Shown here: piece by piece, positions 1 to 64,000 of the stretch
How positions within the stretch are numbered: position 1 is the first letter of the stretch
How the letters are laid out: every line of letters begins with the position of its first letter
IMG/VR virus record: IMGVR_UViG_3300021400_000072
DNA from: a virus
Direction: 5' to 3' (one strand)
DNA length: 64,000 nt
Position numbers and translations under genes: made by a program
The notes under the pieces: generated by a model
Database searches by the model: none
What the model was told of the DNA's origin: nothing
The model's input: only the letters and a program-made list of their open reading frames with translations

Positions 1-73
1 GCTCAGAACTAGACTTGAACTAGTAACGCGAGGATCTTCAGTCCTCCGCTCTACCCATTAAAACTATCTGAGC
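1..73 (-). tRNA. tRNA-Phe(GAA); 3' end at window edge
   Basis: Minus-sense cloverleaf: acceptor GCTCAGA/TCTGAGC, anticodon arm GAGGA-CTGAAGA-TCCTC, T-arm ACTAG-TTCAAGT-CTAGT. Confidence 0.7.
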
Positions 74-151
74 ATAACAAGACATATAATTTGTAAATAA
101 TGACTGTTTTTCAGACAGTTGTCTTAACCATTTGACTACATAAGCTAACGT

Positions 152-286
152 GCTTGTGACAGGATTCGAACCTGTAAACTTACAAAAGTAAGAAATTGCT
201 GTATATGTCTTTCATTTTATATTTATGTTGTGGATTCTTGATTTTATTTGATGTTGGTGCCTTATTCGCCTAAATCCACATAAGCC
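152..286 (-). ncRNA. tRNA-like element (T-arm ACAGG-TTCGAAT-CCTGT plus CTTAC-TTTT-GTAAG tetraloop hairpin); 5' end unresolved
   Basis: Canonical T-arm and 3' acceptor-like strand CACAAGC, but no canonical D or anticodon arm. Best 5' partner GCTTATG (280-286) leaves one mismatch and implies a ~60-nt insertion. Confidence 0.3.
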
Positions 287-291
287 AACAG

Positions 292-373
292 TAATTCTGG
301 TGGGATTCGAACCCACATGCCTTCTGACCACAGGGTTTGAGCCTGTTGCGTATACCAATTCCGCCACAGAATT
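292..373 (-). tRNA. tRNA-Leu(CAA), type II
   Basis: Acceptor AATTCTG/CAGAATT, anticodon stem ACAGG/CCTGT with loop CTCAAAC, 13-nt variable arm, T-arm GTGGG-TTCGAAT-CCCAC. Confidence 0.75.
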
Positions 374-401
374 ATATCCTGCTTACGCAGGAATTAAGAA
401 G

Positions 402-792
402 TAGAAGCGAAGGGATTCGAACCCTCAATCCTTGCGGTAACGGATTTTCTTACTACTCTATGTCACCATAGCCATCTTAAAGATGTTGTAGTCTGGACTA
501 TGTCTTTGCCATATTATTTCTAACTTAGGCAGATGGTATATAGTCTCTACACATTTATAAATAAAAAGGCTGTTTATCAAAATCCATTTAACTACAGCGT
601 TATACGAACTCGCCACTATCAAATTGGCTTCCTCAGTCTGTCGTAGCACCCTTTTATTTAATTTAGCTCGGCGTTCTCTTAGCTATTCGCCGAATTAGCC
701 ATCTCCACTTATATCATTTCTGATATAAGGCTCTCCTTTTATGTTTACTAAGAAAAAAGTCCGTCGTGTATACCAGTTCCACCACGCTTCCA
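402..792 (-). tRNA. tRNA-Leu(UAA) interrupted by a ~310-nt group I-like intron in the anticodon loop
   Basis: 5' exon GGAAGCG..ACGGA-CTT (785-757), 3' exon AAAA-TCCGT + long variable arm + T-arm GAGGG-TTCGAAT-CCCTT + CGCTTCT (441-402). The acceptor pairs with two wobbles. Spliced loop CTTAAAA gives anticodon UAA. Intron lies between U34 and A35, ends in G, and has P7-like AGACTA...TAGTC. Confidence 0.6.
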
Positions 793-885
793 TATAAATT
801 TAAACGGTTGTAAAGATAAAAATTTATTATTTTTCTATTTTAACAGGGAAAAATAATAAAAGCCTGCCTAACAACTTAATAATGA

Positions 886-1254
886 TTACTGCTCACGAGA
901 AGCAATAAACGCATCATACTCGTCCTTGAAGCACCAAGCAAATCCATAAGCCTTATGGGTCTTAGTTCTTCCATTCAAAGCATCACCGATGCCTGACTTG
1001 CCTTCTTGTCCAATTGCGGCAAGTGCTTCCTTCTGTGTTGCAAACTCTGCAATAACTGCATAAGTTTCGGGGTCAAGCTGAAGAACACCTGACTTATTCG
1101 GACTCTTACGCTTACGAGCGGCGGCCGCCTCATCTTCCTCAACACGAGCAAGTGCTTCTCTCAAGGTATCCAGAAGCTGCTCTCTGATACCTTCATTTAC
1201 ATCTGTTGCATTTTCAAAATAGAAAATCAAACCTTCAATCTGTTTCTTATCCAT
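886..1254 (-). CDS. hypothetical protein (122 aa)
   Basis: ORF with RBS AAAGGAG upstream of the ATG; minus-strand promoter TTGACA-N17-TATAAT at 1281-1325. Confidence 0.7.
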   Translation of the reverse strand: MDKKQIEGLIFYFENATDVNEGIREQLLDTLREALARVEEDEAAAARKRKSPNKSGVLQLDPETYAVIAEFATQKEALAAIGQEGKSGIGDALNGRTKTHKAYGFAWCFKDEYDAFIASREQ

Positions 1255-1280
1255 ATTTACTCCTTTTTACTCTTGTTTTT

Positions 1281-1325
1281 TAATTTCTATAAATATATTA
1301 TACTAAAAATTTTTTATTTTGTCAA
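1281..1325 (-). promoter_or_regulatory. sigma70-type promoter (TTGACA-N17-TATAAT) for gene 886..1254
   Basis: Minus-sense TTGACAaaataaaaaatttttagTATAAT. Confidence 0.6.
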
Positions 1326-1969
1326 CAATTGAATAACTTAATTATATCTATGAATAACACCCCTTCGGGTTGCTGGCAATAACCTTCTCTTATATTCGAC
1401 CACCAAGGAGACATACCTGAGCGGTTAGGAGCGACCTAAACGCTATATGCCCCATCTGTCTAAGACAGACAAATCTTGTAGAGGATTTTGCATACCTCTA
1501 ACTTTCAGCTACCTTTCAGAAAAGTATAAATAAGATTTACCATATCTTGTTTATCCAAATTTGTCTACGCACTTTTAGCCTACTCGTACCTTGACCCAAT
1601 CTTATACACGACTTCCGTCGCTTCATGTGCGCTAACCCCTTATGGAAATTCCAAGGTTTGCAAAGTTTTCCACGCTTCACCTAACTTGGATTAGTGCTCT
1701 CGTTAAAGAACCCTATATTATGGAGCCGATTGGAACAGTGTCTTTAAAAGCGATTACCCCAGTGCTATTGACTAAACCATTTCTTTAGACCTGGCGTTTT
1801 ATACGTCACCGCATAAAAACTTTTCTCCTAAGAAAGTATCCTTTCTTATTCTGGTTATTCGTAAAGCCAATACCTCAGCGTCATGGAATTGACGTTTATC
1901 ACTGAGTTGCTTCATAAATATAACTAAATTATTCAATTGTCAATGTTCTTTTGTTGGTAATCCAACGAA

Positions 1970-2042
1970 GGTCTTAGGTAAGGAATCGAACCTTACTTAT
2001 TCATCTCTTTTGAGAATCACATTACCTATATGTTACTAAGAC
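1970..2042 (-). ncRNA. tRNA-like gene with atypical anticodon arm (TCTC-AAAA-GAGA tetraloop)
   Basis: Perfect acceptor GTCTTAG/CTAAGAC, D-arm ACAT-ATAGGTA-ATGT, T-arm GTAAGG-TTCGATT-CCTTAC; 73 nt with no 7-nt anticodon loop. Confidence 0.45.
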
Positions 2043-2253
2043 GCCTATCTATGTATATCATCAGAAAGGAAGTGAATATAAAAAGGGATAAACCCATTTA
2101 TAACAATGCAAAGGGGAGTAGCGTGTAGCACTATCATCTAATGTTCTCCCTAGTTTTTGTTTTGGAATTTCGCCAAAAGGACTTATTTGATATATTGGAA
2201 AGTGCTTAATCTCGTAATCCATCACAGGGCTTATATGGTAGCCTGAACCTCGT

Positions 2254-2325
2254 AGCGGAGGTGGGATTCGAACCCACGTGATACGGCGTATGAGACCGCG
2301 CTGGTACCTCTCCAGTCCACTCCGC
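2254..2325 (-). tRNA. tRNA-Met(CAT) (Met, fMet or Ile2 type not distinguishable)
   Basis: Anticodon stem GCGGT/GCCGT with loop CTCATAC; T-arm GTGGG-TTCGAAT-CCCAC; acceptor GCGGAGT/CCTCCGC with a U-C mismatch at 7-66. Confidence 0.55.
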
Positions 2326-2418
2326 AATATTAATCAAGACAGTTTAAAATATAGCCTATTTAATCCCAAATTTAAATGCTTGTATTTTTTCTTTTGTTGC
2401 TGTTTCTGTCTTTCACTT

Positions 2419-2457
2419 TCTATAAATATTATAACAAAAAATTTTTTAAAAATCAAA
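2419..2457 (-). promoter_or_regulatory. conserved promoter repeat TTGATT-N17-TTATAAT upstream of tRNA-Met
   Basis: Plus strand ctataaatattataacaaaaaattttttaaaaatcaaat; its reverse complement is a sigma70-like -35/-10. Confidence 0.55.
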
Positions 2458-2649
2458 TACGGTATATGCATCTACCGTATTGGTCTATGAGGGCTACCAC
2501 TCCGCTTGCTATATCGTTTTTATCCTTCAGCTAGTTCTAGGGGCCAAGACATTTGTTCTCTTTTTGCAACAATAGCTTTCCGAACCTTAAAAAGTCAACC
2601 TACTTATATTAATATCATTGCCTAAGGTTATATTAATACTTTCAGTAAA

Positions 2650-2706
2650 TGCTCTATGTAGGAGTCGAACCTACACTCACAAAAGTAAGTTCCATCATAA
2701 TAGAGC
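2650..2706 (-). ncRNA. 57-nt tRNA-like mini-element (acceptor + T-arm + tetraloop hairpin, no D or anticodon arm)
   Basis: GCTCTAT / TATGATGGAA / CTTAC-TTTT-GTGAG / T / GTAGG-TTCGACT-CCTAC / ATAGAGC. Confidence 0.45.
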
Positions 2707-2785
2707 AGTCTCCTTTTATCTCTCTTATATTTTAAAAGAGCCAAAAAATAATGCTCTGAAAAGAGGAAAGATGATACGTATCAAG

Positions 2786-2859
2786 TAGCCCCTGGGGGAA
2801 TTGAACCCACCATCTTGACCTTGAAAGGGTCATATCCTGTCCTTTTAGAAGAAGGAGCC
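2786..2859 (-). tRNA. tRNA-Glu(TTC)
   Basis: Anticodon stem TGACC/GGTCA with loop CTTTCAA; T-arm GTGGG-TTCAATT-CCCCC; acceptor GGCTCCT/AGGGGCT with two G-U pairs. Confidence 0.55.
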
Positions 2860-2868
2860 ATATTTCTT

Positions 2869-2912
2869 TCACTTTCTATAAATATTATAATAAAAATTTT
2901 TTAAAAATGCAA
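2869..2912 (-). promoter_or_regulatory. promoter repeat TTGCAT-N17-TTATAAT
   Basis: ctataaatattataataaaaattttttaaaaatgcaaat. Confidence 0.55.
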
Positions 2913-3311
2913 ATAAAAATGGGAACTTATATTAACACTGTATCCCCTGATAGGTTTGCGCTAGCCTTATCTTACAGCGGGTTTTCCTAAGTCCAGTTTT
3001 CCTTGTCATTCCCATGCATTTATATACCGAGCGAGAACAGACGCGGTTATTGCGGCAATAAAAATTTTTTAAAAATGCAAACTTTTATCTTTATAACGTA
3101 TGACACTGCACCTAAAGTCATATTGACATACTTTATGTTAGGATTCTAAAAAATTTAGTATACATTAATTAATTAGCTATGGACGCATGTTTTCCTACCC
3201 TATTATAAAGATAAGTTGCGGGCTGGCGCCTTGCCCTAAACGGTTTTACGACCTCACCGTCTTAACGTCTACGTTTTGTCCATCAGGAGCGACCTGCTTT
3301 GCAGTAGCCAA

Positions 3312-3392
3312 TAGGGGACACGGGATTCGAACCCGCACGCACAAGGCACTAGATCCTAAGTCTAGGGTGGCTACCAGTTACACCAATCCCCC
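3312..3392 (-). tRNA. tRNA-Leu(TAG), type II
   Basis: Anticodon stem CTAGA/TCTAG with loop CTTAGGA; long variable arm; T-arm GCGGG-TTCGAAT-CCCGT; acceptor GGGGGAT/GTCCCCT. Confidence 0.65.
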
Positions 3393-3791
3393 ATATAAGA
3401 TAGATGCTTGCCAACGCTTTAGCCCCAGCTCGGGTATCTATCATACCCTACTCCCACAAACTTGGGATGCAGTAAGAGTTTCACCTGTATAACTCTGTAA
3501 AGATACTGTATCTTCTACGGCGTACAGTTCACTCACATTACCGGATTCTTTTAATCACTCCTAAAGAATCTAACTGGCTACATTTTAGCAGCTTAGATTT
3601 ACATTGGCGGAAGGTAAATCAACTTCCTCTTTTACTCAAATTTTGAAAATTTGAGATAGGTTGATCCTACACCTAAAGGACTTTTTCCAGTAACACCCCA
3701 AAAAGCAAAGCGGCTATCCTATCAACAGCTTAGATTTACACATTCAACCGAGTAGATTTACATATTAATAGGAAGGTAAATCAACTTCCTA

Positions 3792-3864
3792 ACGACCTAG
3801 TGGGGAATTGAACCCCAGTCTCTCGGGCGACAACCGAGTGTAATTACCTTTATACGACAAGGCC
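3792..3864 (-). tRNA. tRNA-Asp(GTC)
   Basis: Anticodon stem CTCGG/CCGAG with loop TTGTCGC; T-arm TGGGG-TTCAATT-CCCCA; acceptor has one mismatch. Confidence 0.55.
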
Positions 3865-4049
3865 AAACATTAAATAGCTTAGTCCATTTCTTAGGCTCCC
3901 TTCTCACTATAGCCTGAATTCCACAGGTCATGACTCCTGTTATTCTAGGTAGTTCACTATGGTCTCGCTCTCCCGACCGCCGTGATTTGGTGGACTCTCT
4001 TGATGTTTATGCGCACTATTAAATCAAGTCACCATTGCTATTTATGTAG

Positions 4050-4122
4050 CGGCCCCAGAAGGGTTCGAACCTTCGACATAACGGTTAACAGCCGTTCGCT
4101 CTGCCAACTGAGCTATAGGGCC
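4050..4122 (-). tRNA. tRNA-Asn(GTT)
   Basis: GGCCCTA-TA-GCTC-AGTTGGCA-GAGC-G-AACGG-CTGTTAA-CCGTT-ATGTC-GAAGG-TTCGAAC-CCTTC-TGGGGCC-G; clean cloverleaf. Confidence 0.85.
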
Positions 4123-4224
4123 AAATATGAGGGTTACTTTGCGTCTTTATATACCGTTTTCCACTAAAGCCACATATCTTATGCCGGTGGTAGTTTACCC
4201 TCAAAATCCATGATAACGGTTTAA

Positions 4225-4299
4225 TCATCCCTACAGGCTTTGAACCTGTGTTTCAAAATTGAGAATTTTGTGTCCTGAACCGAACTAGACGAAGGGACG
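4225..4299 (-). tRNA. tRNA-Glu(CTC)
   Basis: Anticodon stem CAAAA/TTTTG with loop TTCTCAA; T-arm ACAGG-TTCAAAG-CCTGT; acceptor CGTCCCT/AGGGATG. Confidence 0.6.
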
Positions 4300-4377
4300 A
4301 CAGTGCTTTTTCTGGCGTCACACTTTCCGCCTTGAGCCTGAGAACTTTTTAAAGGGAGTTTCTGAACTCATGCCGTT

Positions 4378-4557
4378 TTAACCCTCGTCCGCACGGACAT
4401 AATTTTCTGTTACTTCATAATGAAATCCAATCCAACCAAATCTATCTTCCAAAAATCTCACAGCAGAGAAGCCTTCAACAAACGTAATATGCTTCTGATT
4501 TACATCGTCAAGATACTCAACCATGTAGATAACAGCAGTTCTCTCATTCTTTCTCAT
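4378..4557 (-). CDS. small hypothetical protein (59 aa)
   Basis: ATG at 4557 with RBS AGGGGG 8 nt upstream; TAA at 4378; promoter repeat at 4612-4652 immediately upstream. Confidence 0.5.
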   Translation of the reverse strand: MRKNERTAVIYMVEYLDDVNQKHITFVEGFSAVRFLEDRFGWIGFHYEVTENYVRADEG

Positions 4558-4611
4558 AATAAAGACCCCCTGAAATGATATTTTTTAGTTTGTTTTTGTT
4601 TCTTTTTCTTA

Positions 4612-4652
4612 CGATATAAATATTATAACAAAAAATTTTTAAAAATTCAAAT
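4612..4652 (-). promoter_or_regulatory. promoter repeat TTGAAT-N17-TTATAAT
   Basis: acgatataaatattataacaaaaaatttttaaaaattcaaat. Confidence 0.55.
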
Positions 4653-4782
4653 AATATGCAGTGTGCTGTTACGCCAAAGGGAAGTCAGCCCTTACCAGTT
4701 ACGGGGTGGCCTTCTACTTCTATCATACGATAGTCCCACTCTTTAAAAGATGGATGCTTTTAATCCCACTTTCTACATATAA

Positions 4783-4853
4783 AGCCCCTCCCCGGATTTG
4801 AACCGAGATACAGTGATTACAAATCACTAGTGTTACCGTTACACCAAAGGGGC
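4783..4853 (-). tRNA. tRNA-Thr(TGT)
   Basis: D-stem GTGT/ACAC; anticodon stem AGTGA/TCACT with loop TTTGTAA; T-arm CTCGG-TTCAAAT-CCGGG; acceptor GCCCCTT/GAGGGGC. Confidence 0.7.
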
Positions 4854-5029
4854 ACGCGTACCGCCGCAGTGATTATAGAGATGCTTCGCGGTTTTCCTGG
4901 GTTTCATTCTCTTTTTTGTTAATTAACTTTATAAGCTATAGGTTGCTACCCCAGTCTAACGATGACCGACGACCTGTGAATTAAAGGTTTTAACAGGTTT
5001 TACTTACCTAATTATGCTACGAAAGCATA

Positions 5030-5103
5030 TGGACCACTAGGGATTTGAACCCTAATCTGACAGATTAAGAGTCTGCTATGTTAACCGTTAACACCAGTAA
5101 TCC
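5030..5103 (-). tRNA. tRNA-Lys(CTT)
   Basis: Anticodon stem GCAGA/TCTGT with loop CTCTTAA; T-arm TAGGG-TTCAAAT-CCCTA; acceptor GGATTAC/GTGGTCC with two G-U pairs. Confidence 0.55.
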
Positions 5104-5213
5104 AGGCTTATACAGCTACATACCTACTATATCAGGACATTACTCTGATTTTCTAAGTTTTTCTTAGTATGTTATGATTTTACATTATATAGTGTTATGG
5201 ACCCTGTATAACG

Positions 5214-5285
5214 TGCGTCCGGTGGGAGTTGAACCCACGATATACAGGTTAAAAGCCTGTTGCCATACCGCTTGGCTACGGACGC
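5214..5285 (-). tRNA. tRNA-Lys(TTT)
   Basis: GCGTCCG-TA-GCCA-AGCGGTA-TGGC-A-ACAGG-CTTTTAA-CCTGT-ATATC-GTGGG-TTCAACT-CCCAC-CGGACGC-A. Confidence 0.85.
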
Positions 5286-5346
5286 TTATTAAATTTTTAT
5301 AAATGCCCGTAGGCTTGCGTTTTCGTTTCATTTTTTATTCCCTCAC

Positions 5347-5392
5347 TTTGTATAAATATTATAACAAAAATTTTTTAAAAATTCAAATAAAA
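5347..5392 (-). promoter_or_regulatory. promoter repeat TTGAAT-N17-TTATAAT
   Basis: gtataaatattataacaaaaattttttaaaaattcaaat. Confidence 0.55.
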
Positions 5393-5508
5393 TTTGAAGG
5401 GTTGCATCGAAGATTCTTAGGTAGTCTTACAACGGATTGATTACCGACGCCCATGACGTGTCTCTCGTCCGTGTCCCATTTTTATTCTCTTCACAAATCT
5501 TATTTGAG

Positions 5509-5580
5509 AGCAGACAATGGGAATCGAACCCACATTTTTAGCTTGGCAAGCTAACATATTAACCGTTATATTATGCCTGC
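5509..5580 (-). tRNA. tRNA-Gly(GCC)
   Basis: Anticodon stem TTAGC/GCTAA with loop TTGCCAA; T-arm GTGGG-TTCGATT-CCCAT; acceptor GCAGGCA/TGTCTGC. Confidence 0.7.
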
Positions 5581-5810
5581 TTGAACTAGGATATATGGCC
5601 AACTTACCTAGATATATTTTAGCACCTTACCAGGCCGCCCTCATTTTAGTTACCATAAGCAATTGGCCGCGTGCTCACCAAGCCGCCGGATTGGGTTAAG
5701 TACCCAATAACTCCTTATTTTTCTTTCGTGAAATAAAGCAACCCGACTACGTTCTTTAACCTCTCGTAATAAAGAAGACCACCTCTTTCTAGCATCCTGT
5801 GGTCAGGGAC

Positions 5811-5882
5811 AGCCCCATGTGGGAATCGAACCCACCTATCTAGCTTGGAAGGCTAGCATTTTAGCCGATAAATCAATGGGAC
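5811..5882 (-). tRNA. tRNA-Gly(TCC)
   Basis: Anticodon stem CTAGC/GCTAG with loop CTTCCAA; D-stem ATTT/AAAT; T-arm GTGGG-TTCGATT-CCCAC; acceptor GTCCCAT/ATGGGGC. Confidence 0.7.
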
Positions 5883-5887
5883 AGATA

Positions 5888-5950
5888 TAAAAACTATTAA
5901 AGGTACGCTTTATGGGTGGAAGCGGCGCGTACTTGATTTTAATAGTTTTT
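5888..5950 (-). other. long leader hairpin between promoter 5953-5995 and tRNA-Gly(TCC)
   Basis: AAAACTATTAAA...TTTAATAGTTTT outer stem with inner GTACGC/GCGTAC stem. Confidence 0.4.
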
Positions 5951-5952
5951 AT

Positions 5953-5995
5953 TTGTTATGATAATATTATATCAAAAATTTTTGAATATTTCAAA
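5953..5995 (-). promoter_or_regulatory. promoter TTGAAA-N17-TATAAT
   Basis: Minus-sense TTGAAAtattcaaaaatttttgaTATAAT. Confidence 0.5.
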
Positions 5996-6008
5996 TTATT
6001 TTTGACCT

Positions 6009-6308
6009 TTATTTAGAAAAATAATATCTTCGCCAATACTTATAAAAATCTTTTAATGTAGGATAATCTTCTTGCCAAACAATACCATACATATTAGGAT
6101 GAAAATATTCAAATTTAGCATCTTTCCATGTCCATCTACTAATATAGTCATGTATATGCTATGTTTCAAAGACTTTTTTATAAGCATTTCCATTAGGAAG
6201 AATAATTTTACTACGTCTTATTCTTTTATTTGCTTGTCTTTTGTTTCGTTTAGGAATAGGCGTACGCCCATCTGTATAAACAGGATTCTTTTTATATGAA
6301 CGTGACAT
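6009..6308 (-). CDS. basic hypothetical protein (~99 aa) with one in-frame TAG
   Basis: ATG at 6308 with RBS AAAGGAG; ORF runs to TAA at 6009 through one TAG (absent from the ORF track for that reason). Likely cotranscribed with tRNA-Ile and the tRNA-Gln-like gene. Confidence 0.45.
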
Positions 6309-6323
6309 ATTTTTCTCCTTTGA

Positions 6324-6395
6324 TTGCGAGGGTAGGATTCGAACCTACAATCACCGGGTCAAAAACCGGCCGCTTTACCGTTAGCGTACCTCGCT
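6324..6395 (-). tRNA. tRNA-Gln(TTG)-like with 8-nt anticodon loop (TTTTTGAC) and unpaired A1:A72
   Basis: D-arm CGCT-AACGGTAA-AGCG; anticodon stem (G)CCGG/CCGG(T) enclosing 8 nt; T-arm GTAGG-TTCGAAT-CCTAC. Arm sequences resemble E. coli tRNA-Gln1 except for the loss of the position-39 nucleotide. Confidence 0.45.
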
Positions 6396-6517
6396 TACTT
6401 ATCATACCTTTTTATCTGTCTGAGAGTAGCTACCTCTCCCCATCTACTTACCACAATCCTTGATAATATTCTTTGATAAGCATAATACATGTTATATGAC
6501 GTCATTTTATGTATTAG

Positions 6518-6591
6518 TAGGGGACCTGGGACTCGAACCCAGGACACGCACCTTATAAGGATGCTGCTCTCACCTACTGAGCTAGTCCCCT
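6518..6591 (-). tRNA. tRNA-Ile(TAT)
   Basis: AGGGGAC-TA-GCTC-AGTAGGTGA-GAGC-A-GCATC-CTTATAA-GGTGC-GTGTC-CTGGG-TTCGAGT-CCCAG-GTCCCCT-A. Confidence 0.8.
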
Positions 6592-6616
6592 AAACGGGAT
6601 ATTTTTTATCCCTTAA

Positions 6617-6660
6617 CTTTATAATAATATTATAACAAAAAATTTTTAAAAATGCAAATT
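6617..6660 (-). promoter_or_regulatory. promoter repeat TTGCAT-N17-TTATAAT (for tRNA-Ile operon)
   Basis: tataataatattataacaaaaaatttttaaaaatgcaaat. Confidence 0.55.
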
Positions 6661-6665
6661 AATTT

Positions 6666-6953
6666 TTAACAAATCATAAATTTTCTATTGCGGGCTTCCC
6701 GATTAATCCATAACGTAAATCTATGACAATCGTTATAACTCCATTTCCACAAGAGTAGATTAGAATCTTTAAAATAATGAAAATCAAAAGCATGATAATC
6801 ATTTTTAAGTATTATTATATAATCAGTTAAACTGATATTAAGCATACGTGCGGGAAGCCACCAATAATTGCTACCGTGAGCCAAATCAGAAACATCTCCA
6901 GAATACCATTTTCCATTAGATTCCCACTCAGTATATTTCATAATATGGCTCAT
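6666..6953 (-). CDS. hypothetical protein (95 aa)
   Basis: ORF in a compact minus-strand series. Confidence 0.5.
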   Translation of the reverse strand: MSHIMKYTEWESNGKWYSGDVSDLAHGSNYWWLPARMLNISLTDYIIILKNDYHAFDFHYFKDSNLLLWKWSYNDCHRFTLWINREARNRKFMIC

Positions 6954-6962
6954 AATAACTCC

Positions 6963-7274
6963 TTATAGATTTAGGGCGGCAATTAAATCTGCAACATTCT
7001 GCTTCTCTTCTTCAGTTACTTCCGCAGGATTAACAGTTCTTTCTGTCGGGGTACCGAAAGCTGATGGAGCGGCCGCAGGTCCAAAAGCACTCTTTAATTC
7101 ACCTGAACCCATATTAGATTTTGCCGCAGTCAAAGTAACTTTAATTTCTACAACTCCACTACCTTCACTCATCGGAATACGAAGAATTTTACCTTCATCT
7201 TCCCAAAAAGCATCGGGATAAACACGTTTCAATTCCGCAAAAATTAAATTCTTACTCTCTGTGCCTTTTGCCAT
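6963..7274 (-). CDS. hypothetical protein (103 aa)
   Basis: ORF with RBS AAAGGAG; promoter-like TTGAAA..TATAAA at 7283-7330. Confidence 0.6.
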   Translation of the reverse strand: MAKGTESKNLIFAELKRVYPDAFWEDEGKILRIPMSEGSGVVEIKVTLTAAKSNMGSGELKSAFGPAAAPSAFGTPTERTVNPAEVTEEEKQNVADLIAALNL

Positions 7275-7355
7275 TTCATTTCTCCTTTATTTTATAAATA
7301 TATTTTACTAAAAATTTTCAATTTTTTCAAATCGGATATTTTTTTGATTTAATGA

Positions 7356-7928
7356 CTAACTTAATTCAATTATATTATCACAAATTTTACAAGAAGTAGG
7401 TTCTATCAAACATCTTCTACTACATCTTGACCGATATTCTCCAAATTGAGGAAGAATTGTACTATTAATTTCTTCTCCATCATAATTATAAATTATATCT
7501 TTTAATTTCCCATCCCATTTATGTTCTATTCCATAAATTTCATATAAAGTATTATACGCTTTATTTCCATTAATATCCACGAATTCAAACGTATCTATGA
7601 ATTGAGCATAATATGGTATATCTTCTGGACGAATAAAGAAATTTCTTATAGTGTCTATACTATCCCATTTTTTCTCACAATAATTGCAAAAACATCTTAG
7701 GCGGATTCCCTTTTTCTTAGTAAAATCCCTTGTAATTTTCATCATAAAAGCTAAATTTCCGCCAATTCTAATGTCTGTTACATTTAAAGAACAAAATCCA
7801 AGCAGATTTTCCCAATCACAGCAAATATATTGATAATAATGAGGAATGTTTAATGAATTGAATTTTTCTTCTATTTCTTTATTATAAATGACACTTCGTA
7901 CCGATATATTTGAATATATTTCCGCCAA
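7356..7928 (-). CDS. Cys-rich hypothetical protein (190 aa)
   Basis: ORF with multiple CxxC pairs. Confidence 0.5.
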   Translation of the reverse strand: MAEIYSNISVRSVIYNKEIEEKFNSLNIPHYYQYICCDWENLLGFCSLNVTDIRIGGNLAFMMKITRDFTKKKGIRLRCFCNYCEKKWDSIDTIRNFFIRPEDIPYYAQFIDTFEFVDINGNKAYNTLYEIYGIEHKWDGKLKDIIYNYDGEEINSTILPQFGEYRSRCSRRCLIEPTSCKICDNIIELS

Positions 7929-8130
7929 TGCACCTAAAATTGTAAAATCTTTTTCATCTAAAGGTACTGTTGTAATAATATTAATACGATAATCTTTATA
8001 TTCAGAAAGAAAATCATATAATTCTTTTATTTTAGGTTTATATATAATATTAATTTCTATTTTATCTTTATCGAAATATTTAAAGTTTCTATAAAATGGT
8101 ATCTAAAATTTCATTCTAATCCTATCCTCT

Positions 8131-8769
8131 CTACTCTCGGAATCCTGAAAAATCAATAATAATAGGATGACCATTTTTATATCCTACATTATCATAAGTT
8201 AAATCATCATTCCATTTAAGTTTTTTAATTAAAGTAAGAAACTCTTTAAACTTTTTTGGCCCATAATATTTTAATAAATCTATACACCAATCACTATTTA
8301 AATCATACCAACAATTAATTTTATGTAAAAAGGAATCCATTAATTCTCTTTTTTCTTTTGTTTTGTTATATGAGTTATTAAAAGGGGTACATTTTTCTTG
8401 AAGATAAATAGGATAATCATTAGCATAGCCAATAAAAATAGTTTCTGCAAAGCAATCTTTAAAAGGGGTAGAATAAATATTTTCATATCGTTCTACTTCT
8501 ACATTACAGTAATCCCATTCAAGTTCAGAGTTTGCACCAATAAAATTACAAAAACAATCTTCATAATATCCCTGGAAAGGAATTTTTATAACATAATCTT
8601 TATTACGTGGCATAATTACAAGTTTTGTTGCACCAAAATCATAATTAAAAATATACCCTTTATCAAAAAGATATAAAGTTAATTCATCTACTCTTGTATC
8701 ATCAAAAGTAGGATTAAAAAAATTAAAACCTTCAAACATATTAAGAATTTCATCTTCATTAAATGTCAT
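8131..8769 (-). CDS. hypothetical protein (212 aa)
   Basis: ORF; hairpin + T-run terminator at 8827-8868 upstream of the next unit. Confidence 0.55.
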   Translation of the reverse strand: MTFNEDEILNMFEGFNFFNPTFDDTRVDELTLYLFDKGYIFNYDFGATKLVIMPRNKDYVIKIPFQGYYEDCFCNFIGANSELEWDYCNVEVERYENIYSTPFKDCFAETIFIGYANDYPIYLQEKCTPFNNSYNKTKEKRELMDSFLHKINCWYDLNSDWCIDLLKYYGPKKFKEFLTLIKKLKWNDDLTYDNVGYKNGHPIIIDFSGFRE

Positions 8770-8868
8770 GTGTTATAATATTCTCCTTTTATTTTATATT
8801 TTTATTATAACAAAAAAAATAAAAAAAATCAAAGAGACCCCATAAAGGTATCTCTTTGATTTTTATAA

Positions 8869-9729
8869 TTAAATTTTAACAGCTTTACAACGGTTAAGAA
8901 CAGTTTGTTTTACACCATTATAAATCTGATGTTTCTTTACAGTTCCGGTAAGAAGAATAGTATCTCCTTTTTCAATGTCTTCATCAAGACCTGCGCCAGA
9001 GCAAAACCATGTAAGTACATTTTCACCCATTTTGAAAGTATACAGAATAGAAGTTCCATAATAACTTTCAACTGTGCGGGAACCTACAAGAGTAACATGA
9101 AGGTCTCTAAGACGTTCTTTCTCTTCTCCGATATATTCAGAGTTAGATTTTGGCATACATGCTTCTTTGGCGGCATCTGCTATTTCTTTAGCTTCATCCT
9201 TAATAAAGGCTTTCTTAATACGCCATTTCCAGTCAAAAACTTCATCAAAAGGAATAGAAGTCATTTTATATCCTGCGGGAACTTCTACGGGATGGGAAGC
9301 ATACCAGCCAAGATGAGGCTCAAAACGGCAACCAGCTTCTTTAAGAACATCCTTAATAGCATAAGTATCTCCAAGAATAAGCCAAACAAGAGGATTCTCT
9401 ACATCATAACCATTTTCCGCAAGGTAAATCCGCTTATTCTCCTCACTTGCAGCCTCCAGGCCAAGCATTTCTGCGGCTTTCTTTTCTGCTTTCCTCGTTT
9501 TTGCTTTTTCCTGATTAGCAACATACTTCTCATACTCCTCAGGAGTATAAGCCTTTACCCACTGACCCAGGCGGCCGCTACCATTACAACGGAAGCATGT
9601 ACCAAACCATGCGTAGACACCAGTCCCGCCACATCTATCACAAACTTCCTCAATATATGCTTTATGAGTGTTCTCATCTACCTTTTTAATAGTTGCATGC
9701 GCGTAAGAAGGGGCTACCATCCAAGTCAT
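8869..9729 (-). CDS. hypothetical protein with N-terminal zinc ribbon (286 aa)
   Basis: CDRCGGTG...CFRCNGSG motif. Confidence 0.55.
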   Translation of the reverse strand: MTWMVAPSYAHATIKKVDENTHKAYIEEVCDRCGGTGVYAWFGTCFRCNGSGRLGQWVKAYTPEEYEKYVANQEKAKTRKAEKKAAEMLGLEAASEENKRIYLAENGYDVENPLVWLILGDTYAIKDVLKEAGCRFEPHLGWYASHPVEVPAGYKMTSIPFDEVFDWKWRIKKAFIKDEAKEIADAAKEACMPKSNSEYIGEEKERLRDLHVTLVGSRTVESYYGTSILYTFKMGENVLTWFCSGAGLDEDIEKGDTILLTGTVKKHQIYNGVKQTVLNRCKAVKI

Positions 9730-9749
9730 ATTCTTTCTCCTTTTTCTGA

Positions 9750-9995
9750 TTAAACTCTGCGTTCTACTTCTCGTTTAATTCTTGCTTTGTCTTTTGCGGA
9801 AAGAGTGTCAAGATTAAGACCGTGTTTTGCGAGAATTTCCTCTTGCATATCATTAATATCATAATCTTTTCTTGCGTAAGTAACAAAATCATTAATTGCG
9901 GCATTTATCTTTGCCGTTTTAGTAGTTACCATATTATCCATTCCCGCAGATTCCATCATATAAAGACCATAAGGTGTACCAAACATTTTTTTCAT
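9750..9995 (-). CDS. hypothetical protein (81 aa)
   Basis: ORF preceded by an AT-rich promoter-like repeat at 10020-10050. Confidence 0.5.
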   Translation of the reverse strand: MKKMFGTPYGLYMMESAGMDNMVTTKTAKINAAINDFVTYARKDYDINDMQEEILAKHGLNLDTLSAKDKARIKREVERRV

Positions 9996-10048
9996 TTCCT
10001 TTCTTTCCTTATCTTTATATATATTATATAAAAAATTTTAAAAAAAAT

Positions 10049-10075
10049 AAAGGGGATGTATTACATCCCCTAAAT
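10049..10075 (-). terminator. intrinsic terminator after lysin gene
   Basis: GGGGATGTA-at-TACATCCCC stem followed (minus sense) by T8. Confidence 0.6.
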
Positions 10076-10076
10076 A

Positions 10077-11825
10077 TTATTTATGAAAAGTCTTATTTAA
10101 ATTATTTTTTGAACAGCTGATTATCATATTGTCTGGATAACAATCAACATAACATTCTCCATTTTCGTATGCCATCATAACAATAGCACCTTTATCAGTA
10201 AAGACTTTATAAGTTAATTTGCGGCCTCCGCTTGATTTACTATGATGATAATTAGATAATCCAACTTTAGGTGAACAAGCATTAATTTGAATTATCTTAA
10301 TACCGTTTCTGTCAGAGTGCCATTGTAATTTAAATACATCACATTTTAATTGATTCTTTTTCTATGCTACTAAAGCATCAATAGCCTAATAAGAGAGGTC
10401 CCCAGCAGTGAAGAATTTCCATCCGTTTAAATTAAACATTAATGCAACAGACATCATATTTACAAAATGATGGTCATCAGTTTGTTTTAATTTAGAACGT
10501 TTTACTTGCCAAGACCAATCTAGTTTAATATTACCTGCGGACCAAGTAAAACCGTTAGATATGTATTTATAATTAATTCTCTTATCTTTAGCTATTGTTC
10601 CGATACTTTTTAAAGTAGAAATAGCTTTTTTCGCGGCTTTTACAGATTCCATTTCTTTATAATCTGATATAAAAATATTCTCTACTGTAAAAGTCTGGCA
10701 AATAGATTTTAAAATACTTAAATTTGCATGATCCCCGTGTCCGTGAGAAATAAATATAGCGTTTATTTTTGGCGGATTAATCTTTTTTAGCTTTTTAATT
10801 GTATCTCCCCCGCCAGGACCCGTATCTATTAAAACACAATTTTTAATTGTTTTATTATCATCTGCATACTCGGTGATAAGATAACTGTCACCATATAAAT
10901 TACTATTAGATTCAGACGTCCAAATTTGATGTATTCTTATTTTATTTTTTTTTGATGAAGGGGCTTGAGTTAATATTTCATTAACCTTCTTTTGTACTTT
11001 AGTTGTATCATATCCACAGAATTTTAATAATAATACTCTTATTTCACCTTTATCAAATTTATTTGCTATTACACATTGGGCGGCCGCCTATACAGTTTTA
11101 CCTTTTAGAGCATATATTTCATTAATATGAGTTTGAACTTTGTTAGCCCATGAAGATAAACGTTTTGTTCGATAGTCATTTTTACCCATGTATCCTGCAA
11201 TTGTAGCAATAGCAAGAGCATGAACAGTATTAGATTGATTTGAAACAATCTAATTTACTTTATTTTGTATTGCTTTTGCGTTCTATGTGCCAAAAGCGGC
11301 AAGCATAGCAGTTCTATTAGTACCAGATCCATAAGTGCCAAGAATTACCTAAGCCGCGCAAATAGTCGTTTGAAGATTATTCATTATAGGCATAGCATTA
11401 TATTTAGGTCTAATGTATCCTAAAACAAATCTACCTTTATATGTTCTACGACTACAACCACCATTATAATTTCCTGAAATAGTTCTGTTATATCCTACAC
11501 AGAATTCGGTATGATTAGGCTTTTTATTACTGTCACAATAGATGATAATATCTCCAGGGCGGACGCCTGAAGTTCCATTATGCCAAATTCCTAATTTCTT
11601 TGCTTTTGATATAGCATCACCAGAAATTTGAGAATATCCTCCTATTGTATCTATTCCGCCTGCATCCTATAAAGCTGCCATAATTGTCATTGTACCCCAA
11701 GCCGCAGACATTTTAGCACTATGATTATGTTTTTTTAATGTGTTTACAACATCCTAATGTGCGGTCTTACTACCGTCATATTTATTATAGGCTGTTAAAA
11801 CATCCCAAACTGTACATTTTCCCAT
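10077..11825 (-). CDS. putative lysin: N-terminal CHAP/NlpC-P60-like Cys-His hydrolase fused to C-terminal metallo-beta-lactamase-fold domain; TAG-recoded
   Basis: ATG at 11825 with RBS AAGGAGG. Reading frame continuous to TAA at 10077 through about 8 in-frame TAG codons. Motifs ...GDIIIYCDSN...HTEFCVGY... and ...ISHGHGDH.... Confidence 0.6.
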
Positions 11826-11837
11826 TTATTGTCCTCC

Positions 11838-12593
11838 TTATAAATTAACATCACTTGAAATGTAATATCCTGTCATTTTATAAGTTTTACAGAATTTTTG
11901 AATACGTGCTTTAAGATTTGCGGAAGTTGTATATTCTAATAAAAATGTTTGCATTTTATGACGAAGAATTCGTTTCATGTGACTTTTATACCATGAGTGC
12001 ATATCTTTTTTCTGCTAACCGAATTTTCCCTTTCCGCTATAGCTTTTAATTAAACTATAAACTTCCTCTTGTGTAACACCATCTATAAATGTGATTGTTT
12101 TATGAGAAGAATCTTTATCCATAAGTTTATCTAAAAACTAACTTCCGCCATTTATCATTATATATTTAGTTTTATCTATTGCCCGTATTCTTTTTAAGAG
12201 AGTAATAATACCATTATACATTTCTGTACTTTTGTGATATTCATATACATCTAGGTTATCTAGCCACCAACCTTGAAATCCGCGGTTTTTTAGTTCTCTT
12301 GCTCTATATACAATAAAATCTCTAACTGCGGGTTTCCTTAAATCGAGATAATATTCATGGGGCCAGTCCTATAATTTACTAAGCCGATAGGGTTTTAATT
12401 GTTTATAATAACTTCTCTAATTAGAAATAGAGCCGGCAGATAAATACCCTAAAAGGGTATAACCCGCGGCTCTTAAATCCTAAATCTATTTATTTGTATA
12501 ATCCTATGGCTAAATAACTAAAATAGTTTTAGTTTTTGCTTTTCCTAATTTCTTAGGAGTAGCTTTTGTTGTTAACATAACAATATAATTCAT
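11838..12593 (-). CDS. glycoside hydrolase-like TIM-barrel (GH114-like); TAG-recoded
   Basis: Continuous frame from ATG 12593 to TAA 11838 with about 9 in-frame TAGs; motifs RGFQGWWLDNLDV and MINGG. Confidence 0.45.
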
Positions 12594-12598
12594 TTATA

Positions 12599-13051
12599 TT
12601 ACCATTGCCAATCTATTTGACCATAAGGGTAGTATGGCATCCCTTCTTCTGTTCGCCATCGGCCTCTTCGTTTAATTTGCCGAAGATGAAGTTTTGTATT
12701 ATATCTTTGAGTTTTATGAGTTCCAGGGATATAAATATAACGAATTGAGCCATTTCTATGACGAATATCTAAATAGTGGCTATCCTTTCTTTGCATTTTT
12801 CCGTTATGTTTAAAATAATAGAATTTACCATTGATTACTTTAATACAATCTTTTGCAAGTTCTCCACGTTTATGAAGAGCGGAAGTAGATTGATAGCGGT
12901 AATACCAGTCGCCGCCAGATTTAAAAAGACCATATTTATTTGATGAATGAGTTTTTGCTTCTACTTTAACGGCAGATATTGCTATTTCCGCCAAAATTAC
13001 AAGAATAATTATGATGAATGTAAGAATAATAGTTTTATTCTTTTTTTGCAT
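12599..13051 (-). CDS. membrane-anchored protein with cell-wall-binding-like YG repeats (150 aa)
   Basis: N-terminal TM helix; GDWYYRY / GKFYYFKHNGKM repeats; adjacent to lysin genes. Confidence 0.5.
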   Translation of the reverse strand: MQKKNKTIILTFIIIILVILAEIAISAVKVEAKTHSSNKYGLFKSGGDWYYRYQSTSALHKRGELAKDCIKVINGKFYYFKHNGKMQRKDSHYLDIRHRNGSIRYIYIPGTHKTQRYNTKLHLRQIKRRGRWRTEEGMPYYPYGQIDWQW

Positions 13052-13094
13052 TATATTTTCTCCTTTATAATATTATAAAAAAAGACATACTAAA

Positions 13095-13457
13095 TTAAGG
13101 AAAGATGTCCTTACTTTCTTTCCAAAATTTTTCATATTCTTTTCGTTCGTTAGAGGCATTTTGCTTGCGGACAAAATCTATCCATCGAGAACGAATTTTT
13201 TCAATAGCAGGCATTAAATAACATTTATCTATAGTTTCTGGGTCAGAATGATAGAAAATTTCTTTAGGGATAGACACTTCTTCTGTAATTCTACCTTTTG
13301 ATACAGGTGAAAAATCTGTTAATTTAATGTGAATATTTCCATCAGAAAGTAAATTAAATTCCATGCTAAGATTTTGACTGAGGTATTTAAATAAAACGGT
13401 ATTCATTTTAATCCTTTCTTTTACCAGTTTTGAGTTACAATGAGGCGGCCACCGCAT
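13095..13457 (-). CDS. hypothetical protein (120 aa)
   Basis: ORF. Confidence 0.5.
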   Translation of the reverse strand: MRWPPHCNSKLVKERIKMNTVLFKYLSQNLSMEFNLLSDGNIHIKLTDFSPVSKGRITEEVSIPKEIFYHSDPETIDKCYLMPAIEKIRSRWIDFVRKQNASNERKEYEKFWKESKDIFP

Positions 13458-13915
13458 TTACAAGTATATCTTTCGGGATATTTTACCACTTTACCTGCTC
13501 TATGATAATAACCAACAATTTCTCCACAAGAGGAACAAGTAACAATGTATTTATATGTATCTGGAGAATATGCGGCGACCTTGGTTTTTGTGGTATTAAA
13601 GGTACAATTAATGCGGGCACACATTTCTTTAAATACTTTATCGTGACCATGGTCCTCATGGGTTTCTACGATAACGAGATAGTGCGCGCATTCGTGTTTG
13701 ATTACATCATCTATTGTTGCGGGGTTGCCTTCTTCAAGTAATTTGTAACTAAATTCCATACTTTCAGGGGTAACATATCCGCCACAAGAGAAGAAAAGGA
13801 CTCTACCAAGAGTTCTGGTAAGTCTTTTGTTAATTTTTACAGGAATTGTAAAATTATAACCTGCGGATTTGCAAATTTCTGTACAACGAGCGGTAAGGTC
13901 CTTTTCTGTCATCAT
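13421..13915 (-). CDS. SprT-like zinc metalloprotease domain protein
   Basis: HECAHYLV...HEDHGHD motif followed by Zn-ribbon CSSCG...CKCGG. Confidence 0.6.
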   Translation of the reverse strand: MMTEKDLTARCTEICKSAGYNFTIPVKINKRLTRTLGRVLFFSCGGYVTPESMEFSYKLLEEGNPATIDDVIKHECAHYLVIVETHEDHGHDKVFKEMCARINCTFNTTKTKVAAYSPDTYKYIVTCSSCGEIVGYYHRAGKVVKYPERYTCKCGGRLIVTQNW

Positions 13916-13938
13916 AATGATTTCCTTTCTTTTGTTAT

Positions 13939-14475
13939 TTATTCGTTAATAACTTCAATACAACAAGATTTCATTACTTCAAGAGCAGCTTTATGCTTTT
14001 CGGGGGTGGTTCCCGCACAACAAGAGGCATCTACAATAATTGGAATATTTGGATACATTGCTCTAAGAATAAGTGCATTAGAAATAACACAAATATCTGT
14101 ACATACTCCTACTATTTGAATTGAAGAATCTTCATTATCTTCCATACGATAAGAAATCCATTTAGTTATTCCAAAAGTTTCCTTTTGTATTGCACCTATA
14201 GAGTATGGAAAAAGTTCATTTATAATACACCATCCAGGAGTACCTGTTATACAATGTTTAGGAACTTTCTGTTCTTCTATTAAAAAATTATCATTTCCAT
14301 AATTTATAGAATGAGAATCTTGAGTAAAAATAATATTAGTTTTTTGTTTACAACTTAATTTTTTATAAGATTCTATTTTATTTTTAATATTAGGTACAAT
14401 TGCGCGGGCTTCAGGTGTTCCGAGAGGACCAGTTACAAAATCGTTTTGCATATCAATTACAATAAGTGCTTTCAT
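13939..14475 (-). CDS. isochorismatase-family cysteine hydrolase (nicotinamidase/YcaC-like)
   Basis: N-terminal KALIVIDMQNDF hallmark and later ...GVCTDICV... catalytic Cys context. Confidence 0.65.
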   Translation of the reverse strand: MKALIVIDMQNDFVTGPLGTPEARAIVPNIKNKIESYKKLSCKQKTNIIFTQDSHSINYGNDNFLIEEQKVPKHCITGTPGWCIINELFPYSIGAIQKETFGITKWISYRMEDNEDSSIQIVGVCTDICVISNALILRAMYPNIPIIVDASCCAGTTPEKHKAALEVMKSCCIEVINE

Positions 14476-14530
14476 TTAAATTCCTTTCTTGCGGAGGCTA
14501 GGTTATGTCAGGATTAAGCTACTTCCCGCA

Positions 14531-14983
14531 TTAATTATCAAACCAATAAAGAACATATACATCAGAAGGATAATAATATTCATAACCAGCAAATCTAATA
14601 TAATATTCTATTTGTTCGATAAAAAATTTAATGGGGTTAGTTGTTTCAACTATTTCATCACCGCAGTTATCATAATCAGTAATAGTAGGATTACACATTA
14701 AATAATTTTTTAAATCTGCAAAATTAACTTCTTTAAAATTGAAATACCCCATGGTATTTTGTATTTCTTGAATTTCTTTAGCAAAAGAAGGCTCAAGAAA
14801 AGTAGTGTGTAACTGATTCCAGGGAATATCATTTTCTAAAAGTTCAAATAATTCGTGATTACGTTTATTATAAGGTTTAATAGAAATGTATTTATCTTTT
14901 TCCTTGCTGAAAATTTCTATTTTATCGTAGAATCCTGTTTCAGTATTTCTTATAGCAACAGCTGTGTGAATATCTTTTCCCAT
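14531..14983 (-). CDS. hypothetical protein (150 aa)
   Basis: ORF. Confidence 0.5.
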   Translation of the reverse strand: MGKDIHTAVAIRNTETGFYDKIEIFSKEKDKYISIKPYNKRNHELFELLENDIPWNQLHTTFLEPSFAKEIQEIQNTMGYFNFKEVNFADLKNYLMCNPTITDYDNCGDEIVETTNPIKFFIEQIEYYIRFAGYEYYYPSDVYVLYWFDN

Positions 14984-15059
14984 TGTATCTCCTTTCTATG
15001 CGGGCGGTAGGTTATGTCAGGATTGAAGGTGCCGCCGCATCTTTTATTAGTTTATAAAT

Positions 15060-15290
15060 TTAATGAGGAAAAATGCGCATACAAAATTCTCGAATATCAG
15101 AATCCGAAATTGAGAAATATGCGATTGGATTTACAATAGTAAGAGAAGCTAATTCCAAAGCAGAAATGCTTGGAAATTTATTATCCCAATAGAGAATTCG
15201 ATTTTCAAGAGAAAAAGAATCCTGTGAAGCATTGCGAGCTTCCAAGTAATTTGATACTAGATTAAATGCGCGGGTTTGCTTAAAATCCAT
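15060..15290 (-). CDS. hypothetical protein (76 aa)
   Basis: ORF; minus promoter TTGCTA-N17-TATAAT at 15300-15345. Confidence 0.45.
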   Translation of the reverse strand: MDFKQTRAFNLVSNYLEARNASQDSFSLENRILYWDNKFPSISALELASLTIVNPIAYFSISDSDIREFCMRIFPH

Positions 15291-15299
15291 GTTATTACT

Positions 15300-15395
15300 T
15301 CCTTTCTATTGTTTCATTTTCTAAATATATTATATAATAAATTTTTAAAATTAGCAACTTGATTTTATAGAGATTTTTTGTTATAATATAATAAG
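15300..15395. promoter_or_regulatory. divergent promoter pair at the strand-switch point
   Basis: Minus TTGCTA-N17-TATAAT (15300-15345) and plus TTGATT-N17-TATAAT (15359-15393), back to back. Confidence 0.5.
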
Positions 15396-15416
15396 AAAAT
15401 AAAAGGAGATTAGATA

Positions 15417-15554
15417 TGAATGTAGTATTATTTATTATTTGTGTTATAATAGCGGGATCGGCAATGCTTCGCATTGCCGAGTTGAGTGTTAATTCAGCAA
15501 ATTTGCACTTCGTGCAAATTCTGCTAAATTCCACTCAACCAATTATTATATAGG
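15417..15554 (+). CDS. small hydrophobic peptide (45 aa)
   Basis: RBS AAAGGAG + ATG; predicted TM helix; overlaps strong hairpins. The antisense 79-aa minus ORF 15295..15534 runs through promoter DNA and is the less likely call. Confidence 0.3.
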
Positions 15555-15733
15555 ATAAAAATAGGGGGTAGTAGTATGACAATAGTATGTGATTGTACAG
15601 CTTGCTCTTATAATAGAGGCCGCTTTTGTAGAAATAGGTTAATTAAAATTACTAAATAGGGTATTTGTAAAAGATTAACTATGCGAAATTGGCGGGAGCC
15701 AGTTTAGTAGAGATTTATGGAGGGTTATAGAAA

Positions 15734-16204
15734 GTGTTAGTAGGAATCACAGGACATAGACCAGAAAGACTAGGCACCAATTGGCCTGTAGTAGAAAGAT
15801 GGATAGCTGGAAAGTTAGAAGAATATAAAGCAAGAGAAGAAAGAGTCAGTTTAATTACTGGCATGGCGCGAGGTGTTGACCAGATTGCGGCTACAACTGC
15901 AATTGATGCGGGGGTAGGTGTAAGATGTTATTACCCTTTCCCGCATAAAATGAGTAATTTAGAAGATTATGTTACAACTCATGCGGAAGTTGTTAGGTAT
16001 GAGGCAAATGAATATATGCCCAATGCGTATTTTATCAGGGACCGCCGCATTGTTGATGATTGTGATGTGCTTTTGGTTGTGTGGGATGGTATAAAATATG
16101 GGGGTACTTATTATACTTATAAGTATGCTCTTGAAAAGGGTAAGAAGGTTGAAGTTTTTAAGATACCTGTGCGAGGTGCAGAGATAAATAAGAGGCCTAT
16201 ATAA
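15734..16204 (+). CDS. SLOG-superfamily Rossmann protein (DprA/Smf-like or YpsA-like)
   Basis: GTG start with GGAGGG RBS; ...GMARGVDQIAATTAIDAGVGV...YYPFPH...RDRRIVDDCDVLLVVWDG... pattern; no TAG. Confidence 0.5.
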   Translation: MLVGITGHRPERLGTNWPVVERWIAGKLEEYKAREERVSLITGMARGVDQIAATTAIDAGVGVRCYYPFPHKMSNLEDYVTTHAEVVRYEANEYMPNAYFIRDRRIVDDCDVLLVVWDGIKYGGTYYTYKYALEKGKKVEVFKIPVRGAEINKRPI

Positions 16205-16239
16205 TGTAGGTTTAATCTGGAAAAAGGAGGGGCCGCCGC

Positions 16240-16593
16240 ATGATTGTTGGAGTTTGGTTTAAAGATAGGGATTGGTGTGAGAAATGGTTTGCGGATTTTT
16301 TAAGTAAGATTAATTATGATGTGGTTGATAGAGTGATTAGATCTAAGATATAGCCGCCTAGGATAATAATGAAGAATGGTAGTTATATTAAAGGTATTCC
16401 TGCAACAGATAATTCCCGGGGTCATAAGATGCATGTAGCTTATTTAGAACCGGGGATAAGAGATTCAGATATTTTTGATTATGTAATTTAGCCTACTGTT
16501 GTTATTTTTGATTTTAGAGATAACAGATATAAAAAAGGGGAGATTTATGAAGGTCTTTATGGGGGGTAGGTTAAATTGGACTAGGTTCCTTGA
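16240..16593 (+). CDS. hypothetical protein (117 aa), TAG-recoded
   Basis: RBS AAAAGGAGG + ATG; frame open to TGA at 16591 through 4 in-frame TAGs. Confidence 0.5.
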
Positions 16594-16684
16594 AATTGGG
16601 GGTAGAGTAATGAGTGATTAAGGTGCGGATCCCGCGCAGGGGAACCTTTTTGCATTTTTTGATTGAAGAATTTTTGGTTATGAA

Positions 16685-16740
16685 AGTTTCTTAAATTTGT
16701 ATTTCCACTATATATATAAGAGAAATACAAATTTAAGAAA
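16685..16740. repeat. perfect 19-bp inverted repeat (GTTTCTTAAATTTGTATTTC...GAAATACAAATTTAAGAAA)
   Basis: In the 230-nt non-coding gap before the recoded gene 16833; a second hairpin GAAAGTGAAAGG-TCACTTTC follows. Confidence 0.5.
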
Positions 16741-16832
16741 GTTACTATTTTATGAAAGTGAAAGGTCACTTTCGTAAAATATATAATTTTTTATTTTTAT
16801 ATAGAGTATAAAAATAAAAGGAGGATTCCAAA

Positions 16833-17552
16833 ATGGAATTAAAAAAAGATACTTTATATAGTATAGGCTAGATAGCTCAATGGTTTGGGTTAAAAGGTAA
16901 AAAATTTAGTAATGATAGTCAGAAGAATAAAAAATTATAGTAGTTAAAACTTTTTGCAAGTTATGAATTAAGAGGGAATAAAATAAAGAAGGTATTTATA
17001 AAATAGGTTTATTAGCCTGTATATAGTAAGCAAGGGAGTAAGAGTTATCAGATTATTAAAGATAATTATTAGAAATATTGGCAGGATAATGGAAAGGGGC
17101 TTGATACTATTGAAAGAGTTGGAGAAGAAATTTATAAAAATGGATTAGTTCCTGTCGCGAAAAATACTACTATTGCTTATGTGGGGAGAAGTAAAAGAGA
17201 AGAGTATGGAAAGAATTATAGTGCAGGAGGAGCAAAAGGATATAGTATATACTCTTGGGGAAAAAAGGTTCAACAAGGTAATTAGATTATATTAGTACCT
17301 TTAAATAAAGAAGAAGAAGAAATTAAGAATAAGTTAATTAAAAAATATTTTGGTAATACTACAGAAAAGCAGATTTTTGTACAAGGAATGGTTGATAATG
17401 GGTAGATTACTAAAGAATAGGCATGGAGTTTGTTGGAAGAGTTAACTGATATGAAAAATAGTTTTGGTGCTTTTAAGGCAGAATTTGAAACGCTTATTAA
17501 TAGTCCTATTGGTAGAGGAACTTATTTAATAGAGATGAAAGGAGCTTTTTAA
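16833..17552 (+). CDS. hypothetical protein (~239 aa), heavily TAG-recoded
   Basis: RBS AAAGGAGG; frame continuous from ATG 16833 to TAA 17550 through 13 in-frame TAGs. Confidence 0.55.
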
Positions 17553-17553
17553 T

Positions 17554-17877
17554 ATGGGATTTCGTTATTTTTTAGCACAGGATTTTTTAGAAGATTATGA
17601 AGATATATGCTTATTATTGTTAGATGAAGAAGGAAAAGAGATTTATCAAATTATTGCGAGGATTTTAAATATAAGTCAGTATGATTCTGATTTAATAAAA
17701 GAGTTTGAAGATAAGTATATTAAATTTTTTGAAAAAGAAATTTAGTGGATAGATGAAGAACATTTTTCTTTTCCTAAAGAGGTAGCTTGGGATTTGAAAG
17801 ATTGTCTAGATGAAAATGGAAGGATAGTAGATAACTTTGAAGGTGTTTTAGTAAGAGATATTAGGTTTAAAGAATGA
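17554..17877 (+). CDS. hypothetical protein (~107 aa), one in-frame TAG
   Basis: Extends the ORF-track ORF 17554..17745 through TAG to TGA at 17875. Confidence 0.45.
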
Positions 17878-18061
17878 TGTAAATTATGTAAAATTGAAGT
17901 AAATTGGGGATGTGTGGTGGCCGACCTACCTACTTCCTATATCTCATTAGAGTATGGATAACGAATATTAACGGGAAAAATTTTTTTTTATAAAAAAAAT
18001 TCTCCCCCATTATAATTATAATAAAAAATTATAAAGAAATCAAATCCATAAAACATTAAAC

Positions 18062-18090
18062 GAGGCTCACTTCGGTGAGCCTTTTTTTTA
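18062..18090 (+). terminator. intrinsic terminator ending the plus-strand block
   Basis: GAGGCTCAC-ttcg-GTGAGCCTC followed by T8. Confidence 0.7.
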
Positions 18091-18345
18091 TATTATCTCA
18101 TATTTTTTTAATAAAGTCAAGTGCGGTCTCGGCGGCAAGGCCATATGCCTCGGTCTGAACCTAAGGGCCATATAATGCGGGAAGCAGGTGATACTGCACA
18201 TGAGTCCATCTCCGCCTGACGGATTCACATAGGTGAATTCAGTTATGTGGATAGGTTCACCTTTGTGGATTGTGCATTTTGCACAAAAATTTCGGGATTT
18301 TTAAGATGATTTTTGTGCAACTTTTTTTGAAAAAAATATTGACAT

Positions 18346-18405
18346 TGGGTAGGTTTTGTGGTATAATCGGCGCGGGTCAGAGACCGCGCGCCGCTGATTG
18401 TTAAA
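18346..18405 (+). promoter_or_regulatory. plus-strand consensus promoter TTGACA-N17-TATAAT followed by GC hairpin (first intergenic module)
   Basis: TTGACAttgggtaggttttgtggTATAAT then GCGCGG-gtcagaga-CCGCGC. Confidence 0.5.
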
Positions 18406-18429
18406 ATTTTAACAGTATGTAGATATAAA

Positions 18430-18465
18430 AAAAAACAGGCGTTACCGCCTGTTTAAATCTATTAA
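18430..18465. terminator. bidirectional terminator at the left end of the early minus-strand block
   Basis: A9 ACAGGCG-ttac-CGCCTGT TTTAAAT. Confidence 0.6.
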
Positions 18466-18614
18466 AGAAAAATCAAAACCCATAATGAAAGCAAGAATTG
18501 CATCTGCTATAAGAATGAGAGGCCAAAGGGGTGTAGGTTCACGAAAGTAGAATGTAGAGACCGTACATAAAACAAAAAACCATACAACGCATCTAATCAT
18601 GGAAAGAAACATTT

Positions 18615-18803
18615 TTAAATCTCCTTTAAAATGTGAATATAGCCGAATCGGAAAAGGACTTTATAAAAGTCCCATCCGATTCTAATTTTATCTTTTTCTT
18701 TTGTTGGTAGTTTAATTATTTTCATCATTTTTAAATATCCATTCATTATAAATATTATCGGAAGAAGCAAGTATGTCGCAATATTTGGAAAAAGGACAGT
18801 CAC
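18615..18803 (-). CDS. small hypothetical protein (62 aa)
   Basis: ORF. Confidence 0.35.
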   Translation of the reverse strand: MTVLFPNIATYLLLPIIFIMNGYLKMMKIIKLPTKEKDKIRIGWDFYKVLFRFGYIHILKEI

Positions 18804-18872
18804 AGCAAAAATCTGTTTCTTGACATGCTTCTTTTATAATTTCCATACCTTTTTTCATTTTATCAATCCAAT

Positions 18873-19091
18873 TCATCTGCTTTTCTCCCTTGCAATATCA
18901 CTAAACTTGTACCAGATACCGCCGTCATCTTCCCAATACTTCTGCAATTCATCATAAGGAATAAACTTCTGTGCAAACATGATAACACCAAAAGCCTGTG
19001 CACGACAGTTCATAACCATATCAGCAGAAGAACATCCTTTTGCCTGAATAAGCATCTTTTCTACAAATTCTCTAACATCATTCATTGTCAT
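18873..19091 (-). CDS. small hypothetical protein (72 aa)
   Basis: ORF. Confidence 0.45.
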   Translation of the reverse strand: MTMNDVREFVEKMLIQAKGCSSADMVMNCRAQAFGVIMFAQKFIPYDELQKYWEDDGGIWYKFSDIAREKSR

Positions 19092-19093
19092 AA

Positions 19094-19309
19094 TTATAAC
19101 CCCCTGTTGATTGTGAGTCTGGCGAACAGTTTACAAATGTAAACCCATTCCTTATCATCAAGGGCAAAAAATTCAAAATCATCTTCATAAGGAGAATCAG
19201 GAATACCTGTAAGAATCCATGCTCCATAGATAGATTCATCTCCCAGATTGATTATATAATTATGCATACCTTTAAGAAGTTCTACTCTTGTTTTTTGAAG
19301 TTCTGTCAT
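19094..19309 (-). CDS. small hypothetical protein (71 aa)
   Basis: ORF, translationally coupled to 18873..19091. Confidence 0.45.
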   Translation of the reverse strand: MTELQKTRVELLKGMHNYIINLGDESIYGAWILTGIPDSPYEDDFEFFALDDKEWVYICKLFARLTINRGL

Positions 19310-19490
19310 GTTATTTCCTTTCTGTGCTTTCCTCTTGACAATTATTATTATATCAGATTATCGGGAAAATACAATAGGTAATGTTGTACAAAAATGCGGA
19401 TTGATTTTTGTTGAATACTACGTATTGACAAAAATTCGGCGCTGACACAATGGTCAGCGCCCCGACCATTTTCTGGAAGGGGCGTTGCTA

Positions 19491-19709
19491 TTAATCCTCA
19501 AGTAGTTTTTTTGTTACGAGTTCTCTTACACGGTTTTCCATTTCATTAATCTCTTTTTCATTATAGTAAAAGAAATCATCAGCTTTATCAAGTCCTTCAA
19601 AACAGTCACAGATAGCATTATTGCAATCTTCCGCAATAATTTCAAGAACTTCATTAACAATTTCATCAATGTCAATATTAATATCAATAGAACTAATCTT
19701 AAATACCAT
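19491..19709 (-). CDS. small acidic hypothetical protein (72 aa)
   Basis: ORF. Confidence 0.45.
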   Translation of the reverse strand: MVFKISSIDINIDIDEIVNEVLEIIAEDCNNAICDCFEGLDKADDFFYYNEKEINEMENRVRELVTKKLLED

Positions 19710-19720
19710 ATTTACCCCCT

Positions 19721-19924
19721 TTAGAACTCTTTAAAAATTTCTTTCTGACAATCAGGACATAAACCAGAGATAAAACGCTCACGGTCAGTAGGCGACATGT
19801 GCGGAAAAGCATCCTGTACAAGTTCGCCAGACTGATAGCTAAGATATTGTTTCATTTCAACAGTAAGCATGTGGTATTCACCACACATGGGACATTTAAA
19901 ACCGATAGAGATAGGAAATTTCAT
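19721..19924 (-). CDS. small zinc-ribbon protein (67 aa)
   Basis: CPMCGEYH...CPDCQ. Confidence 0.5.
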   Translation of the reverse strand: MKFPISIGFKCPMCGEYHMLTVEMKQYLSYQSGELVQDAFPHMSPTDRERFISGLCPDCQKEIFKEF

Positions 19925-19936
19925 ATTTACCCCCTT

Positions 19937-20233
19937 TTAAATAAAACTAAAGTCACTGAAGTCATCAAGTTCATAAGGCTGTTTGTAATATTCTGAAGCA
20001 TCGACCATTTCAGGGTCAATGTCATATTTAATTCTGATATGTGCTTTACGAAGTTCTTTGTATGCTTCCTCAAAAGCATCAATCAGTTTCTGTCGTTTAA
20101 TATCTTCTCTTTTATCCTTTTCTCTTTCGAGTGTGTGAATAGCGGAAGTTAGTTCCGCAATGCTAATATCAATATCAGCATCATCCTGTTTACATACTTC
20201 ATTGATAAAAGTAAGAAGTGCTTTGTTTTCCAT
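19937..20233 (-). CDS. hypothetical protein (~98 aa)
   Basis: Likely start is the internal ATG (MENKALL) with RBS GGAGAAC; the ORF-track start at 20272 overextends. Confidence 0.45.
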   Translation of the reverse strand: MENKALLTFINEVCKQDDADIDISIAELTSAIHTLEREKDKREDIKRQKLIDAFEEAYKELRKAHIRIKYDIDPEMVDASEYYKQPYELDDFSDFSFI

Positions 20234-20905
20234 ATTGTTCTCCTTTAAAAGAATATAAAATAGCAGATACAAACAATGCCTACTTTAACTGTAAGAGACT
20301 GAAAAATTTTATCCAACCAATCAAAGTCAGAATCAAGAATAGAATATGTTTTACTGATAAAAGACATTTCCATAGCAACCGAAAAAATAATAAACATAAT
20401 CATTCTCATATCCATTTTGTTTTCTCCTTTCTTGTTGATAATATAAGTATATCAGATTATAGGAAAAATACAATGTACAGATTGCACAAAAAATCAAATG
20501 AAAATTTGTTGATTATGTCTATTGACTTGAATTTTGGCGCGGCTGGGTTGTAGCCGCGCCAGCCATAGATTGACTGACGCTTTTATTTACCTCTCACTCC
20601 ATGCCATAACAAATGCCGCAAGAACTACACAAAAAATTACAAGAGTACCAATGTGAGGTTCAGAACCAGGAAGAGTATAATACATCATTTTTTATCCTCT
20701 CTTTCATCTTCATACTGATTACAAGCAAAAACGCACATATCACCAGAATCGCAAATATCACAATCACTACATTTGTTTTTAATATCTTTTTTCTTGCAAG
20801 TGTAGCAAAGACAGTTTTCAAAGTATGAACCACATTTACACATTTTTTTATTTCCTTTCTTTTGATAATATCATTTTATCAAATTTTTTATTTTTTGTCA
20901 ATACT

Positions 20906-21199
20906 TTATTCTGAAGTATCGACACCGCAAAGTCTCATAGTCATAGCGATACAAGTAAAAGCGAAAACTCCCATATCATTAGGAATAGCGTTATAAACAT
21001 TAGGGTAAAGTCTTTTAATTCCAGTGAGAAACATTCCACCCCAGTTTCCGCCACATGCTGAGCAATGGTCAAGAAAAGCCTTTGTATTTCCATTAAAAGG
21101 ATTAACAGTAAAAGCGGCTTCAATAACTTTTTTGCCATCTTCTCCCCAATTTTCAACAAGATAGTTCTGTGCTTCAATAATCATATCGTATGTAATCAT
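20906..21199 (-). CDS. hypothetical protein (97 aa)
   Basis: ORF. Confidence 0.45.
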   Translation of the reverse strand: MITYDMIIEAQNYLVENWGEDGKKVIEAAFTVNPFNGNTKAFLDHCSACGGNWGGMFLTGIKRLYPNVYNAIPNDMGVFAFTCIAMTMRLCGVDTSE

Positions 21200-21546
21200 G
21201 CTTTATTCTCCTGTTCGTTAATAGCATCTGACAAATGATAACAAGATTCATAGGGATTAGTTTCAATAGCTTTTATCATAGAATCCATATCCCATTCAAT
21301 TGAAATAATATTTTGAAGGGGATACATAATTCCTGCATCGTCTTTTATGTAACCATTCTTTTTAATAAAAAGCATAAGATATTCAGGAATAGAACAAGTA
21401 ATACTATCGGGATTTATATGAGAAAAATAAGAATATTTATGCTTTTCATTATCAATAGTAGTAAAAGATACAGTATAATGAATAGCTGTTACAATATTTT
21501 TTTCTCCATAAATCTTTTTGTATAACCATTTATTAATATTAAACAT
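21196..21546 (-). CDS. hypothetical protein (116 aa)
   Basis: RBS AGGAAAGGAGAT before ATG; extended -10 TGATATAAT upstream. Confidence 0.5.
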   Translation of the reverse strand: MFNINKWLYKKIYGEKNIVTAIHYTVSFTTIDNEKHKYSYFSHINPDSITCSIPEYLMLFIKKNGYIKDDAGIMYPLQNIISIEWDMDSMIKAIETNPYESCYHLSDAINEQENKA

Positions 21547-21729
21547 TTTTTATCTCCTTTCCTCTTGACAATTATTATTATATCAGATTATAGGAATAAA
21601 ACAATAGGCAAAATATACAAAAAATGGATGAAAAATTTGTTAAAAGTGATGTATTGACAAAAAAATGGCGCGCGTGGGTTGTACGCGCGCCAAAAAAGGC
21701 TACCACCTTTTACAGTGGTAGCCTGTGTG

Positions 21730-22128
21730 TTACTCTGCTTCATCGTCCGCAGGTTCAGCATCAGGGGCAACAAACTCGACCCCCTTAACAGCGTACAGAG
21801 TGCGCTTCTTGTAAACGTGTCTCTGTGCCTTGTCAGCCTTAATCAGCTGACCCAGGAGCGCACCCATCTTCTGCGGAGACAGGTCTGCCAGACGCTCGTC
21901 TGCCATAATATCTGCCATAGGCATGAACTCCTCTGCTTCCGCAAGAATCTCAAGGATGATACCCTTCAGAGTCTCGTTAACCTTCTGAGTCTTAGTCATG
22001 CCACCCTTGCTACTTCTCTTTGCAAGCTGTGCGGTCAGGGCGTTCAGACGCTCAACTGCTTCTGCGTTAGTGTCACCAATAGCGGTGATTGCGATTGCCA
22101 GTGCCTGTGCGTAAGTCATGTTAGTCAT
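21730..22128 (-). CDS. hypothetical protein (132 aa), paralog of 24880..25284
   Basis: Similar over the whole length to the product of 24880..25284; own promoter TTGACA-N17-TATAAT at 22160-22205 and tandem terminators at 21666-21725. Confidence 0.6.
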   Translation of the reverse strand: MTNMTYAQALAIAITAIGDTNAEAVERLNALTAQLAKRSSKGGMTKTQKVNETLKGIILEILAEAEEFMPMADIMADERLADLSPQKMGALLGQLIKADKAQRHVYKKRTLYAVKGVEFVAPDAEPADDEAE

Positions 22129-22697
22129 AGTGTACTTCCTTTCTTTGAATGAATGTTTTGTTTTATCTTATGTATTTATTATAGCAAAGTTTTTTTTGTT
22201 TGTCAATAGTTTTTTTATTTTTTTCATTTTTTTCGGGGAGAAGAAGCGGTGACGTCAATCCGCTTCCGTTTACCCCTGCCCGTATTTATGTCATAGCGGA
22301 CGGGCTTCCGCTTAGCTACAAAATCGCATTCACTTAATATCCTTTCCTGACCTGTTTTCTAAATATATTGTAGCATAGATGTTGTTCCGTGTCAAGCCTT
22401 TTTTAGTAATTTTTTTTAGGTTTCGCTTTGCGGTCGTTCCATGGCACTAACGGCAAAGGTACTTTTCGGGGCTGTGCTGACCGTCTTGACTGTCGGCCCT
22501 CTCCCTCTCTCATTTTGTAATTAAATTATATCAGAAATTTTTTAATTTTGCAAGTACGAATATCGGGAAATTTTTTATCGTAAATTTGTTTAAAAAAATG
22601 CTTGACAAAAAGGCTCGGAGTGTGGTATAATTGAATTTTTGGCGCGCATCGACCGATGCGCGCCCGACCAGTTTTTTATACCAGTCGGGCGTATTTT

Positions 22698-22892
22698 TTA
22701 TTCTTCTATTTTAAGAGAATCTAAAATATAATTATATAAATGAATATAATCATTATTATCCATAACAGAAAGAGCTTTTTCTCCAAAAAATTTTGCCATA
22801 GCACAATAAATAGCATCTGATGCTTCATTGATAAGACTGTTAGAATTAAAACCAACTGAAAAGATATTTTTTTCTGCCTCATAATTAAACAT
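22698..22892 (-). CDS. small hypothetical protein (64 aa)
   Basis: ORF. Confidence 0.4.
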   Translation of the reverse strand: MFNYEAEKNIFSVGFNSNSLINEASDAIYCAMAKFFGEKALSVMDNNDYIHLYNYILDSLKIEE

Positions 22893-22896
22893 TTTT

Positions 22897-23118
22897 TTAT
22901 TTCCTTTCCTCTACTAAAACTAATATGTAATCAGTAATATCTTTAATAAGATTATTATAATCTTTAATTACAGTAGAATGGTCTGCAATATCTAATTCAT
23001 CAATTTCTAATCCTTCACGAATATCATTTTCAATAACATTAAGGGCATTTTCTGCGATTACCTGAATATCAAGAACAGACTCTCTAACAACAGTAACAGT
23101 GGTAACTCTCGGTTTCAT
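22897..23118 (-). CDS. small acidic hypothetical protein (73 aa)
   Basis: ORF. Confidence 0.45.
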   Translation of the reverse strand: MKPRVTTVTVVRESVLDIQVIAENALNVIENDIREGLEIDELDIADHSTVIKDYNNLIKDITDYILVLVEERK

Positions 23119-23348
23119 TTATTTTTTCTCCTCTCTTGTTGATAATATAAGTATATCAGATTATAGGAATAATACAATAGGCAAAATAACCAAAAATTGA
23201 AATGAAAAATTATGCAATATTCCGATATTGACAAAAAACGCCGCGCGACAAAGGAGCGCGGGCCGCCCATTATATCACTTCCCGCTCAGGCTGTCAAGAG
23301 GTAATTTTTCACAAAAATAGCAGGTTGCTTTTGTGCAACCTGCTGATT

Positions 23349-23738
23349 TTACTTTTTCGGGGGACGATGCTTGACAAGTTTCACCGTGTACGAATTACCG
23401 TTAAAAGTGAACGAAAATTCCGCTTCGTTCTTGACACTGGAAACGATACCGCCGAACGCTTCAACCGCTGTTTTAATGGCAGTCAGTAGACCGCCTTTTT
23501 CCGCATCGACCTTGCGTTCTCTGACGACCTTTTTGCGTTCCTTATCCGACTTTTCGTAGCGTCTGCCGACCTCTTTAGCTTTTTTAGTCATGGCTTCCGC
23601 TTCCTCGTTTTCTGTGTAGTCATGGTCATCCAACCAGACTTCAATGGCTTCCTCTTTGGGAATGTCAAGGCTGACCATAAGTTTTTTAATATCCCCATCG
23701 GGGATATTAATATCTTTACCGTTGAAATTATATTTCAT
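23349..23738 (-). CDS. hypothetical protein (129 aa)
   Basis: ORF. Confidence 0.5.
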   Translation of the reverse strand: MKYNFNGKDINIPDGDIKKLMVSLDIPKEEAIEVWLDDHDYTENEEAEAMTKKAKEVGRRYEKSDKERKKVVRERKVDAEKGGLLTAIKTAVEAFGGIVSSVKNEAEFSFTFNGNSYTVKLVKHRPPKK

Positions 23739-23793
23739 GGCGTACCCCTTTCTTTATTTTCTAAAAAAATTTTATCATAAAATTTTTTATTTG

Positions 23794-24489
23794 TCAAGTA
23801 GTAAACAACCGATATTCCATTTTTTTATGCTGTTTAAAGCAATGCACCATAATTTTAGTTTCAATTAAAACGTCCTCAAGTCCAGTATGGGATTCATCAA
23901 ATGTGTTATCGCCTGAAATATACCTAAAAAGGATTTCAGCGGTCAACCGAACTTGTGGAACTCTATGTTTTGTCATGTATCCATTCTTTTCACAAAACCG
24001 TCTATAACTTTTCTGTTTTCCGATTGTCTGGCGTGCCATCTTCAAAGTGTCCCAAATTTCCATATTATAAGGGAAAAAGAAACGCTTTTTTGATTTATAT
24101 ACCCAACGAATAGTGTTAGTTAAGGCTCTCCAATCAAAATGTGCATTGTGGGCGAAAATTGCCTTTACACCATATTCTTTTAAATCTTCCCAAAAGGCAT
24201 TATACATAGTCTGGAATCTAACCAGTTTCCGCTGTCCGCTTTTAACCTGTTCCCAATACATAGGGATTTTATCAGCATAATAGGCGGATACCATAACGTC
24301 TTTCATGGCTACAAAAACCTCATAAATCAAGAAAGAACGTTCTTTATAAATGTTACCTCTTTTGTCAGTAATAACCCAACCAATGTCATAAACAAGTGAC
24401 TGTGATAAATCCAATTTATCCCCGTCAAGAATAATGCCGTTGCAAGTTTCAGTGTCAAGACCCATAAGGTATTTAATTCTTTTATCCAT
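23794..24489 (-). CDS. DEDDh-family 3'-5' exonuclease (DnaQ/RNase T-like)
   Basis: Exo I GLDTET, Exo II FAHNAHFDWRAL, Exo III ESHTGLEDV. True start MDKRIKY with RBS AGGAGATAGA; the ORF-track start at 24561 runs through the promoter. Confidence 0.7.
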   Translation of the reverse strand: MDKRIKYLMGLDTETCNGIILDGDKLDLSQSLVYDIGWVITDKRGNIYKERSFLIYEVFVAMKDVMVSAYYADKIPMYWEQVKSGQRKLVRFQTMYNAFWEDLKEYGVKAIFAHNAHFDWRALTNTIRWVYKSKKRFFFPYNMEIWDTLKMARQTIGKQKSYRRFCEKNGYMTKHRVPQVRLTAEILFRYISGDNTFDESHTGLEDVLIETKIMVHCFKQHKKMEYRLFTT

Positions 24490-24532
24490 TCTATCTCCTC
24501 TTGTGTGCTGTTCCTTGTTCCTTACAAGTATT

Positions 24533-24693
24533 ATTATAAGGGATAGCAAGCGGAAATGCAAGCAAATTTTTTAAAAAATCTGCACAAAATTCGGGATTTT
24601 AAATGATGAAACTTTGTGCAATTTTCCTATTGACAAAAAGCTGGCGGTATGGTATAATGGAAAATTCGCCGCGGCCCGAAGGACCGCGGCGCA
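24533..24693. promoter_or_regulatory. intergenic module (representative copy)
   Basis: Reading left to right: minus -10 TATAAT 24533-38, minus -35 TTGCAT 24556-61, inverted repeat TGCACAAAA(24581)..TTTGTGCA(24620), plus -35 TTGACA 24630-35, plus -10 TATAAT 24653-58, GC hairpin CGCCGCGG-cccgaagga-CCGCGGCG 24668-93, then an A-run. Confidence 0.55.
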
Positions 24694-24764
24694 GGCAAAA
24701 AAAATAGGGCCTGGAATATTCCAGGCCCACACACAGAAAGGAGGACAAATAAAAGTCAGTCAAG

Positions 24765-24837
24765 TGTGCCCGAAGGGACTTGAACCCTCGACCCTTTGAT
24801 TAAAAGTCAAATGCTCTACCAACTGAGCTACGGGCAC
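24765..24837 (-). tRNA. tRNA-Lys(TTT), second copy
   Basis: GTGCCCG-TA-GCTC-AGTTGGTA-GAGC-A-TTTGA-CTTTTAA-TCAAA-GGGTC-GAGGG-TTCAAGT-CCCTT-CGGGCAC-A. Confidence 0.85.
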
Positions 24838-24879
24838 ATAAGCGGTTTTGATAAGGGAGACCGCAAACTCCCCGACAGA

Positions 24880-25284
24880 TTAGGCGTCCTCGCCCTCTGC
24901 TACCTCGGCATCAGGAGCAACAAACTCTGTACCTGCGATAGCGTACAGAGTACGCTTTTTATAGACGTGGCGAACAACCTTATCAGCCTTTACAAGCTGA
25001 CCGAGCAGAGCACCCATTTTCTGAACAGACATACCCTCGGGCAGACGGTCATCCGCAAGCAGGTCTGCCATAGGGACGAAGTCCTCGAACTCTCCCAGAA
25101 TATCAAGGATAACTGCCTTGATTTCCTCGTTGGCTTTCTGGGTCTTAGTCATCCCGCCCTTAGTACCACGCTTTGCAAGCTGTACAGTGAGAGCGTTAAG
25201 ACGCTCAACAGCTTCAGGATTTGTATCACCGAGAGCCTTGATTGCGATTTCGATTGCAGTTGCATAAGTCATCTGATTTGCCAT
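24880..25284 (-). CDS. hypothetical protein (134 aa), paralog of 21730..22128
   Basis: Similar over the whole length to the product of 21730..22128. Confidence 0.6.
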   Translation of the reverse strand: MANQMTYATAIEIAIKALGDTNPEAVERLNALTVQLAKRGTKGGMTKTQKANEEIKAVILDILGEFEDFVPMADLLADDRLPEGMSVQKMGALLGQLVKADKVVRHVYKKRTLYAIAGTEFVAPDAEVAEGEDA

Positions 25285-25856
25285 AGTATTTTTCTCCTTT
25301 TTGATGAATGAATTTGTTTTCTTTACTTTATGTATTTATTATATCATAAAGTTTTTTCTTTGTCAAGGCTTTTTTAAAAGTTTTTTTTAAATGATTGACC
25401 AGAGCCTTACCCCGTAGCCGTAACCATTTATTTTCTTTTCCTTACCTTGTAAAGATATTATATCAAAAATTCTTGTCTTTGTCAAGAACTTTTTATTTTT
25501 TTCGTAAGCATGGCGCCGATGCTTACTACCTTTTATCTCTTTTAACGCCAAAGAGAATGGACAGGTAATCCTTGAAACGCCATTTAGTCTATTTCCTTTT
25601 CCTTTTAAAGGTGGCTCTCAAATGGTAATCTGCCGAAACAAGGAGATATTCTTTTAATTCCTCTCTCCCTTGGAACAATTATATTATACTAAAATTTTTT
25701 AAAAAACACAATATCGGAATATTGCACAAATTATGGGATCTGTATTGATGTAAGTTTGTGCAGATTTCCACTTGACAAAATCTCCAGTGTGTGTTATAAT
25801 GGAATTTTCGCCGCGGCCTGAAGGACCGCGGCGCGAGCAAAAAAGGAGAGCCTTAC

Positions 25857-26033
25857 AGCTCCCCCCAGTTAACAGAATTTTTAATAACACGTTTATCTTG
25901 TCTACGTGCGGAACGTTTAAACTGTTTACACAGTTTACGGTATTCCGCACGAGTATAAAGAATACCTACTTCTTTAACGTCCAGACCCCAAACAGACCAA
26001 TTTTTCGCAGTACCCTTTTTAAAATAATCCATA
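25857..26033 (-). CDS. small basic protein (58 aa)
   Basis: ATG at 26033, TAA at 25857 overlapping a hairpin + T6 terminator. Confidence 0.4.
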
Positions 26034-26043
26034 TTTTTCTCCT

Positions 26044-26493
26044 TTATGCAATCAGAGCCGACAGAGCCGGAATAATATTTTTATTAGCGTTGATAGTGTC
26101 TCCCAGTGTCCAGCCCTTGCGAACCTTCTCATTGTCATCTACAAGAATCTGAAAACCGCCATGCTTACGAGTGCAGTTCGCTTTAGTTGTTCCATATTTT
26201 ACAATATGGATTTCATCATAGGGGAAATCATAGCGGTGAAGCCAATCAATTTTTGCCTGCCTGACTTTAGCATCATATTCGGGAGAAGATTCTTTAGAAA
26301 GCCACGAGGTCACAGCGATTCTCCAACCGTCATTTTTAAGTACCCACAAGATAGCTGTCAATAACACCATGTCATAAAGGGGAGTAGCTTTTTCATACGG
26401 TGTGGGGTCTTCCGCCCTAAGCATCTGAAGCCATCCATTCACCCCATAAGTGTTAGCAAGAGTACCATCCATATCAAATACAAGTGTTTTCAT
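26044..26493 (-). CDS. HAD-superfamily hydrolase (phosphatase/nucleotidase-like)
   Basis: Motif I FDMDGTL near the N-terminus, later LVDDN. Confidence 0.6.
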   Translation of the reverse strand: MKTLVFDMDGTLANTYGVNGWLQMLRAEDPTPYEKATPLYDMVLLTAILWVLKNDGWRIAVTSWLSKESSPEYDAKVRQAKIDWLHRYDFPYDEIHIVKYGTTKANCTRKHGGFQILVDDNEKVRKGWTLGDTINANKNIIPALSALIA

Positions 26494-26561
26494 TTTGTTA
26501 TTTCCTTTCTTTTTGATGATTATATATTATCACACTTCGTGGAATTTGTCAATATATTTTT

Positions 26562-26807
26562 TTAAAAATTTTTAATTTTATGAATGTAATTATCACATTT
26601 TTCTTTATTAAATGGTTCAAACCTATTCCAGAATTCTCTCTCTGTAAAATAATTGCAAACATGGGCCTCCTGATTGGAGTCAACAAAAACATGCCAACAA
26701 CCACCGCAAAAATCAGAAGTACAAAACCAGAATGTCTGTCCTGTCGTAGATTCAGTTACTCTTGTCATAGCATTGCCATATTTATTAATTAAAGTCAGCA
26801 TATTCAT
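26562..26807 (-). CDS. Cys/His-rich small protein (82 aa)
   Basis: Start MNMLTL at 26807; the ORF-track 169-aa version runs through the promoter module. Confidence 0.45.
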   Translation of the reverse strand: MNMLTLINKYGNAMTRVTESTTGQTFWFCTSDFCGGCWHVFVDSNQEAHVCNYFTEREFWNRFEPFNKEKCDNYIHKIKNF

Positions 26808-27009
26808 TTCCTTTCTGTTGCTTTCCTCTTGACAATTATTATTATAAGCGATAGAGAACCAATTTTCAAGTTGGAATACTGCACAAATTTCGGGATCCAA
26901 AGAATTGAAAGTTTGTATAAAATACCTATTGACTTTTTTCTGGCGGTGTGATATAATGGAAATTTCGCCGCGACCCTGCGGACCGCGGCGCAGGCAAAAA
27001 ACAGAGGGT

Positions 27010-27192
27010 TTACACCCTCTGTCCGCCCTGGCGGATGAAACAGCCGGAGCACTCATAAGAGCCCTCTCCAACTGCCTTGATACCGTTCAGGTCAAGGATA
27101 TAGAGACCTGTAGCCTCGATTGCCTTGCGGATGACTGCGACCTTGTTAGAGGAAGCGTTAACAGTGACGATATAAGATGCAAAATTCATCAT
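27010..27192 (-). CDS. small hypothetical protein (60 aa)
   Basis: ORF. Confidence 0.4.
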   Translation of the reverse strand: MMNFASYIVTVNASSNKVAVIRKAIEATGLYILDLNGIKAVGEGSYECSGCFIRQGGQRV

Positions 27193-28008
27193 AGTGATAT
27201 TCTCCTTTTCTGATGGTAATTATTAATTGAAATGTGTCCATCCTACCAGCCTAGGGGTTCCAGACACTCCCCGTATGTTGCCTCATCTCACATTTATATA
27301 CCGCAAAGTAGGACTTCGGCTTGCGGTGGTGGGTCTTTGTTAGGAAGACTTACTGCGACAACTAGGCGTCTTGGGTTCTTTTCCCTTGCTTCCATCCCTC
27401 ATCTTATGTATTTATTATAGCACCTTTTGGTAACTATGTCAATACTTTTTTTAAAATTTTTTCAATCTTTGTGGTCCTGACCCGTGAGGTAGATTGAAAA
27501 CCCAGAGCGGTTTATGTCGTGTCCTCGTCGCCATAGCACGGCTTTTTGTTTATTGAGGAGTTTGCTCTCCTCATTTGATGATTATATTTTATCATCTTTT
27601 TTAATATTTGTCAAGGGGTTTTTCCTTTATTTTTGATTTTTTTATGAGCGTTCCGACCTCTATGAGGTAACTGTTGGTTTAAGCTCTCCCCTTGACAATT
27701 ATTATTATAAGCGATAACCATTAAAAATGCAATAGGTAATAATGCACAAATTACGGGATCAAAAAAGATTATTATTTGTATAATTTTCCTATTGACAAAA
27801 AGCTGACGGGTGTGATATAATGATTTTTCCGCGCGCCCCGGAGGAACGCGCGGCGAGCAAAAAAGGACAGCTAAACTGTCCTTAAAATTTTGGCGGTTAG
27901 GATGCGCTCCCGTTTTTATCTAACCTTTAATCATCTTCGTTAGTGACGCTCCTATGAACAATTTCTAAACATAGGGTCTTCTAACTTGCATCCAGTGGAA
28001 CCAATTTT

Positions 28009-28197
28009 TTAAATTGCCTTAGGACGTTTCCGAGGATGAATCCGTCCCGATTTGATGGCTTCCGCCATAAACTTCTCTTTAGCTTCAACTTCATCTGGCG
28101 GAGTAATCTCTACCAGTTTAACAAATCTCTCAGGAGCAGGCAGGTCCTTAATATCGTTGAAGCAAAAAAGTCCATTTCCATAAACAACTTTTCTCAT
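28009..28197 (-). CDS. small hypothetical protein (63 aa)
   Basis: Start MRKVVYG at 28197. Confidence 0.4.
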   Translation of the reverse strand: MRKVVYGNGLFCFNDIKDLPAPERFVKLVEITPPDEVEAKEKFMAEAIKSGRIHPRKRPKAI

Positions 28198-28264
28198 AGT
28201 ATTTTCTCCTTTTGTGTAATGTTTTCTCTTGATGATTATTATTATATCACAGTTTAGGAAAAAG

Positions 28265-28447
28265 TCAATACATAATGTAAAGTTTTTTCCCATCTTTTGA
28301 TTTCCACATTTCCAGACCTTTGTTATTAAAGCCGAGGAAGATAACAGGGATATTCAAGACGTAAAGAGGCTCAACTTTAATATCAGGATTAAGACCAAAT
28401 TTTTTAATGACAGTTTTCAGTTCTTTATCAGACATAAGTTTTCTCAT
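28265..28447 (-). CDS. small hypothetical protein (61 aa)
   Basis: Start MRKLMSDK at 28447. Confidence 0.4.
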   Translation of the reverse strand: MRKLMSDKELKTVIKKFGLNPDIKVEPLYVLNIPVIFLGFNNKGLEMWKSKDGKKLYIMY

Positions 28448-28731
28448 TTTTATCACCTCTCGTTCTATTTCTATTCGCCGTATGGGGAGCACCACTGGTT
28501 CATGTAGGTGGCAGATACCTGAGCCTCATCTTGGCTCGCTCCCCTTGACAATTATTATTATAAGGGATACGCCTAAAAAACGCAATAGGCAAAATGTACA
28601 AAATTCGGGATGGATCTTTGTGCAGTTTTTTCAAAAAAACGCTTGACAAAAATGGCGGCGGTATGGTATAATGGAACTTCGGGCCGCGGCGGGGAGAAGC
28701 AGTCCGCCGCGGCCCGACCAAAAGATGAGGA

Positions 28732-28935
28732 TTATTCATCCTCATCTTCATAATCATAATCCCCCTCAAAAGCCTTGACGATAAGTTTGGTGCGTTCAGT
28801 AATATCTGCATATGGATTTTTTTCAATCTCTTTACAAAACCAGATAACGCTTGGATGTTCCAACCCGAATGTCTGCATCATAAGGTCCATAGCACGTTCG
28901 TTCAGTTTCTTCTGTCTGTCCATTTCTTTTGTCAT
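28732..28935 (-). CDS. small acidic hypothetical protein (67 aa)
   Basis: ORF; terminator hairpin overlaps the stop. Confidence 0.45.
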   Translation of the reverse strand: MTKEMDRQKKLNERAMDLMMQTFGLEHPSVIWFCKEIEKNPYADITERTKLIVKAFEGDYDYEDEDE

Positions 28936-29414
28936 TTTTTTTATCCCCTTTCTTTTGATGATTTAATTATATCAAAATTTTTCTTTTTTGTCAACCGTCA
29001 GAAATCAATTTTTTTATATTTCTGACGGTTATAATCCTTTTTAGATTTATGTGTGCGGATTCCTGTATTAAAGGGGACAAGTACACGTTTCTGAGCGTTT
29101 TTTGCTTTCCGCACTTTTTTATTTTCGTTTGTCATTTTATCACCCCTTTTTTTCTTTTTTAACTATAAATTCTACAAAATAATCCTTCTTGATTAAACTC
29201 AAAACTAATGTTTTCTCCAGACATAGGATTTTCATATTCTAAATTATATTCATCCTCGTAAACAAGTTGCTGTCCTGTAATTTCCATCATATTTTTAATT
29301 TGTTCTTTTGTCATATTTTTTATTTTCCTTCCATTCGATTGATTATTTGTTTTCCTTTAACTGTATTTATTATATCAAAGAGGTTGAATTTTGTCAACCC
29401 CTTTTTTATTTTTT

Positions 29415-29645
29415 TTACTGAAGCATCCAGTTTTTACCCCAGTTGACTTTTGTTGCATCCTGTTTGCAACCTGCCATTTCCCAAACCTCAGGAGTACGGA
29501 TTGTATGAACTGTAGTTTCAAGAGTCCAGTTCCAACCTCTTTTCAGGCCTTTATTCAGTTTCTCTAAAGCCTGAGCCTCGTTATTATAATAATCAACAAC
29601 AGTGCCTTTTGCATTGAGGATAGTGTAAGTAGTGTAAGTTTTCAT
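29415..29645 (-). CDS. small hypothetical protein (76 aa)
   Basis: ORF. Confidence 0.45.
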   Translation of the reverse strand: MKTYTTYTILNAKGTVVDYYNNEAQALEKLNKGLKRGWNWTLETTVHTIRTPEVWEMAGCKQDATKVNWGKNWMLQ

Positions 29646-29737
29646 TTTGAACCTCTTTTCTCGATCGGTGCTTTCCTTTAACTGTATTTATTATATCAAA
29701 GGGCTCGACTTTTGTCAAGCCCTTTTTTTGAAATTTT

Positions 29738-30037
29738 TTAAATTTTATTATATCCTGCTCTCATGTGCTCAATAGCAAGATTGATAATGTTCTGCGGGGC
29801 TTCGCCCTCTGCGTAGTACCGTCTAATCTGATTCGGTCTTGCAATAAGGATTGTAATCATGATGCCTGTCCGCTTGTTATAGATTACTACCAATCCGGTT
29901 GTGGTAATCTTATGGATTTCAGGCCCGTTCTTATGACCACGGTCTACAGTGACTTCCTTTATAACCTGCCCCATTCCGATCTGGGCGATAATCTGGCTAC
30001 GTCTCTGGCGGTCGGCTCTCCAATGCTTGCTGTTCAT
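29738..30037 (-). CDS. hypothetical protein (99 aa)
   Basis: ORF. Confidence 0.45.
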   Translation of the reverse strand: MNSKHWRADRQRRSQIIAQIGMGQVIKEVTVDRGHKNGPEIHKITTTGLVVIYNKRTGIMITILIARPNQIRRYYAEGEAPQNIINLAIEHMRAGYNKI

Positions 30038-30439
30038 GTCGTATCTCCTTTCCTTTATCTTATGTATACATTATACACCATGAGAGCGGCCATGTCAAGT
30101 AAAATATTGCACAAAATTATAGGAATTTTGTGCCCAATCTTTGTGCACATTTCCGATATTGATTTTTCTCGGTGGCTATGGTATAATGATTCTCGGCACG
30201 CGGCTGGCAAGGAACGGCCAGCCGCGTGCCGCGCAAAAAGGACGAGGATTAATCCTCGTCCTCGCCATTGAACTCCTCAGGAGTGACACCGCATTCCGCA
30301 AGCAGTTCGTTAAGAGTTGCACCACAGTTCATCATTTCGTTAATAGCCATTTTGTACCACCTTTCTTTTGTATGTTTGTTTTCCTTTGATGATTATATTA
30401 TATCTTAAAGGGGCTGTTTTGTCAACCCCTTTTTTAAGA

Positions 30440-30637
30440 TTAGGAAAGAAATTTTTCCCAAATCTCCCAGTTGTCAGACTGAAAATCCATATAATCTTCG
30501 AAATCCATATCTCCTTCACGATAGGCTTTCCAAACTCTAACAAGAGTTTTATCAGACTCAATTGCCTGATTGTAAAGGCGTGCGGTTTTCTCGGTGAGGG
30601 TGACAGTTACGAAAGAGTTAATAGCGATAGTAGTCAT
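30440..30637 (-). CDS. small hypothetical protein (65 aa)
   Basis: ORF. Confidence 0.4.
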   Translation of the reverse strand: MTTIAINSFVTVTLTEKTARLYNQAIESDKTLVRVWKAYREGDMDFEDYMDFQSDNWEIWEKFLS

Positions 30638-30732
30638 TTTTAATCTCCTTTTTGATCGGTGCTTTTGTTTTCCTTTGATGATTATATTATATCAGGGGGT
30701 TGAGGTTTTGTCAACCCCCTTTTTTTATTTTT

Positions 30733-30954
30733 TTAAAAGATTTTAATCTTTTCATCGGTGAAAAATCTTTCGTTCAGGAAGCATCCGCCTTTTGCATAGA
30801 ATTCATAGCGTGTCTCCCCATTTTTAATAACTGCTCTATAGATTCCGCAGTGTGCTTCTGTCGCAAGTGCTTTTGCTTCTTTCCATTCCTGACCAAAAGC
30901 CTCAGTTGTGTAAAGTTCAGTTCCGTTTACCATGTAGATGAATTCTGTAGTCAT
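30733..30954 (-). CDS. small hypothetical protein (73 aa)
   Basis: ORF. Confidence 0.4.
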   Translation of the reverse strand: MTTEFIYMVNGTELYTTEAFGQEWKEAKALATEAHCGIYRAVIKNGETRYEFYAKGGCFLNERFFTDEKIKIF

Positions 30955-31198
30955 TTTATTTATCTCCTTTTGTGTTGTTTGTTTTCCTTTGATGATATTA
31001 TTATAACATACTATAGATTAAAGTCAATAGATTTTTAAAAAAAATATATACAAAAACGGGATCAGTATAGCTTTAATATTTGTGCATTTTTACATCTTGA
31101 CAACTGGCTGACGCATGTGATATAATTTTTCGGCCCGCAGGGGCCGCCTGCGGAAACTTAAATAAAAAGCCTTGCTGTTTTTAGCAAGGCTTTTTTTA

Positions 31199-31585
31199 TT
31201 AATTTTCTTCAATGAATTTTTTCTTCCATGCAATGGCTTTCTGGAGTTTTTCAATTTCCTTTTCAAATTCAGCGATTTCTTTTGCATATCTTTTCTTTTT
31301 TGCCTGAAGTTTTTTATATGCTCTGTATTCCTCTACAGTCATACCGTTTTCATCGGCTCTTCTTTTTTCATTTTCAATTCTTCTCTGTTTAGTTCTTTCT
31401 TCCTTTTCCTTTTCCGCTTTCTTTTCAGCAAGGGTTTCATCACAAAATGCTTTAAACTCTGCATCGGTCTGAGGAGCACCGCCAGCACCTACAAAAGCCC
31501 TAATCTGAATGGAAAAAGCAATGATTTTCTGTTCTTCTTCAGTGTAGTTAGCAAGGATTTCGTTTACATGGATTTCGTTTGTCAT
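31199..31585 (-). CDS. coiled-coil K/E-rich protein (128 aa)
   Basis: ORF; bidirectional terminator at 31165-31200. Confidence 0.5.
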   Translation of the reverse strand: MTNEIHVNEILANYTEEEQKIIAFSIQIRAFVGAGGAPQTDAEFKAFCDETLAEKKAEKEKEERTKQRRIENEKRRADENGMTVEEYRAYKKLQAKKKRYAKEIAEFEKEIEKLQKAIAWKKKFIEEN

Positions 31586-31769
31586 TTTAGACCCCTTTCT
31601 TGATCGGTTGTTTGTTTTCCTTTGATGATTATATTATAGCATACTCTGAAATAAAGTCAATAGTTTTTTCAAAAAAAATAAAAAATTTTTTTTGAAAAAA
31701 ATTTCATTTTTCCTCTTGACAACTGGCTATCACGTGTGGTATAATATTTCGGCTTGCAGCGACTGTAAA

Positions 31770-32900
<1,131 letters not shown>

Positions 32901-33254
32901 TTCAGATTTGTGGATTCAGAAATCTGGATACGTGCTGTTGCACTAAAACTCGGCGCGCATTGGCCTGCGCGCGCCGAGCAAAAATACGTAAATACAAAAA
33001 GACCGCCCTAAATAAAATCATACGATTTTTAGGGCGGTCTATTCTACGCAGCGTTTATATTTAGTTTTTTGTCTCTACACAGCATTCCCAAAACTTTTCT
33101 CTCGGTATTAACGGGGGGTGGGTTTTTGGGAAAAAATTTTTTTGATTTTTAAAATTGATTATGGTCTCGACAATCCCTGCACCAAAAATTTTTAAAATTC
33201 TAAATAACGGGAAAATATAAAAACCATTATCGACAATCCCTGCACCAAAAATTT

Positions 33255-33746
33255 TTAAAAATTCAAATAATAATCAAAAGCATCTGCTTTTTCCATAAAA
33301 AAATGAATCCCAGGAGCGCATATTAACAGTCTATCATCACAAAAATCTTTTACAGAAACTTCTTCTCCAACCTTATAAACAAAAGTAGGATTATATATAG
33401 AATGAGCCTCTTTCAATTCTCCAGCAAAATTTCTTATTTCTAATACCTTGGCTTTATCACATCTACATTTTTGACTGTATAATCCGCTAGTTCTTTTAGC
33501 ATCTTCAGGAATTTCTAGTTTTATCAAAACACAATGATTTGATTCATCAACAGCACATTTCCAACCAATAAAACTTCCAGTTGCGGGGCAGGCTAAAGGC
33601 GGATATGGATTTTCTGCTTCTTTCTTTTCTTCTTTCGAACCAAAGAAATAACAACATAAATGATAAAGCACCGCTATCATATATAAAGCAAAAAAACTTA
33701 AAATAATAATTCCTATAATTAAACCAATAGTCTTAATTATTGTCAT
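33255..33746 (-). CDS. membrane protein (163 aa, N-terminal TM helix)
   Basis: Hydrophobic N-terminus IIKTIGLIIGIIILSFFALYMIAVLY. Confidence 0.5.
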   Translation of the reverse strand: MTIIKTIGLIIGIIILSFFALYMIAVLYHLCCYFFGSKEEKKEAENPYPPLACPATGSFIGWKCAVDESNHCVLIKLEIPEDAKRTSGLYSQKCRCDKAKVLEIRNFAGELKEAHSIYNPTFVYKVGEEVSVKDFCDDRLLICAPGIHFFMEKADAFDYYLNF

Positions 33747-34039
33747 ATATTAACCTTCCTATCGTAAAACCTATCGCAAAACCGCTTAAAAATATTGAAC
33801 TTATTATAAAATAATCCATTTTTTACACCATAGAAATAGCATACAAAGCAATTGCCGCAACAAAAGCAACCAAAACAATCTTTAATGCACAAAGACCGAT
33901 TCCAATCATACTCTCACCTTCTGCTTACAATGCTTGCAGGAGGTATCCCCCTCCCGCAAGATTGCTTCACAACTAGGACAACAATACACCGGCCGCCATA
34001 CCTTAGCCTTCTTAGGAAGCCGCTTTAAAATCTTCTTAA

Positions 34040-34975
34040 TCATTGTCCATTCCTCATATCAACAATAGGAGTTGCATCACTCTGAATCTGTGGAACAGTA
34101 CCATTCCACTTCTCAATTTTCTGTTTTTCAATAAGTTCAGGAGTAAGTGACCCCGCAACCTTTTTATTAGCTTCCGCTTCAGCCTCTGCGGCGATTCTCT
34201 TAGCTTCTGCATCACCTTCCGCCTTAATCTTTGCCTTTTCTGCATTAATCTTAGCGGTCTCCTTCTCTTTTTCAGCCTGAATAAGAGCAACTTCTTTTTC
34301 TTTATTAGCCTCAACTTTAGCCTGTTCCGCAGTCACCTTGGCAGTCTCAAGTTCCTCTTGCGCCTTAATTTTTTTCTTAATAGCTTTATCGGTATCTTCA
34401 TCAGGGCGGACGTCAGTCAAAGAAACGCTATCAATAATAATACCATATTTATCAAATCTCTCTTTCATTTCCTCAGAGATTGCGGTATTTACAGTTCCTC
34501 TTTCCTTACTGACAATTTCAATCATACCATAACGAGGAGTAATTTCCTTTATCCAACCTTGCATATTTGGTTTAATGAAACTGTCAAGAATTTCTTTACC
34601 GTCCTGCCCTCTAAATCTATTAAATGTTTCAGGCAAACGATTAATATCAAAAGTATAACCAAAAGCGACGTCTACTTCAAGAGATGCGCCTTCTTTAGTA
34701 GGAATCTCAAAACTCTCATCTTCCTCAGAGTCTCCGCGCGAATCCTTTGACATGTATGATTGTTCTCTTGCAATAGTATACTTAGTTACAGTTTTAGTGG
34801 GTGATAGGAAAGTCCAACCTTGAGTTAACACCTTTTCTTCAAGACCACCATTCATATTATAAACAATACCTGCATAACCTGCGGGAATCTTGGTCGTAAA
34901 CAACATTAGACCTAGAATCCCCAATACCAAAACAACACCAATAGCAATTCCGCCTACTTTTCCATTTTTTCTCAT
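34040..34975 (-). CDS. SPFH/band-7 (prohibitin/HflK-like) domain protein with C-terminal coiled coil
   Basis: N-terminal TM, SPFH core, long EAK-rich coiled-coil C-terminus. Confidence 0.6.
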   Translation of the reverse strand: MRKNGKVGGIAIGVVLVLGILGLMLFTTKIPAGYAGIVYNMNGGLEEKVLTQGWTFLSPTKTVTKYTIAREQSYMSKDSRGDSEEDESFEIPTKEGASLEVDVAFGYTFDINRLPETFNRFRGQDGKEILDSFIKPNMQGWIKEITPRYGMIEIVSKERGTVNTAISEEMKERFDKYGIIIDSVSLTDVRPDEDTDKAIKKKIKAQEELETAKVTAEQAKVEANKEKEVALIQAEKEKETAKINAEKAKIKAEGDAEAKRIAAEAEAEANKKVAGSLTPELIEKQKIEKWNGTVPQIQSDATPIVDMRNGQ

Positions 34976-35161
34976 AAAATTTTTTTACTCCTCTTCTTCT
35001 TCTTTATTTAAATTTCTTTTTATATCTTCCTTCATATCATTTATAACGCTGCCAATAAAAGGGAAGAAAATATTAAGCGCGCACCATAATAAAAATGCAC
35101 AAATAATAATTACTACTATAAACATTGGATTTAATACTACCATTTTATTTTATTCTTTCCT

Positions 35162-35380
35162 CTAAAACCAGTTCCCTTGTGAATCCTGCATTATATCTTT
35201 CCCGCAGTATTTACATGTTGACGTAAAACTGCATCCGTCCCATCCTTGCGAATCTGTTGGCATATGCCACTCCATAACATCGTGATAGAATTGCTTGCCA
35301 AATCCAGTTAACAGATATAAAACAGCACCACATAAGAAAATCACTATACTTATTACAAAAATTTCTAATACTACTACCAT
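35162..35380 (-). CDS. small membrane protein (72 aa)
   Basis: TM helix and CxxC. Confidence 0.4.
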   Translation of the reverse strand: MVVVLEIFVISIVIFLCGAVLYLLTGFGKQFYHDVMEWHMPTDSQGWDGCSFTSTCKYCGKDIMQDSQGNWF

Positions 35381-35541
35381 GCTTTCTTACTCCTCTTCAA
35401 AATCCGAAAAGTCACCGTTTGACACATGAACGAGTTGATAATATTTATCAAGGTTCATATAGTCCTTTTCCTCAAGAATTGCCTCTGCAAGTAATTGTAG
35501 GACTGCCTCGGTCTTTTTGTCCATCCTGCTCACTCCTTCCC

Positions 35542-35751
35542 TTATAGTACAACTGTGTGGTCGCCCGCCATTATACTTTCAAAAGATTCTTTAACCCAAA
35601 TTCTTTCTTGTTCTTTCCCGCAAAAATAATCAATAACAGTTGTATTTTCATCTTGAACTTCAAAAAGTCGAATTATACATTCAATTGGAATAGCTCTTTT
35701 TTCCGAATTAATAACGGTTACCACTAAAAATTTGCGCCCTTGTACATACAT
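35542..35751 (-). CDS. small hypothetical protein (69 aa)
   Basis: ORF. Confidence 0.4.
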   Translation of the reverse strand: MYVQGRKFLVVTVINSEKRAIPIECIIRLFEVQDENTTVIDYFCGKEQERIWVKESFESIMAGDHTVVL

Positions 35752-35779
35752 TTAATTAAACTCTCCTTTGTAAACTTAT

Positions 35780-36073
35780 TTATTCTTTTCTTCTGCCATA
35801 ACTACAAAAGTCATTATCTTGTGGCATAAACCATGCAGAAGCGAGCCCGCTAATGTTCTGTACAAACTTTGTGCAATAACCATCTTTACGTCTTTTGCGG
35901 CAGTTCTTACAAAATACCACAGGAGCAACATCAGCGGGCGATATTTGCTCAACCACCATCGCCATTGCTCTTGCCCCCTGCGCATATAGAATATCGTAAT
36001 TTTGTTCAAAACCATCGGCCTTTATCCATATTTTATCAACTGCATCCTGCTTGCGGATATATTCATCAGTCAT
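35780..36073 (-). CDS. hypothetical protein (~98 aa)
   Basis: Start MTDEYIRKQ with RBS GGAGGAAGACA; overlaps the next gene by 8 nt. Confidence 0.4.
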   Translation of the reverse strand: MTDEYIRKQDAVDKIWIKADGFEQNYDILYAQGARAMAMVVEQISPADVAPVVFCKNCRKRRKDGYCTKFVQNISGLASAWFMPQDNDFCSYGRRKE

Positions 36074-36302
36074 TGTCTTCCTCCGATTCATTCTCCGTAT
36101 GGTGTACTTTCCTGCGATCATCAATAGTCTCCATGATAGCGTTGTAGCAATCTGGACACATGTCAGTAAATTCAAGAAGCGGCTCTTCTTTTATTTCCAC
36201 TCTTGTATCATAGCGGTTATAACGATTTATAAATATACCAATGTATTTACTGTTGTAATCAAAATATGCTCCGCAAATATCACATTTCAATGCTCGACTC
36301 AT
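36066..36302 (-). CDS. small zinc-ribbon protein (78 aa)
   Basis: CDICGAYF...CPDCYNAIME. Confidence 0.5.
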   Translation of the reverse strand: MSRALKCDICGAYFDYNSKYIGIFINRYNRYDTRVEIKEEPLLEFTDMCPDCYNAIMETIDDRRKVHHTENESEEDND

Positions 36303-36362
36303 ACTTCTTCCTCAGCTCTTTTGTTCAACCATTTAATCAACCTATCTTTATATAATTTTCTC

Positions 36363-36560
36363 TTACCAAGAGATTAGTGTCATACAACCGTCATCAGATA
36401 AAATAGTTGGCTGTACTTTTACTGAATAACCTTGTCTTTGCAGATTTTTCTTTGTTTCTTTAGACACACGCTCATAAATAGTAACATTTGTCTTACCTGC
36501 GTTAACAGCTTTTTTAACTTCATTCTGCATCATTTTAAACTCATTTTCTGTGTTCTTCAT
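36363..36560 (-). CDS. small hypothetical protein (65 aa)
   Basis: ORF. Confidence 0.4.
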   Translation of the reverse strand: MKNTENEFKMMQNEVKKAVNAGKTNVTIYERVSKETKKNLQRQGYSVKVQPTILSDDGCMTLISW

Positions 36561-36614
36561 TTTTATTTGTTATAATCTCCTTTATTAAAATTTTTATTTA
36601 ATTAATTAAGAATA

Positions 36615-36893
36615 CTATTGATTATCATTTTTATTTTCCTCAAAATATTTATTCCACCATTTAATAGCCTTTTTCAAACTGTTAAAGCGATGCTCCTCTA
36701 TATCTTTATATTCATCTTCAAGACATTCACCGATATTAATTTGATACCATGCATTATCACGGGCGGGTTCCGCGCAGAAATTCAAATTAATTTCCATATC
36801 TTTTCCTTCTCTTGTAAATTCTTCAAAAGAAAGAAGAATTTCTCTAACTCCAAATTCACTAAAATCTTCTATTTTTAACATTACATTAAACAC
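36615..36893 (-). CDS. small hypothetical protein (92 aa)
   Basis: ORF. Confidence 0.45.
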   Translation of the reverse strand: MFNVMLKIEDFSEFGVREILLSFEEFTREGKDMEINLNFCAEPARDNAWYQINIGECLEDEYKDIEEHRFNSLKKAIKWWNKYFEENKNDNQ

Positions 36894-36931
36894 TCCTTAG
36901 ATTCCTAAAGTTCATCATGGTACGTTTGGGT

Positions 36932-37555
36932 CTAGCCTTTTTTGTCTAAAAACATAGCTTTAACTGCTTTTGAGTCTGAATTATCAAGGCGGATTACTTG
37001 ATTAGCAGTAATATCGCCAGTTACATCACCAAAAATTACAACAACAGATTTTTCTCCATTTGCGGAAATGTCTCCCGTATGATTACCGTAAATAACAATA
37101 TTATCTGCTGTTACATCACCTGTTCTATCATTATTTACTTTAATTGTAGCAGGTTTCTTATCGGAATCATCGTTATAACTTCCGCATTTTCTCCACCATA
37201 TAGATTCAGAAGGAGGAGTAGATCCATTTAAGTTATCTGCGTCACATATGTAGACATAACCTTTATATCTAACTTTATCATATTTAGTATAAAGTTTATC
37301 TTTTTCCCAGTCTTTTATAAAAATATCATCTTTTTCATAATGTTCCACTCTTTTCCATTTAAGAGTAGCCCCTATGGGATAATAATTTGCATTAAAGTCA
37401 ATTAAAGATTTAAAAATCATTCCATCATATTCAACATAATCATCTTTGTTATAAATCTGATAATAATTATAAGGATAAACAACATGACCCTTATATGTTA
37501 ATACATTAGCCCCTTTAATCATTTCCATTTTTTCTTCCTTCCTTTTGCTTTTCAT
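36932..37555 (-). CDS. hypothetical protein with C-terminal beta-helical (bactofilin-like) repeats
   Basis: Repeats GDVTADNIVIYGNHTGDISANGEKSVVVIFGDVTGDITANQVIRL. Confidence 0.4.
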   Translation of the reverse strand: MKSKRKEEKMEMIKGANVLTYKGHVVYPYNYYQIYNKDDYVEYDGMIFKSLIDFNANYYPIGATLKWKRVEHYEKDDIFIKDWEKDKLYTKYDKVRYKGYVYICDADNLNGSTPPSESIWWRKCGSYNDDSDKKPATIKVNNDRTGDVTADNIVIYGNHTGDISANGEKSVVVIFGDVTGDITANQVIRLDNSDSKAVKAMFLDKKG

Positions 37556-37681
37556 TTTCTAAATATATTATATCAAAAAAATTTTAGAAAAACAAGTTAA
37601 TTTGTTATTTAAGCTACTTTGACTTATACAAAAAATTTTGATATACTAAAAATATAAGGTCAAGAAAGGAGAATCTTATAA

Positions 37682-38794
37682 ATGGAAGATTCAAAAAATT
37701 TAAAGTTAGATTATACTATTTAGTCTCCATAGGCGCGAACTGCCTTAGTTCAACAAATAATAGATTCTCTACCTCCTGAAAAAATAACAAAAAAATATTT
37801 AGAAGTAATGGCTGATTATATTATATTTGCTATGACAAAGCAAGAGAAAAAAGATAAATTAATAAATACAAGCAATAGAATGATTACGGTAAATAAAAGA
37901 GAAAAATCTTTTTAGGGGTTAGTGAGTAAATTTTAGAACGGAGAGGACGGAATATATAATTTAATAACAAATGATAAAAATATTATTTTTACGCCTAAAA
38001 TATCTATTACGGCAGAAGATATTGAAACTATTCCTGGTCTTAAACAGTTACAGTAGGCTATTGCGGAAACCGAAGCCCGCGAGAAAAAGGCTAAAGGAAA
38101 AAATCGTTTTATATTAAAGCAACAATTAATTCAATTACGTCAAGATCAATATGTTTTAAAAAACTCTTATAAACAACCTATTAATTGTTTAAATGGTATT
38201 AAAAATTTTTATTCTCTTAATTTTGATGATAATATAACAATAAAGAATGGAAAAATAGAAGATAAAAGTTTAATATCATTTATGAATCCTAAACATGTTT
38301 CTGCTCTTTTGTGTAATTATTCTCGATTAAAAGAAAGCTGTTATGGTAAATTTTATACAGATGGTTATTTTCTTATGGAAGCATTAGATAAAATAGTAGA
38401 CCAAACCTTTGAAAAAGATTTTCCTCTTTATTACAGTCTTTTGATTTATAAAATAGATGGAAAGACAAATCTTTAGATTCAATCTCTTTTATAGCAATAG
38501 CATGATGCTCATTATTCTATATAGTATATATCTTCTCTTTGGCGAAATAAAATTCCTAAAATGATTGCGGAAACTGCTACGAAAAATTATCTCTTATGGT
38601 ATTATACTAATAAAGAAAAAGGCGAATGGAAACGCTGTTCAAGATGTGGATAGATTAAACTAGCTCATAATATTTTTTATTCTAAAAATACCTCCAGTAA
38701 AGATGGTTTTTATTCTATATGTAAAGACTGTCGTAATAAAAAGAAAAATAAGGTAGTAAAGATAGTAAAAAGAATACCGTATAAAGGAGATTAA
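37682..38794 (+). CDS. hypothetical late protein (~370 aa), TAG-recoded
   Basis: Frame continuous from ATG 37682 to TAA 38792 through more than 10 in-frame TAGs. Confidence 0.5.
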
Positions 38795-38795
38795 T

Positions 38796-39200
38796 ATGAT
38801 TAAAATGACATGTCCAAAATGCGGACGCACAATGGAAGAAATTAAATTTTTCTTTTACAGAGATGATAGGAAAAAGAAATATCCTATTTGTAAAGATTGT
38901 ATTAAAATGTATATAGATGACTATAATCCAGATACTTTTGTAAAATATATAAAAGAATTTAATGACCCTTGGTCACCTACTTTATGGAACAAGATGTTAG
39001 AAAAAGAAGAGATTCGAAGAAAAGAACAAAAAGGTCTTTATAAATATCTAACAAATACTCCGTCTATTATAGGAAAATATTTAGCTTATGTAAGACTAAA
39101 AGGCTTTCAAGCTTTTACATGGGAAAGAAGTGACTAGTTTGAAAAAGGACAGTCACGTTTACATCATTTAAGCAATCTTTCTTCTAAAGAGGAGGGGTAA
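38796..39200 (+). CDS. zinc-ribbon protein, paralog of 39204; one in-frame TAG
   Basis: MIKMTCPKCGRTMEE...; frame continues past the TAG at 39135 to TAA 39198. Confidence 0.5.
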
Positions 39201-39203
39201 AAT

Positions 39204-40406
39204 ATGGCAAAAATAACATGTTAGAAATGCGGTCGTACCATGTAGGAAGTTAAATTCTTTTCTTATCGAACGGGTGAAAAATTTTAGATATGTAAAGAAT
39301 GTATAACTTTACACGTTGATAATTTTGATGAAAGTACTTTTTTATGGATAATATAGAAGGCAGATGCTCCTTGGGTTCCTATTTTTTGGAATAGAATTAG
39401 AGATAAAGAGTATGCGAAGCACGGTGGAAAATTAAAAGGGACATCTGTTATTGGTAAATATTTATCCTATGTAAAATTAAAACAATATAAGAAATATACT
39501 TGGGCAACAAGTTAGGAATTACAAAAGTAGGTTTCTCAAAAAGAAGGTGTAGATAAAGAGGCATAGGAAGTCCGCCAAGAAAAATTAAAAGAACAACTTG
39601 AAAAAGGTGAAATTAGTTAGGCACAGTATAGAACTTTATCAAGTTCAGAATTTCAAAAGTAGAATGAATATATAATGATGCCTAAAATACCTTAGCAAGA
39701 TGCTATCGGTAAAGATAATGCTTTTAATGAAAATGATTTTTTCCCATAGGAAGAGTTGCCTGATTTGGCGGCCGACCTTACGTTAGAAGATAAGAAATAT
39801 CTTGTTATGAAATGGGGCCGCACTTATAAAATGAATCAATTAATTGAACTTTAGAAAAAATATGTTTAGATGACGAATTCGTTTGATATACAAGATGCAG
39901 ATAGTAAAAATTCTTTGATTCTTATTTGTAAGACTTATTTAAAAATGAATTAGGCTTTAGACTGCGGAGATGTAGAAGGATATGGTAAATATAGTAGAAC
40001 CTATGATATGTTAAGGAAGTCCGCAAAGTTTACCGCAGCACAAAATAAAGAAGAAAAGGGTGATGCCGTTGATTCAGTTGGTGAATTAGTTGCCTTTTGT
40101 TAGAAAAATGGTGGGCGAATACCTAGATTTTAGATTAAACAACCTGATGCTATTGATAAAATTATTGATGATTTAAAAGCATATAATAGAAGTCTTATTT
40201 ATGAAGATGCTGCTCTCGCAAGACAAGTTTAGGATTATTTGAAACAAGCAAGAGCGCAACAAATGAAGAAAGAAGATACTAAAATAGCTAAAGAACAAGG
40301 CTTTGATGTACCTCAATTAACAGAAGAAGATACATTAGCTTATAAAGAATTTTTAAGACAATAGGCTGATGAAACTGAAAAAATAACAGGGGGGCATCAA
40401 GAATGA
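39204..40406 (+). CDS. zinc-ribbon N-terminal domain protein (~400 aa), TAG-recoded; paralogous N-terminus to 38796
   Basis: MAKITC-x-KCGRTM... aligns with the 38796 product; about 20 in-frame TAGs; TGA stop overlapping the next ATG (ATGA). Confidence 0.5.
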
Positions 40407-41335
40407 GTTTACAAACATTATTAGATAATTCTCTTGCTTATGAAGGTAAAAAACAAGGTATATCTGAATAGAGATTACTTTAGCATATAGATGATATAAG
40501 AGATAAAATTGCTTTTTTTAGATAGTATCCTGATTTATTTATTGATTTTATACAAGGTCCAGAGGGTACTTTTAAATTTCTTTATTACCAGCGGATCTTT
40601 TTGCGAATTGTTATGCGGCATCGGTATGTTTATGCAACGTTCCCGCGTGCGTATTCAAAATCCTTTTTATCAATGATGGCGTTGATGATTAGATGCGTTC
40701 TTTATCCTGGTGCCGATTTATTTGTAACTACGGGTGGTAAGGAACAGGCTGCTTCAATTACTGTAGCGAAAATTGAGGAAATTTGCCGTTTAATTCCCGC
40801 GCTTGCAAATTAGATAAACTGGGATAGAGGTAAAACTAAAAAGTCAAGAGATGATGTAAACTATGTATTTAAAAACGGTTCAAGAATAAGTATTCTTGCC
40901 GCAAAAGAATCTTCAAGAGGACAAAGAAGAACAGGCGGAATTATGGAAGAATGTGTTCTTATTGACCAAACAATGTTAAATGAAGTTATTATTCCTACTA
41001 CTAACGTTAATAGACAACTTGCGGACGGCACTCGTGATAGCAAAGAAGTGGTTAATAAGTCACAAATATATATTACTACCGCAGGATGGAAGAATTCGTT
41101 CGCTTATGATAAACTTATTTAGCTATTGATACGTAGTTTAATTTAGCCAGATGAAGTTATGATAATGGGCGGAACTTATGAAACGCCTATATTAGAGGGG
41201 TTGTTAGATGAAGATTTTGTATAGCAATTAAAATTATCTGGTACTTTTAATGAGGATTCTTTTGATAGATAGTATAAAAGATTTTGTACTATTAAAATTA
41301 TTGAGAATTGCTGGAACACCCTTAGAGCCATATAA
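40403..41335 (+). CDS. terL: terminase large subunit, N-terminal ATPase part (upstream exon or split gene)
   Basis: ...RYVYATFPRAYSKSF... P-loop-like, ...LFVTTGGKEQ..., ...IYITTAGW...; TAG-recoded; ends at TAA 41333 just before intron-like RNA. Confidence 0.55.
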
Positions 41336-42255
41336 ACTACAACATAGAAATGAAAGATATTCAAGTGTGAATGTTTAAAAATTATATGGATTGGGAAATC
41401 AGCAGCCGAGCCTTGAACAGAGGAAGGTTCAACGACTAAGTACTTTACAATGCGTAAAGCAGTACAATACAGAATACAAAAGAAAGGTTATTATTATGAA
41501 ACAAATTATTATTGATAATATTAGTACCTCTTATTTTATTACTGAAGATGGAAAATGTTATAATTCTAAAACAGGTAAATATTTACAAGGACAATAGAAT
41601 TATAAAAACCATTATTTTTCTTATATGTTAACTATGCCAGACGGATCTAAAAAAAGACGTTATGCGCATAGATTGGTAGCTATGGCATTTTTACCTTAGC
41701 CATAGAATAAAAATAAAACAGAAATAAATCATAAAGATGGAAATAAATTAAATAATTACATTGATAATTTATAGTGGGTAACTCCTCAAGAAAATGCTCA
41801 ACATGCATTAAAAAATAATTTAAGAAAATTTGAGCATGTTTTTTGTTTCAATAAAGATCAACAATTAGTTGCAGAATATAAAACTGTAAAATAGGCAGCT
41901 AAAGCTGTCAAAATTAATGAATCTTTAATATATCAAGAATTACAAAAAGAAATAAAAACTCTTTCTGGGGGTTTTTATTGGTCGAAAGAAAAAAAATTAA
42001 AAAAAATAAAGAATTATCCAAATTTAGGAAAATCAAAAGAGGTTTTTCAATACGATTTAAATGGACGTTTTATTAATAAATACAATTCTACAGGAGAGGC
42101 TGCTAGAAGTTTAGGAGTTTCTTCTAATTCACATATAGGAGAATGTTGCAGAGGTAAAATAAAAACATATAAAGGTTTTATATGGAGATATTCTGAAGAT
42201 ATAGTCTCGCCTTCAGAGAAATCTGAAGAGAGTGATTGCGGTCACTCGTAAGATA
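41336..42255 (+). mobile_element. probable group I intron carrying an HNH homing endonuclease ORF, inserted in terL
   Basis: Non-coding flanks have GGGAAATCAGCAG (P4-like) and CAACGACTAAGT (P7-like); ORF 41496..42251 has NHKDGNKLNNYIDNL-x-WVTPQEN (HNH) and a NUMOD-like ...GEAARSLGVSSNSHIGECCRGK. Confidence 0.5.
41496..42251 (+). CDS. HNH homing endonuclease with C-terminal NUMOD-like HTH
   Basis: See the intron entry; 5 in-frame TAGs. Confidence 0.65.
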
Positions 42256-43125
42256 AGTGAGATCGTTATGGAGCGGAGACGCTTAGAATGCATTTTTCTC
42301 ATCTTAGGTTTTTGATAAACATAGAGTATTGCGGCAGCCGGAAGGAGAGTATAGCGGCAGGTCTAGTAGATCAGCCTATTATGTACTAGGAGTTGACGTT
42401 GGCCGTATAGGATGTACGTCGGAAGTAGCTGTTTTTAAGTGCACCCCGCAACCGCAAGGAGCAGCAATTAAATCTTTAGTTAATCTTTATACTTTTGAAG
42501 AGTAGCATTTTGAACAACAAGCAATACATATAAAGAAAATATATTATAAATATAAAGCTAGAAAGATTGCATTAGATACAAATGGTTTAGGAATCGGTCT
42601 TTTAGACTTTATGGTACTAGCACAGGAAACAGATGACGGTGACTACCTTCCGCCATTTGGTGTTTAGAATGATGAAGAAGGTGTTTATAAAAAAATTTTT
42701 AAAGGAATATCTTAGTATTAGAAAGATGCTATATTCCAAATAAAAGCTAACGCTCCAATTAATACATAGGCTTATTCTTATGCTCAAACACAAATGTCAA
42801 GTGGAAAAATTAAATTTTTAATTGATTAGGCTTAGGCTAAAGCAAAATTAATGTAGACAAGAACAGGTCAAAATATGACTCCAGATAAAAGAAATGAATA
42901 TCTTCGTCCTTTTGTTTTAACTACAGTATTAAGATAGCAAATGTTAAATTTAGTATAGGATAACGAAGGTGTAAATATTATTTTAAAACAAGATAGTCGC
43001 GGAATAAAAAAAGATAAATTTTCTGCTTTTGTCTATGGATTATATTTTATTAAACAAGAAGAGTAGCGGAGTCGTAAAAGAAAAAAGAGAGATTTAAGTA
43101 AAATGTGTTTATTTACACCTTATTA
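42256..43125 (+). CDS. terL: terminase large subunit, C-terminal RNaseH-like nuclease part
   Basis: ...EYSGRSSRSAYYVLGVDVGRIGCTSEVAVFKC..., ...KIALDTNGLGIGL...; frame opens right after the HNH stop; exact 3' splice site not determined. Confidence 0.55.
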
Positions 43126-43213
43126 ATTTTTATAAAATAATGGACAAAATTTAACAAAAAGATTTTTTTATTTTTAATATTATTATAGTTAAAGAAAGGA
43201 GAATATATTTTAT

Positions 43214-43573
43214 ATGAAGTCTTCTCGTGCAGAAATAAAAATATGTTAGATTTTATAGCAGGCAGGTCTAGATTTTCAGGAAGAATATAGTTTTCCTGAT
43301 TTAATAGGTCGTGGCGGCCATGCTTTACGTTTTGATTTTGCTGTTTTTGATGATGATGGAGAATTATGGTTTTTAATTTAGTATCAAGGTATTCAACATT
43401 ATAAAGCAAAAAGTGTTTTTGGCGGAATGTCAGGGCTAAATCAACAACAGTACTATGATATGCAGAAACGTTAGTATTGTAAAAAGCATGGTATAAAACT
43501 TTTAATAATCCCGTATTGGGATGAATATCAGATAAGTTATGATTATATTATGAACTTAGCTGATGTCTATTGA
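43214..43573 (+). CDS. PD-(D/E)xK-like nuclease fold protein (~119 aa)
   Basis: ...LRFDFAVFDDDGELWFLI-x-YQGIQHY...; 5 in-frame TAGs. Confidence 0.4.
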
Positions 43574-45260
43574 AGGCGGTGATTTTTTGGTAAATAGAAA
43601 AGAAGAGATAAAGAAAAAAGGTTTTAGAATGAGACCTTCTTTACAAGATACCAATGAAACATACTCCCCCGCATTAGACTTTTCAAAAATAAAAGTAGGT
43701 GTAAAAACTCTTGAAGATGCTGTTGTATCTTTGGGAGAATTTAAAAGAATTAATCCTAGACTTGGTGATAAGCAATAGGTGCTTAAAGCTATCAATAATG
43801 GGAATAAAGCTATGATGATAGAAATATCTAATTTCTTTTATCGTACCAGCGGTATTTATGCAAGATTATGTAGATATATGGCATACTTGTATAAATATGA
43901 TTGGTTTATTACTCCTTTTGTAAAAGGATGTTAGGGCTTATTAGACCCTGATAGCGGATTAGGTAGTATATAGACAAGTGAATAGGATAAAGAAAAGAAA
44001 AAACAATTTCAAAATTTCTTTAAAGTATTAAAATTCTTTTAGGCTTTTGAAGTAAAACGCTTTTGTGGTGAGGTTGCTTTAAAAGTAATAAGAAACGGTA
44101 GTTATTATGGATATTTATTACCTCAAGGCAATAAGGTTGTAGTGCAATAGTTACCAGTAAAATATTGTAGATCTAGGTTTAAGATTTCAAATCGGCCAGT
44201 AGTAGAATTTAATATGAAATATTTTAGAGATGCGTATCCTGATGAAACACAGCGTTATCGTATATTAAAACTTTTTCCTAAAGATTTTCAAAAAGGCTAC
44301 AAATTATATATTGGCGGAAAGCTAAAACCTGATTTCCCTGGAGACGAGTCAGGATGGTATGTATTAGATCCAAAAAGTACCGTAAAATTTAATATTAATG
44401 AAGAAGATTTCCCTCCTTTTATTTCTGTTATTCCCGCTATAATCGACCTGGATGCCGCACAATAGTTAGATAGAAAAAAGATGGCACAGAAACTTTTAAA
44501 AATCATTATTCAAAAAATGCCATTGGATAAAAATGGTGATTTAATTTTTGATGTTGATGAAGCACAAGAATTACATAATAATGCTGTTCAAATGGTTAGT
44601 CGTGCTATTGGTGTTGATATTTTAACTACTTTTGCGGATGTTTAGGTTGCAGATATGTCTGACAGAGGAACAACAACAACCATTGATGATTTATAGAAAG
44701 TATAGAGAACGGTTTATAATGAAGCTGGTGTTTCACAATTACAATTTAATAGTGATGGTAATATAGCATTAAATAATTCTATTGCTAATGATGAAGCATC
44801 TATGTATAATTTATTAACTCAGTTTGAATCTTTCTTAAATCTATTGTTAGAACCTTTTAATAAATCACCAAAAAGATGTTATTATCAGGCGCAATTCTTA
44901 CCTACAACTATTTATAATTATAAAGATTTGGCTAAGTTATATAAAGAACATGCGCAAATGGGTTATACGAAAATGCTTCCTCCCGTTGCGTTAGGTCAAA
45001 CACAGAGTTCGGTATTAGCAAATGCGTTCTTTGAAAATGATATTCTTGATCTTGTTAGGGTCTTTGTTCCTCCGCTTACTTCTAATGTTATGAATGCAGA
45101 GGCTTTACAGCAAAGATCTGCGGTAAATAGAAGTGGTGAAAACGGACAATCTGGTGGTGGAAAAGAACCTTCTGGTAGTAAACCGGAAGGTGCTGGCCGC
45201 CCGGAAAAACAAGATAATGAGAAAACAGAGAAAACAATAATGAATAAATAGAGTATGTAA
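43563..45260 (+). CDS. portal protein (~565 aa), TAG-recoded
   Basis: Size, position after terL, acidic C-terminus; frame verified from ATG 43563 to TAA 45258. Confidence 0.55.
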
Positions 45261-45271
45261 GGAGAAAGATA

Positions 45272-46618
45272 ATGGCATTAGCACATCAAAGTATTGCTAC
45301 TATTAAATCTCCTGAATTTATAAACTTACAAACCTTAGATATAAATCCTCTAATGTCCTCTTGTGAGATTAAAGTTTTTTATTTAGGAGAAAATCGTAAC
45401 GGTAGTTTTATATCAAAATAGGTTGCTACGGAAATGGCTAAAACTTTACGTGGCGCGCCTATTGTTGGATATTATAAAAAAGATAAAGAAGATTTCGCAG
45501 ACCATGGCGATCAAGTCATCTTAGACGATGAAGGTTTTCATTTTAATTGTTTAACTAAACCATATGGTTTTGTGTCTCCTGATGCAAAAGTGTGGTTTCA
45601 AGATTTTGAAGATACAGATGAGTTTAATAATAATGTTATTAGAACTTATTTAATGACAACAGGTTATCTATGGACAGGACAATTTGAATAGGCTAAACAA
45701 GTCTTTGATGACGGCGGAAAGCCTCAGTCTATGGAATTAGATGAAAAAAGTTTACAAGGTCATTGGGCAAAAAATTCAAAAAGTAATATGGAATTTTTTA
45801 TTATAAATGACGCAATATTTTCAAAGTTATGTATTTTAGGTGACAATGTATAGCCTTGTTTTGAAGGCGCATCTGTAACCTCTAATACATTTAAGTTAGA
45901 TAAAGATTTTTCAAATACTTTATTTAGTATGATGAAAGATCTAAAATATGCCTTAGAAAAAGGAGGACAACCAGAAATGGCAAAACTTGAAAATCAAGCT
46001 CCTGAAGAAGTAAAGGACACTTTTGTTGAAACTTCTTTTGAGAAAAAAGAAGAAGAAAAGAAAGAAGAAAAATCTGATTCTCAAGGAGAAGGTACAACAG
46101 AAGATAAAGAAGAAGAAGATAAGAAAAAGAAAGAATATACCGCAAAAGACGATAAAGAAAAGAAGGATTAGGAAAAAGAAGATTCTTCTGACGATAAAGA
46201 GGATTCTGCGGAAGAAGAAAAAGAAGATGAAGATAAGAAGAAAAAGTTTACAGCTTTACAGGCTGATTACGAAATCTTATCTCAAAAATATTCTGATTTA
46301 GAAAAAGAAATTGCTTCTTTAAGAGAATTTAAACAAAACATTGAAGATAAAGAAAAGGATGCCTTAATTAATCAATTTTTTATGTTAACAGATGAAGATA
46401 AGAAGGATGTTATTTAGAATAAGTCTAAGTATACTCTTGAAGAAATCAAATCAAAATTAGCAGTAATTTGTTTTGATAAAAAGGTCAATTTTAATTTAGA
46501 AGAAGATTCTGAAAATGAAAAAGATTAGAAGGGTATTATTACTTTCAATGTTGTAGAAACAGAAGATCCAGACCCTGAATGGGTAAAGGCTGTTAAAGCC
46601 AATATGGTTAATTTTTAA
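45272..46618 (+). CDS. scaffolding-like protein with long acidic K/E/D low-complexity region
   Basis: Between portal and capsid; EEEKKEEK... region; coiled-coil C-terminus. Confidence 0.5.
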
Positions 46619-46635
46619 TTAGGAGGAATGTTAAT

Positions 46636-47229
46636 ATGGCTGTTGATAAAACAAGAAAAGGCTTCGGACAAGTTGAACCGAACCATCTTTCAGCTAGATA
46701 TACTGGACAAATTTACGCTCAGTTACCTGCAAAAGATTCAGAAGGCAATGCTATTAAACAGCTTGAAAATGGTCAATTTCTAAAATATGACTATGCGGCA
46801 GGCTGTGCTAGCGATAATAATGCTTCTGCAGGGGAGTGGATGTTAGTATTTAATGAGGAAAAACTATATGATGAGCGTTATCAGAATCACAGATATTTTG
46901 CTCTGAAAAATACAGATTTTACTGATAAACTTATTTATCCTCGTCTTTTAAAGACAAATATTGGTGATATTTTCACAACTAATACTTTTAAATCAACTGA
47001 TGAAACACCTAAAACAGTAACTACTGGAGATTAGGTTATTAATTTACCTACTCTTGCAGTTGGTGCTACTGTTGTAGTTGGTGATGATGGTTGGTTAAAA
47101 GCAGGAACTCCTAGCGCAGGACAAATGGCTTTTAAGGTAGTTCCGCATTTTACACAAATTGGAACAACTGGTGTTGATTATACTCTTGGAGATATGCAGT
47201 ACGCTGTTAAGCTTCAGAGAGTGCAATAA
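46636..47229 (+). CDS. minor capsid / decoration-like protein (197 aa)
   Basis: Immediately upstream of the capsid gene; one TAG. Confidence 0.4.
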
Positions 47230-47249
47230 TAAGATAGGAGGATATAGAT

Positions 47250-48323
47250 ATGGCTTTAGATAGAAAACAACTACAAGCATTAGCTAAGGCTACTGCTAAG
47301 GCTTCATTAAATCCTTCTACTACTTTTGCTTTTAATAATACAAATTTAACTTTTGAAGCATTAAATGAAACCTTTAGAGATGAAATGAATAAACTTGCGG
47401 GTACTTATGCTGAGTATCGTGAGAATAAGAATCTTATTTTCAATTTAATCGAAATTGGCTTAGATGAGATTCTTCCTGCAAAAGTTATGCAGAATTATGG
47501 CCAGTTTGCTGACGTTAAAACTTATGCGCAGGGTGACAAGCCTGTATTCCGTGTAAGAATTAGTGAAGCTTCTAAGAAACGTGCTAAGAGTTTCGTAACA
47601 AGAGTTGGTCTTGCTGGTAGATATGAAGTCTTCAAGCTAGATGGATACACACTTGAAGTTCCTACAGCAGCATACGGCGGAGCAGCTTCTATCGGATTCG
47701 AAGAGTTCCTTGATGGACATATCACAATGAGTGATGTTTATGATTTAGTTCTTGAAGGACTTGACGAAGCTGTTTATCGTGAGATTGCTAAGGCTCTTGT
47801 TGCTATGGCAGAAGATACAGATTTTAATCCTTATAATAAGGCTACTGGTGCAGGATTCGACGAAGCAGAATTTGATCGTCTACTTGCTACTGCTGATGCA
47901 TATGGTCAAAGTACAATCTATTGTACATTTGAATTTGCGGCAACTATGCTTCCCGCAGATGCTAATTGGATTTCAGAAAGCATGAAGAATGAAAAGTGGA
48001 ATAATGGATATTTCACTCGTTATAAGAGACATGGTGTAATTGTTCTTCCTCAAAGTTTTGAAGATGCAACAAATAGCACAAAAGTTATTGATCCTAGTTA
48101 CGCGTGGATTATTCCTAGTGGTGCTGAAAAACCTGTAAAGGTGGCTTTTGAAGGTCAAACAGCTGTCCGCGAACATGAAAATGCTGACTGGTCAAGATAG
48201 ATTCAGACTTATAAGAAACTTGGTATTGCGGTTTATAATGTGAATCCTGGCATTTGCTTCTATAAGAATACTGCTCTTGAAAAGGCAAATATAGTTCCTG
48301 TGATCCCAGACCCAAACCCGTAA
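47250..48323 (+). CDS. major capsid protein (HK97-fold-like, ~357 aa)
   Basis: Position, size and strong terminator after it; ORF-track ORF extends through one TAG to TAA 48321. Confidence 0.55.
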
Positions 48324-48392
48324 TCCCTGACGGCGGAAAAACAAGTAATGTTGTCGGTCAGGGCCAAGTAGGCTTTATGAAGATTTAAGAAA

Positions 48393-48437
48393 ATGCCACT
48401 AATAAAGATATTTTTTATTAGTGGCATTTTTTTTATA
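48393..48437 (+). terminator. strong intrinsic terminator after capsid gene
   Basis: AATGCCACTAATAAA-gatattt-TTTATTAGTGGCATT + T8. Confidence 0.75.
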
Positions 48438-48462
48438 AAAGGAGATAAAAGGAGATAAAAAA

Positions 48463-49002
48463 ATGGAACGTACAACTAGAATTAAAGTTTTAAATAGAGA
48501 TAATGGATCCGTAATATATTCTATTCCTGAAATGAATGGACTTCGGAGGGTTTTTCAGGCTGGAGAAACAAAAGAAGTTACCTTTGAAGAATTAGAAAAA
48601 TTATCTTATATACCTGGCGGACTTAGATTATTAAGAGATAGTTTAATTATTAAAGACGAAGAAGCCATTAAATTATTATTAGGACAGGTTTAGCCTGAAT
48701 ATTCTTATACTGAAAAAGATATTATTAAATTAATGCAAGAAGGGACTTTAGATGAGTTTTTAGATTGCTTAGATTTTGCTCCATAGGGAGTAAAAGAACT
48801 TATTAAAAGATTATCTGTAAGTTTACCATTAAATGATGTAGCTAAACGAAAGGCTATTTTAGATAAAATTGGTTTTAATGTAGATAATGCAATTAGAATT
48901 AAGCAAGAATCTTCTGAACCAACTGAAGAAAAACCTATTGTAAAAAGAAGAGTTCAAAAAACTTAGGAAAATAAAACACCTGTTCGTCGTGTTGTAAAAT
49001 AA
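48463..49002 (+). CDS. hypothetical structural protein (~179 aa)
   Basis: Frame continuous through 3 TAGs to TAA 49000. Confidence 0.45.
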
Positions 49003-49019
49003 AGAAAGGAGGTGTAACA

Positions 49020-49562
49020 ATGTCAGAGAATTATACACCCTTTTCAGATGTTTATAATAGTTTTTTATCTAAAATCACGGATGATATGTATATGGAACTT
49101 ACCGTAGAAGATACTTATAAAATACTGTATGAGTTAGTGGTTGCCGCACTTCCTAAATTTTAGTTTCCTCGACAAGATTTATCTTATCAACAAATTTTTG
49201 TTGAAGGATAGGATGAAGATGATGAAGGAGATTTAATTTGGGCTTTTGTAAATAAATTAACTCCATAGTAGATAAATATAATTTCTACTTATATGATTGT
49301 AGAGTGGGTTGGACAACAATTAGCTTCTATTGAAAATACCCGTATGAAATATAGCGGAAGTGATTTTAAATTTACGTCACAGGCTAATCATATGCAAAAA
49401 TTATTACAATTAAAAAAGGATTATGAGCGGGAAGGTTTTCATTTACAACGTTTATATAAAAGAAGAAAAAAGGATGATACTGGAGTATATAGATCTACTT
49501 TTGGAACAATAATGCAGAATCATCCAGAAGGAGGGGCATCAGTATGGCACAATTATTTTTAA
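49020..49562 (+). CDS. head-tail connector/adaptor-like protein (~180 aa)
   Basis: Position; 5 in-frame TAGs. Confidence 0.35.
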
Positions 49563-49859
49563 AATACGGTGTCTCTATAGATAAAGAAAGTTTTTCTATA
49601 AATATAAAAAGAATTATAAATCAATTATATAAAATACTTCCTATGAGGGAAGAGGGAAAAGATTGGCAAAAACCGTTAGAGACTTTAATTGAATAGTTAT
49701 GTGGAATGAAAAGATTGTTATATAATCAAGACAGCCTTTTCTTTACTTTAATATGTAAAATGGAGGGACTATTTGATTTAACTGATGACGAGAAAGATAT
49801 GCCATTATATAGGCGAACAATTTTTGAATGTCTTAGTTTATTAAATAGTTTAAATTATA

Positions 49860-51161
49860 ATGATTTTGAATCTTGATAGTTTAAGAAACAGAGCTACGTT
49901 TAAAGATGATAATGAGCATTTCCTTTAGGAAAAGAACTTTGGTCTTAATACTTTACAATCAAGATTGAATATAAGAGGTGGACATGACCAATGGACAAGA
50001 ATGAGATAGGATAAACTACGAAGTTTATATAGTGCTTTATTCTCATCTTATCAACGGGCAATTGTTCAAAAATATGATGTTAAAAAAGATAGTTTAGCAA
50101 AAAATATTATTTCAATAATTACTATATTACAAGATAAAGGATAGTTATCAGATAGCCAAAATCAATTTTTAAATAAAATTGAAAGTTAGTATAATTTTTT
50201 AAATGCGGAAAGAGATACGGTACAGTATATAAAACAATTATAGCGTATTGTAGATTCTTTGGTTGATAGTGAACCTTTATTTAGATGTTTAATTAATCAT
50301 GATAAATTAAAGGTAGATTATTAGGATAAAATTATATCTATTCCGTTTATGTAGCCTCCTATTGGAGAAGATGAATCTATTGAAACTGATTTTCATAATG
50401 GAACTGTTTTTAAATGGGTACATGGGAATAAATAGGAATGGACTCCTGATACATATTGGATTGTATATATGCAATACTCAGAAGAAACAGCTTACTTTAG
50501 AGCAGAGATTCGAAAAGCAGATGAAGAAATTGAAATTATAACAATAGATGATGAAGGTAATGAAAATACAGTTACTTATCACGGTTGGATGACAGGACCT
50601 AATGAAACAACAGCTTTATGGAATACTAAAAAAGGTGTTGTTTGGAATGATATGAATTATACTAAACTATTATATATAACAAAAGATGAAGATACATTAG
50701 CGTTTTTTCAGCGTTTTGATAGAATTATAATTAATGGAAAACCTTGGTAGGTGCAAGCATATAATGAAAGTTATAGCACTAATAAACGCGGAGATGCGGA
50801 AACCGGTATAATTAGAGTGGCACTAAAAGAAACCTATACGAATACTCCTCAATTTGTAAAGGAAACGATATAGGATTTAGATAAACAACAAGCTGATAAA
50901 TAGGTTTATGACGCTACTCATACATAGGGATATATTGATGGACCTGCAGTTGCCGCACCTTATGATAGGTTGGTTTATACTGCAAAGAACCTGGATCCCG
51001 CAGAGTGGTCTATATCAGATTCTACTCTTGCTAAAATAGTTTCAATATCTGAAGATGGAAAAACTGTTAAAGTAGATATATTAACGGGTTTTTCAAATAA
51101 AGAAGGTTTTGAAATTAGTTATGGTGATTTAAAACTGAAAGTTCCTATTGTATCATTATGA
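49860..51161 (+). CDS. virion structural protein (~433 aa), TAG-recoded
   Basis: Frame traced from ATG 49860 through more than 20 TAGs to TGA 51159. Confidence 0.45.
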
Positions 51162-51180
51162 GGAAAAAGGAGAGTATTGC

Positions 51181-51813
51181 ATGAGAAAAGATTTAATATC
51201 TTTAAAACCTATTTATTCAACGTTTTTATCATGCGATAAAGATATATAGAAGATTTTAAAAGTACTTTTTGTTTAGAGTCGCCCACATAGTGATATGCTT
51301 AAAAGACTTTTGATTATAAATTCAAAAGATTGTTTAGAAAATAATGCGGAATATCAACGTGTTATTGATAATTTTTCTTTAAAGGATTTAATTGATAAAG
51401 GTTATATTAGATTAAATCCTAAAATTTCAAGGGGCACTCATTAGGAAGTAAAAAGTTATATTCTTATTTCTTTAGATAATTTTTCTCCTAATTTTAGGAA
51501 TCCATAGTATCGAGATTATATAATTAATTTTGACATAGTATGTTATAATGATACTTGGGTATTAAATAATTATAAAATTAGACCTTTAGCAATTTGTGGT
51601 TATATAGAAGGAATATTACGAAGTTTAACTTCTTCTACATCAAAAGATAAAAAATCTTATGATGCAGATATAAAATTAACAGGTATTGGAAAATATGAAT
51701 TAATAGGCTGTAAACAAGTAGTTTTAAATGAAGATTTATCTATGTATACATTATCTTTTAGAGGGATGCATTTTACAGAAGATATAGGACAGATAAAAAT
51801 AAATGGAGAATGA
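51181..51813 (+). CDS. hypothetical structural protein (~210 aa)
   Basis: 5 in-frame TAGs; TGA stop. Confidence 0.45.
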
Positions 51814-52546
51814 ACTTTTATATTTATCGGGAAACGATATTCCTTTTGAATAGGCAAGATTAATTTTACATCAACCTACTATAAAAGAAATTGCTTACAT
51901 AGGAGAAAAGAACTTTTTTACAGGATGTTAGTTTTTAATATTTTCAAAAGAAAAAAATTTATAGGATAAGGACAAAATTCTTTTAGAAGATTCTAATGAT
52001 TTTAAAATATTAATGACAATGATAAGACAAGATAATGTAATAGCTAAGAATTATAAAATTTGTATGCATATGGTTCTAACATTAATATTTCCTTAGTATA
52101 AAATAGATTTTTTACCTTTAAGTATTAGATTACTAAAAGATAAAGAATCTTTTTTTATAGATGAAAATAATTTTGATAAATTTAAAGAAATTATTTAGAA
52201 AATGTTTTGTTTAGGTGCAGGTTAGAATTCGTCAAGGTACAATCCTGGCGGACCACAGGCTGCCGCACTTGTTAAAAAATTTCAAGAGCGAGCAAGGAAA
52301 TTAGCTAAATTAAAAGGTCAATCGGAAGATTAGATAAATATTTTTTCTTAGTATATTTCTATTTTGGCGGTTGGTCAACAAAAAAATATGAATTAGTTAT
52401 TACAATATACCGTTTATCAATTATAGAATGAAATGCGCCGTTTTAGAATGAAAATGGGATATGATATATATATTCAAGCTAGAATGGCAGGCGCACAAAA
52501 TTTATAGGAAGTTAAAAATTGGATGGAAAAAATTTCCACCGATTAA
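51803..52546 (+). CDS. hypothetical structural protein (~247 aa)
   Basis: About 12 in-frame TAGs; TAA stop. Confidence 0.45.
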
Positions 52547-52566
52547 ATTTTTAAGGAGGAAAAAAC

Positions 52567-53634
52567 ATGAAGTTTGGTGTACGCGAATGTGCAAATATTG
52601 TTTTCCGTGCAAAACAAGAGACTGTTATTGGAACTTCAAGATTCCATGTTGGTCAACCAGTACTTTATATTGATACAGCAACTACATCTGCAATGGAGCA
52701 GGCTAGTTCAACTGTGTACGCACAGGGTGGTCCTGGTAATTCTAGATTAATTGCTTGGGAAGGTGATAAAACTCTTACATTTACTGTTACTGATGCGCTT
52801 ATCTCTCCTGTTTCTCTTGCTATGCTATCAGGAGCGGGTCTTATTAAAGAAGCAGGTAAAAGAGTTCATGTACATGCAACAACAGCTGCAACAATGACAG
52901 TTGCAAATTCTGGCACTACTGCTACTGGTACTATTGATTTAACAGATGCTCTTACAGAGTTTGGTACAATTAGTCCTACTACTACAGGAGATAATATTAA
53001 AGGTGTTACTGTTGACGCAGGAACAGACGCTCCTTTATTTATTATAAAGACAGAAGATGATGGTTCTATTACAGGTGATATTGTAACTTCTGGAGAAAAT
53101 ATTACCTATACAGTACAAACAACTGGTTCTGGTGCTAGTTTAAAAGTTACAAAAGCTATTTTAACTATTACAAATCCTACATGGAATAATGATGATAATA
53201 AGAAAATTACTTCATCTGTAAATGTATTAGTTGATTATTATGTTGTTAAGAATGCAGAAAATGTATCTGAAATTCAGATTACACCTGCGGACTTTGCTGG
53301 TTACTACTATGTTGAAGCTGATACTCTATTTAGAGCACAGGCTACTGGTATTGATATGCCTGCTAACTTAACATTCCCTAATGTTAAAGTTCAGTCTGGA
53401 TTTACAATTACCATGGCAGGTACAGGTGATCCTTCTACATTTGACTTTACAATGGATGCTTTCCCTGGATATACTTATTTTGATAAGTCTAAACAGGTTC
53501 TTTGTGTAATTCAAGTTGTTGAAGATAGTTTAGCTGCTACTTCTGTTGGACATAGCGTAATGCTTGAAAACGATGCTAGAGAGCATAGTGATATTTTAAC
53601 TGGTGATAGTGATTTATCTGAACCACAGGGTTGA
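52567..53634 (+). CDS. major tail (tube) protein with Ig-like domain; no TAG codons
   Basis: T/S/G-rich beta-rich 355-aa protein upstream of chaperone + tape measure; followed by a strong terminator. Confidence 0.55.
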   Translation: MKFGVRECANIVFRAKQETVIGTSRFHVGQPVLYIDTATTSAMEQASSTVYAQGGPGNSRLIAWEGDKTLTFTVTDALISPVSLAMLSGAGLIKEAGKRVHVHATTAATMTVANSGTTATGTIDLTDALTEFGTISPTTTGDNIKGVTVDAGTDAPLFIIKTEDDGSITGDIVTSGENITYTVQTTGSGASLKVTKAILTITNPTWNNDDNKKITSSVNVLVDYYVVKNAENVSEIQITPADFAGYYYVEADTLFRAQATGIDMPANLTFPNVKVQSGFTITMAGTGDPSTFDFTMDAFPGYTYFDKSKQVLCVIQVVEDSLAATSVGHSVMLENDAREHSDILTGDSDLSEPQG

Positions 53635-53643
53635 TGATTAATT

Positions 53644-53690
53644 ATGGGAAAGGATGATTAAAAGTTATCCTTTCCCATTTTTTTTATTTT
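53644..53690 (+). terminator. intrinsic terminator
   Basis: ATGGGAAAGGAT-gattaaaagtt-ATCCTTTCCCAT + T8. Confidence 0.7.
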
Positions 53691-53703
53691 ATGGGAGAAA
53701 GTA

Positions 53704-54747
53704 ATGGGAGATTTTGATATTGCTACAGAAAGTTTTAAATAGCGTCTTTTAAAAGGAATTAATGATAAACAAGGTAAAAAACAAAAAGAATATATAAAAA
53801 GATTATAGAATTGTTTAGAGAAAATAAAAAAAACAAGTGAAATAAAAGAAAAGGCACAAAATAATAGAATTAAATGGAGTCAGTTAATGGGAGTTTCTTA
53901 TAGTATAATAAATTTAAAAGATATTGATAAAGCAGAAGAAAATTTAACAGGAGCAATTATAGAAGCATATCAAGAAGTTTTAAATATATTATCAGAATTA
54001 CAGATAATTGACAAAGTTAATTTTTCTATTACATATATTTCTGATACATATGAATATGCTCGTTTAGATGGAGATTTATCTTTAAAAAATTTTTCTTTAC
54101 AACGTACTTCTTCCAAAAAAGGTAATAAATTTGCAATTCGTATAAAAGAGTCTTCTTTACGTGAACAAATTGAAAATGCAAAAAGAAAAGAAAATTTTTA
54201 GAAATTAAATAGACATTTTAAAAATTATATTCAAATGTTTATAGACCGTGAAAATGAAGCAGCTGAACCTGGAGGCACAAATTGGAAAATTAATAAAGGT
54301 GTTTTAGCAGAAGTTTTTGAAAGGCACTTGGAAAATCAAAGTAATTAGATTTTTGATGATAGCGATTTTGAAAGTAGAGGAAGAAGATGGACGATGTATC
54401 GTCAGAGTTCTGGTTCAGATCCTTTCTGGACAGGGCCGGATACGAAATACGCTCAAGTAAAAACTACAAAAGCATCTTTAATAAGTAATGTAGATACAGT
54501 ATTAAACGCTGTATATGGAATGATTTATATGATAAAAAATCCAGATTAGTCAGATGAATAGATTTTAGATAATATTTTTAAACAAAAAAATGTATCAAAT
54601 GAAATTGATTCGGAGATATGGGAAACTTTAGAAGAGAAGGCTCAAGAAGAATTAAAAGAATAGCTTTCAGATTTAGGATTCACAGAACTTGCTCTTGTTA
54701 AGAAACAAGGAAGAAGACGGAAAAATACTTATATTCAATTAAATTGA
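53704..54747 (+). CDS. hypothetical protein (~347 aa), TAG-recoded
   Basis: Single frame through 8 TAGs to TGA 54745. Confidence 0.45.
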
Positions 54748-54813
54748 CAAAATAAAAAATTTTTGTTATACTATAAAAAATGAATTAATTTAAATTCAAA
54801 AGGAGATAAAAGG

Positions 54814-55356
54814 ATGAATTATAAAGATTTAAATTTACATACTGATAACGATATGTATTTTATTGAAGTATAGGGGAAGAAAATTAATATAAAAAAATAT
54901 CTTCCTATTAACGATAAAAAGGATTTAATTGAAATTACTCTACAAAAAGCAGAATAGGCGGACGGTACTTATAATGAAATTCTAATTGATATGTATTTTA
55001 ATTTACATCTTGTTTATCTTTATACCGATATAGTTTTTACTGATGAAGATAGAGAAGATGAAATGAAACTTTATGATGAATTAGAAAGTAGTGGATTGCT
55101 TGAAAGAATTCTTGATAAGATTCCAGATGAAGAATATAATACTTTAATGGATTATCTAAAAGCAATGCGTAAAGAAATTAGTTCTTATAAACATAGTGCG
55201 GCAGCTATGGTACAGAAATTGATCGTAGATTTGCCGAAGAATGCAGAAGCCGCCGCAAAGATTGTATAGAATTTTAATCCTGAAAAATATAAAGAAGTTG
55301 TTGATTTTGCTCAACATGCAAATGGTGATAGGCCAATTCCTTTAAATAATAAATAA
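54814..55356 (+). CDS. tail assembly chaperone-like protein
   Basis: Acidic small protein directly upstream of the tape measure gene; terminator-like hairpin at 55378-55425. Confidence 0.4.
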
Positions 55357-55454
55357 TAGGGCTAAATAATTTAATTTTGATCGCTCTCTTTGTATAAATA
55401 TACAAAGAGAGCGATTTTTTTATTTTATTTGAAATATAAAGGAGGAGATAATTA

Positions 55455-58400
55455 ATGGCTCAACAAGGAGGAAGAATAGATTTTCAAATAGGTTTTAAAA
55501 CCGATAAATCTGGAATATAGGATTTAAAGAAATCTTTACAATAGATACAAAAGATTAAACCTGCGAATTTCGATGGCACAAATCAAGATTTGCAAGAAGT
55601 TAAATCTACTGCTAAAGAAGTTGAGGCAGCGTTATCTAAGGCTTTTAATCCTAATATTAATTCTATAAATTTAAAAACATTTGATAATCAATTAAAAGCG
55701 TCAGGTAAAACTATAAATGATATATATACAAGTTTTTCTAAAGCTGGCGCACAAGGCTAGGTCGCATTTAGTCAAATGGCTAGGTCTGTACTTACCACAA
55801 ATCAGCAATTAAAAGAAACACATAGTATTATTAATTAGATGGGTACAACATTTGTTAATACTATTAAATGGGGTGTTGCATCTAGTATAATGAATACTTT
55901 TACAGCAAGTGTTCAAGGTGCTTTCACATATGTTGAAAGTTTAGAGAAATCTTTAACAAATATTAGAATTGTTACTGGTGATTCCCAAGAGAAGATGGAG
56001 CAATTTGCGGATTCTGCTAACCGTGCCGCTCAAGAATTGGGCCGTAGCACTATGGATTATAGTAAGGCCGCACTTACTTTCTATCAACAGGGTTTAGGAG
56101 AAGAAGATGTTCAGGCTAGAACTGAAGCCGTTTTAAAAGCATAGAATATTACTGGCGCGGGCTCATAGATGGCAGATTACTTAACCGCAGTGTGGAATGG
56201 TTATAAAGTCGCTAATGAATAGGCGTAGGTTTATGTCGATAAGCTCGCCGCAGTTGCAGATAGAAGTGCTTCTGACATGAGTTAGTTAGCTATTGGTATG
56301 TCTAAAGTTGCGTCTACTGCTAATACAATGGGTGTAAATGTAGATCAATTAAATGCTCAATTGGCTACTGTTATTGCTACAACAAGACAGGCGCCAGAAG
56401 CTGTCGGTACAGCATTTAAGACTATATATACTCGTTTGAATGATATTAAAACTGGCGCGGATGGTGCTTAGGTAAGTTTAGGAAACTATTCTGGTAAGAT
56501 GGCAGCATTAGGTTTTAATGTTCTTGATGCTACAGGTCATCTTAGAGATACAGGATAGGTTATGTAGGAAATAGGTGCCCGCTGGGAAGACTTAACAAGA
56601 GAACAACAAGTTTATTTGGCTACTACAATGGGTGGTCAAAGACAGGTTAACCAGTTAATGGCTCTATTTGACAACTGGACTACATATAGTGAATTATTAA
56701 ATACATCCCTTGAATCTGAAGGTACTCTTGCACAGAAAAACTCTGTTTATTTAGAGTCTCTTGGTGCTAAGATGGAACAATTAGGAGCAGCAGGAGAACG
56801 TGTAAAAGCTAGTTTAATTGATAATGAGAGTTTTGGTAATGTTATTGAATTATTAACAACTGGAACTAATTTATTAGGCAGTTTCATTTAGGCTATCGGC
56901 GGCGGTGGCACTGCTTTACTTGGATTAGGCGGTATCGCTACGCAAGTTTTTAGTGGCGTTATTTCTAAAGAAATTAATAATGCTATTGTTAATTTTCAAA
57001 ATATGAAATTTAATGCTTAGCAAACTGCAAAAGAATTATAGCTTACTCAACAGTTTGGAGAAAGAAATAATTTTGATCAATCTAAAGTTATTGATTAGAT
57101 GTTAAAAGCTAAACAATAGATGCAAGGATATTACTCTGTAATGTCTACTGAATAGAGAAATGCTTATAATGAATTAGTCAATGCTTTAGGTGTTGCTAAA
57201 GAGCAAGTTATTACAGAAGAAGATAAAATAAAAAAAGCTGAATAGTACAATAAAGCTTTACAAGCAGTTGCTGATGAATATTAGATAGATCTTTAGGCTC
57301 AACGGTTAGGAGTTGTAGAATATACTGATAGCATTACTAATTTATTAAATAATTTAAAAAAGGGATCAGGAGATAAATCTACTCTTTTTGCAGATTTAAA
57401 TTTACAAATTGAAGAATTAGAAACTAATTTAGGAACAATGTCTCCTAAATTAAAATCTATGTTTGAATAGCTTAAATCTCTACAAGGAGAAAAGGAAGAT
57501 AAAGATAGAATTTTAGCAGCTTTTTTCCCAAATGGAGATAAAGGACTTTAGCAATAGTCTTAGGCATTAAGAAGAAAAATTACAAATTTAATAAATTAGA
57601 TTAATAATGAAGTAAAAAATTTAACAGATTTAAGTATAGATATTGATGTTCATACTAAAGGATTAAAAGAAGCTAAAGAAGATTTGGCAAAAGCAGAAGA
57701 AGCTGTTAAGAATTATCAAAAAACAATGTCTCAAGCTTTAGATGTAAAGAATATAGTTTCAGGCATTGGAGAAATAGGTCGAATGTCATCTGCTTTTATG
57801 GCATTAGGAAATAGTATAAAAACAGCATTCGATTCTAACATATCTCCTTCTGAAAAATTTTTTAAAATTTTAATGAGTGCTTCTTACTCTATTCCTACGA
57901 TAGTAACTAGTTTTGAAAGATTAAAAACTTATACTAAATCTTTATCTGATGCTATAAAGGCGGCTAACATTGTAAAATAGGCATAGAATAAAATAGATAC
58001 TGCTAAAGCAGCGATTCAAGAAAAAGAAATTGCTAATAATGCAATAGAAAGTGGACAGAGAATAGCAGAGGCCACAGAAGAAGGTATAGTTACAACAGCT
58101 AAAGGTGCAGAAACAGTTGCTACTAATTTATTAGCAGCAGCTTAGGAAAGATTAGCAGCCGCAAGAGCAACAAATCCTTTAGGTTTAACTTTATTGGTAA
58201 TTGCTGGCGCAGTTTTAGCTATAAAAGGTCTTACTGCGGCATATGATGCTGTTACTATGTCTACTGAATAGGCAGGTTAGGCTATTGATAAATTTAATCA
58301 AAAAGCAGAACAAACTAAAAATACAATCAAATAGTATAATACTAATATTAGTAATTTAGATGCTGCTAAGGAAGAGTGGGAAGAGCTAGCTGATCGTGCT

Positions 58401-61400
58401 GGAAGTTATAATACAACTATTGATAACTTAACAGAAGACGAAAAGGCACGTTATTTTGAATTAAGCAATTTAATTGCTCAATATAATGAAGGTGCTGTTC
58501 AAGGATATGATGAACAAGGCAATGCAATTATTGCAAATAATGACGCTTTAAAAGAAACTATTTAGTTATTAAAACAAAAACGTCAAGAAGAAATTAATGA
58601 CACTTATTCAGGTGAAGATTTTTAGTAGGCTCAAAAAGGTCGTCAAGCCTATGCTAAAGACGCAAATAAACAAGGTAAAAAATTTACTAATATTGCAGAA
58701 GGCTCTGCTAATGAGATTTTAGATTATCTAAATTCATATGGAAATGATTTAGATGATGGATTAACAGGGTTTAGAGATAGACTTGCTGAGATTACTGCTA
58801 AAGGCGAAAAAGGTATATTAGAACATCAGGAAGAACTTATTCAAATTTTTGAAAAGTTAATGGAAAGTGGAAAATTACCTGACGCTTATATGTCACAACC
58901 CATTTTAGATACTTTAAAAGATTATAGTGATAAATATACTGATGATATAAAGGGAGCCTTAGATGGTTTTAACGAAGATGTAATTGGTGTACTTCAAGTT
59001 TCTACAGATAACGAAGGTTCTAATTTTACTAAAGCAGAATAGGCTGGCTTAACAAATATGAGAGGAATCGTTTCTTCTTATATAGAAGGAATGGATAAAT
59101 ATAACCCAGACGGAACTTTAAAAACACCTTAGGAAATTGCTAAACAAGTTTAGAAAGAAATTGTAACTCCTATTTATGAAAGTCTTGGTCAAATTGATCC
59201 TTAGACAGAAGAAAGTTTATATCAAAAATTAATTAAAAGTATTACAGAAGACGATAAATTACAAAATAATGATTTTAGCAGTTTAGAAGAAAAAAATAAT
59301 TATATCGTTCAAAAAATAGAAGATTTTATCCAATCTAATATTGAAGCATTTGAAAATTTAACTCCTGATGCTAAAAAAGCATTAGAAGATTTGTTTGCTA
59401 ATTTATATAATTTAGATAGTTTAAAAATTAATTTTAAAACTGGAAAAGTAGAATAGTCTGTAGATAAAGCATTAGATAGATTAGCAAAAAGGATTAACAA
59501 AGATTGGGATGAGCTTGATGCAAAAACTCAAGATAAAAAGAGAAACGCTTTAACCTCAATATTAAAATCTGATATAGATGAAAAAGAATTAGATTATATT
59601 ACATAGCATATAGAAAAAGCTATAAAAATATATGGTAATGAAGTTGAAGCAATAAAAGCATTACAGGAATAGGCTTCTAAATTAGGTAATTTAGATGATA
59701 ATTTAAACACTATGAGTTTGTTAGACAAACAAGCTAGTGGAGAAAAATTAGGTCAAAAAGAACAATAGTCTTTATAGTCTGGATTAAATACTTTAAAAGA
59801 TAGTTATCCTGATTTAATCAAGCAAGTTTAGATTCTTCAAACATAGTGGATGCAAGGTACTTCCGCCTATGAATAGGCTTTAAGAAAAGTAAAAATGGCT
59901 TTAATAGATACATTAGGAGAATCTTTAAATAAAGCTTTACTTTAGGCAGAAGATAGTGTTTTATAGCAAGAAAAAGCATTATAGGATTATAATAATAAAA
60001 TTTTAGATTTAACAAGAACTACTGAAGATTATCAAACAATTTTACGATTAAGCAAAGTAACAGATTAGACTAAACAACAAAGTTTAATTAAAATTGCAAC
60101 AAGCTACGAAAGTTGTAGAGATTAGTTAGAAAAATATTATAAAACAATACAAGAACATCCTGACGATTTATAGGCACAAGAACCCGAAAGATTTGCGCTA
60201 GAGCGTTCTACCAGAGCAGCAGAAAATGGAGAGCAGTTTGGTATTGATCCAGAACGTATTCAAACTTTAGCGGCACAATATTCTGAATTAGCAGACCAAG
60301 AAGCAGCAGGATATGAAGGTTTAAATTAGAATGCAGAATTAGCAGCAGACGCCGCCACTCGTTATATTAGACTTAATGATGCTATTGCTGATTTACAACA
60401 AAATTATGATAAAGTAACATCTGTTTTGTCTGATTTACGAACTTTAGGACTAGAAGAAATTGCGGCAAATAAAGATTTATCTGATACTTTTCAACAGATA
60501 AAAAAAGATGTTGCAGGAATAGTGGATACGTCAGAAGATTTAATTGGAGATGACTGGATAAAAGATCATGCTGGTTAGATTCAAGCTGCTTTAGAAGGTG
60601 ATCAATAGGCCATAGATAGTTTACGAGAAGCTGCTCAAGAAGAAATTTTAACTAATGTAGGTATCGATTTTGAAGGTTTTGATGAACAAAAAGCAGGATT
60701 TTTATCTCGCTTAAATGAATTAGAAGATGGTGCTGATATAACAGCAGAAATGTCTTTAGATGATGTAGCTTTTCTTCAAAATCTTGTTTCTGCTATGTAG
60801 CAAGCTGGCATGGCGCAAGCAGATATTGAAAATGCTTTAAGCGGACTTGGAATAGATGTTGATTTAGCTCCTTATGAAGAAGGATTAAATTCTGCCATTG
60901 ATCAAGCTGCAGAAGCGGGAATGCTTTCTTCTGATGCTTTTGCAGGCAATGCAGGTGTAAATTCTACTATAACTACTTCTACGGATACTGCCCAAGATAC
61001 AGTATAGGCTCCTGGTTATGATGTGACTCCAACAGACGTTCCTTTTAGCATTTCTTTACCTGTAGTTGCACCTGCAATGTATCCAGGAGTAGCAATTCCT
61101 ACTTTTACAGGAGGAATTGCTACTGCACCAGGCTCTTATCCCTCAATTGAAGTTACTCCTAAAACAGAGTCTGTTGAAGCTACCAAAGAAACAACTGGAA
61201 CGGGTTTATAGGTAGTAGGTGCGAGAAAATCTTCTGGTGGTAAAGTTAGTCATAAAAATGCATCAGGTGGTAATAAAAAATCTTCTGGTGGTAAAGGTAA
61301 AGGCGGTAAAGGTAAAAAAGGAGGAGGTAAAAAAGGCTCAACTAAAACTCCTAAAGTTTAGAAACCTATTACAGATAAACCTGACCGTTACCATGATGTA

Positions 61401-64000
61401 AATCTTAAATTAAAAGATATTGATAATGATTTAGGCAAACTTCAGAAAAAATAGCAAAAATTAACTGGCAAAGATTTACTTAAAAATCTTAATGAGCAAT
61501 TAAAACTTCTTGAAAAACAAGTAGCTACTTATAAAGAAAAAATTTAGTTAGAAAAACAATAGGCTGATTAGATTCGTAATCGTTTAAAGAAATAGGGCGC
61601 TACATTTGGTCCTGACGGTAATATATCTAATTATAATAAAGTTCTTTCTGATGCTTTAAATGAATATAATGCAACTATCGCTAAATATAATAAAATGAGT
61701 GCGGAAGAGCAATAGAAAAATAAAGATATGCTCGAAAAGGCTAAATAGAAATATGAAAATCTCAAGAAAGATATTTAGCGTTACGATAAAATTATATCTG
61801 AAGAAATTCCTGGATTAGAGAAAGCTGTACAAGAAGCAATAGATAAACAAACTTAGATTAACATTCAAAAATTTAAAGTTAAAGTAGATTTAGAGATGGA
61901 TATGTCTGAAGCATAGCGTGAATTTAATTAGTTTGTTAAGAAAGTAAAAAAACAACTAAGAGATGACGATGTTCTTGGAAATGCTCAGGCATATTTAAAA
62001 GATTATTCTTCTTATTATAAAGGCGGGTATGATGTAATTCAAGCGTTAACGGATCAAATCCGTAATACTAGAAATTAGATTAATAATATTGATAAACAAG
62101 GTTCTTCTTCGGTATACGGAAAAGATAGGGCGGCCGCAATTAAAGATTTACAAGAATATACTAAAGAGTTAATGAGCAATCTTTCAGATATAGAAGATGT
62201 TGTTGCAAATATTAAAAATACTATCTTTGATGCTATTGATAAGGCTCAAGATGCTTTTGATGAACAAAAGAAAGAGTATGAATATATTGCAGATTTAATT
62301 GAACATAATCAAAAGGTTGTATAGTTATTATATGGTGAAGATGCTTATAATCAATTATAGGAATATTATAAATTACAATAGAAGAATAATAATAATCAAT
62401 TAGATTTTTTAAGACGGCAAAAAGAAATGTGGTATTCTCGTATGGAAGCAGAGCGGAAGAGGATGAATAATCTTACTGAAGGTACAAACGCCTGGAAAGA
62501 AGCTAACGACCGCTTTGAAGAATATAAGAGACATTGGATGGATTCTTTGGATGAAATTAATGGTTAGATTTAGAACTCTATTGAGAATTTAATTGATAAA
62601 TATACTAATGCTGTTGATAAAATCTTTTTAGCTTTTGAGAATAATATTACTGGCGGAAAAGGCTTAGAAAATATTTCTGAGGAATGGTAGTTAATCGGCA
62701 AGCAAGCGGATCAATATTTAGATAAAGTAAATTCTATGTATGAGATTGATAAACTTGAAAATGCTTATAGGGATGCTATTGATGATAATGACGGTAATTT
62801 AAAAGCACAACAATCTTTAAATAATTTAATGAATGAACAATTAAAATATTTAAAGGATAAAGATAAATTAACTCAATATGATGTTGATAGAGCAAATGCT
62901 TTATTACAAATTGAAATTAAACGTTTAGCTTTAGAGCAAGCTCGTCAAAGTAAAACTAAATTACGTTTAAGAAGAGACTCGCAAGGTAATTATACTTATC
63001 AATATACTGCGGATGAAGATGCTACAAGACAGGCTCAACAAGAACTCGCGGATGCTGAAAACAGTCTATATAATTTAACGAAATAGTCATATAAAAATAA
63101 TTTAGATGATTATTATGATACTACGGAAGAAATGAATGAAAAGATAAGGGATGTATATAAGGATACAACTTTATCTGCAGAAGAGCAAAATCAAAAAATT
63201 GCTATGATTTATGAATATTATGGTGATATTATAAATGGTTTAACATAGCAAAATGAAGATTTAAAGAGATTTATGATGGAAGATACATTTAATGAAATGG
63301 CTAAAATGTATGATACCAACGTATAGAACTTTAAAAATATGACAGATGAAGAAAAAGATATTTTTATGAATGATATGGTTCCTTATTGGAAATCAAGTAT
63401 TCAAGATATGGCTGATACTTTTGCGGGCGCAGGTGGTTTTGGTCCTATAACGTAGGATCTATTTAAAGATTTAATAGATAATTCTAAAGATTATCAAGAT
63501 TCATTAGATGAAATAGGTAAAGTTGCAAATGTTAGTTTAGAATAGATTAAAAATGCTACAGATATAAATATTCAAAGAGCAGAATCATTATTAGAAAAAA
63601 ATGATGAATTAATTAATTCTTATAATAAAGAAATGACAAAAGTACAAGAGGTTATTAATCAAGTAAATGCATTAACTAATGCTTATCAAAAGGCTAAAAA
63701 TGAAGCAATTGCCGCGACATAGGCCGCTTATAATTTTAATCAACAAGATAATGCTAAGACAGTAAGTTCTTTAATAAACAATAAAAAGACTGCGGGAGAT
63801 GCTCAATATAGAAAAGCGGCATCTTTCGATACCGGAGGATATACTGGAGATTGGGGTGATATGGGAAAAGCAGCAATCTTACATGAAAAAGAGATTGTAT
63901 TAAATTCTTATGACACAACTAACCTTTTATCGGCGGTTAAAATTACAAGAACATTAGATAATATTATATCTAATTTTGCAATGAAGCCTTTCACTCTTGG
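55455..64000 (+). CDS. tail tape measure protein (partial, >2840 aa), heavily TAG-recoded
   Basis: One continuous frame from ATG 55455 (RBS GGAGGAG) to the window end; frame continuity checked across several ORF-track fragments. K/G-rich linker at 61230-61370 and coiled-coil segments. Confidence 0.6.

Follow-up and report, generated by a model that had tools for sequence, protein, structure and literature searches.

The closest described systems are gut phages of genetic code 15, in which TAG encodes Gln and a tRNA-Sup(CUA) is carried, as in the crAss-like, Lak and Phass-1 (OQ749652) groups; surveys have reported only TAG to Gln and TGA to Trp for phages whose code differs from that of the host. 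The stretch of viral DNA analysed here (the window, 64,000 nucleotides) shares with code-15 phages the concentration of in-frame TAG in structural and lysis genes, a CUA suppressor within a large tRNA array, a genome of about 135-180 kb and Bacillota-type hosts. Phass-1 is a true relative, its capsid-like protein being 54% identical. The two differ, however, in that TAG aligns with Gln in Phass-1 and with Glu in the window phage, and in that the Phass-1 suppressor is Gln-like (U1-A72, G73, encoded CCA) whereas that of the window phage has a tRNA-Glu body. Peritrich ciliates, in a nuclear code (NCBI table 30) that is eukaryotic and genome-wide, read both TAA and TAG as Glu. The likeness lies in the assignment of a stop codon to glutamate, and the difference in that the phage reassigns TAG only, and in some genes only. 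The array in turn resembles the T4 tRNA region and the clusters with ROOL near tRNAs, where tRNAs are mixed with non-tRNA stable RNAs; compared with that of T4, the array is larger, includes a suppressor besides tRNAs for all 20 amino acids, and adds tRNAs with 8-nt anticodon loops and tetraloop tRNA-like elements. The reading favoured here, to which we give a probability of roughly 85%, is that an array suppressor with a Bacillota tRNA-Glu body, situated beyond the window edge, reads UAG as Glu. The place of the suppressor, its cloverleaf, its likeness to tRNA-Glu and the equivalence of TAG with Glu in alignments are shown, whereas the charging enzyme and the rejection by GatCAB that this reading entails are inferred from those alignments and from the rules of GatCAB.

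In-frame TAG codons are found in essential genes, which regain their full length with TAG as sense:

37682-64000, + strand, structural and packaging module with TAG as sense (ORFs, PHROG matches)
7305-12593, - strand, four ORFs with in-frame TAG (4, 4, 8 and 8 codons)

The + strand module contains a terminase, a portal, a capsid-like protein, a virion structural protein and an ORF whose length is 2849 aa or more and in which 84 TAG codons stand in frame. ORFs read through TAG match the portal, terminase and virion structural protein families of PHROG, and a 582-aa ORF on the - strand (10077-11825) matches endolysin-type families. The + strand module and the - strand TAG ORFs together hold 227 TAG in 9673 codons, and it is these that a suppressor has to decode. 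The TAG recoding claimed by an earlier sequence-only reading of this DNA is thus borne out, as TAG taken as sense turns the structural module at 37.7-64 kb into contiguous ORFs.

Alignments equate these codons with glutamate. The substitution profile of TAG in the window consists of 53% E, 12% D and 6% Q, with a KL divergence of 0.03 to the Glu profile versus 1.04 to that of Gln, and the majority residue at 143 TAG sites is E in 87, D in 16 and Q in 8. When only the standard-code relatives were considered (Enterococcus phage EF1, L029 and L030), TAG matched E in 42.1% of cases, the same rate as that of the E codons in the window itself (42.2%), and the difference lnL(E)-lnL(Q) reached 157. Opposite TAG the relatives have GAA (972) and GAG (204), and therefore a one-step mutational effect is not at work. 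As a positive control, the identical method returned Gln for Phass-1 and for the contigs L025-L028. No report of TAG to Glu in phages was found in the literature, and in public protein databases Q stands at these TAG codons.

The tRNA search (ARAGORN, Rfam with gathering and E-value thresholds, and a local ARAGORN run allowing introns or a relaxed cut-off) yielded, within 1-6591 and all on the - strand, 15 ordinary tRNA genes and a further one whose anticodon loop has 8 nt, and also an isolated gene farther along. The tRNA calls below come from both ARAGORN and Rfam unless another source is given:

1-73, - strand, tRNA-Phe(GAA), Rfam tRNA 46.5 bits, truncated at its 3' end by the window edge
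291-373, - strand, tRNA-Leu(CAA)
401-791, - strand, tRNA-Leu(UAA) with a 308-nt insertion between U34 and A35 (ARAGORN -i)
2252-2326, - strand, tRNA(CAU), Met or Ile2 type
2322-2419, leader AAGACAGAAACAGCAA...CUGUCUUG ahead of tRNA(CAU)
2786-2859, - strand, tRNA-Glu(UUC), Rfam 42.9 bits
3311-3393, - strand, tRNA-Leu(UAG)
3792-3865, - strand, tRNA-Asp(GUC)
4049-4122, - strand, tRNA-Asn(GUU)
4224-4300, - strand, tRNA-Glu(CUC)
4783-4853, - strand, tRNA-Thr(UGU)
5029-5104, - strand, tRNA-Lys(CUU)
5213-5285, - strand, tRNA-Lys(UUU)
5508-5580, - strand, tRNA-Gly(GCC)
5811-5882, - strand, tRNA-Gly(UCC)
6324-6395, - strand, Gln(UUG)-like tRNA with the 8-nt anticodon loop UUUUUGAC, 1:72 unpaired (ARAGORN)
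6517-6591, - strand, tRNA-Ile(UAU), first gene of the array
24764-24837, - strand, second tRNA-Lys(UUU), isolated, Rfam 77.1 bits

Spacers part the nine tRNA genes of 3311-5882, and a promoter-like TTTGCA-18-TATAAT lies ahead of tRNA-Ile(UAU). Every anticodon listed earlier was found again by ARAGORN, Rfam and local ARAGORN, and the accompanying statement that the window holds no CUA tRNA was upheld, with ARAGORN, relaxed ARAGORN, Rfam and a hairpin scan all empty. Over the whole 64 kb, neither ARAGORN, relaxed ARAGORN nor Rfam gave a tRNA with a CUA anticodon, and there was no 5-bp stem that closes an NU-CUA/UUA-RN loop and has a T-loop after it. A lone relaxed 'tta' call at 27308-27398 had no Rfam support.

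The lack of a CUA tRNA in the window is an edge artefact, since position 1 falls inside tRNA-Phe, midway along a longer array. The public contig L036 is 100% identical to window positions 1-11254, over 11,254 nt up to the edge. It belongs to another assembly than the source of the window and, judging by its coordinates, cannot span the whole window; the link of the suppressor to the window consists in those 11.25 kb of identity. Local ARAGORN places tRNA-Phe at c[-1,73], and the complete copy is found at 11182-11256 of L036. A canonical tRNA(CUA), called by Rfam (55.6 bits against a threshold of 29) and by ARAGORN, lies at 12304-12376 of L036, that is, 1,050-1,122 nt past window position 1; it shares array and strand with the tRNA genes of the window. 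In L033, L034 and L037 a tRNA(CUA) occupies the syntenic position, with Val on one side and Ser(GCU) on the other, while in L035, whose array is otherwise arranged, it adjoins Ser(GCU). The 7-nt anticodon loop, CUCUAAA with CUA at 34-36, is invariant in all variants, and 13 of the 20 stem pairs of the cloverleaf show compensatory changes among six variants. A promoter-like TTGATT-17-TATAAT is located 95 nt upstream. The suppressor is a member of the array, with a canonical cloverleaf, and is preceded by a promoter-like site of its own and by a leader that is conserved. The array, presumably transcribed from repeated sigma-70-like promoters, is a long one of at least 33 tRNA genes covering all 20 amino acids, together with a ROOL RNA and several tRNA-like elements.

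The suppressor resembles tRNA-Glu. Its body combines the sequence GGCCCGGUGGUCAAACGGUUUAAGAC in the 5' strand of the acceptor and the D arm with U11-A24 and a 4-nt variable region, and is devoid of U1-A72; in the L033 variant the D-arm pair is A11-U24 instead. These are the features shared with Bacillota tRNA-Glu(UUC/CUC), from which the suppressor differs in having CUA for YUC and G1.U72 for G1-C72. The 25-nt pattern of its 5' part, tested with the L036-type variant only, recurs in 116 bacterial tRNA genes, every one of them tRNA-Glu. The annotated phage tRNAs that match the suppressor best are tRNA-Glu too, and the nearest bacterial gene shows an identity of only about 78%. The acceptor has G1.U72 or C1-G72, with A73 in most variants and without a G73 of the tRNA-Gln type. 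C1-G72 and G2.U71 of the L033 and L035 variants are common to the phage tRNA-Glu(CUC), and the acceptor end of tRNA-Glu(UUC) (G1.U72, G2-C71, C3-G70, A73) is common to the L036-type suppressor. A crude isotype HMM failed even to classify the Glu and Gln tRNAs of the phage itself and was circular for Glu.

U11-A24 and the absence of nucleotide 47 are identity elements of E. coli GluRS. GluRS generally reads the anticodon as well, the E. coli enzyme using U34, U35, C36 and A37. The suppressor anticodon is CUA and not the Glu-type YUC, with only U35 and A37 kept, so that charging of this anticodon may not be efficient; where the host has GlnRS, the amber tRNA could be open to mischarging with Gln. 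It is proposed that the host GluRS charges the suppressor with glutamate. In hosts using the indirect route, GatCAB would then leave it un-amidated, because the suppressor lacks U1-A72 and has a D loop of the tRNA-Glu type: GatCAB needs U1-A72 and does not accept tRNA-Glu, with its extra base in the D loop (PMC2811023). With a suppressor charged with Glu and not amidated, UAG in late and lysis genes would be read as Glu.

The strongest competitor would be an ordinary code-15 phage, whose off-window tRNA(CUA) is charged with glutamine. TAG to Gln is the sole TAG reassignment reported for phages (Borges preprint), it was published for the related Phass-1 (PMC10607447), and it is assumed by the public pipelines that place Q in protein databases. 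Nevertheless, E and not Q stands opposite TAG in 24 or more clade members and in three standard-code relatives, the Gln model is 157 ln units worse, the method does return Gln where Phass-1 and L025-L028 are analysed, and the suppressor has a tRNA-Glu-like body without U1-A72 and G73, all of which makes this explanation improbable. The Gln-type suppressor implied by the sequence-only reading is likewise given up here, in view of the Glu residues opposite TAG and of the likeness of the suppressor to tRNA-Glu. It could also be supposed that the window genome has no suppressor and uses that of the host or of a co-infecting phage, L036 being a chance carrier variant. Some recoded phages have been reported without suppressor tRNAs, and L036 is not the source record of the window. 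This explanation is less probable still, however, given that the identity to L036 is complete right up to the edge, that the window ends within tRNA-Phe, so the array continues, and that CUA tRNA is present in four out of four relatives that can be examined past the edge (located by protein or DNA at 68-100% identity).

Least credible of all is the decoding of UAG by an atypical element in the window, either the Gln-like tRNA at 6324-6395 or one of two tetraloop elements:

1970-2041, - strand, tRNA-like element, AAAA tetraloop replacing the anticodon loop (fold)
2650-2706, - strand, tRNA-like element, UUUU tetraloop, without D arm (Rfam tRNA 29.6 bits)

The only point in favour of such a role is the conservation of these RNAs, which show no UAG reading by any tested criterion. 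The element at 2650-2706 is conserved in L033, L034 and L037. That at 1970-2041, directly 5' of ROOL, has orthologues by position in L033 and L034 which keep the acceptor, D and T arms and have a different, degenerate anticodon arm. With loops of 4 nt and no anticodon, however, both elements cannot decode. The Gln-like tRNA is not a UAG reader, its 8-nt loop containing neither CUA nor UUA; the gene is found only in L033, L036 and L037, and L034 lacks it and yet has TAG recoding and a CUA tRNA. In this gene A5-U68 is replaced, in a compensatory way, by G5-C68. A canonical Gln(UUG) tRNA is present at 14601-14673 of L036. The sequence-only reading had placed the suppressor either outside the window, which the tRNA(CUA) of L036 confirms, or in an atypical element, which is not supported. 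Since the same array already holds a canonical tRNA(CUA), neither the tetraloop elements nor the 8-nt-loop tRNA is needed for decoding; such a tRNA is just what that reading had itself named as the finding that would make them irrelevant. The suppressor exists and is canonical, hence decoding requires nothing exotic.

Returning to the reading of TAG as Glu, a clade of Bacillota phages (roughly 130-180 kb; the window and at least 25 IMG/VR contigs) probably uses TAG for glutamate by means of a suppressor derived from tRNA-Glu, a code undescribed for any virus or bacterium. The same phage family includes members with TAG as Gln (Phass-1, L025-L028) and members with the standard code (Enterococcus phage EF1, L029, L030); therefore, one stop codon has been captured for two amino acids among close relatives. 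The choice of amino acid may be set by whether the glutamylated suppressor is a substrate of GatCAB. If TAG is Glu, this would be a new phage genetic code, thousands of clade proteins in databases would show Q where E is encoded, and about 2% of late-protein residues would be mistranslated as Q in public databases, errors that bear on predicted structures, on charge and on phylogeny. Having standard, Gln and Glu members, the family would offer a natural system for the study of stop-codon capture and of the constraints imposed by synthetase and amidotransferase on that choice, and an amber suppressor based on tRNA-Glu may serve code engineering.

Two further RNAs are embedded in the array:

1338-1930, - strand, ROOL RNA inside the tRNA array (Rfam RF03087, 280.6 bits, threshold 99.1)
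74-219, - strand, structured leader before tRNA-Phe (fold; closing stem AAGACAUAUA / UAUAUGUCUU)

The insertion in tRNA-Leu(UAA), absent from the aligned intact orthologue (L033 10464-10548), is a putative group I intron; the group I model RF00028 gave no match at E<=5 in the Rfam search of the window. The ROOL match spans the full-length model. In the leader, the closing stem encloses a permuted tRNA-like module, in which the T arm comes first, then an acceptor hairpin that is closed, then the D arm, and an Rfam 'tRNA' match at 81-145 (34.8 bits) falls within it. This arrangement is like that of Y RNA (YrlA), with a terminal stem and a tRNA-like module of the same arm order and closed acceptor, but the leader scores 20.9 bits against the Rfam YrlA threshold of 69. 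No Ro60/TROVE gene was found near the array; a DUF2828+DUF7788/vWA protein nearby (L036 16294-17799) has no TROVE or Ro60 match by sequence. The T stem and the acceptor hairpin of the leader show compensatory changes across L033, L034 and L035.

The window is phage DNA. Once TAG is read as sense, the plus strand from 37.7 to 64 kb forms one contiguous packaging and structural module, whose longest ORF spans at least 2849 aa and carries 84 in-frame TAG codons; selected ORFs match the PHROG families of large terminase, portal, virion structural protein and endolysin. The nearest named phage is Phass-1 (OQ749652), with 54% identity in a capsid-like protein, and the standard-code Enterococcus phage EF1 reaches 37% in the capsid-like protein. 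Against phage records, megablast gave zero matches for the array region 1-7400 and short, low-coverage matches only for the structural module. The region from 17.5 to 37 kb, poor in ORFs, was considered for an alternative code; this was rejected, the region being made up of many small ORFs.

The meaning of TAG was analyzed from translations of the window and of 35 related loci in which TAG was rendered as X, by tallying the residues aligned to it. Overall, the residues opposite TAG were Glu in 53%, Asp in 12% and Gln in 6% of cases, and the KL divergence of this profile was 0.03 from true Glu codons, 0.86 from Asp and 1.04 from Gln. At the 143 TAG sites with at least three informative relatives, the majority residue was Glu at 87, Asp at 16 and Gln at 8. 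When only the standard-code relatives EF1, L029 and L030 are compared, TAG aligns with Glu in 42.1% of cases and the window's own Glu codons in 42.2%, with the Glu model ahead of that for Gln by 157 ln units. The equivalence with Glu lies at the amino-acid level, because it is GAA (972 cases) and not GAG (204 cases), a single mutation away from TAG, that prevails opposite TAG. The tally is unbiased toward Glu, since TAG aligns with Gln in Phass-1, published as a TAG to Gln phage (PMC10607447), and likewise in loci L025-L028. These comparisons indicate a clade, comprising the window, L001-L024, L031 and L032, in which TAG would specify Glu. Loci L025-L030, L042 and L043 add to the family members in which TAG is Gln (L025-L028, with Phass-1) and members without in-frame TAG (L029, L030 and EF1, of standard code), and indicate that one phage family probably holds TAG = Glu, TAG = Gln and standard-code members. 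Public protein databases translate TAG of the clade as Gln; among the portal homologues P0001-P0120, several columns at TAG positions contain only E, D and 'Q', and the same three dominate the remaining columns. If TAG is Glu, the database proteins of the clade are systematically mistranslated.

The sequence-only reading had listed the anticodons of a dense tRNA array at 1-6591 (minus strand), and all of them were recovered by ARAGORN, Rfam, or ARAGORN with introns allowed or at a lower threshold; default ARAGORN misses Glu(UUC), which the other searches found. It had also noted that no tRNA for UAG accompanies the recoding. This is correct for the window, where a CUA or UUA anticodon in tRNA context occurs nowhere in the 64 kb, but as stated it is an edge artefact of an array cut at position 1. 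This position falls inside a tRNA-Phe, flagged by Rfam as cut at its 3' end, and therefore the array extends off the window. The exact product of a small ORF (886-1254), looked up in public assemblies, located contig L036 (ENA ERZ28612966 scaffold_493), which is identical to window 1-11254 (11,254/11,254 overlapping bases, 100%) and 9.1 kb longer. Its coordinates exclude it as the source record of the window; it is a separate assembly, of this phage or of one almost identical to it, and bears a canonical tRNA(CUA), as expected from the proposal that the suppressor lay outside the window.

Features of the array and of its continuation on L036
1338-1930, minus strand: full-length ROOL RNA inside the tRNA array (Rfam RF03087, 280.6 bits)
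74-219 and 2322-2419, minus strand: leader copies in the window
L036 12217-12303, 13441-13568 and 14474-14600: leader copies
L036 12304-12376: tRNA(CUA), starting 1,050 nt past the window edge (Rfam tRNA, 55.6 bits)
L036 array past Phe, first part: Tyr, Ile(GAU), Ala, Val, tRNA(CUA), Ser(GCU), Ser(UGA), Pro, His
L036 array after His: Cys, Arg(GCG), Gln(UUG), Trp, Trp, CAU-like tRNA with an 8-nt loop, Arg(ACG), Arg(UCU)

A promoter-like TTGATT-17-TATAAT lies 95 nt upstream of the L036 tRNA(CUA). The gene is syntenic in the related loci L033, L034 and L037, between Val and Ser(GCU), and in L035, a more distant relative, it adjoins Ser(GCU) within an array arranged differently. Its six sequence variants show compensatory changes in 13 of the 20 stem pairs, with an invariant CUCUAAA loop. 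The 5' 25 nt of the L036 gene, comprising the acceptor 5' strand and the D arm, form a pattern found in over 120 genomes of bacteria, almost all of them Bacillota, and all 116 ARAGORN tRNA calls at these sites are tRNA-Glu (104 UUC, 12 CUC); in phage records, too, the best matches that carry an annotation are tRNA-Glu. The suppressor shares with tRNA-Glu the pair U11-A24 and a variable region of 4 nt, and both are identity elements of E. coli GluRS. Its acceptor end (G1.U72, G2-C71, C3-G70, A73) is that of the phage's own tRNA-Glu(UUC), and the L033 and L035 variants have C1-G72 and G2.U71 in common with the phage's tRNA-Glu(CUC). The Phass-1 suppressor differs, with U1-A72, G73 and an encoded CCA. 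Hence, judged by its sequence, the suppressor is a tRNA-Glu derivative. The pyrrolysine label given by ARAGORN to tRNA(CUA) was rejected because TAG shows the same substitution profile as Glu. Isotype HMMs built from bacterial tRNAs with masked anticodons could not assign the Glu and Gln tRNAs of the phage itself, and the call obtained for the suppressor was discarded as circular, its Glu training set having been picked by the suppressor's own 5' pattern. A theta (HDV-like) ribozyme by the suppressor was also considered; a 3' ribozyme is unlikely because only ~9 nt separate tRNA(CUA) from tRNA-Ser.

The suppressor leader is kept in L033 (tRNA 12359-12431) and L036 (12304-12376), and the tRNA bodies are of two types, GGCCCGG... 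(like Glu-UUC) and CGCCCUU... (like Glu-CUC). The same leader preceding two different bodies suggests that the suppressor was swapped at a fixed locus.

The tRNA(CUA) would be glutamylated by the host GluRS, if this enzyme tolerates C34 and A36. [quoted passage not shown] The same synthetase would serve in both cases and the tRNA body would decide, a Gln-type body giving TAG = Gln and a Glu-type body TAG = Glu. The system is a new form of suppressor-mediated stop-codon recoding: the accessible parts of phage and suppressor-isotype surveys report Gln, Trp, Ile and Tyr and not Glu, and targeted text searches of the literature found stop-to-Glu reassignment in ciliates only.

The other proposal of the sequence-only reading, that atypical elements of the array decode UAG, is not supported: none of them is able to read UAG, and the canonical tRNA(CUA) is present in the same array. 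In the tRNA-likes at 1970-2041 (minus strand) and 2650-2706 a tetraloop replaces the anticodon loop. The former lies directly 5' of the ROOL RNA, and in its positional orthologues the acceptor, D and T arms persist while the anticodon arms are different and degenerate, which fits a putative processing "punctuation" role; the latter is conserved in four relatives. Anticodon loops of 8 nt occur in two tRNAs, a UUG-like one at 6324-6395 (minus strand; UUUUUGAC) and a CAU-like one at L036 15647-15720 (UUGCAUAC), each with one additional base on the 5' side of the anticodon. The UUG-like, or Gln-like, tRNA has 1:72 unpaired (A.A or C.A), is limited to three close relatives, shows an A-U to G-C change that preserves acceptor pairing, and is found alongside a canonical Gln(UUG). 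Searched in IMG/VR, the 8-nt-loop anticodon arm belonged to a tRNA only in one close relative, the other 8 matches being unrelated sequence.

In front of the tRNAs Met, Phe, CUA, Pro and Gln stands a repeated leader, AAGACA-N3-ACAGCAA...UGUCUUG, with a stem that ends just before the tRNA. Two leaders enclose a permuted tRNA-like module (T arm, closed acceptor hairpin, D arm) with compensatory changes, and one copy encloses tRNA-Arg(GCG). The permuted modules share their layout with bacterial Y RNA (YrlA), although they failed the Rfam threshold; a permuted or split tRNA gene at 74-219 was dropped in favour of the Y-RNA-like reading. Matches to the 16-nt leader motif in IMG/VR were mostly due to chance, CTGTCTT being kept downstream at 19 of 118 loci; an ARAGORN tRNA follows at 8 of those 19, with anticodon CUA in 6.

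Within the array, tRNA-Leu(UAA) (401-791, minus strand) is interrupted by 308 nt inserted precisely between U34 and A35, the classic group I intron site of tRNA-Leu; the Rfam group I model gave zero matches to the insertion, and the gene is uninterrupted in L033 and L034. A stretch at 4689-4792 (minus strand), in the spacer directly 3' of tRNA-Thr and reaching into the end of that gene, weakly matches positions 1071-1179 of bacterial 23S rRNA in Rfam (24 bits, E=3e-4); several other long spacers of the array, such as 3400-3790, 3870-4045 and 5590-5810, are without assignment. The array of L035 includes a tmRNA gene (2485-2739) with the tag peptide ANEYQMAA.

After the array lies a gene for a DUF2828 and DUF7788/vWA protein (L036 16294-17799, L037 17184-19552), split in L037 by a gene with faint LAGLIDADG matches. 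The architecture recalls Ro60 (TROVE and vWA), without a sequence match; comparison with PDB sequences and Pfam gave no link to Ro60/TROVE, and published work on DUF2828 added no information. In the structural module, the ORFs at 40379-41335 and 41379-42251 (plus strand) adjoin, and the first matches the large-terminase PHROG family with a C-terminal tail that looks unrelated; therefore the large-terminase gene at 40379-42251 appears split. An intron is likely there too, since the aligned EF1 region bears an HNH 'phage intron' annotation.

Follow-up and report, generated by a model that had tools for sequence, protein, structure and literature searches.

The group I intron of tRNA-Leu(UAA) genes is known from textbooks as the "oldest intron", and there is a long-standing debate over whether vertical inheritance or lateral transfer accounts for its spread. 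Its cyanobacterial and plastid form was reportedly described by Kuhsel et al. in 1990 and by Zaug et al. in 1993, and an IC3 intron in the tRNA-Ile(CAU) gene of Azoarcus is said to have been reported by Reinhold-Hurek and Shub in 1992. A 2026 survey of complete bacterial genomes records the tRNA-Leu(UAA) insertion, between U34 and A35, in many bacterial phyla (PMC13011429, section 8), with HNH-bearing copies in Bacteroidota, and lists 12 tRNA introns longer than 500 bp among 333 (section 9). According to section 7 of the survey, in-vitro self-splicing has been observed for a cyanobacterial intron of this insertion type, and a study that it cites (its reference 29) is given as the source for the observation that the anticodon stem of the Anabaena pre-tRNA holds the exons together and is required by the intron. 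Group I introns are also borne by phages, often with HNH or other homing endonucleases, as in T4 (td, nrdB and nrdD), Twort, SPO1 and crAss-like phages. These introns interrupt protein genes, and a 2014 review found all phage introns then known in protein-coding genes, despite the many tRNA genes that phages carry (PMC3984707, section 11).

Here we describe a phage locus in which, by contrast, the interrupted gene is a tRNA gene. It lies on the minus strand at positions 402-791 of the window, by which we mean the whole 64,000-nt stretch of viral DNA that was analyzed (IMG/VR record IMGVR_UViG_3300021400_000072). The sequence comparisons presented below support its reading as a tRNA-Leu(UAA) gene interrupted at U34/A35 by a group I intron, and we put the probability that the tRNA gene is functional and that the intron would splice itself out at roughly 0.88. 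The intron is thus of a known kind, and the split phage gene is a further member of that kind in an apparently undescribed setting.

Read on the minus strand, the locus runs GGAAGCG-UG-GUGG...ACAC-G-ACGGA-CUU, followed by 308 nt and then by AAAA-UCCGU, a variable arm, GAGGGUUCGAAUCCCUU, CGCUUCU and A. Both ARAGORN in intron mode and direct reading of the sequence give a complete, intron-containing class II tRNA gene. The 5' exon (757-791, 35 nt) comprises the acceptor strand GGAAGCG (791-785), the D-arm, the anticodon-stem strand ACGGA (764-760) and C32 U33 U34 (759-757). The 3' exon (402-448) opens with A35 A36 A37 A38 (448-445) and continues through UCCGU (444-440), the other strand of the anticodon stem, a long variable arm, the T-arm and the acceptor strand CGCTTCT (409-403) to the discriminator A402. 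When it is allowed to look for introns, ARAGORN reports tRNA-Leu(taa) c[401,791] i(36,308) on the raw window, with the insertion point between U34 and A35, while in its default mode, without intron detection, it calls no tRNA at 402-791. In-silico removal of 756-449 yields an 83-nt class II tRNA-Leu(UAA) that ARAGORN folds into a cloverleaf with a 7-nt loop CUUAAAA, the anticodon UAA, a G1.U72 wobble and a long variable arm; CCA is not encoded in the gene. Compared with shuffled sequences, the minimum free energy fold of the split-gene region has a z of -3.55. The predicted junction of the ligated exons, ...ACGGACUU joined to AAAAUCCGU..., matched nothing except unrelated tRNA-Leu(UAA) genes that have no intron and differ in their acceptor stems, and a 26-bp intron-less tRNA-Leu(UAA) sequence, ACACGACGGACTTAAAATCCGTTACC, is a candidate HNH target.

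The intron itself (756-449, 308 nt) can be followed helix by helix. P1 (759-731) pairs CUU|UUUU (759-753) with an internal guide AGGAGAG (737-731) and sets U34 (757) opposite G733 as a U.G wobble at the splice site. P2 forms a hairpin (729-721 / 716-708) whose tetraloop is GAAA (720-717). P3 is a long-range pairing of GAUGG (703-699) with CCAUC (536-532) that forms a pseudoknot with P7, and P4 (UCGGCG 693-688 / CGCCGA 673-668) surrounds a P5 region reduced to 14 nt, AAUAGCUAAGAGAA (687-674). In the predicted fold, P6 together with an extension of about 85 nt and J6/7 takes up 667-546. This extension is predicted to form a long stem that branches at a three-way junction, and its module GGUGCUAnGA...AAAUGGAnUUnGAnnAACAGC is also present in the viral introns L026, L094 and L114, in one of which it sits within P9 instead of P6. 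P7 (GACUAU 545-540 / AUAGUC 501-496), the expected guanosine-binding helix, encloses the 3' strand of P3 and P8 (530-521 / 516-508). A three-way P9 junction (492-452) is closed by ACUAC (492-488) and GUAGU (456-452), and it carries the hairpins P9a (485-473) and P9b (471-458, with a GUGA loop); AAG and the terminal guanosine (omega-G), G449, follow downstream. No P10 of the conventional kind between the 3' exon and the guide is evident on reading the sequence.

Much of this had been anticipated in a preliminary description made from the letters of the window. It had noted acceptor halves pairing over about 390 nt, and both strands are indeed present, the 3' one at 409-403 as it said and the 5' one with the right sequence but a position off, at 791-785 and not 792-786. 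The D-arm, ACGGA-CTT, AAAA-TCCGT, the long variable arm and the T-arm that it named are all read on the minus strand, and the excision of about 310 nt that it proposed, leaving the loop CTTAAAA, corresponds to the 308-nt removal that gives a valid tRNA-Leu(UAA) in ARAGORN. The P7-like halves that it noted, the second of them in ATAGTCC, are the two strands of the P7 located here, the final G is G449, and the fold that it suggested looking for (P1 with the exon U paired to the guide, and P3-P9) can be drawn in the window with every core helix in place and the exon U in a U.G pair.

Group I introns of the IC3 subgroup have a compact core without P5abc, a GNRA loop on P2, a receptor of the 11-nt type in P8 and a GNRA loop on P9. 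The motifs named in this definition occur in the window intron: GAAA at 720-717, CCUAAG...UAUGG within 530-508 and GUGA on P9b. The P8 motif looks like a tetraloop receptor, and we regard the intron as IC3-like, of the type found in bacterial tRNA genes. The Azoarcus intron presumably shares with it the strings AAUUCGGCGAA, GUGUAGAGACUA and AUAGUCCAG and the P8 motif CCUAAG...UAUGG, as well as the docking of a GAAA loop of P2 into the receptor of P8; its host gene is a different tRNA, interrupted at a different site. The only open reading frame within the window intron (649-458, 63 aa, GTG start) matches nothing in Pfam and lacks an HNH motif, so this copy is without a homing endonuclease. That the frame might be a degenerate endonuclease was considered and rejected, since no family supports it.

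The general Rfam model gives a divided answer. In a local search, Intron_gpI (RF00028) aligns over its full length (1-253) to 766-476 of the window with 31.5 bits (E = 2.5e-6), below its gathering score of 50, which is an annotation threshold and not a biological criterion. Run over the whole window, it does not report the intron, whether at the gathering score or by E-value. The covariance-model check proposed in the preliminary description was therefore borne out in the local alignment, weakly, and failed at the gathering score and in the whole-window scan. The P7 halves in this alignment agree with those of the preliminary description, and the alignment stops at an internal AAG (476) because the model has a simple P9. 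The viral relatives likewise score under the gathering threshold, and at that threshold Rfam reports no intron on the contigs of the closest relatives; with such a score, routine annotation overlooks the window intron. The decisive support for group I identity is comparative. A profile HMM of the family that was built without the window matches 763-441 on the minus strand with 163.5 bits (E = 9.8e-50), and this is its only match in the 64 kb.

Covariation among relatives supports the predicted P1-P9 core, including the P3/P7 pseudoknot. We aligned 16 sequences, namely the short members of the family and the window, with P7 written as a pseudoknot. The proposed structure pairs 89.3% of the cells of this alignment, as against 30-42% when the partners are slid by 1-3 columns, and 39 pairs are changed on both sides; none of 500 shuffles reaches any of the five measures. 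P3 is paired in 100% of cells, with compensatory changes in all five of its pairs, and P4 in 99%, with compensatory changes in four of six. In P2, eight of nine pairs have both partners changed. Covariation is also seen at the base of P6, where 66% of cells are paired, a figure blurred by the MAFFT alignment, and in P8 both the inner and the outer pairs covary. Compensatory pairs number 4/5 in P9a and 5/5 in P9b, and the anticodon stem, 97.5% paired, has three. The exon pairs of P1 (C-G, U-A and the splice-site U.G) are invariant in 16 of 16 sequences, and the terminal G is conserved in a 22-sequence alignment, where L104 alone is shifted by one base. P7 is invariant and 97% paired, but its invariance, like that of P9 and part of J7/9, is uninformative because the viral comparison set had been gathered with a 17-mer from the window, ATAGTCCAGACTACAAC, that spans the second strand of P7 and runs into P9 and so fixed these positions.

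How does this intron relate to its cellular counterparts? A general pattern, AGAGACT..AGTCCA..GAAAATC, matched at least 120 species genomes. Among 120 such loci, 86 hold a tRNA-Leu(UAA) gene interrupted at 34/35, and the groups represented include Alpha- and Gammaproteobacteria, Acidobacteriota, Cyanobacteria, Bacteroidota, Planctomycetota, Clostridia and Bacilli, a distribution that agrees with the published survey (PMC13011429). The cellular copies most similar to the window are from gut or rumen metagenome-assembled genomes of Clostridiales, Prevotellaceae, Bacteroidales and Bacilli, the best of them with about 71-77% identity over about 75-130 nt of the 3' part of the intron, whereas the viral intron L012 is 92% identical across the core. 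With the cyanobacterial intron, the window intron shares the gene, the U34/A35 site and the 3' exon start AAAAUCC, the pairing of guide GAG with exon CUU, the GAAA loop of P2, P4, the strings GUGYAGAGACU and AGUCCA, and a three-way P9 that closes just ahead of the terminal G. It is collinear with the tRNA-Leu introns of Nostocaceae and Nodularia through every core segment, and 57 of 214 core columns reach at least 95% conservation in a set of 96 viral and bacterial sequences. The anticodon stem on which the cyanobacterial intron depends is intact in the window and its relatives.

The two differ in their hosts, a phage as against a cell or plastid, and in that P5 is reduced and P6 extended in the window. 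Over the same 214 columns, core identity to the window is 92% for L012, about 85% for the viral introns L119, L122 and L022, and 55-60% for eight cyanobacterial introns. In a neighbor-joining tree, an exclusive clade unites the eight cyanobacterial introns, with the window and every viral copy outside it, and the window falls with six viral introns, the viral set having been ascertained by a word from the window. The suggestion that the locus matches the ancient cyanobacterial and plastid intron can thus be kept for insertion site and architecture and has to be given up for lineage: because of the exclusive cyanobacterial clade and the viral grouping, we assign the window intron to the shared insertion type and not to the cyanobacterial/plastid line.

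The arrangement proves to be frequent among the tRNA genes of phages. The 17-mer matches at least 120 viral contigs, and 59 of the loci fetched from them become ARAGORN-valid tRNA-Leu(UAA) genes after in-silico splicing at CUU|...G|AAAA. More than half of these introns (33/59) exceed 500 nt, compared with the 12 of 333 bacterial tRNA introns in the survey (PMC13011429). Long relatives of about 700-880 nt with intact frames encode HNH endonucleases, of the same class as the Bacteroidota introns, or in one case a LAGLIDADG enzyme, and most viral introns long enough for a homing endonuclease gene have a recognizable endonuclease frame. At the other end of the range, short relatives of 205-230 nt have an ordinary P5 and no P6 extension. 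The short-P5 design of the window recurs in L012 and L119, and a similar one is found in L122, L102 and L022. The split gene of the closest relatives likewise sits within a phage tRNA array, and apart from it their contigs have hardly any DNA in common with the window, a single 93-bp match in L114 being the exception. Related introns also occur in amber-suppressor tRNA(CUA) genes, in eight viral contigs; for relatives in tRNAs other than tRNA-Leu, the rule of an exon U and an intron G was by itself too ambiguous, and the conserved 3' terminus placed the sites in 85 of 123 loci. The intron family is large and partly mobile, and the window copy is a non-autonomous member of it.

Deposited phage genomes carry such introns as well. 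Against GenBank phages, a consensus of the 3' half matched Lak megaphages, IAS virus and LR756501, a 735-kb phage. The Lak megaphages carry the split tRNA-Leu gene, which apparently has a second intron in the D-loop and which their deposited records do not annotate, and so does LR756501 (ARAGORN i(36,205), HMM E = 7e-34), whose record is likewise silent about it; IAS virus, which is crAss-like, has a closely similar P7-P3-P8 core in its split DNA primase gene. Among GenBank phages, a 222-nt compact relative found no match and 20 kb of the window gave nothing meaningful by megablast, and an exact 32-mer from the P6 extension of the window had no match in IMG/VR. Full-text literature and a 2025 paper on phage introns, together an incomplete coverage that leaves novelty unproven, yielded no description of a group I intron in a phage tRNA. 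The setting appears undescribed so far, since the 2014 review places all phage introns known to it in protein-coding genes (PMC3984707).

The surrounding genome is that of a recoded tailed phage. Under the standard code, the window has just six open reading frames of at least 250 aa; with TAG read as sense, a contiguous plus-strand gene array runs from 37.6 kb to the end of the window, and one frame extends over at least 2849 codons. Among the proteins translated in this way are a portal protein (phrog_2739, E = 3e-72), the large subunit of terminase, a structural protein of the virion and an endolysin-like protein; this gene array with its phage genes shows that the window comes from a tailed phage in which TAG is recoded. 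UUA accounts for 391 of 575 leucine codons (68%) in the late genes, and ARAGORN, in either default or intron mode, finds no tRNA-Leu(UAA) in the window besides the split gene. Within the first 6.6 kb, a tRNA array on the minus strand adjoins a ROOL RNA; in the gaps of this array, neither an amber-suppressor tRNA nor a further group I intron was found. Upstream of the split gene, a sigma-70 promoter with 12/12 consensus positions (TTGACA-17-TATAAT, 1325-1297, minus strand) probably drives a 122-aa open reading frame (1254-886) and the tRNAs downstream of it. No terminator was found between this promoter and the split tRNA, the sole called "terminator" being the T-arm of that tRNA, and it is plausible that the split tRNA is co-transcribed with the 122-aa frame and the neighboring tRNAs. 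The 122-aa product matches no Pfam or PHROG family, and for want of such support we rejected the idea that it is a remnant DNA-binding domain of a homing endonuclease.

From these features we infer how the tRNA would be made. The split gene would be transcribed together with its neighbors, probably from the promoter at 1325-1297, and the intron RNA would adopt the P1-P9 core. C32 U33 U34 would pair with GAG of the guide (733-731), placing U34 (757) in the U.G wobble, and a free guanosine bound in P7 would attack the bond after U34. G449 would then occupy the guanosine site, and the 3'-OH of U34 would attack after G449 and join the exons, which the anticodon stem (764-760 / 444-440) may keep together during this step. 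Host enzymes would trim the ends and would have to add CCA, because it is not encoded. The spliced product is expected to decode UUA, the dominant leucine codon of the phage. The minimal P5 is unusual for a P4-P6 domain, and it might weaken self-splicing or leave it in need of a protein or of the P6 extension.

This last point leads to the alternative that we take most seriously, namely that the intron is genuine but does not act as an autonomous ribozyme, and that it needs a maturase or chaperone of the phage or host, or the P6 extension in place of P5. Protein dependence in vivo is common among group I introns, and the minimal P5 goes together with a P6-extension module common to L026, L094 and L114. 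However, relatives of 205-230 nt have an ordinary P5 and lack the extension, and no candidate maturase adjoins the gene, the neighboring 122-aa frame matching no family. We consider this alternative unlikely. The same reduced P5 (14 nt) and the insertion of about 85 nt in P6 could also be signs of decay, and with the sub-threshold Rfam score and the lack of an endonuclease gene that would maintain the intron, they might suggest a relic that no longer splices, in a tRNA-Leu(UAA) pseudogene for which the phage substitutes the tRNA of its host. Against this, all core helices are intact, the intron retains its terminal G and the U.G pair at the splice site, and the exons still form a perfect tRNA in a phage in which UUA makes up 68% of the leucine codons of the late genes. 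The short-P5 design moreover recurs in viral contigs that differ by compensatory changes, which indicates selection on the fold, and we judge a decayed relic very improbable.

Two further explanations dispense with a group I intron altogether. If the pairing of the acceptor halves were coincidental, the locus would consist of two tRNA fragments flanking unrelated DNA, as the silence of default ARAGORN and of Rfam at its gathering score might seem to imply. The preliminary description had named chance pairing without a covariance-model hit as the outcome that would undo its proposal, and the comparative data rule it out: the same split gene is found at 59 viral and 86 cellular loci, and the ARAGORN calls, the local Rfam alignment, the covariation, the HMM and the collinearity with cyanobacterial introns all contradict it, leaving coincidence with practically no credence. 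[quoted passage not shown] The insertion is at 34/35, however, and not at the canonical 37/38, bacteria and their phages are not known to have the tRNA splicing endonuclease, and the match to the group I model and core, with a covarying pseudoknot, speaks against both possibilities, which we regard as vanishingly improbable.

Taken together, our findings place the same insertion type in the tRNA arrays of the window phage, at least 59 other viral contigs, the Lak megaphages and a 735-kb phage, and they contradict the generalization that phage introns are confined to protein-coding genes (PMC3984707). Because default ARAGORN and Rfam at its gathering score miss split genes, the tRNA repertoires of phages, including the suppressor tRNAs of recoded phages, are under-counted. 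We can also offer a speculation that is itself rather doubtful: the intron may be more than a selfish passenger, kept by phages in the anticodon loop of the tRNAs that they need most, tRNA-Leu(UAA) in the window and, in eight related contigs, tRNA(CUA). Through its need for guanosine and Mg it may control when decoding capacity becomes available and, in recoded phages, when the code is switched, and it may also protect the gene from the HNH enzymes of rival phages and the precursor from host anticodon nucleases; phage tRNA arrays would then be the main reservoir of the intron and its vehicle between bacterial phyla. The long, endonuclease-bearing viral copies, for their part, provide a concrete vehicle for the lateral spread of the tRNA-Leu(UAA) intron.

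The group I intron that splits the tRNA-Leu(UAA) gene of the window belongs to a family with several kinds of host gene. In IAS virus, a crAss-like phage (fetched locus L003, 1250-1766; NC_049978.1), the DNA primase is annotated as two CDSs lying ~500 nt apart, and the gap between them holds a P7-P3-P8 core with 87-88% identity to the window intron, indicating that a single intron lineage inserts into tRNA genes as well as protein genes and moves from one kind to the other. Further hosts of this family are tRNA-Arg(UCU), Lys(UUU), Leu(UAG) and Ile(UAU).

Introns of tRNA-Leu(UAA) exceed 500 nt in 33 of 59 viral loci, while only 12 of 333 tRNA introns are that long in complete bacterial genomes (PMC13011429). 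The long viral introns measure 558-878 nt (for example in loci L007, L028, L021 and L103) and, where they contain intact frames, encode HNH (PF13392/PF01844) or LAGLIDADG_2 endonucleases. Several of them lack an intact ORF in the standard code, possibly as a result of recoding.

Four of the introns also share a recurring peripheral RNA module of 80-105 nt, GGUGCUAnGA ... AAAUGGAnUUnGAnnAACAGC, with copies at 546-667 (-) in the window and, among the fetched loci, at 2151-2248 in L026, 784-877 in L094 and 138-242 (-) in L114. The window and L094 have it in P6, L026 in P9; it is a candidate portable domain for tertiary contacts, which might make up for the minimal P5. Two other viral contigs, L018 and L092, have a tRNA-like sequence nested in the P9a hairpin of the intron, with D-arm-like GUUCAAGUGGUAGAAC and T-arm-like GGUUCGAAUCC segments.

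Split tRNA-Leu(UAA) genes also occur in megaphages. In Lak phages the gene is apparently interrupted by two group I introns: in L244 (Lak-C1, MK250029.1 331000-332800) it spans about 989-1720, with intron 1 in the D-loop (about 1011-1319, junction approximate; Rfam 41.8 bits), intron 2 at site 34/35 (1333-1672), exon 1 reading GGCGAGGUGGUGGAAUUGGU and exon 2 ACACGAGGGACUU. The same arrangement appears to be present in L002 (Lak-B1). A 2026 bacterial survey reported no group I introns in the D-loop (PMC13011429). We also identified a tRNA-Leu(UAA) gene with a 205-nt intron at 34/35 (L253, 764-1054) in LR756501.1, the wholly unannotated record of a 735-kb uncultured phage that ranks among the largest phage genomes.

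The tRNA array region of the window carries other elements besides the split gene. A full-length ROOL RNA (Rfam RF03087, 280.6 bits) at 1338-1930 (-) is followed directly by the consensus promoter, with the 122-aa ORF and then the split tRNA further downstream; near 3295 (-), a GGUCGCUCC string resembles ROOL's own. Promoter-like boxes UUUUUAAAAAAUUUUU..UUAUAAUAUUUAUAGAAAGUGAAAG are repeated ahead of several array units, at about 2910-2865, 2450-2405, 3080-3050 and 1325-1275 (-), and gaps of 400-480 nt separate some of the tRNAs. In a truncated tRNA-like element of 57 nt (2650-2706 (-); Rfam tRNA 29.6 bits, local scan), the acceptor stem and T-arm are perfect (GCUCUAU...GUAGGUUCGACUCCUAC-AUAGAGC-A) but a normal D or anticodon arm is missing, and at 6324-6395 (-) ARAGORN predicts a tRNA with the four-base anticodon 'tttg' in an 8-nt loop (Rfam tRNA 51.3 bits). 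One array gap contains a weak match to a bacterial 23S rRNA fragment (4689-4792 (-), aligned to positions 1071-1179 of the Rfam model with 24 bits and a local E-value of 2e-4), which may be due to chance or may mark a structured RNA.

TAG is a sense codon in the window phage. The standard code yields just six ORFs of at least 250 aa in the whole window; reading TAG as sense gives a contiguous late-gene array at 37600-64000 (+) with 177 in-frame TAGs, one frame covering at least 2849 codons (55452-64000). No tRNA(CUA) suppressor was found among the window's tRNAs. In eight viral contigs (L031, L032, L038, L044, L071, L076, L082 and L099), amber-suppressor tRNA(CUA) genes are split by the same intron family, inserted between 35 and 36 (loop CUCU|AAC or CUCU|AAA); for L076 and L099 a second parse is also possible. 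A predicted self-splicing intron within the suppressor tRNA that would enable stop-codon recoding could act as a gate on the code switch.

What the first reader, a model, noticed from the sequence alone, without database searches (positions are those of the whole stretch)
1280..6660. tRNA island driven by multiple near-identical sigma70-like promoter repeats
The 40-45-bp repeat ctataaatattataacaaaaaattttttaaaaat(g/t)caaat recurs at 1281, 2419, 2869, 3058 (partial), 4612, 5347, 5953, 6617, and as variants at 7283, 10020, 15300, 25672, 33168 and 33228. Its reverse complement is TTGCAT-N17-TTATAAT plus a conserved ATTTATAG discriminator. Each copy sits just upstream (in minus sense) of one or two tRNAs or a small gene. 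This gives many independent strong early promoters, and these repeats are also potential recombination substrates.
Basis: seen in the sequence. Interest (0 to 1): 0.5.

Follow-up and report, generated by a model that had tools for sequence, protein, structure and literature searches.

The report
Phage early promoters in stable-RNA island
The repeats are very probably ordinary strong promoters read by the host RNA polymerase, which a group of uncultured rumen and gut phages places before many early genes; here they sit densely in an island of tRNA genes that also holds the large ROOL RNA and an undescribed small RNA copying a piece of ribosomal RNA.

Summary
Seven full copies and one truncated copy of a ~45-nt motif lie on the minus strand between 1281 and 6660, and weaker copies occur across the early region. 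The motif is a textbook housekeeping promoter: TTGayT, exactly 17 bp, then TGnTATAAT. It also has a conserved T5-A6-T5 spacer and ATtTATAGAAAGT at the predicted start.

All copies are intergenic and point the same way as the downstream gene. Copies before protein genes have a ribosome-binding site and ATG 12-40 nt after the -10. The same motif occurs many times in at least 16 otherwise unrelated phage contigs, in phage phAss-1, and in similar form in T5-like phages.

So these are instances of a clade-wide promoter consensus, not recent duplications. Almost no terminators separate the island copies, so the units probably overlap rather than being independent. Evidence for cassette shuffling is weak.

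As a promoter finding this is ordinary. The island contents are more interesting:
- A full-length ROOL RNA.
- A tRNA-Leu with a probable group I intron.
- Two covariation-supported unknown RNAs.
- A 125-nt mimic of the 23S rRNA L11-binding domain, also found in about 79 other phage loci, unannotated in cultured phage genomes and absent from the papers I could search.

The parts
6617..6660 (-). Promoter copy P6657: TTGCAT (6657-6652), 17 bp, TGT-TATAAT (-10 at 6634-6629). It precedes tRNA-Ile(tat) by about 30 nt.
   Evidence: 37.1 bits
6517..6591 (-). tRNA-Ile (anticodon tat)
6324..6395 (-). tRNA with an 8-nt anticodon loop (ARAGORN reads 'tttg'); it resembles tRNA-Gln(UUG) and is kept in the close relative L011.
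   Evidence: (51.3 bits)
6009..6308 (-). 99-codon ORF with a ribosome-binding site and one in-frame TAG; no family match.
5953..5997 (-). Promoter copy P5994: TTGAAA-17-TGA-TATAAT. A very stable leader hairpin follows at 5883-5957.
   Evidence: 11/12 consensus matches, TG present; 32.4 bits; leader z = -7.4
5508..5882 (-). tRNA-Gly(tcc) at 5811-5882, a 230-nt spacer, and tRNA-Gly(gcc) at 5508-5580.
5390..5507 (-). 118-nt module directly upstream of P5386. It is absent from the close relative, but its 5' half is 90% identical to a stretch of an unrelated phage contig (L028).
5347..5389 (-). Promoter copy P5386: TTGAAT-17-TGT-TATAAT; the best-scoring copy.
   Evidence: 48.3 bits
4783..5285 (-). 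tRNA-Lys(ttt) at 5213-5285, tRNA-Lys(ctt) at 5029-5104 and tRNA-Thr(tgt) at 4783-4853, with spacers of 108 and 175 nt. The last 65 nt of the 175-nt spacer (4854-4918) are 94% identical to L014.
4657..4781 (-). RNA that mimics the 23S rRNA helix 42-44 domain (the GTPase-associated centre, where protein L11 binds). It fills the whole gap between tRNA-Thr and P4650.
   Evidence: (rRNA model hits, E 2e-4 to 3e-4)
4612..4653 (-). Promoter copy P4650: TTGAAT-17-TGT-TATAAT.
   Evidence: 44.6 bits
4390..4557 (-). Small ORF of about 56 aa; no family match.
4134..4222 (-). Element A: a ~90-nt conserved RNA with a pseudoknot, between tRNA-Glu(ctc) (4224-4300) and tRNA-Asn (4049-4122).
   Evidence: Compensatory changes in three helices were read by eye from the alignment.
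3866..4048 (-). Element B: a ~175-nt conserved structured RNA between tRNA-Asn and tRNA-Asp (3792-3865).
   Evidence: 97% of cells paired, 18 of 35 pairs with compensatory change; no Rfam match
3311..3393 (-). tRNA-Leu (tag)
3058..3085 (-). Truncated promoter copy (-35 and spacer, no -10) at the 3' end of a ~250-nt insertion that the close relative lacks.
2869..2915 (-). Promoter copy P2912: TTGCAT-17-TATAAT, without TG. It lies about 17 nt before tRNA-Glu(ttc) at 2785-2859.
   Evidence: 44.4 bits
2419..2481 (-). Terminator-like hairpin (2481-2456) fused to promoter copy P2457 (TTGATT-17-TGT-TATAAT). tRNA-Met (2252-2326) follows.
   Evidence: 45.8 bits; hairpin -12.6 kcal/mol
1338..1930 (-). 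ROOL RNA, full length. A weak tRNA-like sequence (1970-2041) precedes it, and its end abuts P1325.
   Evidence: RF03087, 280.6 bits against a threshold of 99.1
1281..1328 (-). Promoter copy P1325: TTGACA-17-TATAAT (12 of 12 consensus positions), before the 122-aa ORF at 886-1254.
   Evidence: (26.6 bits)
401..791 (-). tRNA-Leu(taa) interrupted in the anticodon loop by a 308-nt intron that looks like a group I intron.
   Evidence: RF00028, 31.5 bits, E 2e-6, below the threshold of 50; 84% identical to the L009 intron
37544..37668 (.). Back-to-back promoters at the junction of the early and late gene blocks: a family copy on the minus strand (37600-37544) and TTGACT-17-TGA-TATACT on the plus strand before the TAG-recoded late operon.

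Best explanation
The repeats are strong promoters of the bacterial housekeeping type (sigma70/sigmaA, extended -10), read by the RNA polymerase of a host in the Bacillota (Firmicutes). A clade of uncultured phages that read TAG as an amino acid places them before most early transcription units.

In this window, seven of them are packed into 5.4 kb, about one per 770 bp. They drive tRNA genes, ROOL and other small structured RNAs, plus three small ORFs.

The island copies are separated by almost no terminators. Transcription therefore probably starts at each copy and reads through the following units, so transcripts are nested and dosage rises downstream. The tRNAs would then act as punctuation: the tRNA-processing enzymes RNase P and RNase Z cut at their ends and release the RNAs lying between them.

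What is shown: the sequence features, geometry, genomic placement and conservation. What is inferred: polymerase recognition, start sites about 7-8 nt after the -10 (the A or G in TATAG), early timing, read-through and processing.
For: Geometry:
- In 41 copies from this window and 8 unrelated contigs, information content is near zero upstream of the -35.
- TTG is present in 41, 41 and 39 of 41 copies.
- The spacer is exactly 17 bp, and TG at -15/-14 is present in 37 of 41.
- The generic sigma70 scan ranks family members highest in 1-10500.

Placement:
- All 20 window hits are intergenic and co-oriented with the downstream gene.
- Protein-gene copies have a ribosome-binding site and start codon 12-40 nt after the -10.
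- tRNAs begin 17-94 nt after the predicted starts.

Conservation:
- The promoter sites are retained at syntenic positions in L011 (97% protein identity in the flanking gene) and L012 (71%).
- The motif occurs in several copies in each of 9 other viral contigs and 8 contigs binned to Bacillota genomes that share nothing else with the window.
- It also occurs in the published TAG-recoded phage phAss-1, as TTGACA-17-TGTGnTATAAT-ATnTATAGAAAGTGAG.

Host type:
- All 8 binned contigs belong to Bacillota.
- phAss-1 hosts are predicted to be Clostridia (PMC10607447).
- Enterococcus phage EF1 has TGTTATAAT...TATAGAAAGTTAAGGAGG promoters.

Precedent: T5-like phages have 32 strong host promoters, TTGCTw-17/18-TATAATA, with AT-rich surroundings (PMC3326045). 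One of them reads TTGCTT-TTTGCTAAAAATTTTGG-TATAAT-ATTTATATAG.

Temporal class: there are at least 17 copies on the minus-strand, mostly standard-code half, and only 2 weak ones in 26 kb of TAG-rich late genes.

In L004 a copy sits directly before ROOL. In L027 and L029 a copy sits directly before Element B.
Against: - There are no transcript 5' ends or polymerase-binding data.
- The host is unknown, and assigning phage contigs to genome bins is weak evidence of host.
- The logo is biased by how the copies were found: the profile came from the island copies, and the alignment was anchored on TATAAT.
- The spacer (T5-A6-T5) and the region around +1 are conserved far beyond what sigma contacts require. 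Something more than plain sigmaA recognition may act there.
- Three half-copies keep the -35 and spacer without a -10. That half might have a function of its own.
- Only 64 kb of a genome of about 140 kb was examined. A phage sigma factor or polymerase elsewhere is not excluded; none was found among 20 early proteins scanned.
Confidence: 0.85

Rival explanations
1. The motif is a specialised promoter class, not just a good sigmaA site. The invariant T5-A6-T5 spacer and the ATtTATAGAAAGT start region would be bound by a factor conserved in this phage clade, or by a host nucleoid protein. That factor would switch the early units on or off together, or make the host polymerase dependent on it. 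This overlaps with the main explanation rather than excluding it.
For: - The spacer and +1 positions carry about 1-1.6 bits each across unrelated phages, comparable to the hexamers.
- The start region is conserved even before tRNAs, where no ribosome-binding site is needed.
- Half-copies with only the -35 and spacer persist at 3058-3085 and twice at 33183-33274.
Against: - T5-like phages of Gram-negative hosts independently have an AAAAATTTT-containing spacer and ATTTATATAG after the -10. That points to generic selection for strong binding by the polymerase.
- No candidate factor was identified.
- The half-copy at 3058 lies at the end of an insertion and looks like a relic.
Confidence: 0.15
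2. The island is transcribed as one long precursor from a single upstream promoter, and the repeats act in the RNA as AU-rich processing or stability signals.
For: - Few terminators lie inside the island, so long precursors are plausible.
- The motif would be an unstructured AU-rich stretch of RNA.
Against: - The same motif, with the same 17-bp geometry, precedes many protein genes at promoter-to-ribosome-binding-site distance in this and unrelated phages.
- Conservation stops sharply at the -35.
- TTG, TG and TATAAT are the most invariant positions, which is not expected of an RNase site.
- The motif also heads units that follow clear terminators, at 10071-10051 and 8832.
Confidence: 0.03
3. 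The copies are chiefly junctions of shuffled cassettes. The repeats would be kept or spread by recombination that moves tRNA and small-RNA modules, and promoter activity would be secondary.
For: - A ~250-nt insertion specific to the window ends in a truncated copy.
- Modules of 118 nt (5390-5507) and 125 nt (4657-4781) lie directly upstream of copies and are each missing from one relative.
- Modules are shared in mosaic fashion among distant phages.
Against: - tRNA and promoter order is the same in the window, L011 and L012.
- The 175-nt insertion or deletion at 4854-5028 is not next to a copy.
- Island copies are no more alike than they are to copies in unrelated phages, 87% against 88%. That argues for selection towards a consensus, not gene conversion.
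Confidence: 0.05

Closest known systems
Strong early promoters of T5-like phages, which also carry a large tRNA gene region
   Same: - Many copies per genome of a host-polymerase promoter with a near-consensus -35 and -10 and 17-18 bp spacing.
- AT-rich spacer and +1 region: the reported consensus is TTGCTw-17/18-TATAATA (PMC3326045).
- One example reads TTGCTT-TTTGCTAAAAATTTTGG-TATAAT-ATTTATATAG, preceded by a terminator hairpin.
- 379 Salmonella and Escherichia phage records, those inspected being T5-like, match the consensus at about 77%.
- From my own knowledge: the T5 tRNA region is split into several promoter-driven units mixed with small ORFs.
   Different: The host is Gram-negative, and no phage relatedness was detected. 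Here the spacer is far more uniform (T5-A6-T5), TG at -15/-14 is nearly universal, and the phages read TAG as an amino acid.
SigmaA extended -10 (TGn, '-16 region') promoters of Bacillota and their phages
   Same: TGnTATAAT with TTGACA-like -35 at 17 bp. phAss-1 copies carry TGTGnTATAAT, which fits the TRTG -16 motif described for Bacillus subtilis (from my own knowledge). Enterococcus phage EF1 has TGTTATAAT followed by TATAGAAAGTTAAGGAGG.
   Different: Host promoters are not known to share the fixed spacer or the fixed transcribed start. Neither the host nor its sigmaA is identified here.
phAss-1 and NCBI's 'Caudoviricetes code 15 clade' (PMC10607447)
   Same: A gut phage of about 136 kb that reads TAG as glutamine, carries suppressor tRNAs, and has a tRNA island mixed with small ORFs. 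The same promoter family occurs several times in that island. Hosts are predicted to be Clostridia.
   Different: There is no nucleotide similarity beyond the motif. The paper does not mention promoters (0 occurrences) or ROOL.
ROOL and GOLLD RNAs in phage tRNA islands
   Same: A full-length ROOL lies inside a phage tRNA island. Co-transcription with tRNAs was already proposed (PMC5737381), and ROOL forms an RNA-only cage (PMC12286853).
   Different: This locus adds the likely promoters. ROOL lies about 490 nt downstream of P2457, after tRNA-Met. In L004 a family copy lies directly before ROOL.
23S rRNA GTPase-associated centre (helices 42-44, binding site of L11 and L10) and ribosomal-protein leader RNAs that mimic rRNA
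   Same: - The element at 4657-4781 reproduces the helix 43 sequence, its pairs and its U-U mismatch.
- It keeps the UUUAAAGA junction, the helix 44 loop GCGUAAnAGC, and a closing helix that covaries.
- This rRNA region binds L11 and the L10-L12 stalk (PMC1635324), and the ~60-nt fragment is studied as a separate folding unit (PMC6239185).
   Different: It is not part of an rRNA gene, and it lies in phage tRNA islands. It carries an insertion of 4-258 nt before the helix 44 part. No protein binding has been tested.
Theta (HDV-like) ribozymes next to tRNAs of recoded gut phages (PMC10879173)
   Same: Small structured RNAs placed directly after tRNA 3' ends in phages that read TAG as an amino acid.
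   Different: My rough descriptor for the HDV-like fold found none in this island, and Rfam gave no ribozyme match. The elements here have other folds.

Membership tests
sigma70/sigmaA housekeeping promoter, extended -10 class | -35 hexamer resembling TTGACA | tested here: met
   TTG in 41, 41 and 39 of 41 copies; A at position 4 in 36 of 41
sigma70/sigmaA housekeeping promoter, extended -10 class | -10 hexamer TATAAT at 17 +/- 1 bp from the -35 | tested here: met
   The spacer is 17 bp in all aligned copies. TATAAT was the alignment anchor, so its invariance is by construction.
sigma70/sigmaA housekeeping promoter, extended -10 class | TG at -15/-14 | tested here: met
   G at -14 in 37 of 41 and T at -15 in 41 of 41. 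Absent in P2912 and P1325.
sigma70/sigmaA housekeeping promoter, extended -10 class | Intergenic, co-oriented with and closely upstream of a gene | tested here: met
   All 20 window hits are intergenic; ribosome-binding site and start codon 12-40 nt after the -10 in protein-gene copies
sigma70/sigmaA housekeeping promoter, extended -10 class | Transcription starts there with host holoenzyme | not testable with these tools
   No transcript or biochemical data are available
Independent transcription units (one promoter and one terminator each) | An intrinsic terminator between successive promoters | tested here: not met
   Only 2481-2456 inside the island. Terminator-promoter fusions occur outside it, at 10071-10051 and 8832.
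ROOL RNA (RF03087) | Covariance-model score above the curated threshold, full length | tested here: met
   280.6 bits against 99.1, model positions 1-574 of 574. Also present in L004, L011, L012 and L013.
23S rRNA gene | The helix 43/44 sequence is embedded in a complete large-subunit rRNA | tested here: not met
   No rRNA gene in the window. 79 of 80 pattern hits lack the sarcin-ricin and peptidyl-transferase motifs and diverge after UUUAAAGAGU.
Mimic of the GTPase-associated centre (L11-binding domain) | Helix 43 stem-loop, helix 44 loop and closing helix kept through covariation | tested here: met
   The x-x' pair is Watson-Crick in 54 of 54 copies, with 4 pair types. The helix 44 motif is present in 42 of 54, against 0.06 per kb by chance. 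Closing-helix positions 2-9 (outward from the junction) are paired in 29-42 of 42 copies, above the largest value in 500 shuffles; position 1 is an invariant G-C pair.
Mimic of the GTPase-associated centre (L11-binding domain) | Binds L11, the L10-L12 stalk, or another ligand of that domain | not testable with these tools
   Needs biochemistry
Theta / HDV-like ribozyme | Nested double pseudoknot with a catalytic C, starting at a tRNA 3' end | tested here: inconclusive
   My own strict descriptor gave no credible hit in 1-7000. It is not the published descriptor.
RNase P RNA (considered for Element B) | Match to an RNase P covariance model | tested here: not met
   No RNase P hit even at E <= 10 on 3860-4055. 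The resemblance of AGAGAGUCCACC...AGAAAUGGAC to the P4 helix was recalled from memory only.
Group I intron in tRNA-Leu(UAA) | Intron in the anticodon loop, with the group I fold | tested here: inconclusive
   The position is met (ARAGORN places the intron at position 36, 308 nt). RF00028 scores 31.5 bits, E 2e-6, below the threshold of 50. The homologous stretch in L009 passes the threshold at 52.4 bits.

The most novel reading that the evidence does not exclude
The dense promoters are the engine of a phage island of stable RNAs aimed at the translation machinery. Besides tRNAs and ROOL, the island makes several undescribed structured RNAs that are released by tRNA processing.

The most striking is the 125-nt element at 4657-4781. 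It belongs to a widespread, unannotated phage RNA family that mimics the L11/L10-binding domain of 23S rRNA. There are 54 unique copies in viral contigs, and it occurs in cultured phages including pf16, GAP32, CBB and Aeromonas phage 4_4572.

Such an RNA could act as a decoy. It might soak up L11 or the L10-L12 stalk, which could blunt the L11-dependent stringent response (from memory). It might also absorb a toxin or antibiotic that targets this rRNA domain.
Probability: 0.35. Interest if true: 0.8.

Novelty: new member of a known kind. Interest (0 to 1): 0.4.

Why it matters
It gives a usable promoter consensus for a large group of uncultured rumen and gut phages of Bacillota that read TAG as an amino acid: aTTTGAyTTTTTAAAAAATTTTTGtTATAATATtTATAGAAAGT. 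Transcription units in these genomes can now be annotated.

In the relatives L011, L012 and L016, the TAG-suppressor tRNA sits behind a promoter of the same family as the early genes. The late operon also starts with a sigmaA-type promoter. Both points fit the published idea that the code switch is set at translation rather than at transcription.

It also supplies the likely promoters for ROOL, whose function is unknown. And it shows that the gaps between tRNAs in these islands are conserved structured RNAs, not junk, one of them being a mimic of a ribosomal RNA domain.

Tried and rejected
- Close relatives among deposited phage genomes: none. Only tRNA-sized matches were found.
- Fold stability of the inter-tRNA spacers: mostly unremarkable z-scores. 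Comparative evidence proved far more informative than folding energy.
- Element B as a miniature RNase P RNA: rejected as a membership claim, since there was no covariance-model hit at E <= 10.
- Theta/HDV-like ribozymes at tRNA 3' ends: none found with my descriptor.
- The rRNA-like element as a captured piece of host rDNA: rejected. There is no blastn match to E. coli 23S, 79 of 80 related loci are not rRNA genes, and the closing helix covaries.
- A phage sigma factor or RNA polymerase in the window: none among 20 early proteins scanned.
- A first fuzzy-regex scan timed out and was replaced by hexamer and profile scans.
- Literature searches for a phage mimic of the GTPase-associated centre found nothing relevant. 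The library is incomplete, so this does not prove novelty.

Full report
CONTEXT

The window has 33% G+C and comes from a tailed phage. On the plus strand, 37.7-64 kb holds structural genes: a capsid-like protein (phrog_2729) and an open frame of more than 2,849 codons that looks like a tape-measure protein. These frames are open only if TAG is read as an amino acid, with 5-84 in-frame TAGs per gene. The minus strand from 1 to 37.6 kb holds mostly standard-code genes and is presumably the early region.

A 142-kb IMG/VR contig (UViG_3300021399_000006; loci L001, L007 and L011) is an 87-92% identical relative.

THE OBSERVATION

All listed copies exist on the minus strand. Seven are full promoter-like copies, named here by the first base of the -35: 6657, 5994, 5386, 4650, 2912, 2456 and 1325. 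One copy (3058-3085) has only the -35 and spacer.

A 33-nt core matches 3 times at up to 3 mismatches, against 0 in 100 shuffles. A profile built from the seven copies also finds weaker copies:
- 7336-7279
- 8816-8782
- 10044-10002
- 15366-15311
- 22559-22504
- 25489-25437
- 25709-25677
- 37600-37544
- 37613-37668, a weak divergent one on the plus strand

The two copies near 33.2 kb are a tandem 60-nt repeat. They share only the upstream half of the motif and have no -10.

WHAT THE MOTIF IS

I aligned 41 copies from the window and eight unrelated contigs.
- Information content is near zero upstream of the -35, then rises abruptly.
- TTG is present in 41, 41 and 39 of 41 copies.
- The spacer is exactly 17 bp and reads T5-A6-T5.
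- TG at -15/-14 is present in 37 of 41.
- TATAAT follows (it was the alignment anchor), then ATtTATAGAAAGT.

This is the geometry of a sigma70/sigmaA extended -10 promoter.

Every window copy is intergenic and points toward the next gene. Copies before protein genes place a ribosome-binding site and start codon 12-40 nt after the -10. Copies in the island place a tRNA 17-94 nt after the predicted start.

The late region of 26 kb has only two weak copies. One is the likely operon promoter, TTGACT-17-TGATATACT.

THE MOTIF IS NOT A LOCAL REPEAT FAMILY

A pattern scan of viral contigs found it in ten loci from nine contigs. All but the close relative share nothing else with the window. Each has several copies, mostly before protein genes and tRNAs.

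A scan of genome bins found it in eight contigs, all assigned to Bacillota. These look like phage contigs: they have multiple copies and tRNA islands with a cta suppressor tRNA.

The published TAG-to-glutamine phage phAss-1 has the variant TTGACA-17-TGTGnTATAAT-ATnTATAGAAAGTGAG several times in its tRNA island. Its paper never mentions promoters.

The five best island copies are 87% identical to each other and 88% identical to copies in unrelated phages. Their likeness therefore reflects a shared optimum, not duplication.

Two cultured phages show similar promoters:
- Enterococcus phage EF1 has TGTTATAAT...TATAGAAAGTTAAGGAGG promoters.
- A T5-like phage has TTGCTT-TTTGCTAAAAATTTTGG-TATAAT-ATTTATATAG after a terminator. 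This matches the description of 32 strong host promoters with AT-rich surroundings in such phages (PMC3326045).

Generic selection for very strong polymerase binding is therefore the simplest reading of the conserved spacer and start region. A clade-specific factor is not excluded.

ISLAND MAP, IN THE DIRECTION OF TRANSCRIPTION

1. P6657, then tRNA-Ile(tat), a tRNA with an 8-nt anticodon loop, and a 99-codon ORF with one TAG.
2. P5994, then a leader hairpin, tRNA-Gly(tcc) and tRNA-Gly(gcc).
3. P5386, then tRNA-Lys(ttt), tRNA-Lys(ctt), tRNA-Thr and the 125-nt rRNA-like RNA.
4. P4650, then a small ORF, tRNA-Glu(ctc), Element A, tRNA-Asn, Element B, tRNA-Asp, tRNA-Leu(tag) and the truncated promoter copy.
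5. P2912, then tRNA-Glu(ttc) and a tRNA-like sequence.
6. A hairpin fused to P2457, then tRNA-Met, a tRNA-like sequence and ROOL.
7. P1325, then a 122-aa ORF, tRNA-Leu(taa) with its intron, tRNA-Leu(caa), a short tRNA-like sequence (81-145) and tRNA-Phe, which runs off the window.

Only one terminator-like hairpin lies inside the island, at 2481-2456. Its T-run is the -35 and spacer of P2457. Similar terminator-promoter fusions occur at 10071-10051 and 8832.

The island promoters are therefore tandem rather than insulated. I infer nested read-through transcripts that are cut at the tRNAs.

RECOMBINATION

L011 and L012 keep the same order of tRNAs, promoters and ROOL. L013 and L014 differ in order.

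Against L011, the window has three extra segments:
- 5390-5506, directly upstream of P5386.
- About 4854-5004, not next to any copy.
- About 3050-3311, which ends in the truncated copy.

L012 lacks 4655-4778, which lies directly upstream of P4650.

Some of these segments recur in distant phages. Modules do move, and promoter-proximal sites are used. But the evidence that the copies themselves are the recombination substrates rests on one truncated copy.

OTHER CONTENTS OF THE ISLAND

ROOL is full length, at 280.6 bits. ROOL near phage tRNA islands is already known (PMC5737381, PMC12286853). In L004 a family promoter directly precedes ROOL.

Element B (3866-4048) aligns with copies from six further contigs.
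- 97% of cells are paired.
- 18 of 35 pairs show compensatory change.
- Controls with the partners slid by 1-3 columns give 27-41% paired.
- There is no Rfam match.
- In L027 and L029 the element starts about 10 nt after a family -10.

Element A (4134-4222) is conserved in five other contigs and has interleaved, covarying helices. I read that covariation by eye.

THE rRNA-LIKE ELEMENT (4657-4781)

It first appeared as a sub-threshold hit to large-subunit rRNA models at helices 42-44, with E of 2e-4 to 3e-4.

A degenerate pattern for helix 43 plus the junction found 89 stretches in viral contigs. Only one of the 80 matches analysed is a real 23S gene.

The 54 unique copies share GGAxGUyGGC-UUARAAGCA-GCCAUCx'UUUAAAGAGU.
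- The x-x' pair is Watson-Crick in all 54, with all four pair types.
- 42 of the 54 then have CUUUGGCGUAAUAGCACAC after an insertion of 4-258 nt. This resembles the helix 44 loop and would occur by chance 0.06 times per kb.
- A flanking helix of 6-9 bp covaries: apart from the invariant junction G-C pair, its positions are paired in 29-42 of 42 copies, above the largest value seen in 500 shuffles.

Context and annotation:
- Of 20 loci scanned with Rfam, 18 have called tRNAs, all on the same strand as the element.
- No Rfam family covers it.
- It occurs unannotated in cultured phages, including pf16, GAP32, CBB, Serratia phage BF and Aeromonas phage 4_4572.

Five literature searches found no description. 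The rRNA region it copies binds L11 and the L10-L12 stalk (PMC1635324) and is studied as a ~60-nt folding unit (PMC6239185). What the phage RNA binds is untested.

VERDICT

The promoter reading is well supported by comparative evidence, with confidence 0.85, but it is not experimentally shown. The 'independent units' and 'recombination substrate' parts are weak.

As a promoter finding it is a new member of a known kind, and ordinary for large lytic phages. The region deserves attention mainly for what the promoters drive.

LIMITS
- There are no transcript data.
- The host is unknown.
- The logo is biased by how the copies were found.
- The structures of Element A and of the insertion in the rRNA mimic were not formally tested.
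- The statements on T5 transcription units, the Bacillus -16 motif and L11-dependent stringent signalling rest on my own knowledge.

Noticed in passing
window 4657-4781 (-); also L035-L113 and cultured phages (GAP32 289.5 kb, Aeromonas phage 4_4572 75.1 kb): A 125-nt RNA that mimics helices 42-44 of 23S rRNA, the domain that binds L11 and L10. There are 54 unique copies in viral contigs with covarying helices. Most of the copies whose surroundings I examined lie in tRNA islands. It is unannotated in cultured phage genomes, and no Rfam family or paper was found.
   Followed up: partly
window 3866-4048 (-): Element B: a ~175-nt structured RNA conserved in at least 8 phage contigs (18 of 35 pairs with compensatory change). 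There is no Rfam match, and in some phages it has its own family promoter.
   Followed up: partly
window 4134-4222 (-): Element A: a ~90-nt conserved RNA with interleaved (pseudoknot) helices, also in L006, L012, L013, L029 and L030. It shares ACCG...CGGUAUAUAAA with the start of the module at 2979-3048.
   Followed up: partly
window 1338-1930 (-): A full-length ROOL RNA (280.6 bits) inside the island, about 490 nt downstream of P2457. Its end abuts the next promoter.
   Followed up: yes
window 401-791 (-): tRNA-Leu(taa) split by a 308-nt intron that looks like a group I intron (RF00028, 31.5 bits, below threshold). The intron is absent in the close relatives L011 and L012 and present (378 nt) in L014.
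   Followed up: partly
window 6324-6395 (-): A tRNA with an 8-nt anticodon loop (UUUUUGAC; ARAGORN reads 'tttg'). It resembles tRNA-Gln(UUG) and is kept in L011. It could read a four-base codon, or it could be a variant related to the suppressor tRNA.
   Followed up: no
window 37682-64000 (+); 10080-12593 (-); 6009-6308 (-): TAG is read as an amino acid in the late structural genes (5-84 in-frame TAGs each) and in three early-strand genes. The cta suppressor tRNA is not in the window. In L011, L012 and L016 it lies further along the same island, behind a family promoter.
   Followed up: partly
window 33183-33274 (-): A tandem 60-nt repeat. Each unit has the promoter's -35 and spacer half fused to GGTGCAGGGATTGTCGA, with no -10. 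It could be a binding site or some other element.
   Followed up: no
window 22100-22560 (-): Three successive promoter-like sites. The first two are followed by G+C-rich stretches of 110-170 nt with no clear ORF, so they may be further small RNAs.
   Followed up: no
window 5390-5507, 4854-5028, 3050-3311, 4655-4778: The inter-tRNA modules are present or absent among close relatives, yet parts of them recur at 76-94% identity in distant phages (L014, L028). The pattern is a mosaic exchange of small-RNA modules.
   Followed up: partly
window 5286-5350 (-): After P5386 there is a ribosome-binding site and a 15-codon mini-ORF (MKRKRKPTGIYKNLI) before tRNA-Lys. L001 keeps the ribosome-binding site and at least the first ten codons.
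   Followed up: no
window 10051-10071, 8832-8860, 2456-2481 (-): Compact terminator-promoter fusions: the T-run after the hairpin is the -35 and spacer of the next promoter.
   Followed up: partly
L013 15848-16077: A short tmRNA-like hit (56.9 bits) inside a relative's tRNA island, next to its suppressor tRNA.
   Followed up: no

Follow-up and report, generated by a model that had tools for sequence, protein, structure and literature searches.

The minus-strand tRNA/ROOL island of a TAG-recoded rumen phage holds three tRNA-like elements that are probably functional, non-decoding RNAs derived from tRNA, and they are of three kinds: a phage Y RNA of the YrlA type (E1), a tRNA-like leader of the ROOL RNA (E2) and a minihelix (E3). 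The window that we analysed is the whole stretch of 64,000 nt, and the features placed in it below lie on its minus strand. An earlier note on this DNA had drawn the elements at 152-286, 1970-2042 and 2650-2706 and had taken them for a single tRNA-like family. All three are indeed real and tRNA-derived, but the single family dissolves into three different kinds.

The T-loop 11-mer GGTTCRANTCC has 23 matches in the window, against 4.1 expected, and the only T-loops of the array outside called tRNAs are the three at 162-172, 1982-1992 and 2661-2671. ARAGORN at its default settings leaves E1, E2 and E3 uncalled. The same features are found again in many independent assemblies that stem from different studies. 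Blastn of positions 1-7000 and of the E2 and ROOL region against GenBank phages returned nothing or ordinary tRNA matches only, and the matches to mascRNA in the window were at noise level and fell on ordinary tRNAs. A genuine intron-containing tRNA-Leu lies near the elements. Two sigma-70-like promoters were found in a promoter scan. The unit driven from 2428-2456 (TTGATT-17-TATAAT, 10/12 matches, with an extended TG) comprises a frame RNA, described below, tRNA-Met, E2 and ROOL, while that driven from 2884-2913 comprises tRNA-Glu(UUC), E3 and ~170 nt more, with a terminator-like hairpin (2456-2481) at its end.

Architecture of the permuted mimic

The near-perfect acceptor stem first attributed to E1 was not borne out, and the element as drawn (152-286) folds no better than its shuffles (z = -0.7). 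Its supposed 5' acceptor strand (280-286) sits inside a 72-nt stretch that is missing from the related loci L011, L012, L015 and L150, and in L004 a G-to-A change disrupts the drawn pairing and leaves the true partner strand, 139-145, intact. This optional insert (215-286, with the hairpin GTGGATT...AATCCAC) is present in only part of the relatives (L004, L005, L008, L013 and L017), and its first 7 nt duplicate GCUUAUG of the true acceptor strand. E1 is mis-delimited: what was drawn as its hairpin, T arm and 3' acceptor strand is part of a unit at 78-214.

This 137-nt unit, type A, is a Y-RNA-like, circularly permuted tRNA mimic. A covariance model (R1) scores it at 164.7 bits as the sole copy within the window, and the minimum-energy fold of 75-216 (minus strand) alone reproduces all six helices. 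The unit is closed by a 10-bp stem supported by covariation, P1, whose 5' strand (202-211, AAGACATATA) pairs with 79-88 (TATATGTCTT); directly 3' of that 5' strand stands the single-stranded motif ACAGCAA (196-202), invariant in alignments A1 and A2. There follow, in order, a variable-arm hairpin, V (179-192, CTTAC-TTTT-GTAAG; 5/5 pairs covary); a T arm (159-175, ACAGG-TTCGAAT-CCTGT), in which ACAGG/CCTGT is replaced by ATGGG/CCCAT in relatives; a 7-bp acceptor-like stem closed by a 6-nt loop (139-158, CACAAGC-ACGTTA-GCTTATG; 7/7 pairs covary), with a conserved A.C mismatch and the form TATTTG/CAAATA in L006; a D arm (121-136, GTC-AAATGGTTAA-GAC; 3/3 pairs covary, GCC/GGC in L011) with TA (137-138) before it; and an anticodon-arm mimic, hairpin B (103-119, ACTGT-CUGAAAA-ACAGT).

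The V hairpin is the tetraloop that had been placed where the anticodon arm should be in E1 and E3. In these two elements it lies 1-3 nt upstream of the T arm (3 nt in the mimic), which is the position of a variable arm, and distant members carry a long, class-II-like variable arm there. The sequence CTTACTTTTGTRAG occurs in exactly two copies, at 179-192 and 2676-2689 (0.06 expected; two reached in 0/100 shuffles), and the hairpin common to E1 and E3, 18 nt at 89% identity, is the mark of a shared module of variable arm and T arm. Nor does E1 lack an anticodon loop, as had been claimed, since hairpin B provides a separate anticodon-like arm.

With a 5-bp stem and a 7-nt loop, hairpin B resembles the arm of a decoding tRNA, in permuted order. 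Its stem covaries (ACTAT/ATAGT in L013, AACAT/ATGTT in L149) and its loop keeps the pattern C-U-NNN-A-A, in the central triplet of which relatives differ by 0.65 per site, compared with 0.08 elsewhere. Across near-identical relatives this triplet reads GAA, CGU, UAA, GCA, GGU, AAA or AUU, with loop frame and stem retained. A permuted or split decoding tRNA of the bacterial style is disfavoured, because both the hypervariable anticodon and the existence of members without an anticodon arm argue against a fixed decoding role. The Rfam 'tRNA' match at 81-145 (34.8 bits; cut-off 29) is a fragment of the permuted mimic, and weak 'tRNA' calls of this sort in phage tRNA islands can be pieces of such mimics. 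Taken whole, 78-214 has the structure of a complete class-II-like tRNA circularly permuted between anticodon arm and variable arm. Because the RNA ends 4 nt before tRNA-Phe, its ends would be made by processing of the flanking tRNAs.

A covariance comparison with related phages had been proposed in the earlier note, and it reveals compensatory changes that keep the stems across relatives, which argues that the elements are under structural selection and are not decaying pseudogenes. For the mimic, in a MAFFT alignment of 8 relatives, 95.6% of the cells are paired and 11/35 pairs are compensatory (reached by 0/500 shuffles); within P1, both sides change in 3/10 pairs and 98.8% of the cells are paired. 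The count rises to 28/35 among 17 model-aligned members and to 35/35 in an independent phage set of 32 further distinct sequences, none of which was used in building the covariance model; here 92.6% are paired, against ~40% with slid partners, and P1 covaries in 10/10 pairs. MAFFT misplaced some stems of type B and of E2, for which model-based or stem-only alignments, leaning towards structure, were used; the same answer came from alignment A1, which is unbiased, and from set A9, which is independent. In the relatives with compensated stems, the neighbouring protein is only 65-70% identical.

Resemblance to Y RNAs and a putative Ro60-like partner

The mimic resembles the YrlA family of Y RNAs, bacterial and phage RNAs to which Ro60/Rsr binds, and a gene of Ro60 fold lies on the same strand, 5.1 kb downstream. 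In YrlA, a closing stem is followed by V, T, 'acceptor' and D stem-loops, and that of M. smegmatis, which is cleaved by RNase P, has an acceptor-like stem of 7 bp (Chen et al. 2014, PMC4201824). YrlA is encoded on the strand of Ro60 and no more than 4 kb from it, and phage examples have been reported (PMC4201824, PMC12135203). Fold, covariation and alignment give the mimic the same module order (V, T arm, loop-closed acceptor-like stem, D arm), so that its stem-loops likewise imitate tRNA; as in YrlA, its 5' and 3' ends are paired, here by the 10 bp of P1, a short conserved motif stands in the 5' strand, several paralogues occur per genome and the strand is that of a Ro60-type gene. Its acceptor-like stem matches the M. 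smegmatis one in length. Full-length YrlA (RF02553) is the best Rfam match of the window copy, over 91-202, at 20.9 bits, and a paralogue in the same genome (L025 13448-13565) reaches 25.2 bits, both below the cut-off of 69.

Other differences from YrlA concern motif, setting and content. The published Ro-binding motif, GNCGAAN0-1G, is not present in the mimic, which has the invariant ACAGCAA at the equivalent place. YrlA is adjacent to its gene, whereas the mimic sits inside a tRNA island, 5 kb away, and its putative partner is known to Pfam only as DUF2828/DUF7788. The window copy also goes beyond YrlA in having a full anticodon arm, with its 7-nt loop and hypervariable triplet, and thereby imitates a whole tRNA. 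Rfam YrlA and our covariance model match identical spots beside the Ro-like genes of Enterococcus phage Porthos and Mycobacterium phage Silverleaf (Rfam YrlA 34-48 bits, our model 36-48 bits), and these spots carry CAGCAA or CAGCGA; in Porthos two YrlA-like elements lie upstream of the gene; at 34-48 bits, such elements beside annotated Ro-like genes in cultured phages are also below the YrlA cut-off. The YrlA-like RNA of Silverleaf has CAGCAA and lies directly downstream of the Ro-like gene, with no tRNA array near.

The putative partner gene itself is beyond the window. Contig L025, which shares 11,254 nt with the window at 100% identity, extends to a 501-aa DUF2828+DUF7788 gene (L025 16294-17799); the paralogues of the mimic in this genome are 2.7 and 1.7 kb from it. 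Pfam detected no TROVE domain in this protein, only DUF2828 and DUF7788, and phmmer and profile searches against the PDB found no Ro60; fold comparison alone found one. With the AlphaFold model of a homologue 95% identical to the L017 copy, the nine best Foldseek matches in the PDB were Ro60 proteins, all over the full length, the best being that of Thermus phage phiLo (E = 5e-6), with D. radiodurans Rsr at 4e-5; confidence in the model is moderate (pLDDT 67.9, TM ~0.4). The protein has the HEAT-repeat ring and the vWA domain of Ro60/TROVE proteins, and comparison of predicted folds identifies the DUF2828/DUF7788 phage family as Ro60-like. Homologues were found by tblastn in 704 cultured phages, some of them annotated as 'Ro-like RNA binding protein' (37% identity), and the family has >8,000 metagenome clusters. 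Yrl1 and Yrl2 of phiLo are defined by a stem-bulge-stem and a CGAA motif (PMC12135203). Like phiRo60 and these RNAs, the present system pairs a phage protein of Ro60 fold with Y-like RNAs upstream on the same strand; the permuted tRNA module is a feature of the present mimic.

ACAGCAA is present in every element built on the frame AAAGAC...ACAGCAA...GUCUUG. In 41 diverse phage loci, covering 8 kb on each side of the Ro60-like gene, the gene's strand carries 89 such frame RNAs upstream and two downstream, and the opposite strand carries none; matches to the covariance model are on the gene's strand in 34/34 cases and upstream in 33/34. Since the frame RNAs are always within a co-oriented tRNA island, the association could be with the island and not with the protein. 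A scan for AAAGACA..ACAGCAA returned, among the matches listed, for the most part lone matches in unrelated contigs, the pattern being too short. Motif scan and fold place a second frame RNA in the window at 2335-2413 (AAAGACAG-AA-ACAGCAA...CTGTCTTG), between the promoter at 2428-2456, which it follows closely, and tRNA-Met, which begins 9 nt further downstream; it holds no tRNA-like insert and is a candidate for a second Y-like RNA. P1 and ACAGCAA would together bind the Ro60-like protein, the motif at 196-202 being the candidate binding site, and the tRNA-shaped module would recruit, or imitate tRNA for, host or phage tRNA-handling enzymes.

The elements might instead be decoys or sensors for tRNA-targeting defence nucleases of the host, drawing off or reporting enzymes that cut or modify tRNA. 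A hypervariable anticodon-like triplet in a C-U-NNN-A-A frame and stem that are kept is what points this way, together with the coliphage Bas63, in which the Ro60-like gp130, encoded beside the tRNA genes, counters a defence system (PMC11482910). The present island shares the tRNA-array setting with Bas63, some of whose 'tRNAs' its authors guessed to be Y RNAs; no Y RNA has been delineated for Bas63. Hypervariability of the loop can also mean relaxed constraint, however; E2 and E3 have no anticodon loop and therefore cannot be decoys for anticodon nucleases, which limits the idea to the permuted mimic. We regard it as unlikely, although it is compatible with the Y-RNA reading and not opposed to it. 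Doubtful, too, is a more specific version, in which the mimic, a complete tRNA look-alike bound by the Ro60-like protein, is a 'programmable' decoy or sensor and the rapid triplet changes between closely related phages are driven by an arms race with anticodon-targeting host enzymes.

Another explanation leaves the Ro60-like protein out and makes the frame a leader-trailer helix for the processing or transcription control of tRNA operons, with the mimic as one cargo. Frames follow promoters or tRNAs directly and end 4-10 nt before the next tRNA, some have zero tRNA-like insert, and one type surrounds a near-normal tRNA-Arg-like gene (ARAGORN tRNA-Arg at L025 14509-14582), from which the frame might indeed be such a processing helix. 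Yet the frame is arranged exactly as a Y RNA is, with its ends paired, its conserved motif unpaired in the 5' strand and its module variable, and the motif flanks YrlA-like elements beside Ro-like genes in cultured phages without the island layout, so that we find this explanation quite improbable and prefer to read the mimic as a Y RNA.

The putative ROOL leader and the minihelix

E2 is the one element with a tetraloop at the position of the anticodon arm. Read from 2042 to 1970 it is a cloverleaf: the 7-bp acceptor stem is perfect, D and T arms are present, and TCTC-AAAA-GAGA (2004-2015) stands where the anticodon arm belongs. The cloverleaf is also its minimum-energy fold (z = -2.9), and in the acceptor, D and T stems 7/16 pairs are compensatory and 99.3% are paired. 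The anticodon arm, for its part, varies freely, with loops of 3, 4, 7 or 9 nt on stems of 2-5 bp, or has almost disappeared; the tetraloop as such is therefore not conserved among the relatives of E2. The loops never have U33, position 33 being a purine. The window E2 goes unreported on the Rfam tRNA model even at E = 10; its homologues score 46-48 bits (cut-off 29).

E2 lies 39 nt upstream of a ROOL RNA (RF03087; 1338-1930, model positions 1-574, 280.6 bits against a cut-off of 99.1). It precedes ROOL wherever ROOL is found in relatives, always ~40 nt upstream, and the ROOL-less loci L006, L020 and L023 have no E2. ROOL and GOLLD are typically found near phage tRNA islands, and the GOLLD linker sometimes holds tRNAs (PMC5737381, PMC12286853). 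The island setting is the same here; what differs is a dedicated, non-decoding tRNA-like gene that is fixed at this distance from ROOL and lost together with it. Between E2 and ROOL there is a conserved TTGACA-15-TATATT, considered as a possible promoter of ROOL alone, with a spacer too short for the promoter-scan rules and its -10 inside the Rfam ROOL model. E2, in which selection acts on the acceptor, D and T arms alone, would be a tRNA-like leader fused to ROOL; through it, ROOL might be excised from the tRNA-Met transcript on its 5' side, or capped there. As ROOL is an abundant nanocage-forming RNA, the fixed leader suggests a route for its release from tRNA transcripts and offers a handle on expressing ROOL with native ends.

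E3 (2650-2706) was correctly described as a 57-nt element without a D arm; it has no anticodon arm either. It is conserved in all close relatives and consists of a perfect 7-bp acceptor stem (2700-2706/2651-2657), a GG-containing linker (2690-2699), the hairpin at 2676-2689, a T arm (2658-2674) and a discriminator A (2650). In L018 the acceptor reads TGTCCTA/TAGGACA, 5/7 pairs having changed on both sides, and a second family of mini-mimics in the relatives also covaries. E3 reaches 29.6 bits on Rfam tRNA (cut-off 29) under permissive filters only. A scan of IMG/VR with TGATGGAAC...T-loop gave no relatives of E3 among the short-gap matches examined of those listed, which were chance matches with poor acceptor pairing. 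E3 would be the idea of E2 reduced further, to a minihelix, a short linker and one hairpin, and may be a signal for processing or stabilisation at the end of the tRNA-Glu unit.

Recognition by RNase P, RNase Z and the CCA-adding enzyme rests on the acceptor, D and T arms, and an acceptor and T-arm minihelix is the classic minimal substrate of RNase P. The earlier note had tied the elements to tRNA-processing enzymes; the parts retained are consistent with this, and E2 and E3 are most likely RNase P/Z processing signals. Any ordinary tRNA could fill the same role. Known tRNA-like processing signals are mascRNA, at the 3' end of MALAT1, mitochondrial tRNA punctuation and the minihelix substrates of RNase P. 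E2 and E3 resemble them in keeping just the parts for RNase P, RNase Z and the CCA enzyme and in standing at boundaries between a non-tRNA RNA and a tRNA within one transcript; they differ in their bacterial or phage setting, and their cleavage is only predicted. The phage T4 tRNA cluster yields stable 'species 1 and 2' RNAs, to which the present elements are alike by description, those being small, stable RNAs other than tRNAs that have tRNA-like ends and are transcribed together with phage tRNAs. D-armless mitochondrial tRNAs are also truncated tRNA shapes that fold, and, unlike the present elements, they still decode.

Some of the same features would fit pseudogenes decaying after duplication and deletion in a fast-evolving tRNA array: the E3 linker UGAUGGAAC is identical with the first part of the D arm in the phage tRNA-Leu(UAA), the E3 T arm shares 91% identity with the one in another tRNA of the array, and the insert at 215-286 resembles a partial duplicate. 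These identities indicate an origin from tRNA genes. Decay, on the other hand, does not account for compensatory changes that hold the stems between relatives as divergent as these, for conserved positions relative to ROOL and tRNA-Glu, or for a permuted order that simple decay could not produce, and we consider it very unlikely.

Ordinary decoding tRNAs, mis-read through assembly errors or unusual introns, are a highly improbable source of the elements. Relaxed ARAGORN does give E2 as a tRNA-Leu and E1 as an intron-containing tRNA-Lys, and the Rfam scores of the E2 homologues and the genuine intron of the nearby tRNA-Leu lend this some colour, but the recurrence in independent assemblies, the E2 loops without U33 and the lack of space for an anticodon arm in E3 all speak against it. 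E3 as a small protein gene of 14 codons, to which the window reading AAAAGGAGACUGCUCUAUU-AUG-AUG-GAA...UAG, with AAGGAG before it, lends itself, is hardly credible and was rejected, the spacer to the AUG being 11 nt and L018 having an upstream sequence without a Shine-Dalgarno match and a different frame, yet a perfectly compensated acceptor.

Implications for phage Y RNAs

The three elements are probably best seen, then, as non-decoding tRNA derivatives with separate uses. For the mimic, the Ro60-like family concerned is very common in phages and poorly annotated. The RNA partners of Bas63 gp130 have so far only been guessed, and the ACAGCAA frame is a means of finding them. To our knowledge, no function has been established for the tRNA-like domain of bacterial Y RNAs. 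The present phage group offers a set of natural variants, with and without the anticodon arm, with two permutation points and with several paralogues per genome. If the doubtful idea of a programmable decoy were true, it would link Ro60-Y RNA particles directly with phage counter-defence and would supply a concrete role for the tRNA-like domain of bacterial Y RNAs.

Architecture of the permuted mimic at 78-214

The earlier note described three tRNA-like elements, E1 (152-286), E2 (1970-2042) and E3 (2650-2706), as one family defined by a tetraloop hairpin where the anticodon arm should be. All three are on the minus strand and they are real: their T-loops are the only ones in the array without a called tRNA, and the hairpin that E1 and E3 share, CTTACTTTTGTRAG, has two occurrences where 0.06 would be expected. 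E2 and E3 match their original description. E1 as first bounded folded no better than shuffled sequence and failed comparison with relatives, and the single family gave way to three classes of non-decoding tRNA mimic.

E1 represents one half of a permuted tRNA mimic, and the true unit is 78-214. The 72 nt at 215-286 vary in presence and absence even among near-identical genomes, and CACAAGC (152-158) pairs not with 280-286 but with GCUUAUG (139-145), forming a hairpin with a 6-nt closing loop. Read 5' to 3' on the minus strand, the unit consists of a 10-bp closing stem (202-211 with 79-88) whose 5' strand is followed by the motif ACAGCAA, which does not vary. Next come the 'tetraloop' hairpin at 179-192 and the T arm at 159-175, then a closed stem resembling an acceptor at 139-158 and, after UA, the D arm at 121-136. 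A 5-bp stem whose loop reads CUGAAAA (103-119) and a tail of 14 nt complete the series. After this re-parsing the E1 hairpin becomes the mimic's variable arm, and a weak Rfam 'tRNA' match at 81-145 corresponds to the second half of the unit.

The minimum-energy fold of 75-216 alone consisted of exactly these six helices. In a plain MAFFT alignment of eight relatives, pairing was 95.6% (27-48% in slid controls) and 11 of 35 pairs had changed on both sides, a level reached by none of 500 shuffles. The covariance model built from this alignment matched one copy in the window, and in each related genome one copy with the anticodon-like arm (type A, as in the window) and one without that last hairpin (type B); across 17 such sequences 28/35 pairs covaried. 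The same model found 34 further members in an independent set of 79 other phage contigs, selected solely for encoding a homologue of the downstream protein, and there all 35 pairs covaried; pairing stood at 92.6%, compared with about 40% when partners were slid. In some distant members the permutation falls at another point: the anticodon arm comes first, followed by a long variable arm, the T arm, the closed acceptor and the D arm. We conclude that the module has the full shape of a class-II-type tRNA.

The anticodon-like arm keeps the loop pattern C-U-NNN-A-A on a covarying stem, but its central triplet changes in almost every close relative (GAA, CGU, UAA, GCA, GGU, AAA, AUU), diverging by 0.65 per site compared to 0.08 elsewhere. 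This hypervariability could reflect relaxed constraint or diversifying selection.

Relation to YrlA and the Ro60-like protein

YrlA is a Y RNA that mimics tRNA and is bound by the Ro60 proteins of bacteria and phages, with the layout closing stem, V, T, closed 'acceptor', D, and its gene lies on the same strand as the Ro60 gene and within about 4 kb of it (PMC4201824). The helix order of 78-214 is the published order of YrlA. YrlA was also its best Rfam match, the alignment spanning the full model. The scores, 20.9 bits for the window copy and 25.2 for the type B copy in this genome, fall far short of the 69-bit cut-off. That type B copy (13445-13563) is on L025, an 87-kb sheep-rumen metagenome scaffold that is 100% identical to the window across 11,254 nt and reaches 9.1 kb past window coordinate 1. 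Beyond the window L025 has further tRNAs, including a CUA suppressor, and, on the same strand, the gene for a 501-aa Ro60-like protein (16294-17799).

Among cultured phages, 704 encode a homologue of this protein; some of these homologues bear the annotation 'Ro-like RNA binding protein', and many adjoin tRNA arrays. Enterococcus phage Porthos carries two elements immediately upstream of its Ro-like gene and Mycobacterium phage Silverleaf one immediately downstream; the Rfam YrlA model (34-48 bits) and our own (36-48 bits) matched the same spots, and the elements share the frame AAAGA...CAGCAA/CAGCGA...UCUUG. These two phages link the RNA directly to the protein. In 41 diverse loci covering 8 kb each side of the gene, 89 frames (paired ends AAAGAC...GUCUUG plus ACAGCAA around a variable insert) lay upstream on the gene's strand, 2 downstream and none on the opposite strand. 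Taken together, the layout, the Rfam match, the two cultured phages and the distribution of frames lead us to read 78-214 as a divergent YrlA-type Y RNA. We infer that the ACAGCAA stem is the likely protein-binding site.

A third frame on L025 (14479-14595) surrounds a tRNA-Arg-like gene. Other frames enclose non-tRNA inserts, such as that at 2335-2413 of the window, which lies shortly before tRNA-Met; frames with such inserts may represent additional Y-like RNAs of a kind comparable to YrlB. Since a tRNA begins 4-10 nt past the end of each frame, and frames often start directly after a promoter or tRNA, their ends can probably be produced by ordinary tRNA processing.

The tRNA island and its other features

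The window is low in GC (33%) and its ORFs are too short under the standard code; with TAG as sense, coverage by ORFs of at least 150 codons rises from 15.3 kb to 42.3 kb. This apparent reading is strongest in plus-strand genes from 37.7 kb onward, where one ORF, at 55452-64000, exceeds 2,849 codons, and the suppressor tRNA(CUA) lies just past the window (L025 12303-12379). The relatives come from many independent rumen assemblies, on contigs roughly 130-146 kb long.

About 17 tRNA genes and the ROOL RNA (1338-1930, minus strand; Rfam 280.6 bits) form a minus-strand array at 1-6600, cut into short transcription units by repeated sigma-70-like promoters. The recurring cassette of about 40-70 nt, TTGnnn-AAAAATTTTTT-TATAAT-ATTTATAGAAAG, which divides the island into many such units, was located at 1274-1325, 2400-2468, 2856-2924, 3057-3081, 4594-4662, 5330-5398, 5938-6006 and 6601-6669.

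The anticodon loop of tRNA-Leu(UAA) (401-791, minus strand) is split by a group I-like intron of about 308 nt (ARAGORN -i; Rfam Intron_gpI 31.5 bits, under the cut-off of 50), which is absent from L004 and L005 and is longer in L020 and L023, where it overlaps a called ORF (weak HNH_3 match in L023). Some genes of relatives are interrupted by ORFs of the homing-endonuclease type: tRNA-Met of L009, L010, L013 and L014 contains a PDDEXK_5 ORF, and in L026 (17184-19552) the Ro60-like gene is split by a LAGLIDADG ORF. A tmRNA gene shares the island, near the Ro60-like gene, in related phages and in Porthos (L006 2485-2742; L020 12801-13057; L352 2118-2468).

The tRNA at 6324-6395 (minus strand; ARAGORN 'tttg', Rfam 51 bits), whose anticodon loop has 8 nt, is conserved in L004, and L025 15647-15720 is another odd tRNA ('gcat'). 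A stretch at 4689-4792 (minus strand), in the spacer adjoining tRNA-Thr, weakly matches bacterial 23S rRNA positions 1071-1179 (24 bits, E = 3e-4), which could be chance or an rRNA-fragment mimic. The 400-nt spacer between tRNA-Leu(UAG) and tRNA-Asp holds two exact copies of the 20-nt direct repeat GGAAGGTAAATCAACTTCCT (3609-3628 and 3771-3790) at a distance of 162 nt, each a hairpin in its own right, with AGCTTAGATTTACA-like repeats nearby. Between E3 and a terminator-like hairpin (2456-2481), some 170 nt (2482-2649, minus strand) that include an AT-rich 10-bp hairpin are partly conserved and partly replaced in relatives, and are possibly another small RNA.

The ROOL-linked leader and the mini-mimics

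Across the thirteen E2 versions compared, pairing in the stems of the acceptor, D and T arms was 99.3%, with both-side changes in 7/16 pairs. It is these parts that RNase P, RNase Z and the CCA-adding enzyme recognise. The anticodon arm varies freely: it may have CCU with 7-nt loops, with position 33 always a purine, a 9-nt loop, ACAGC-AAA-GCUGU, UCUC-AAAA-GAGA (the window) or CC-UAAU-GG (L148). The position of E2 is fixed at about 40 nt upstream of ROOL, and related loci without ROOL also lack E2. A promoter scan found no standard promoter between the two, and their transcription unit begins at the promoter at 2428-2456. For ROOL, E2 may serve as a 5' cap or as a signal for processing.

E3 is nearly identical among close relatives, with a UUUU or UUUUU loop. 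In the more distant L018 its acceptor stem (TGTCCTA/TAGGACA) has changed on both sides in 5/7 pairs, the linker AUGAUGGAA being retained and the hairpin longer. This linker is the start of the D arm in the phage's own tRNA-Leu(UAA), and the hairpin and flank are 89% identical to those of the permuted mimic; judged by these matches, E3 is tRNA-derived and shares the mimic's variable-arm and T-arm module. We favour reading E3 as a minimal substrate for RNase P/Z that would mark where the tRNA-Glu unit ends; this role is the weakest part of our account.

A second mini-mimic family, not found in the window, occurs in relatives directly after the stop codon of a conserved 122-aa ORF (L013 ~10375-10440; L148 ~1905-1975; L150 ~10370-10440; L023 ~10360-10430). 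It consists of an acceptor and T arm, whose stems covary between lineages, with a linker of about 25 nt. In the window the 122-aa ORF (886-1254, minus strand), which has no Pfam domain, lies between ROOL and tRNA-Leu; it has more than 300 metagenome homologues and keeps its position in the RNA island.

The earlier observation is real and biologically meaningful, yet was mis-assembled. The main class is best read as a phage-encoded variant of the YrlA-type Y RNAs, with the Ro60-like protein as its likely partner. For the ROOL-linked tRNA-like leader and the mini-mimics, of which we found no description in the literature searched, the proposed function would be an ordinary one.
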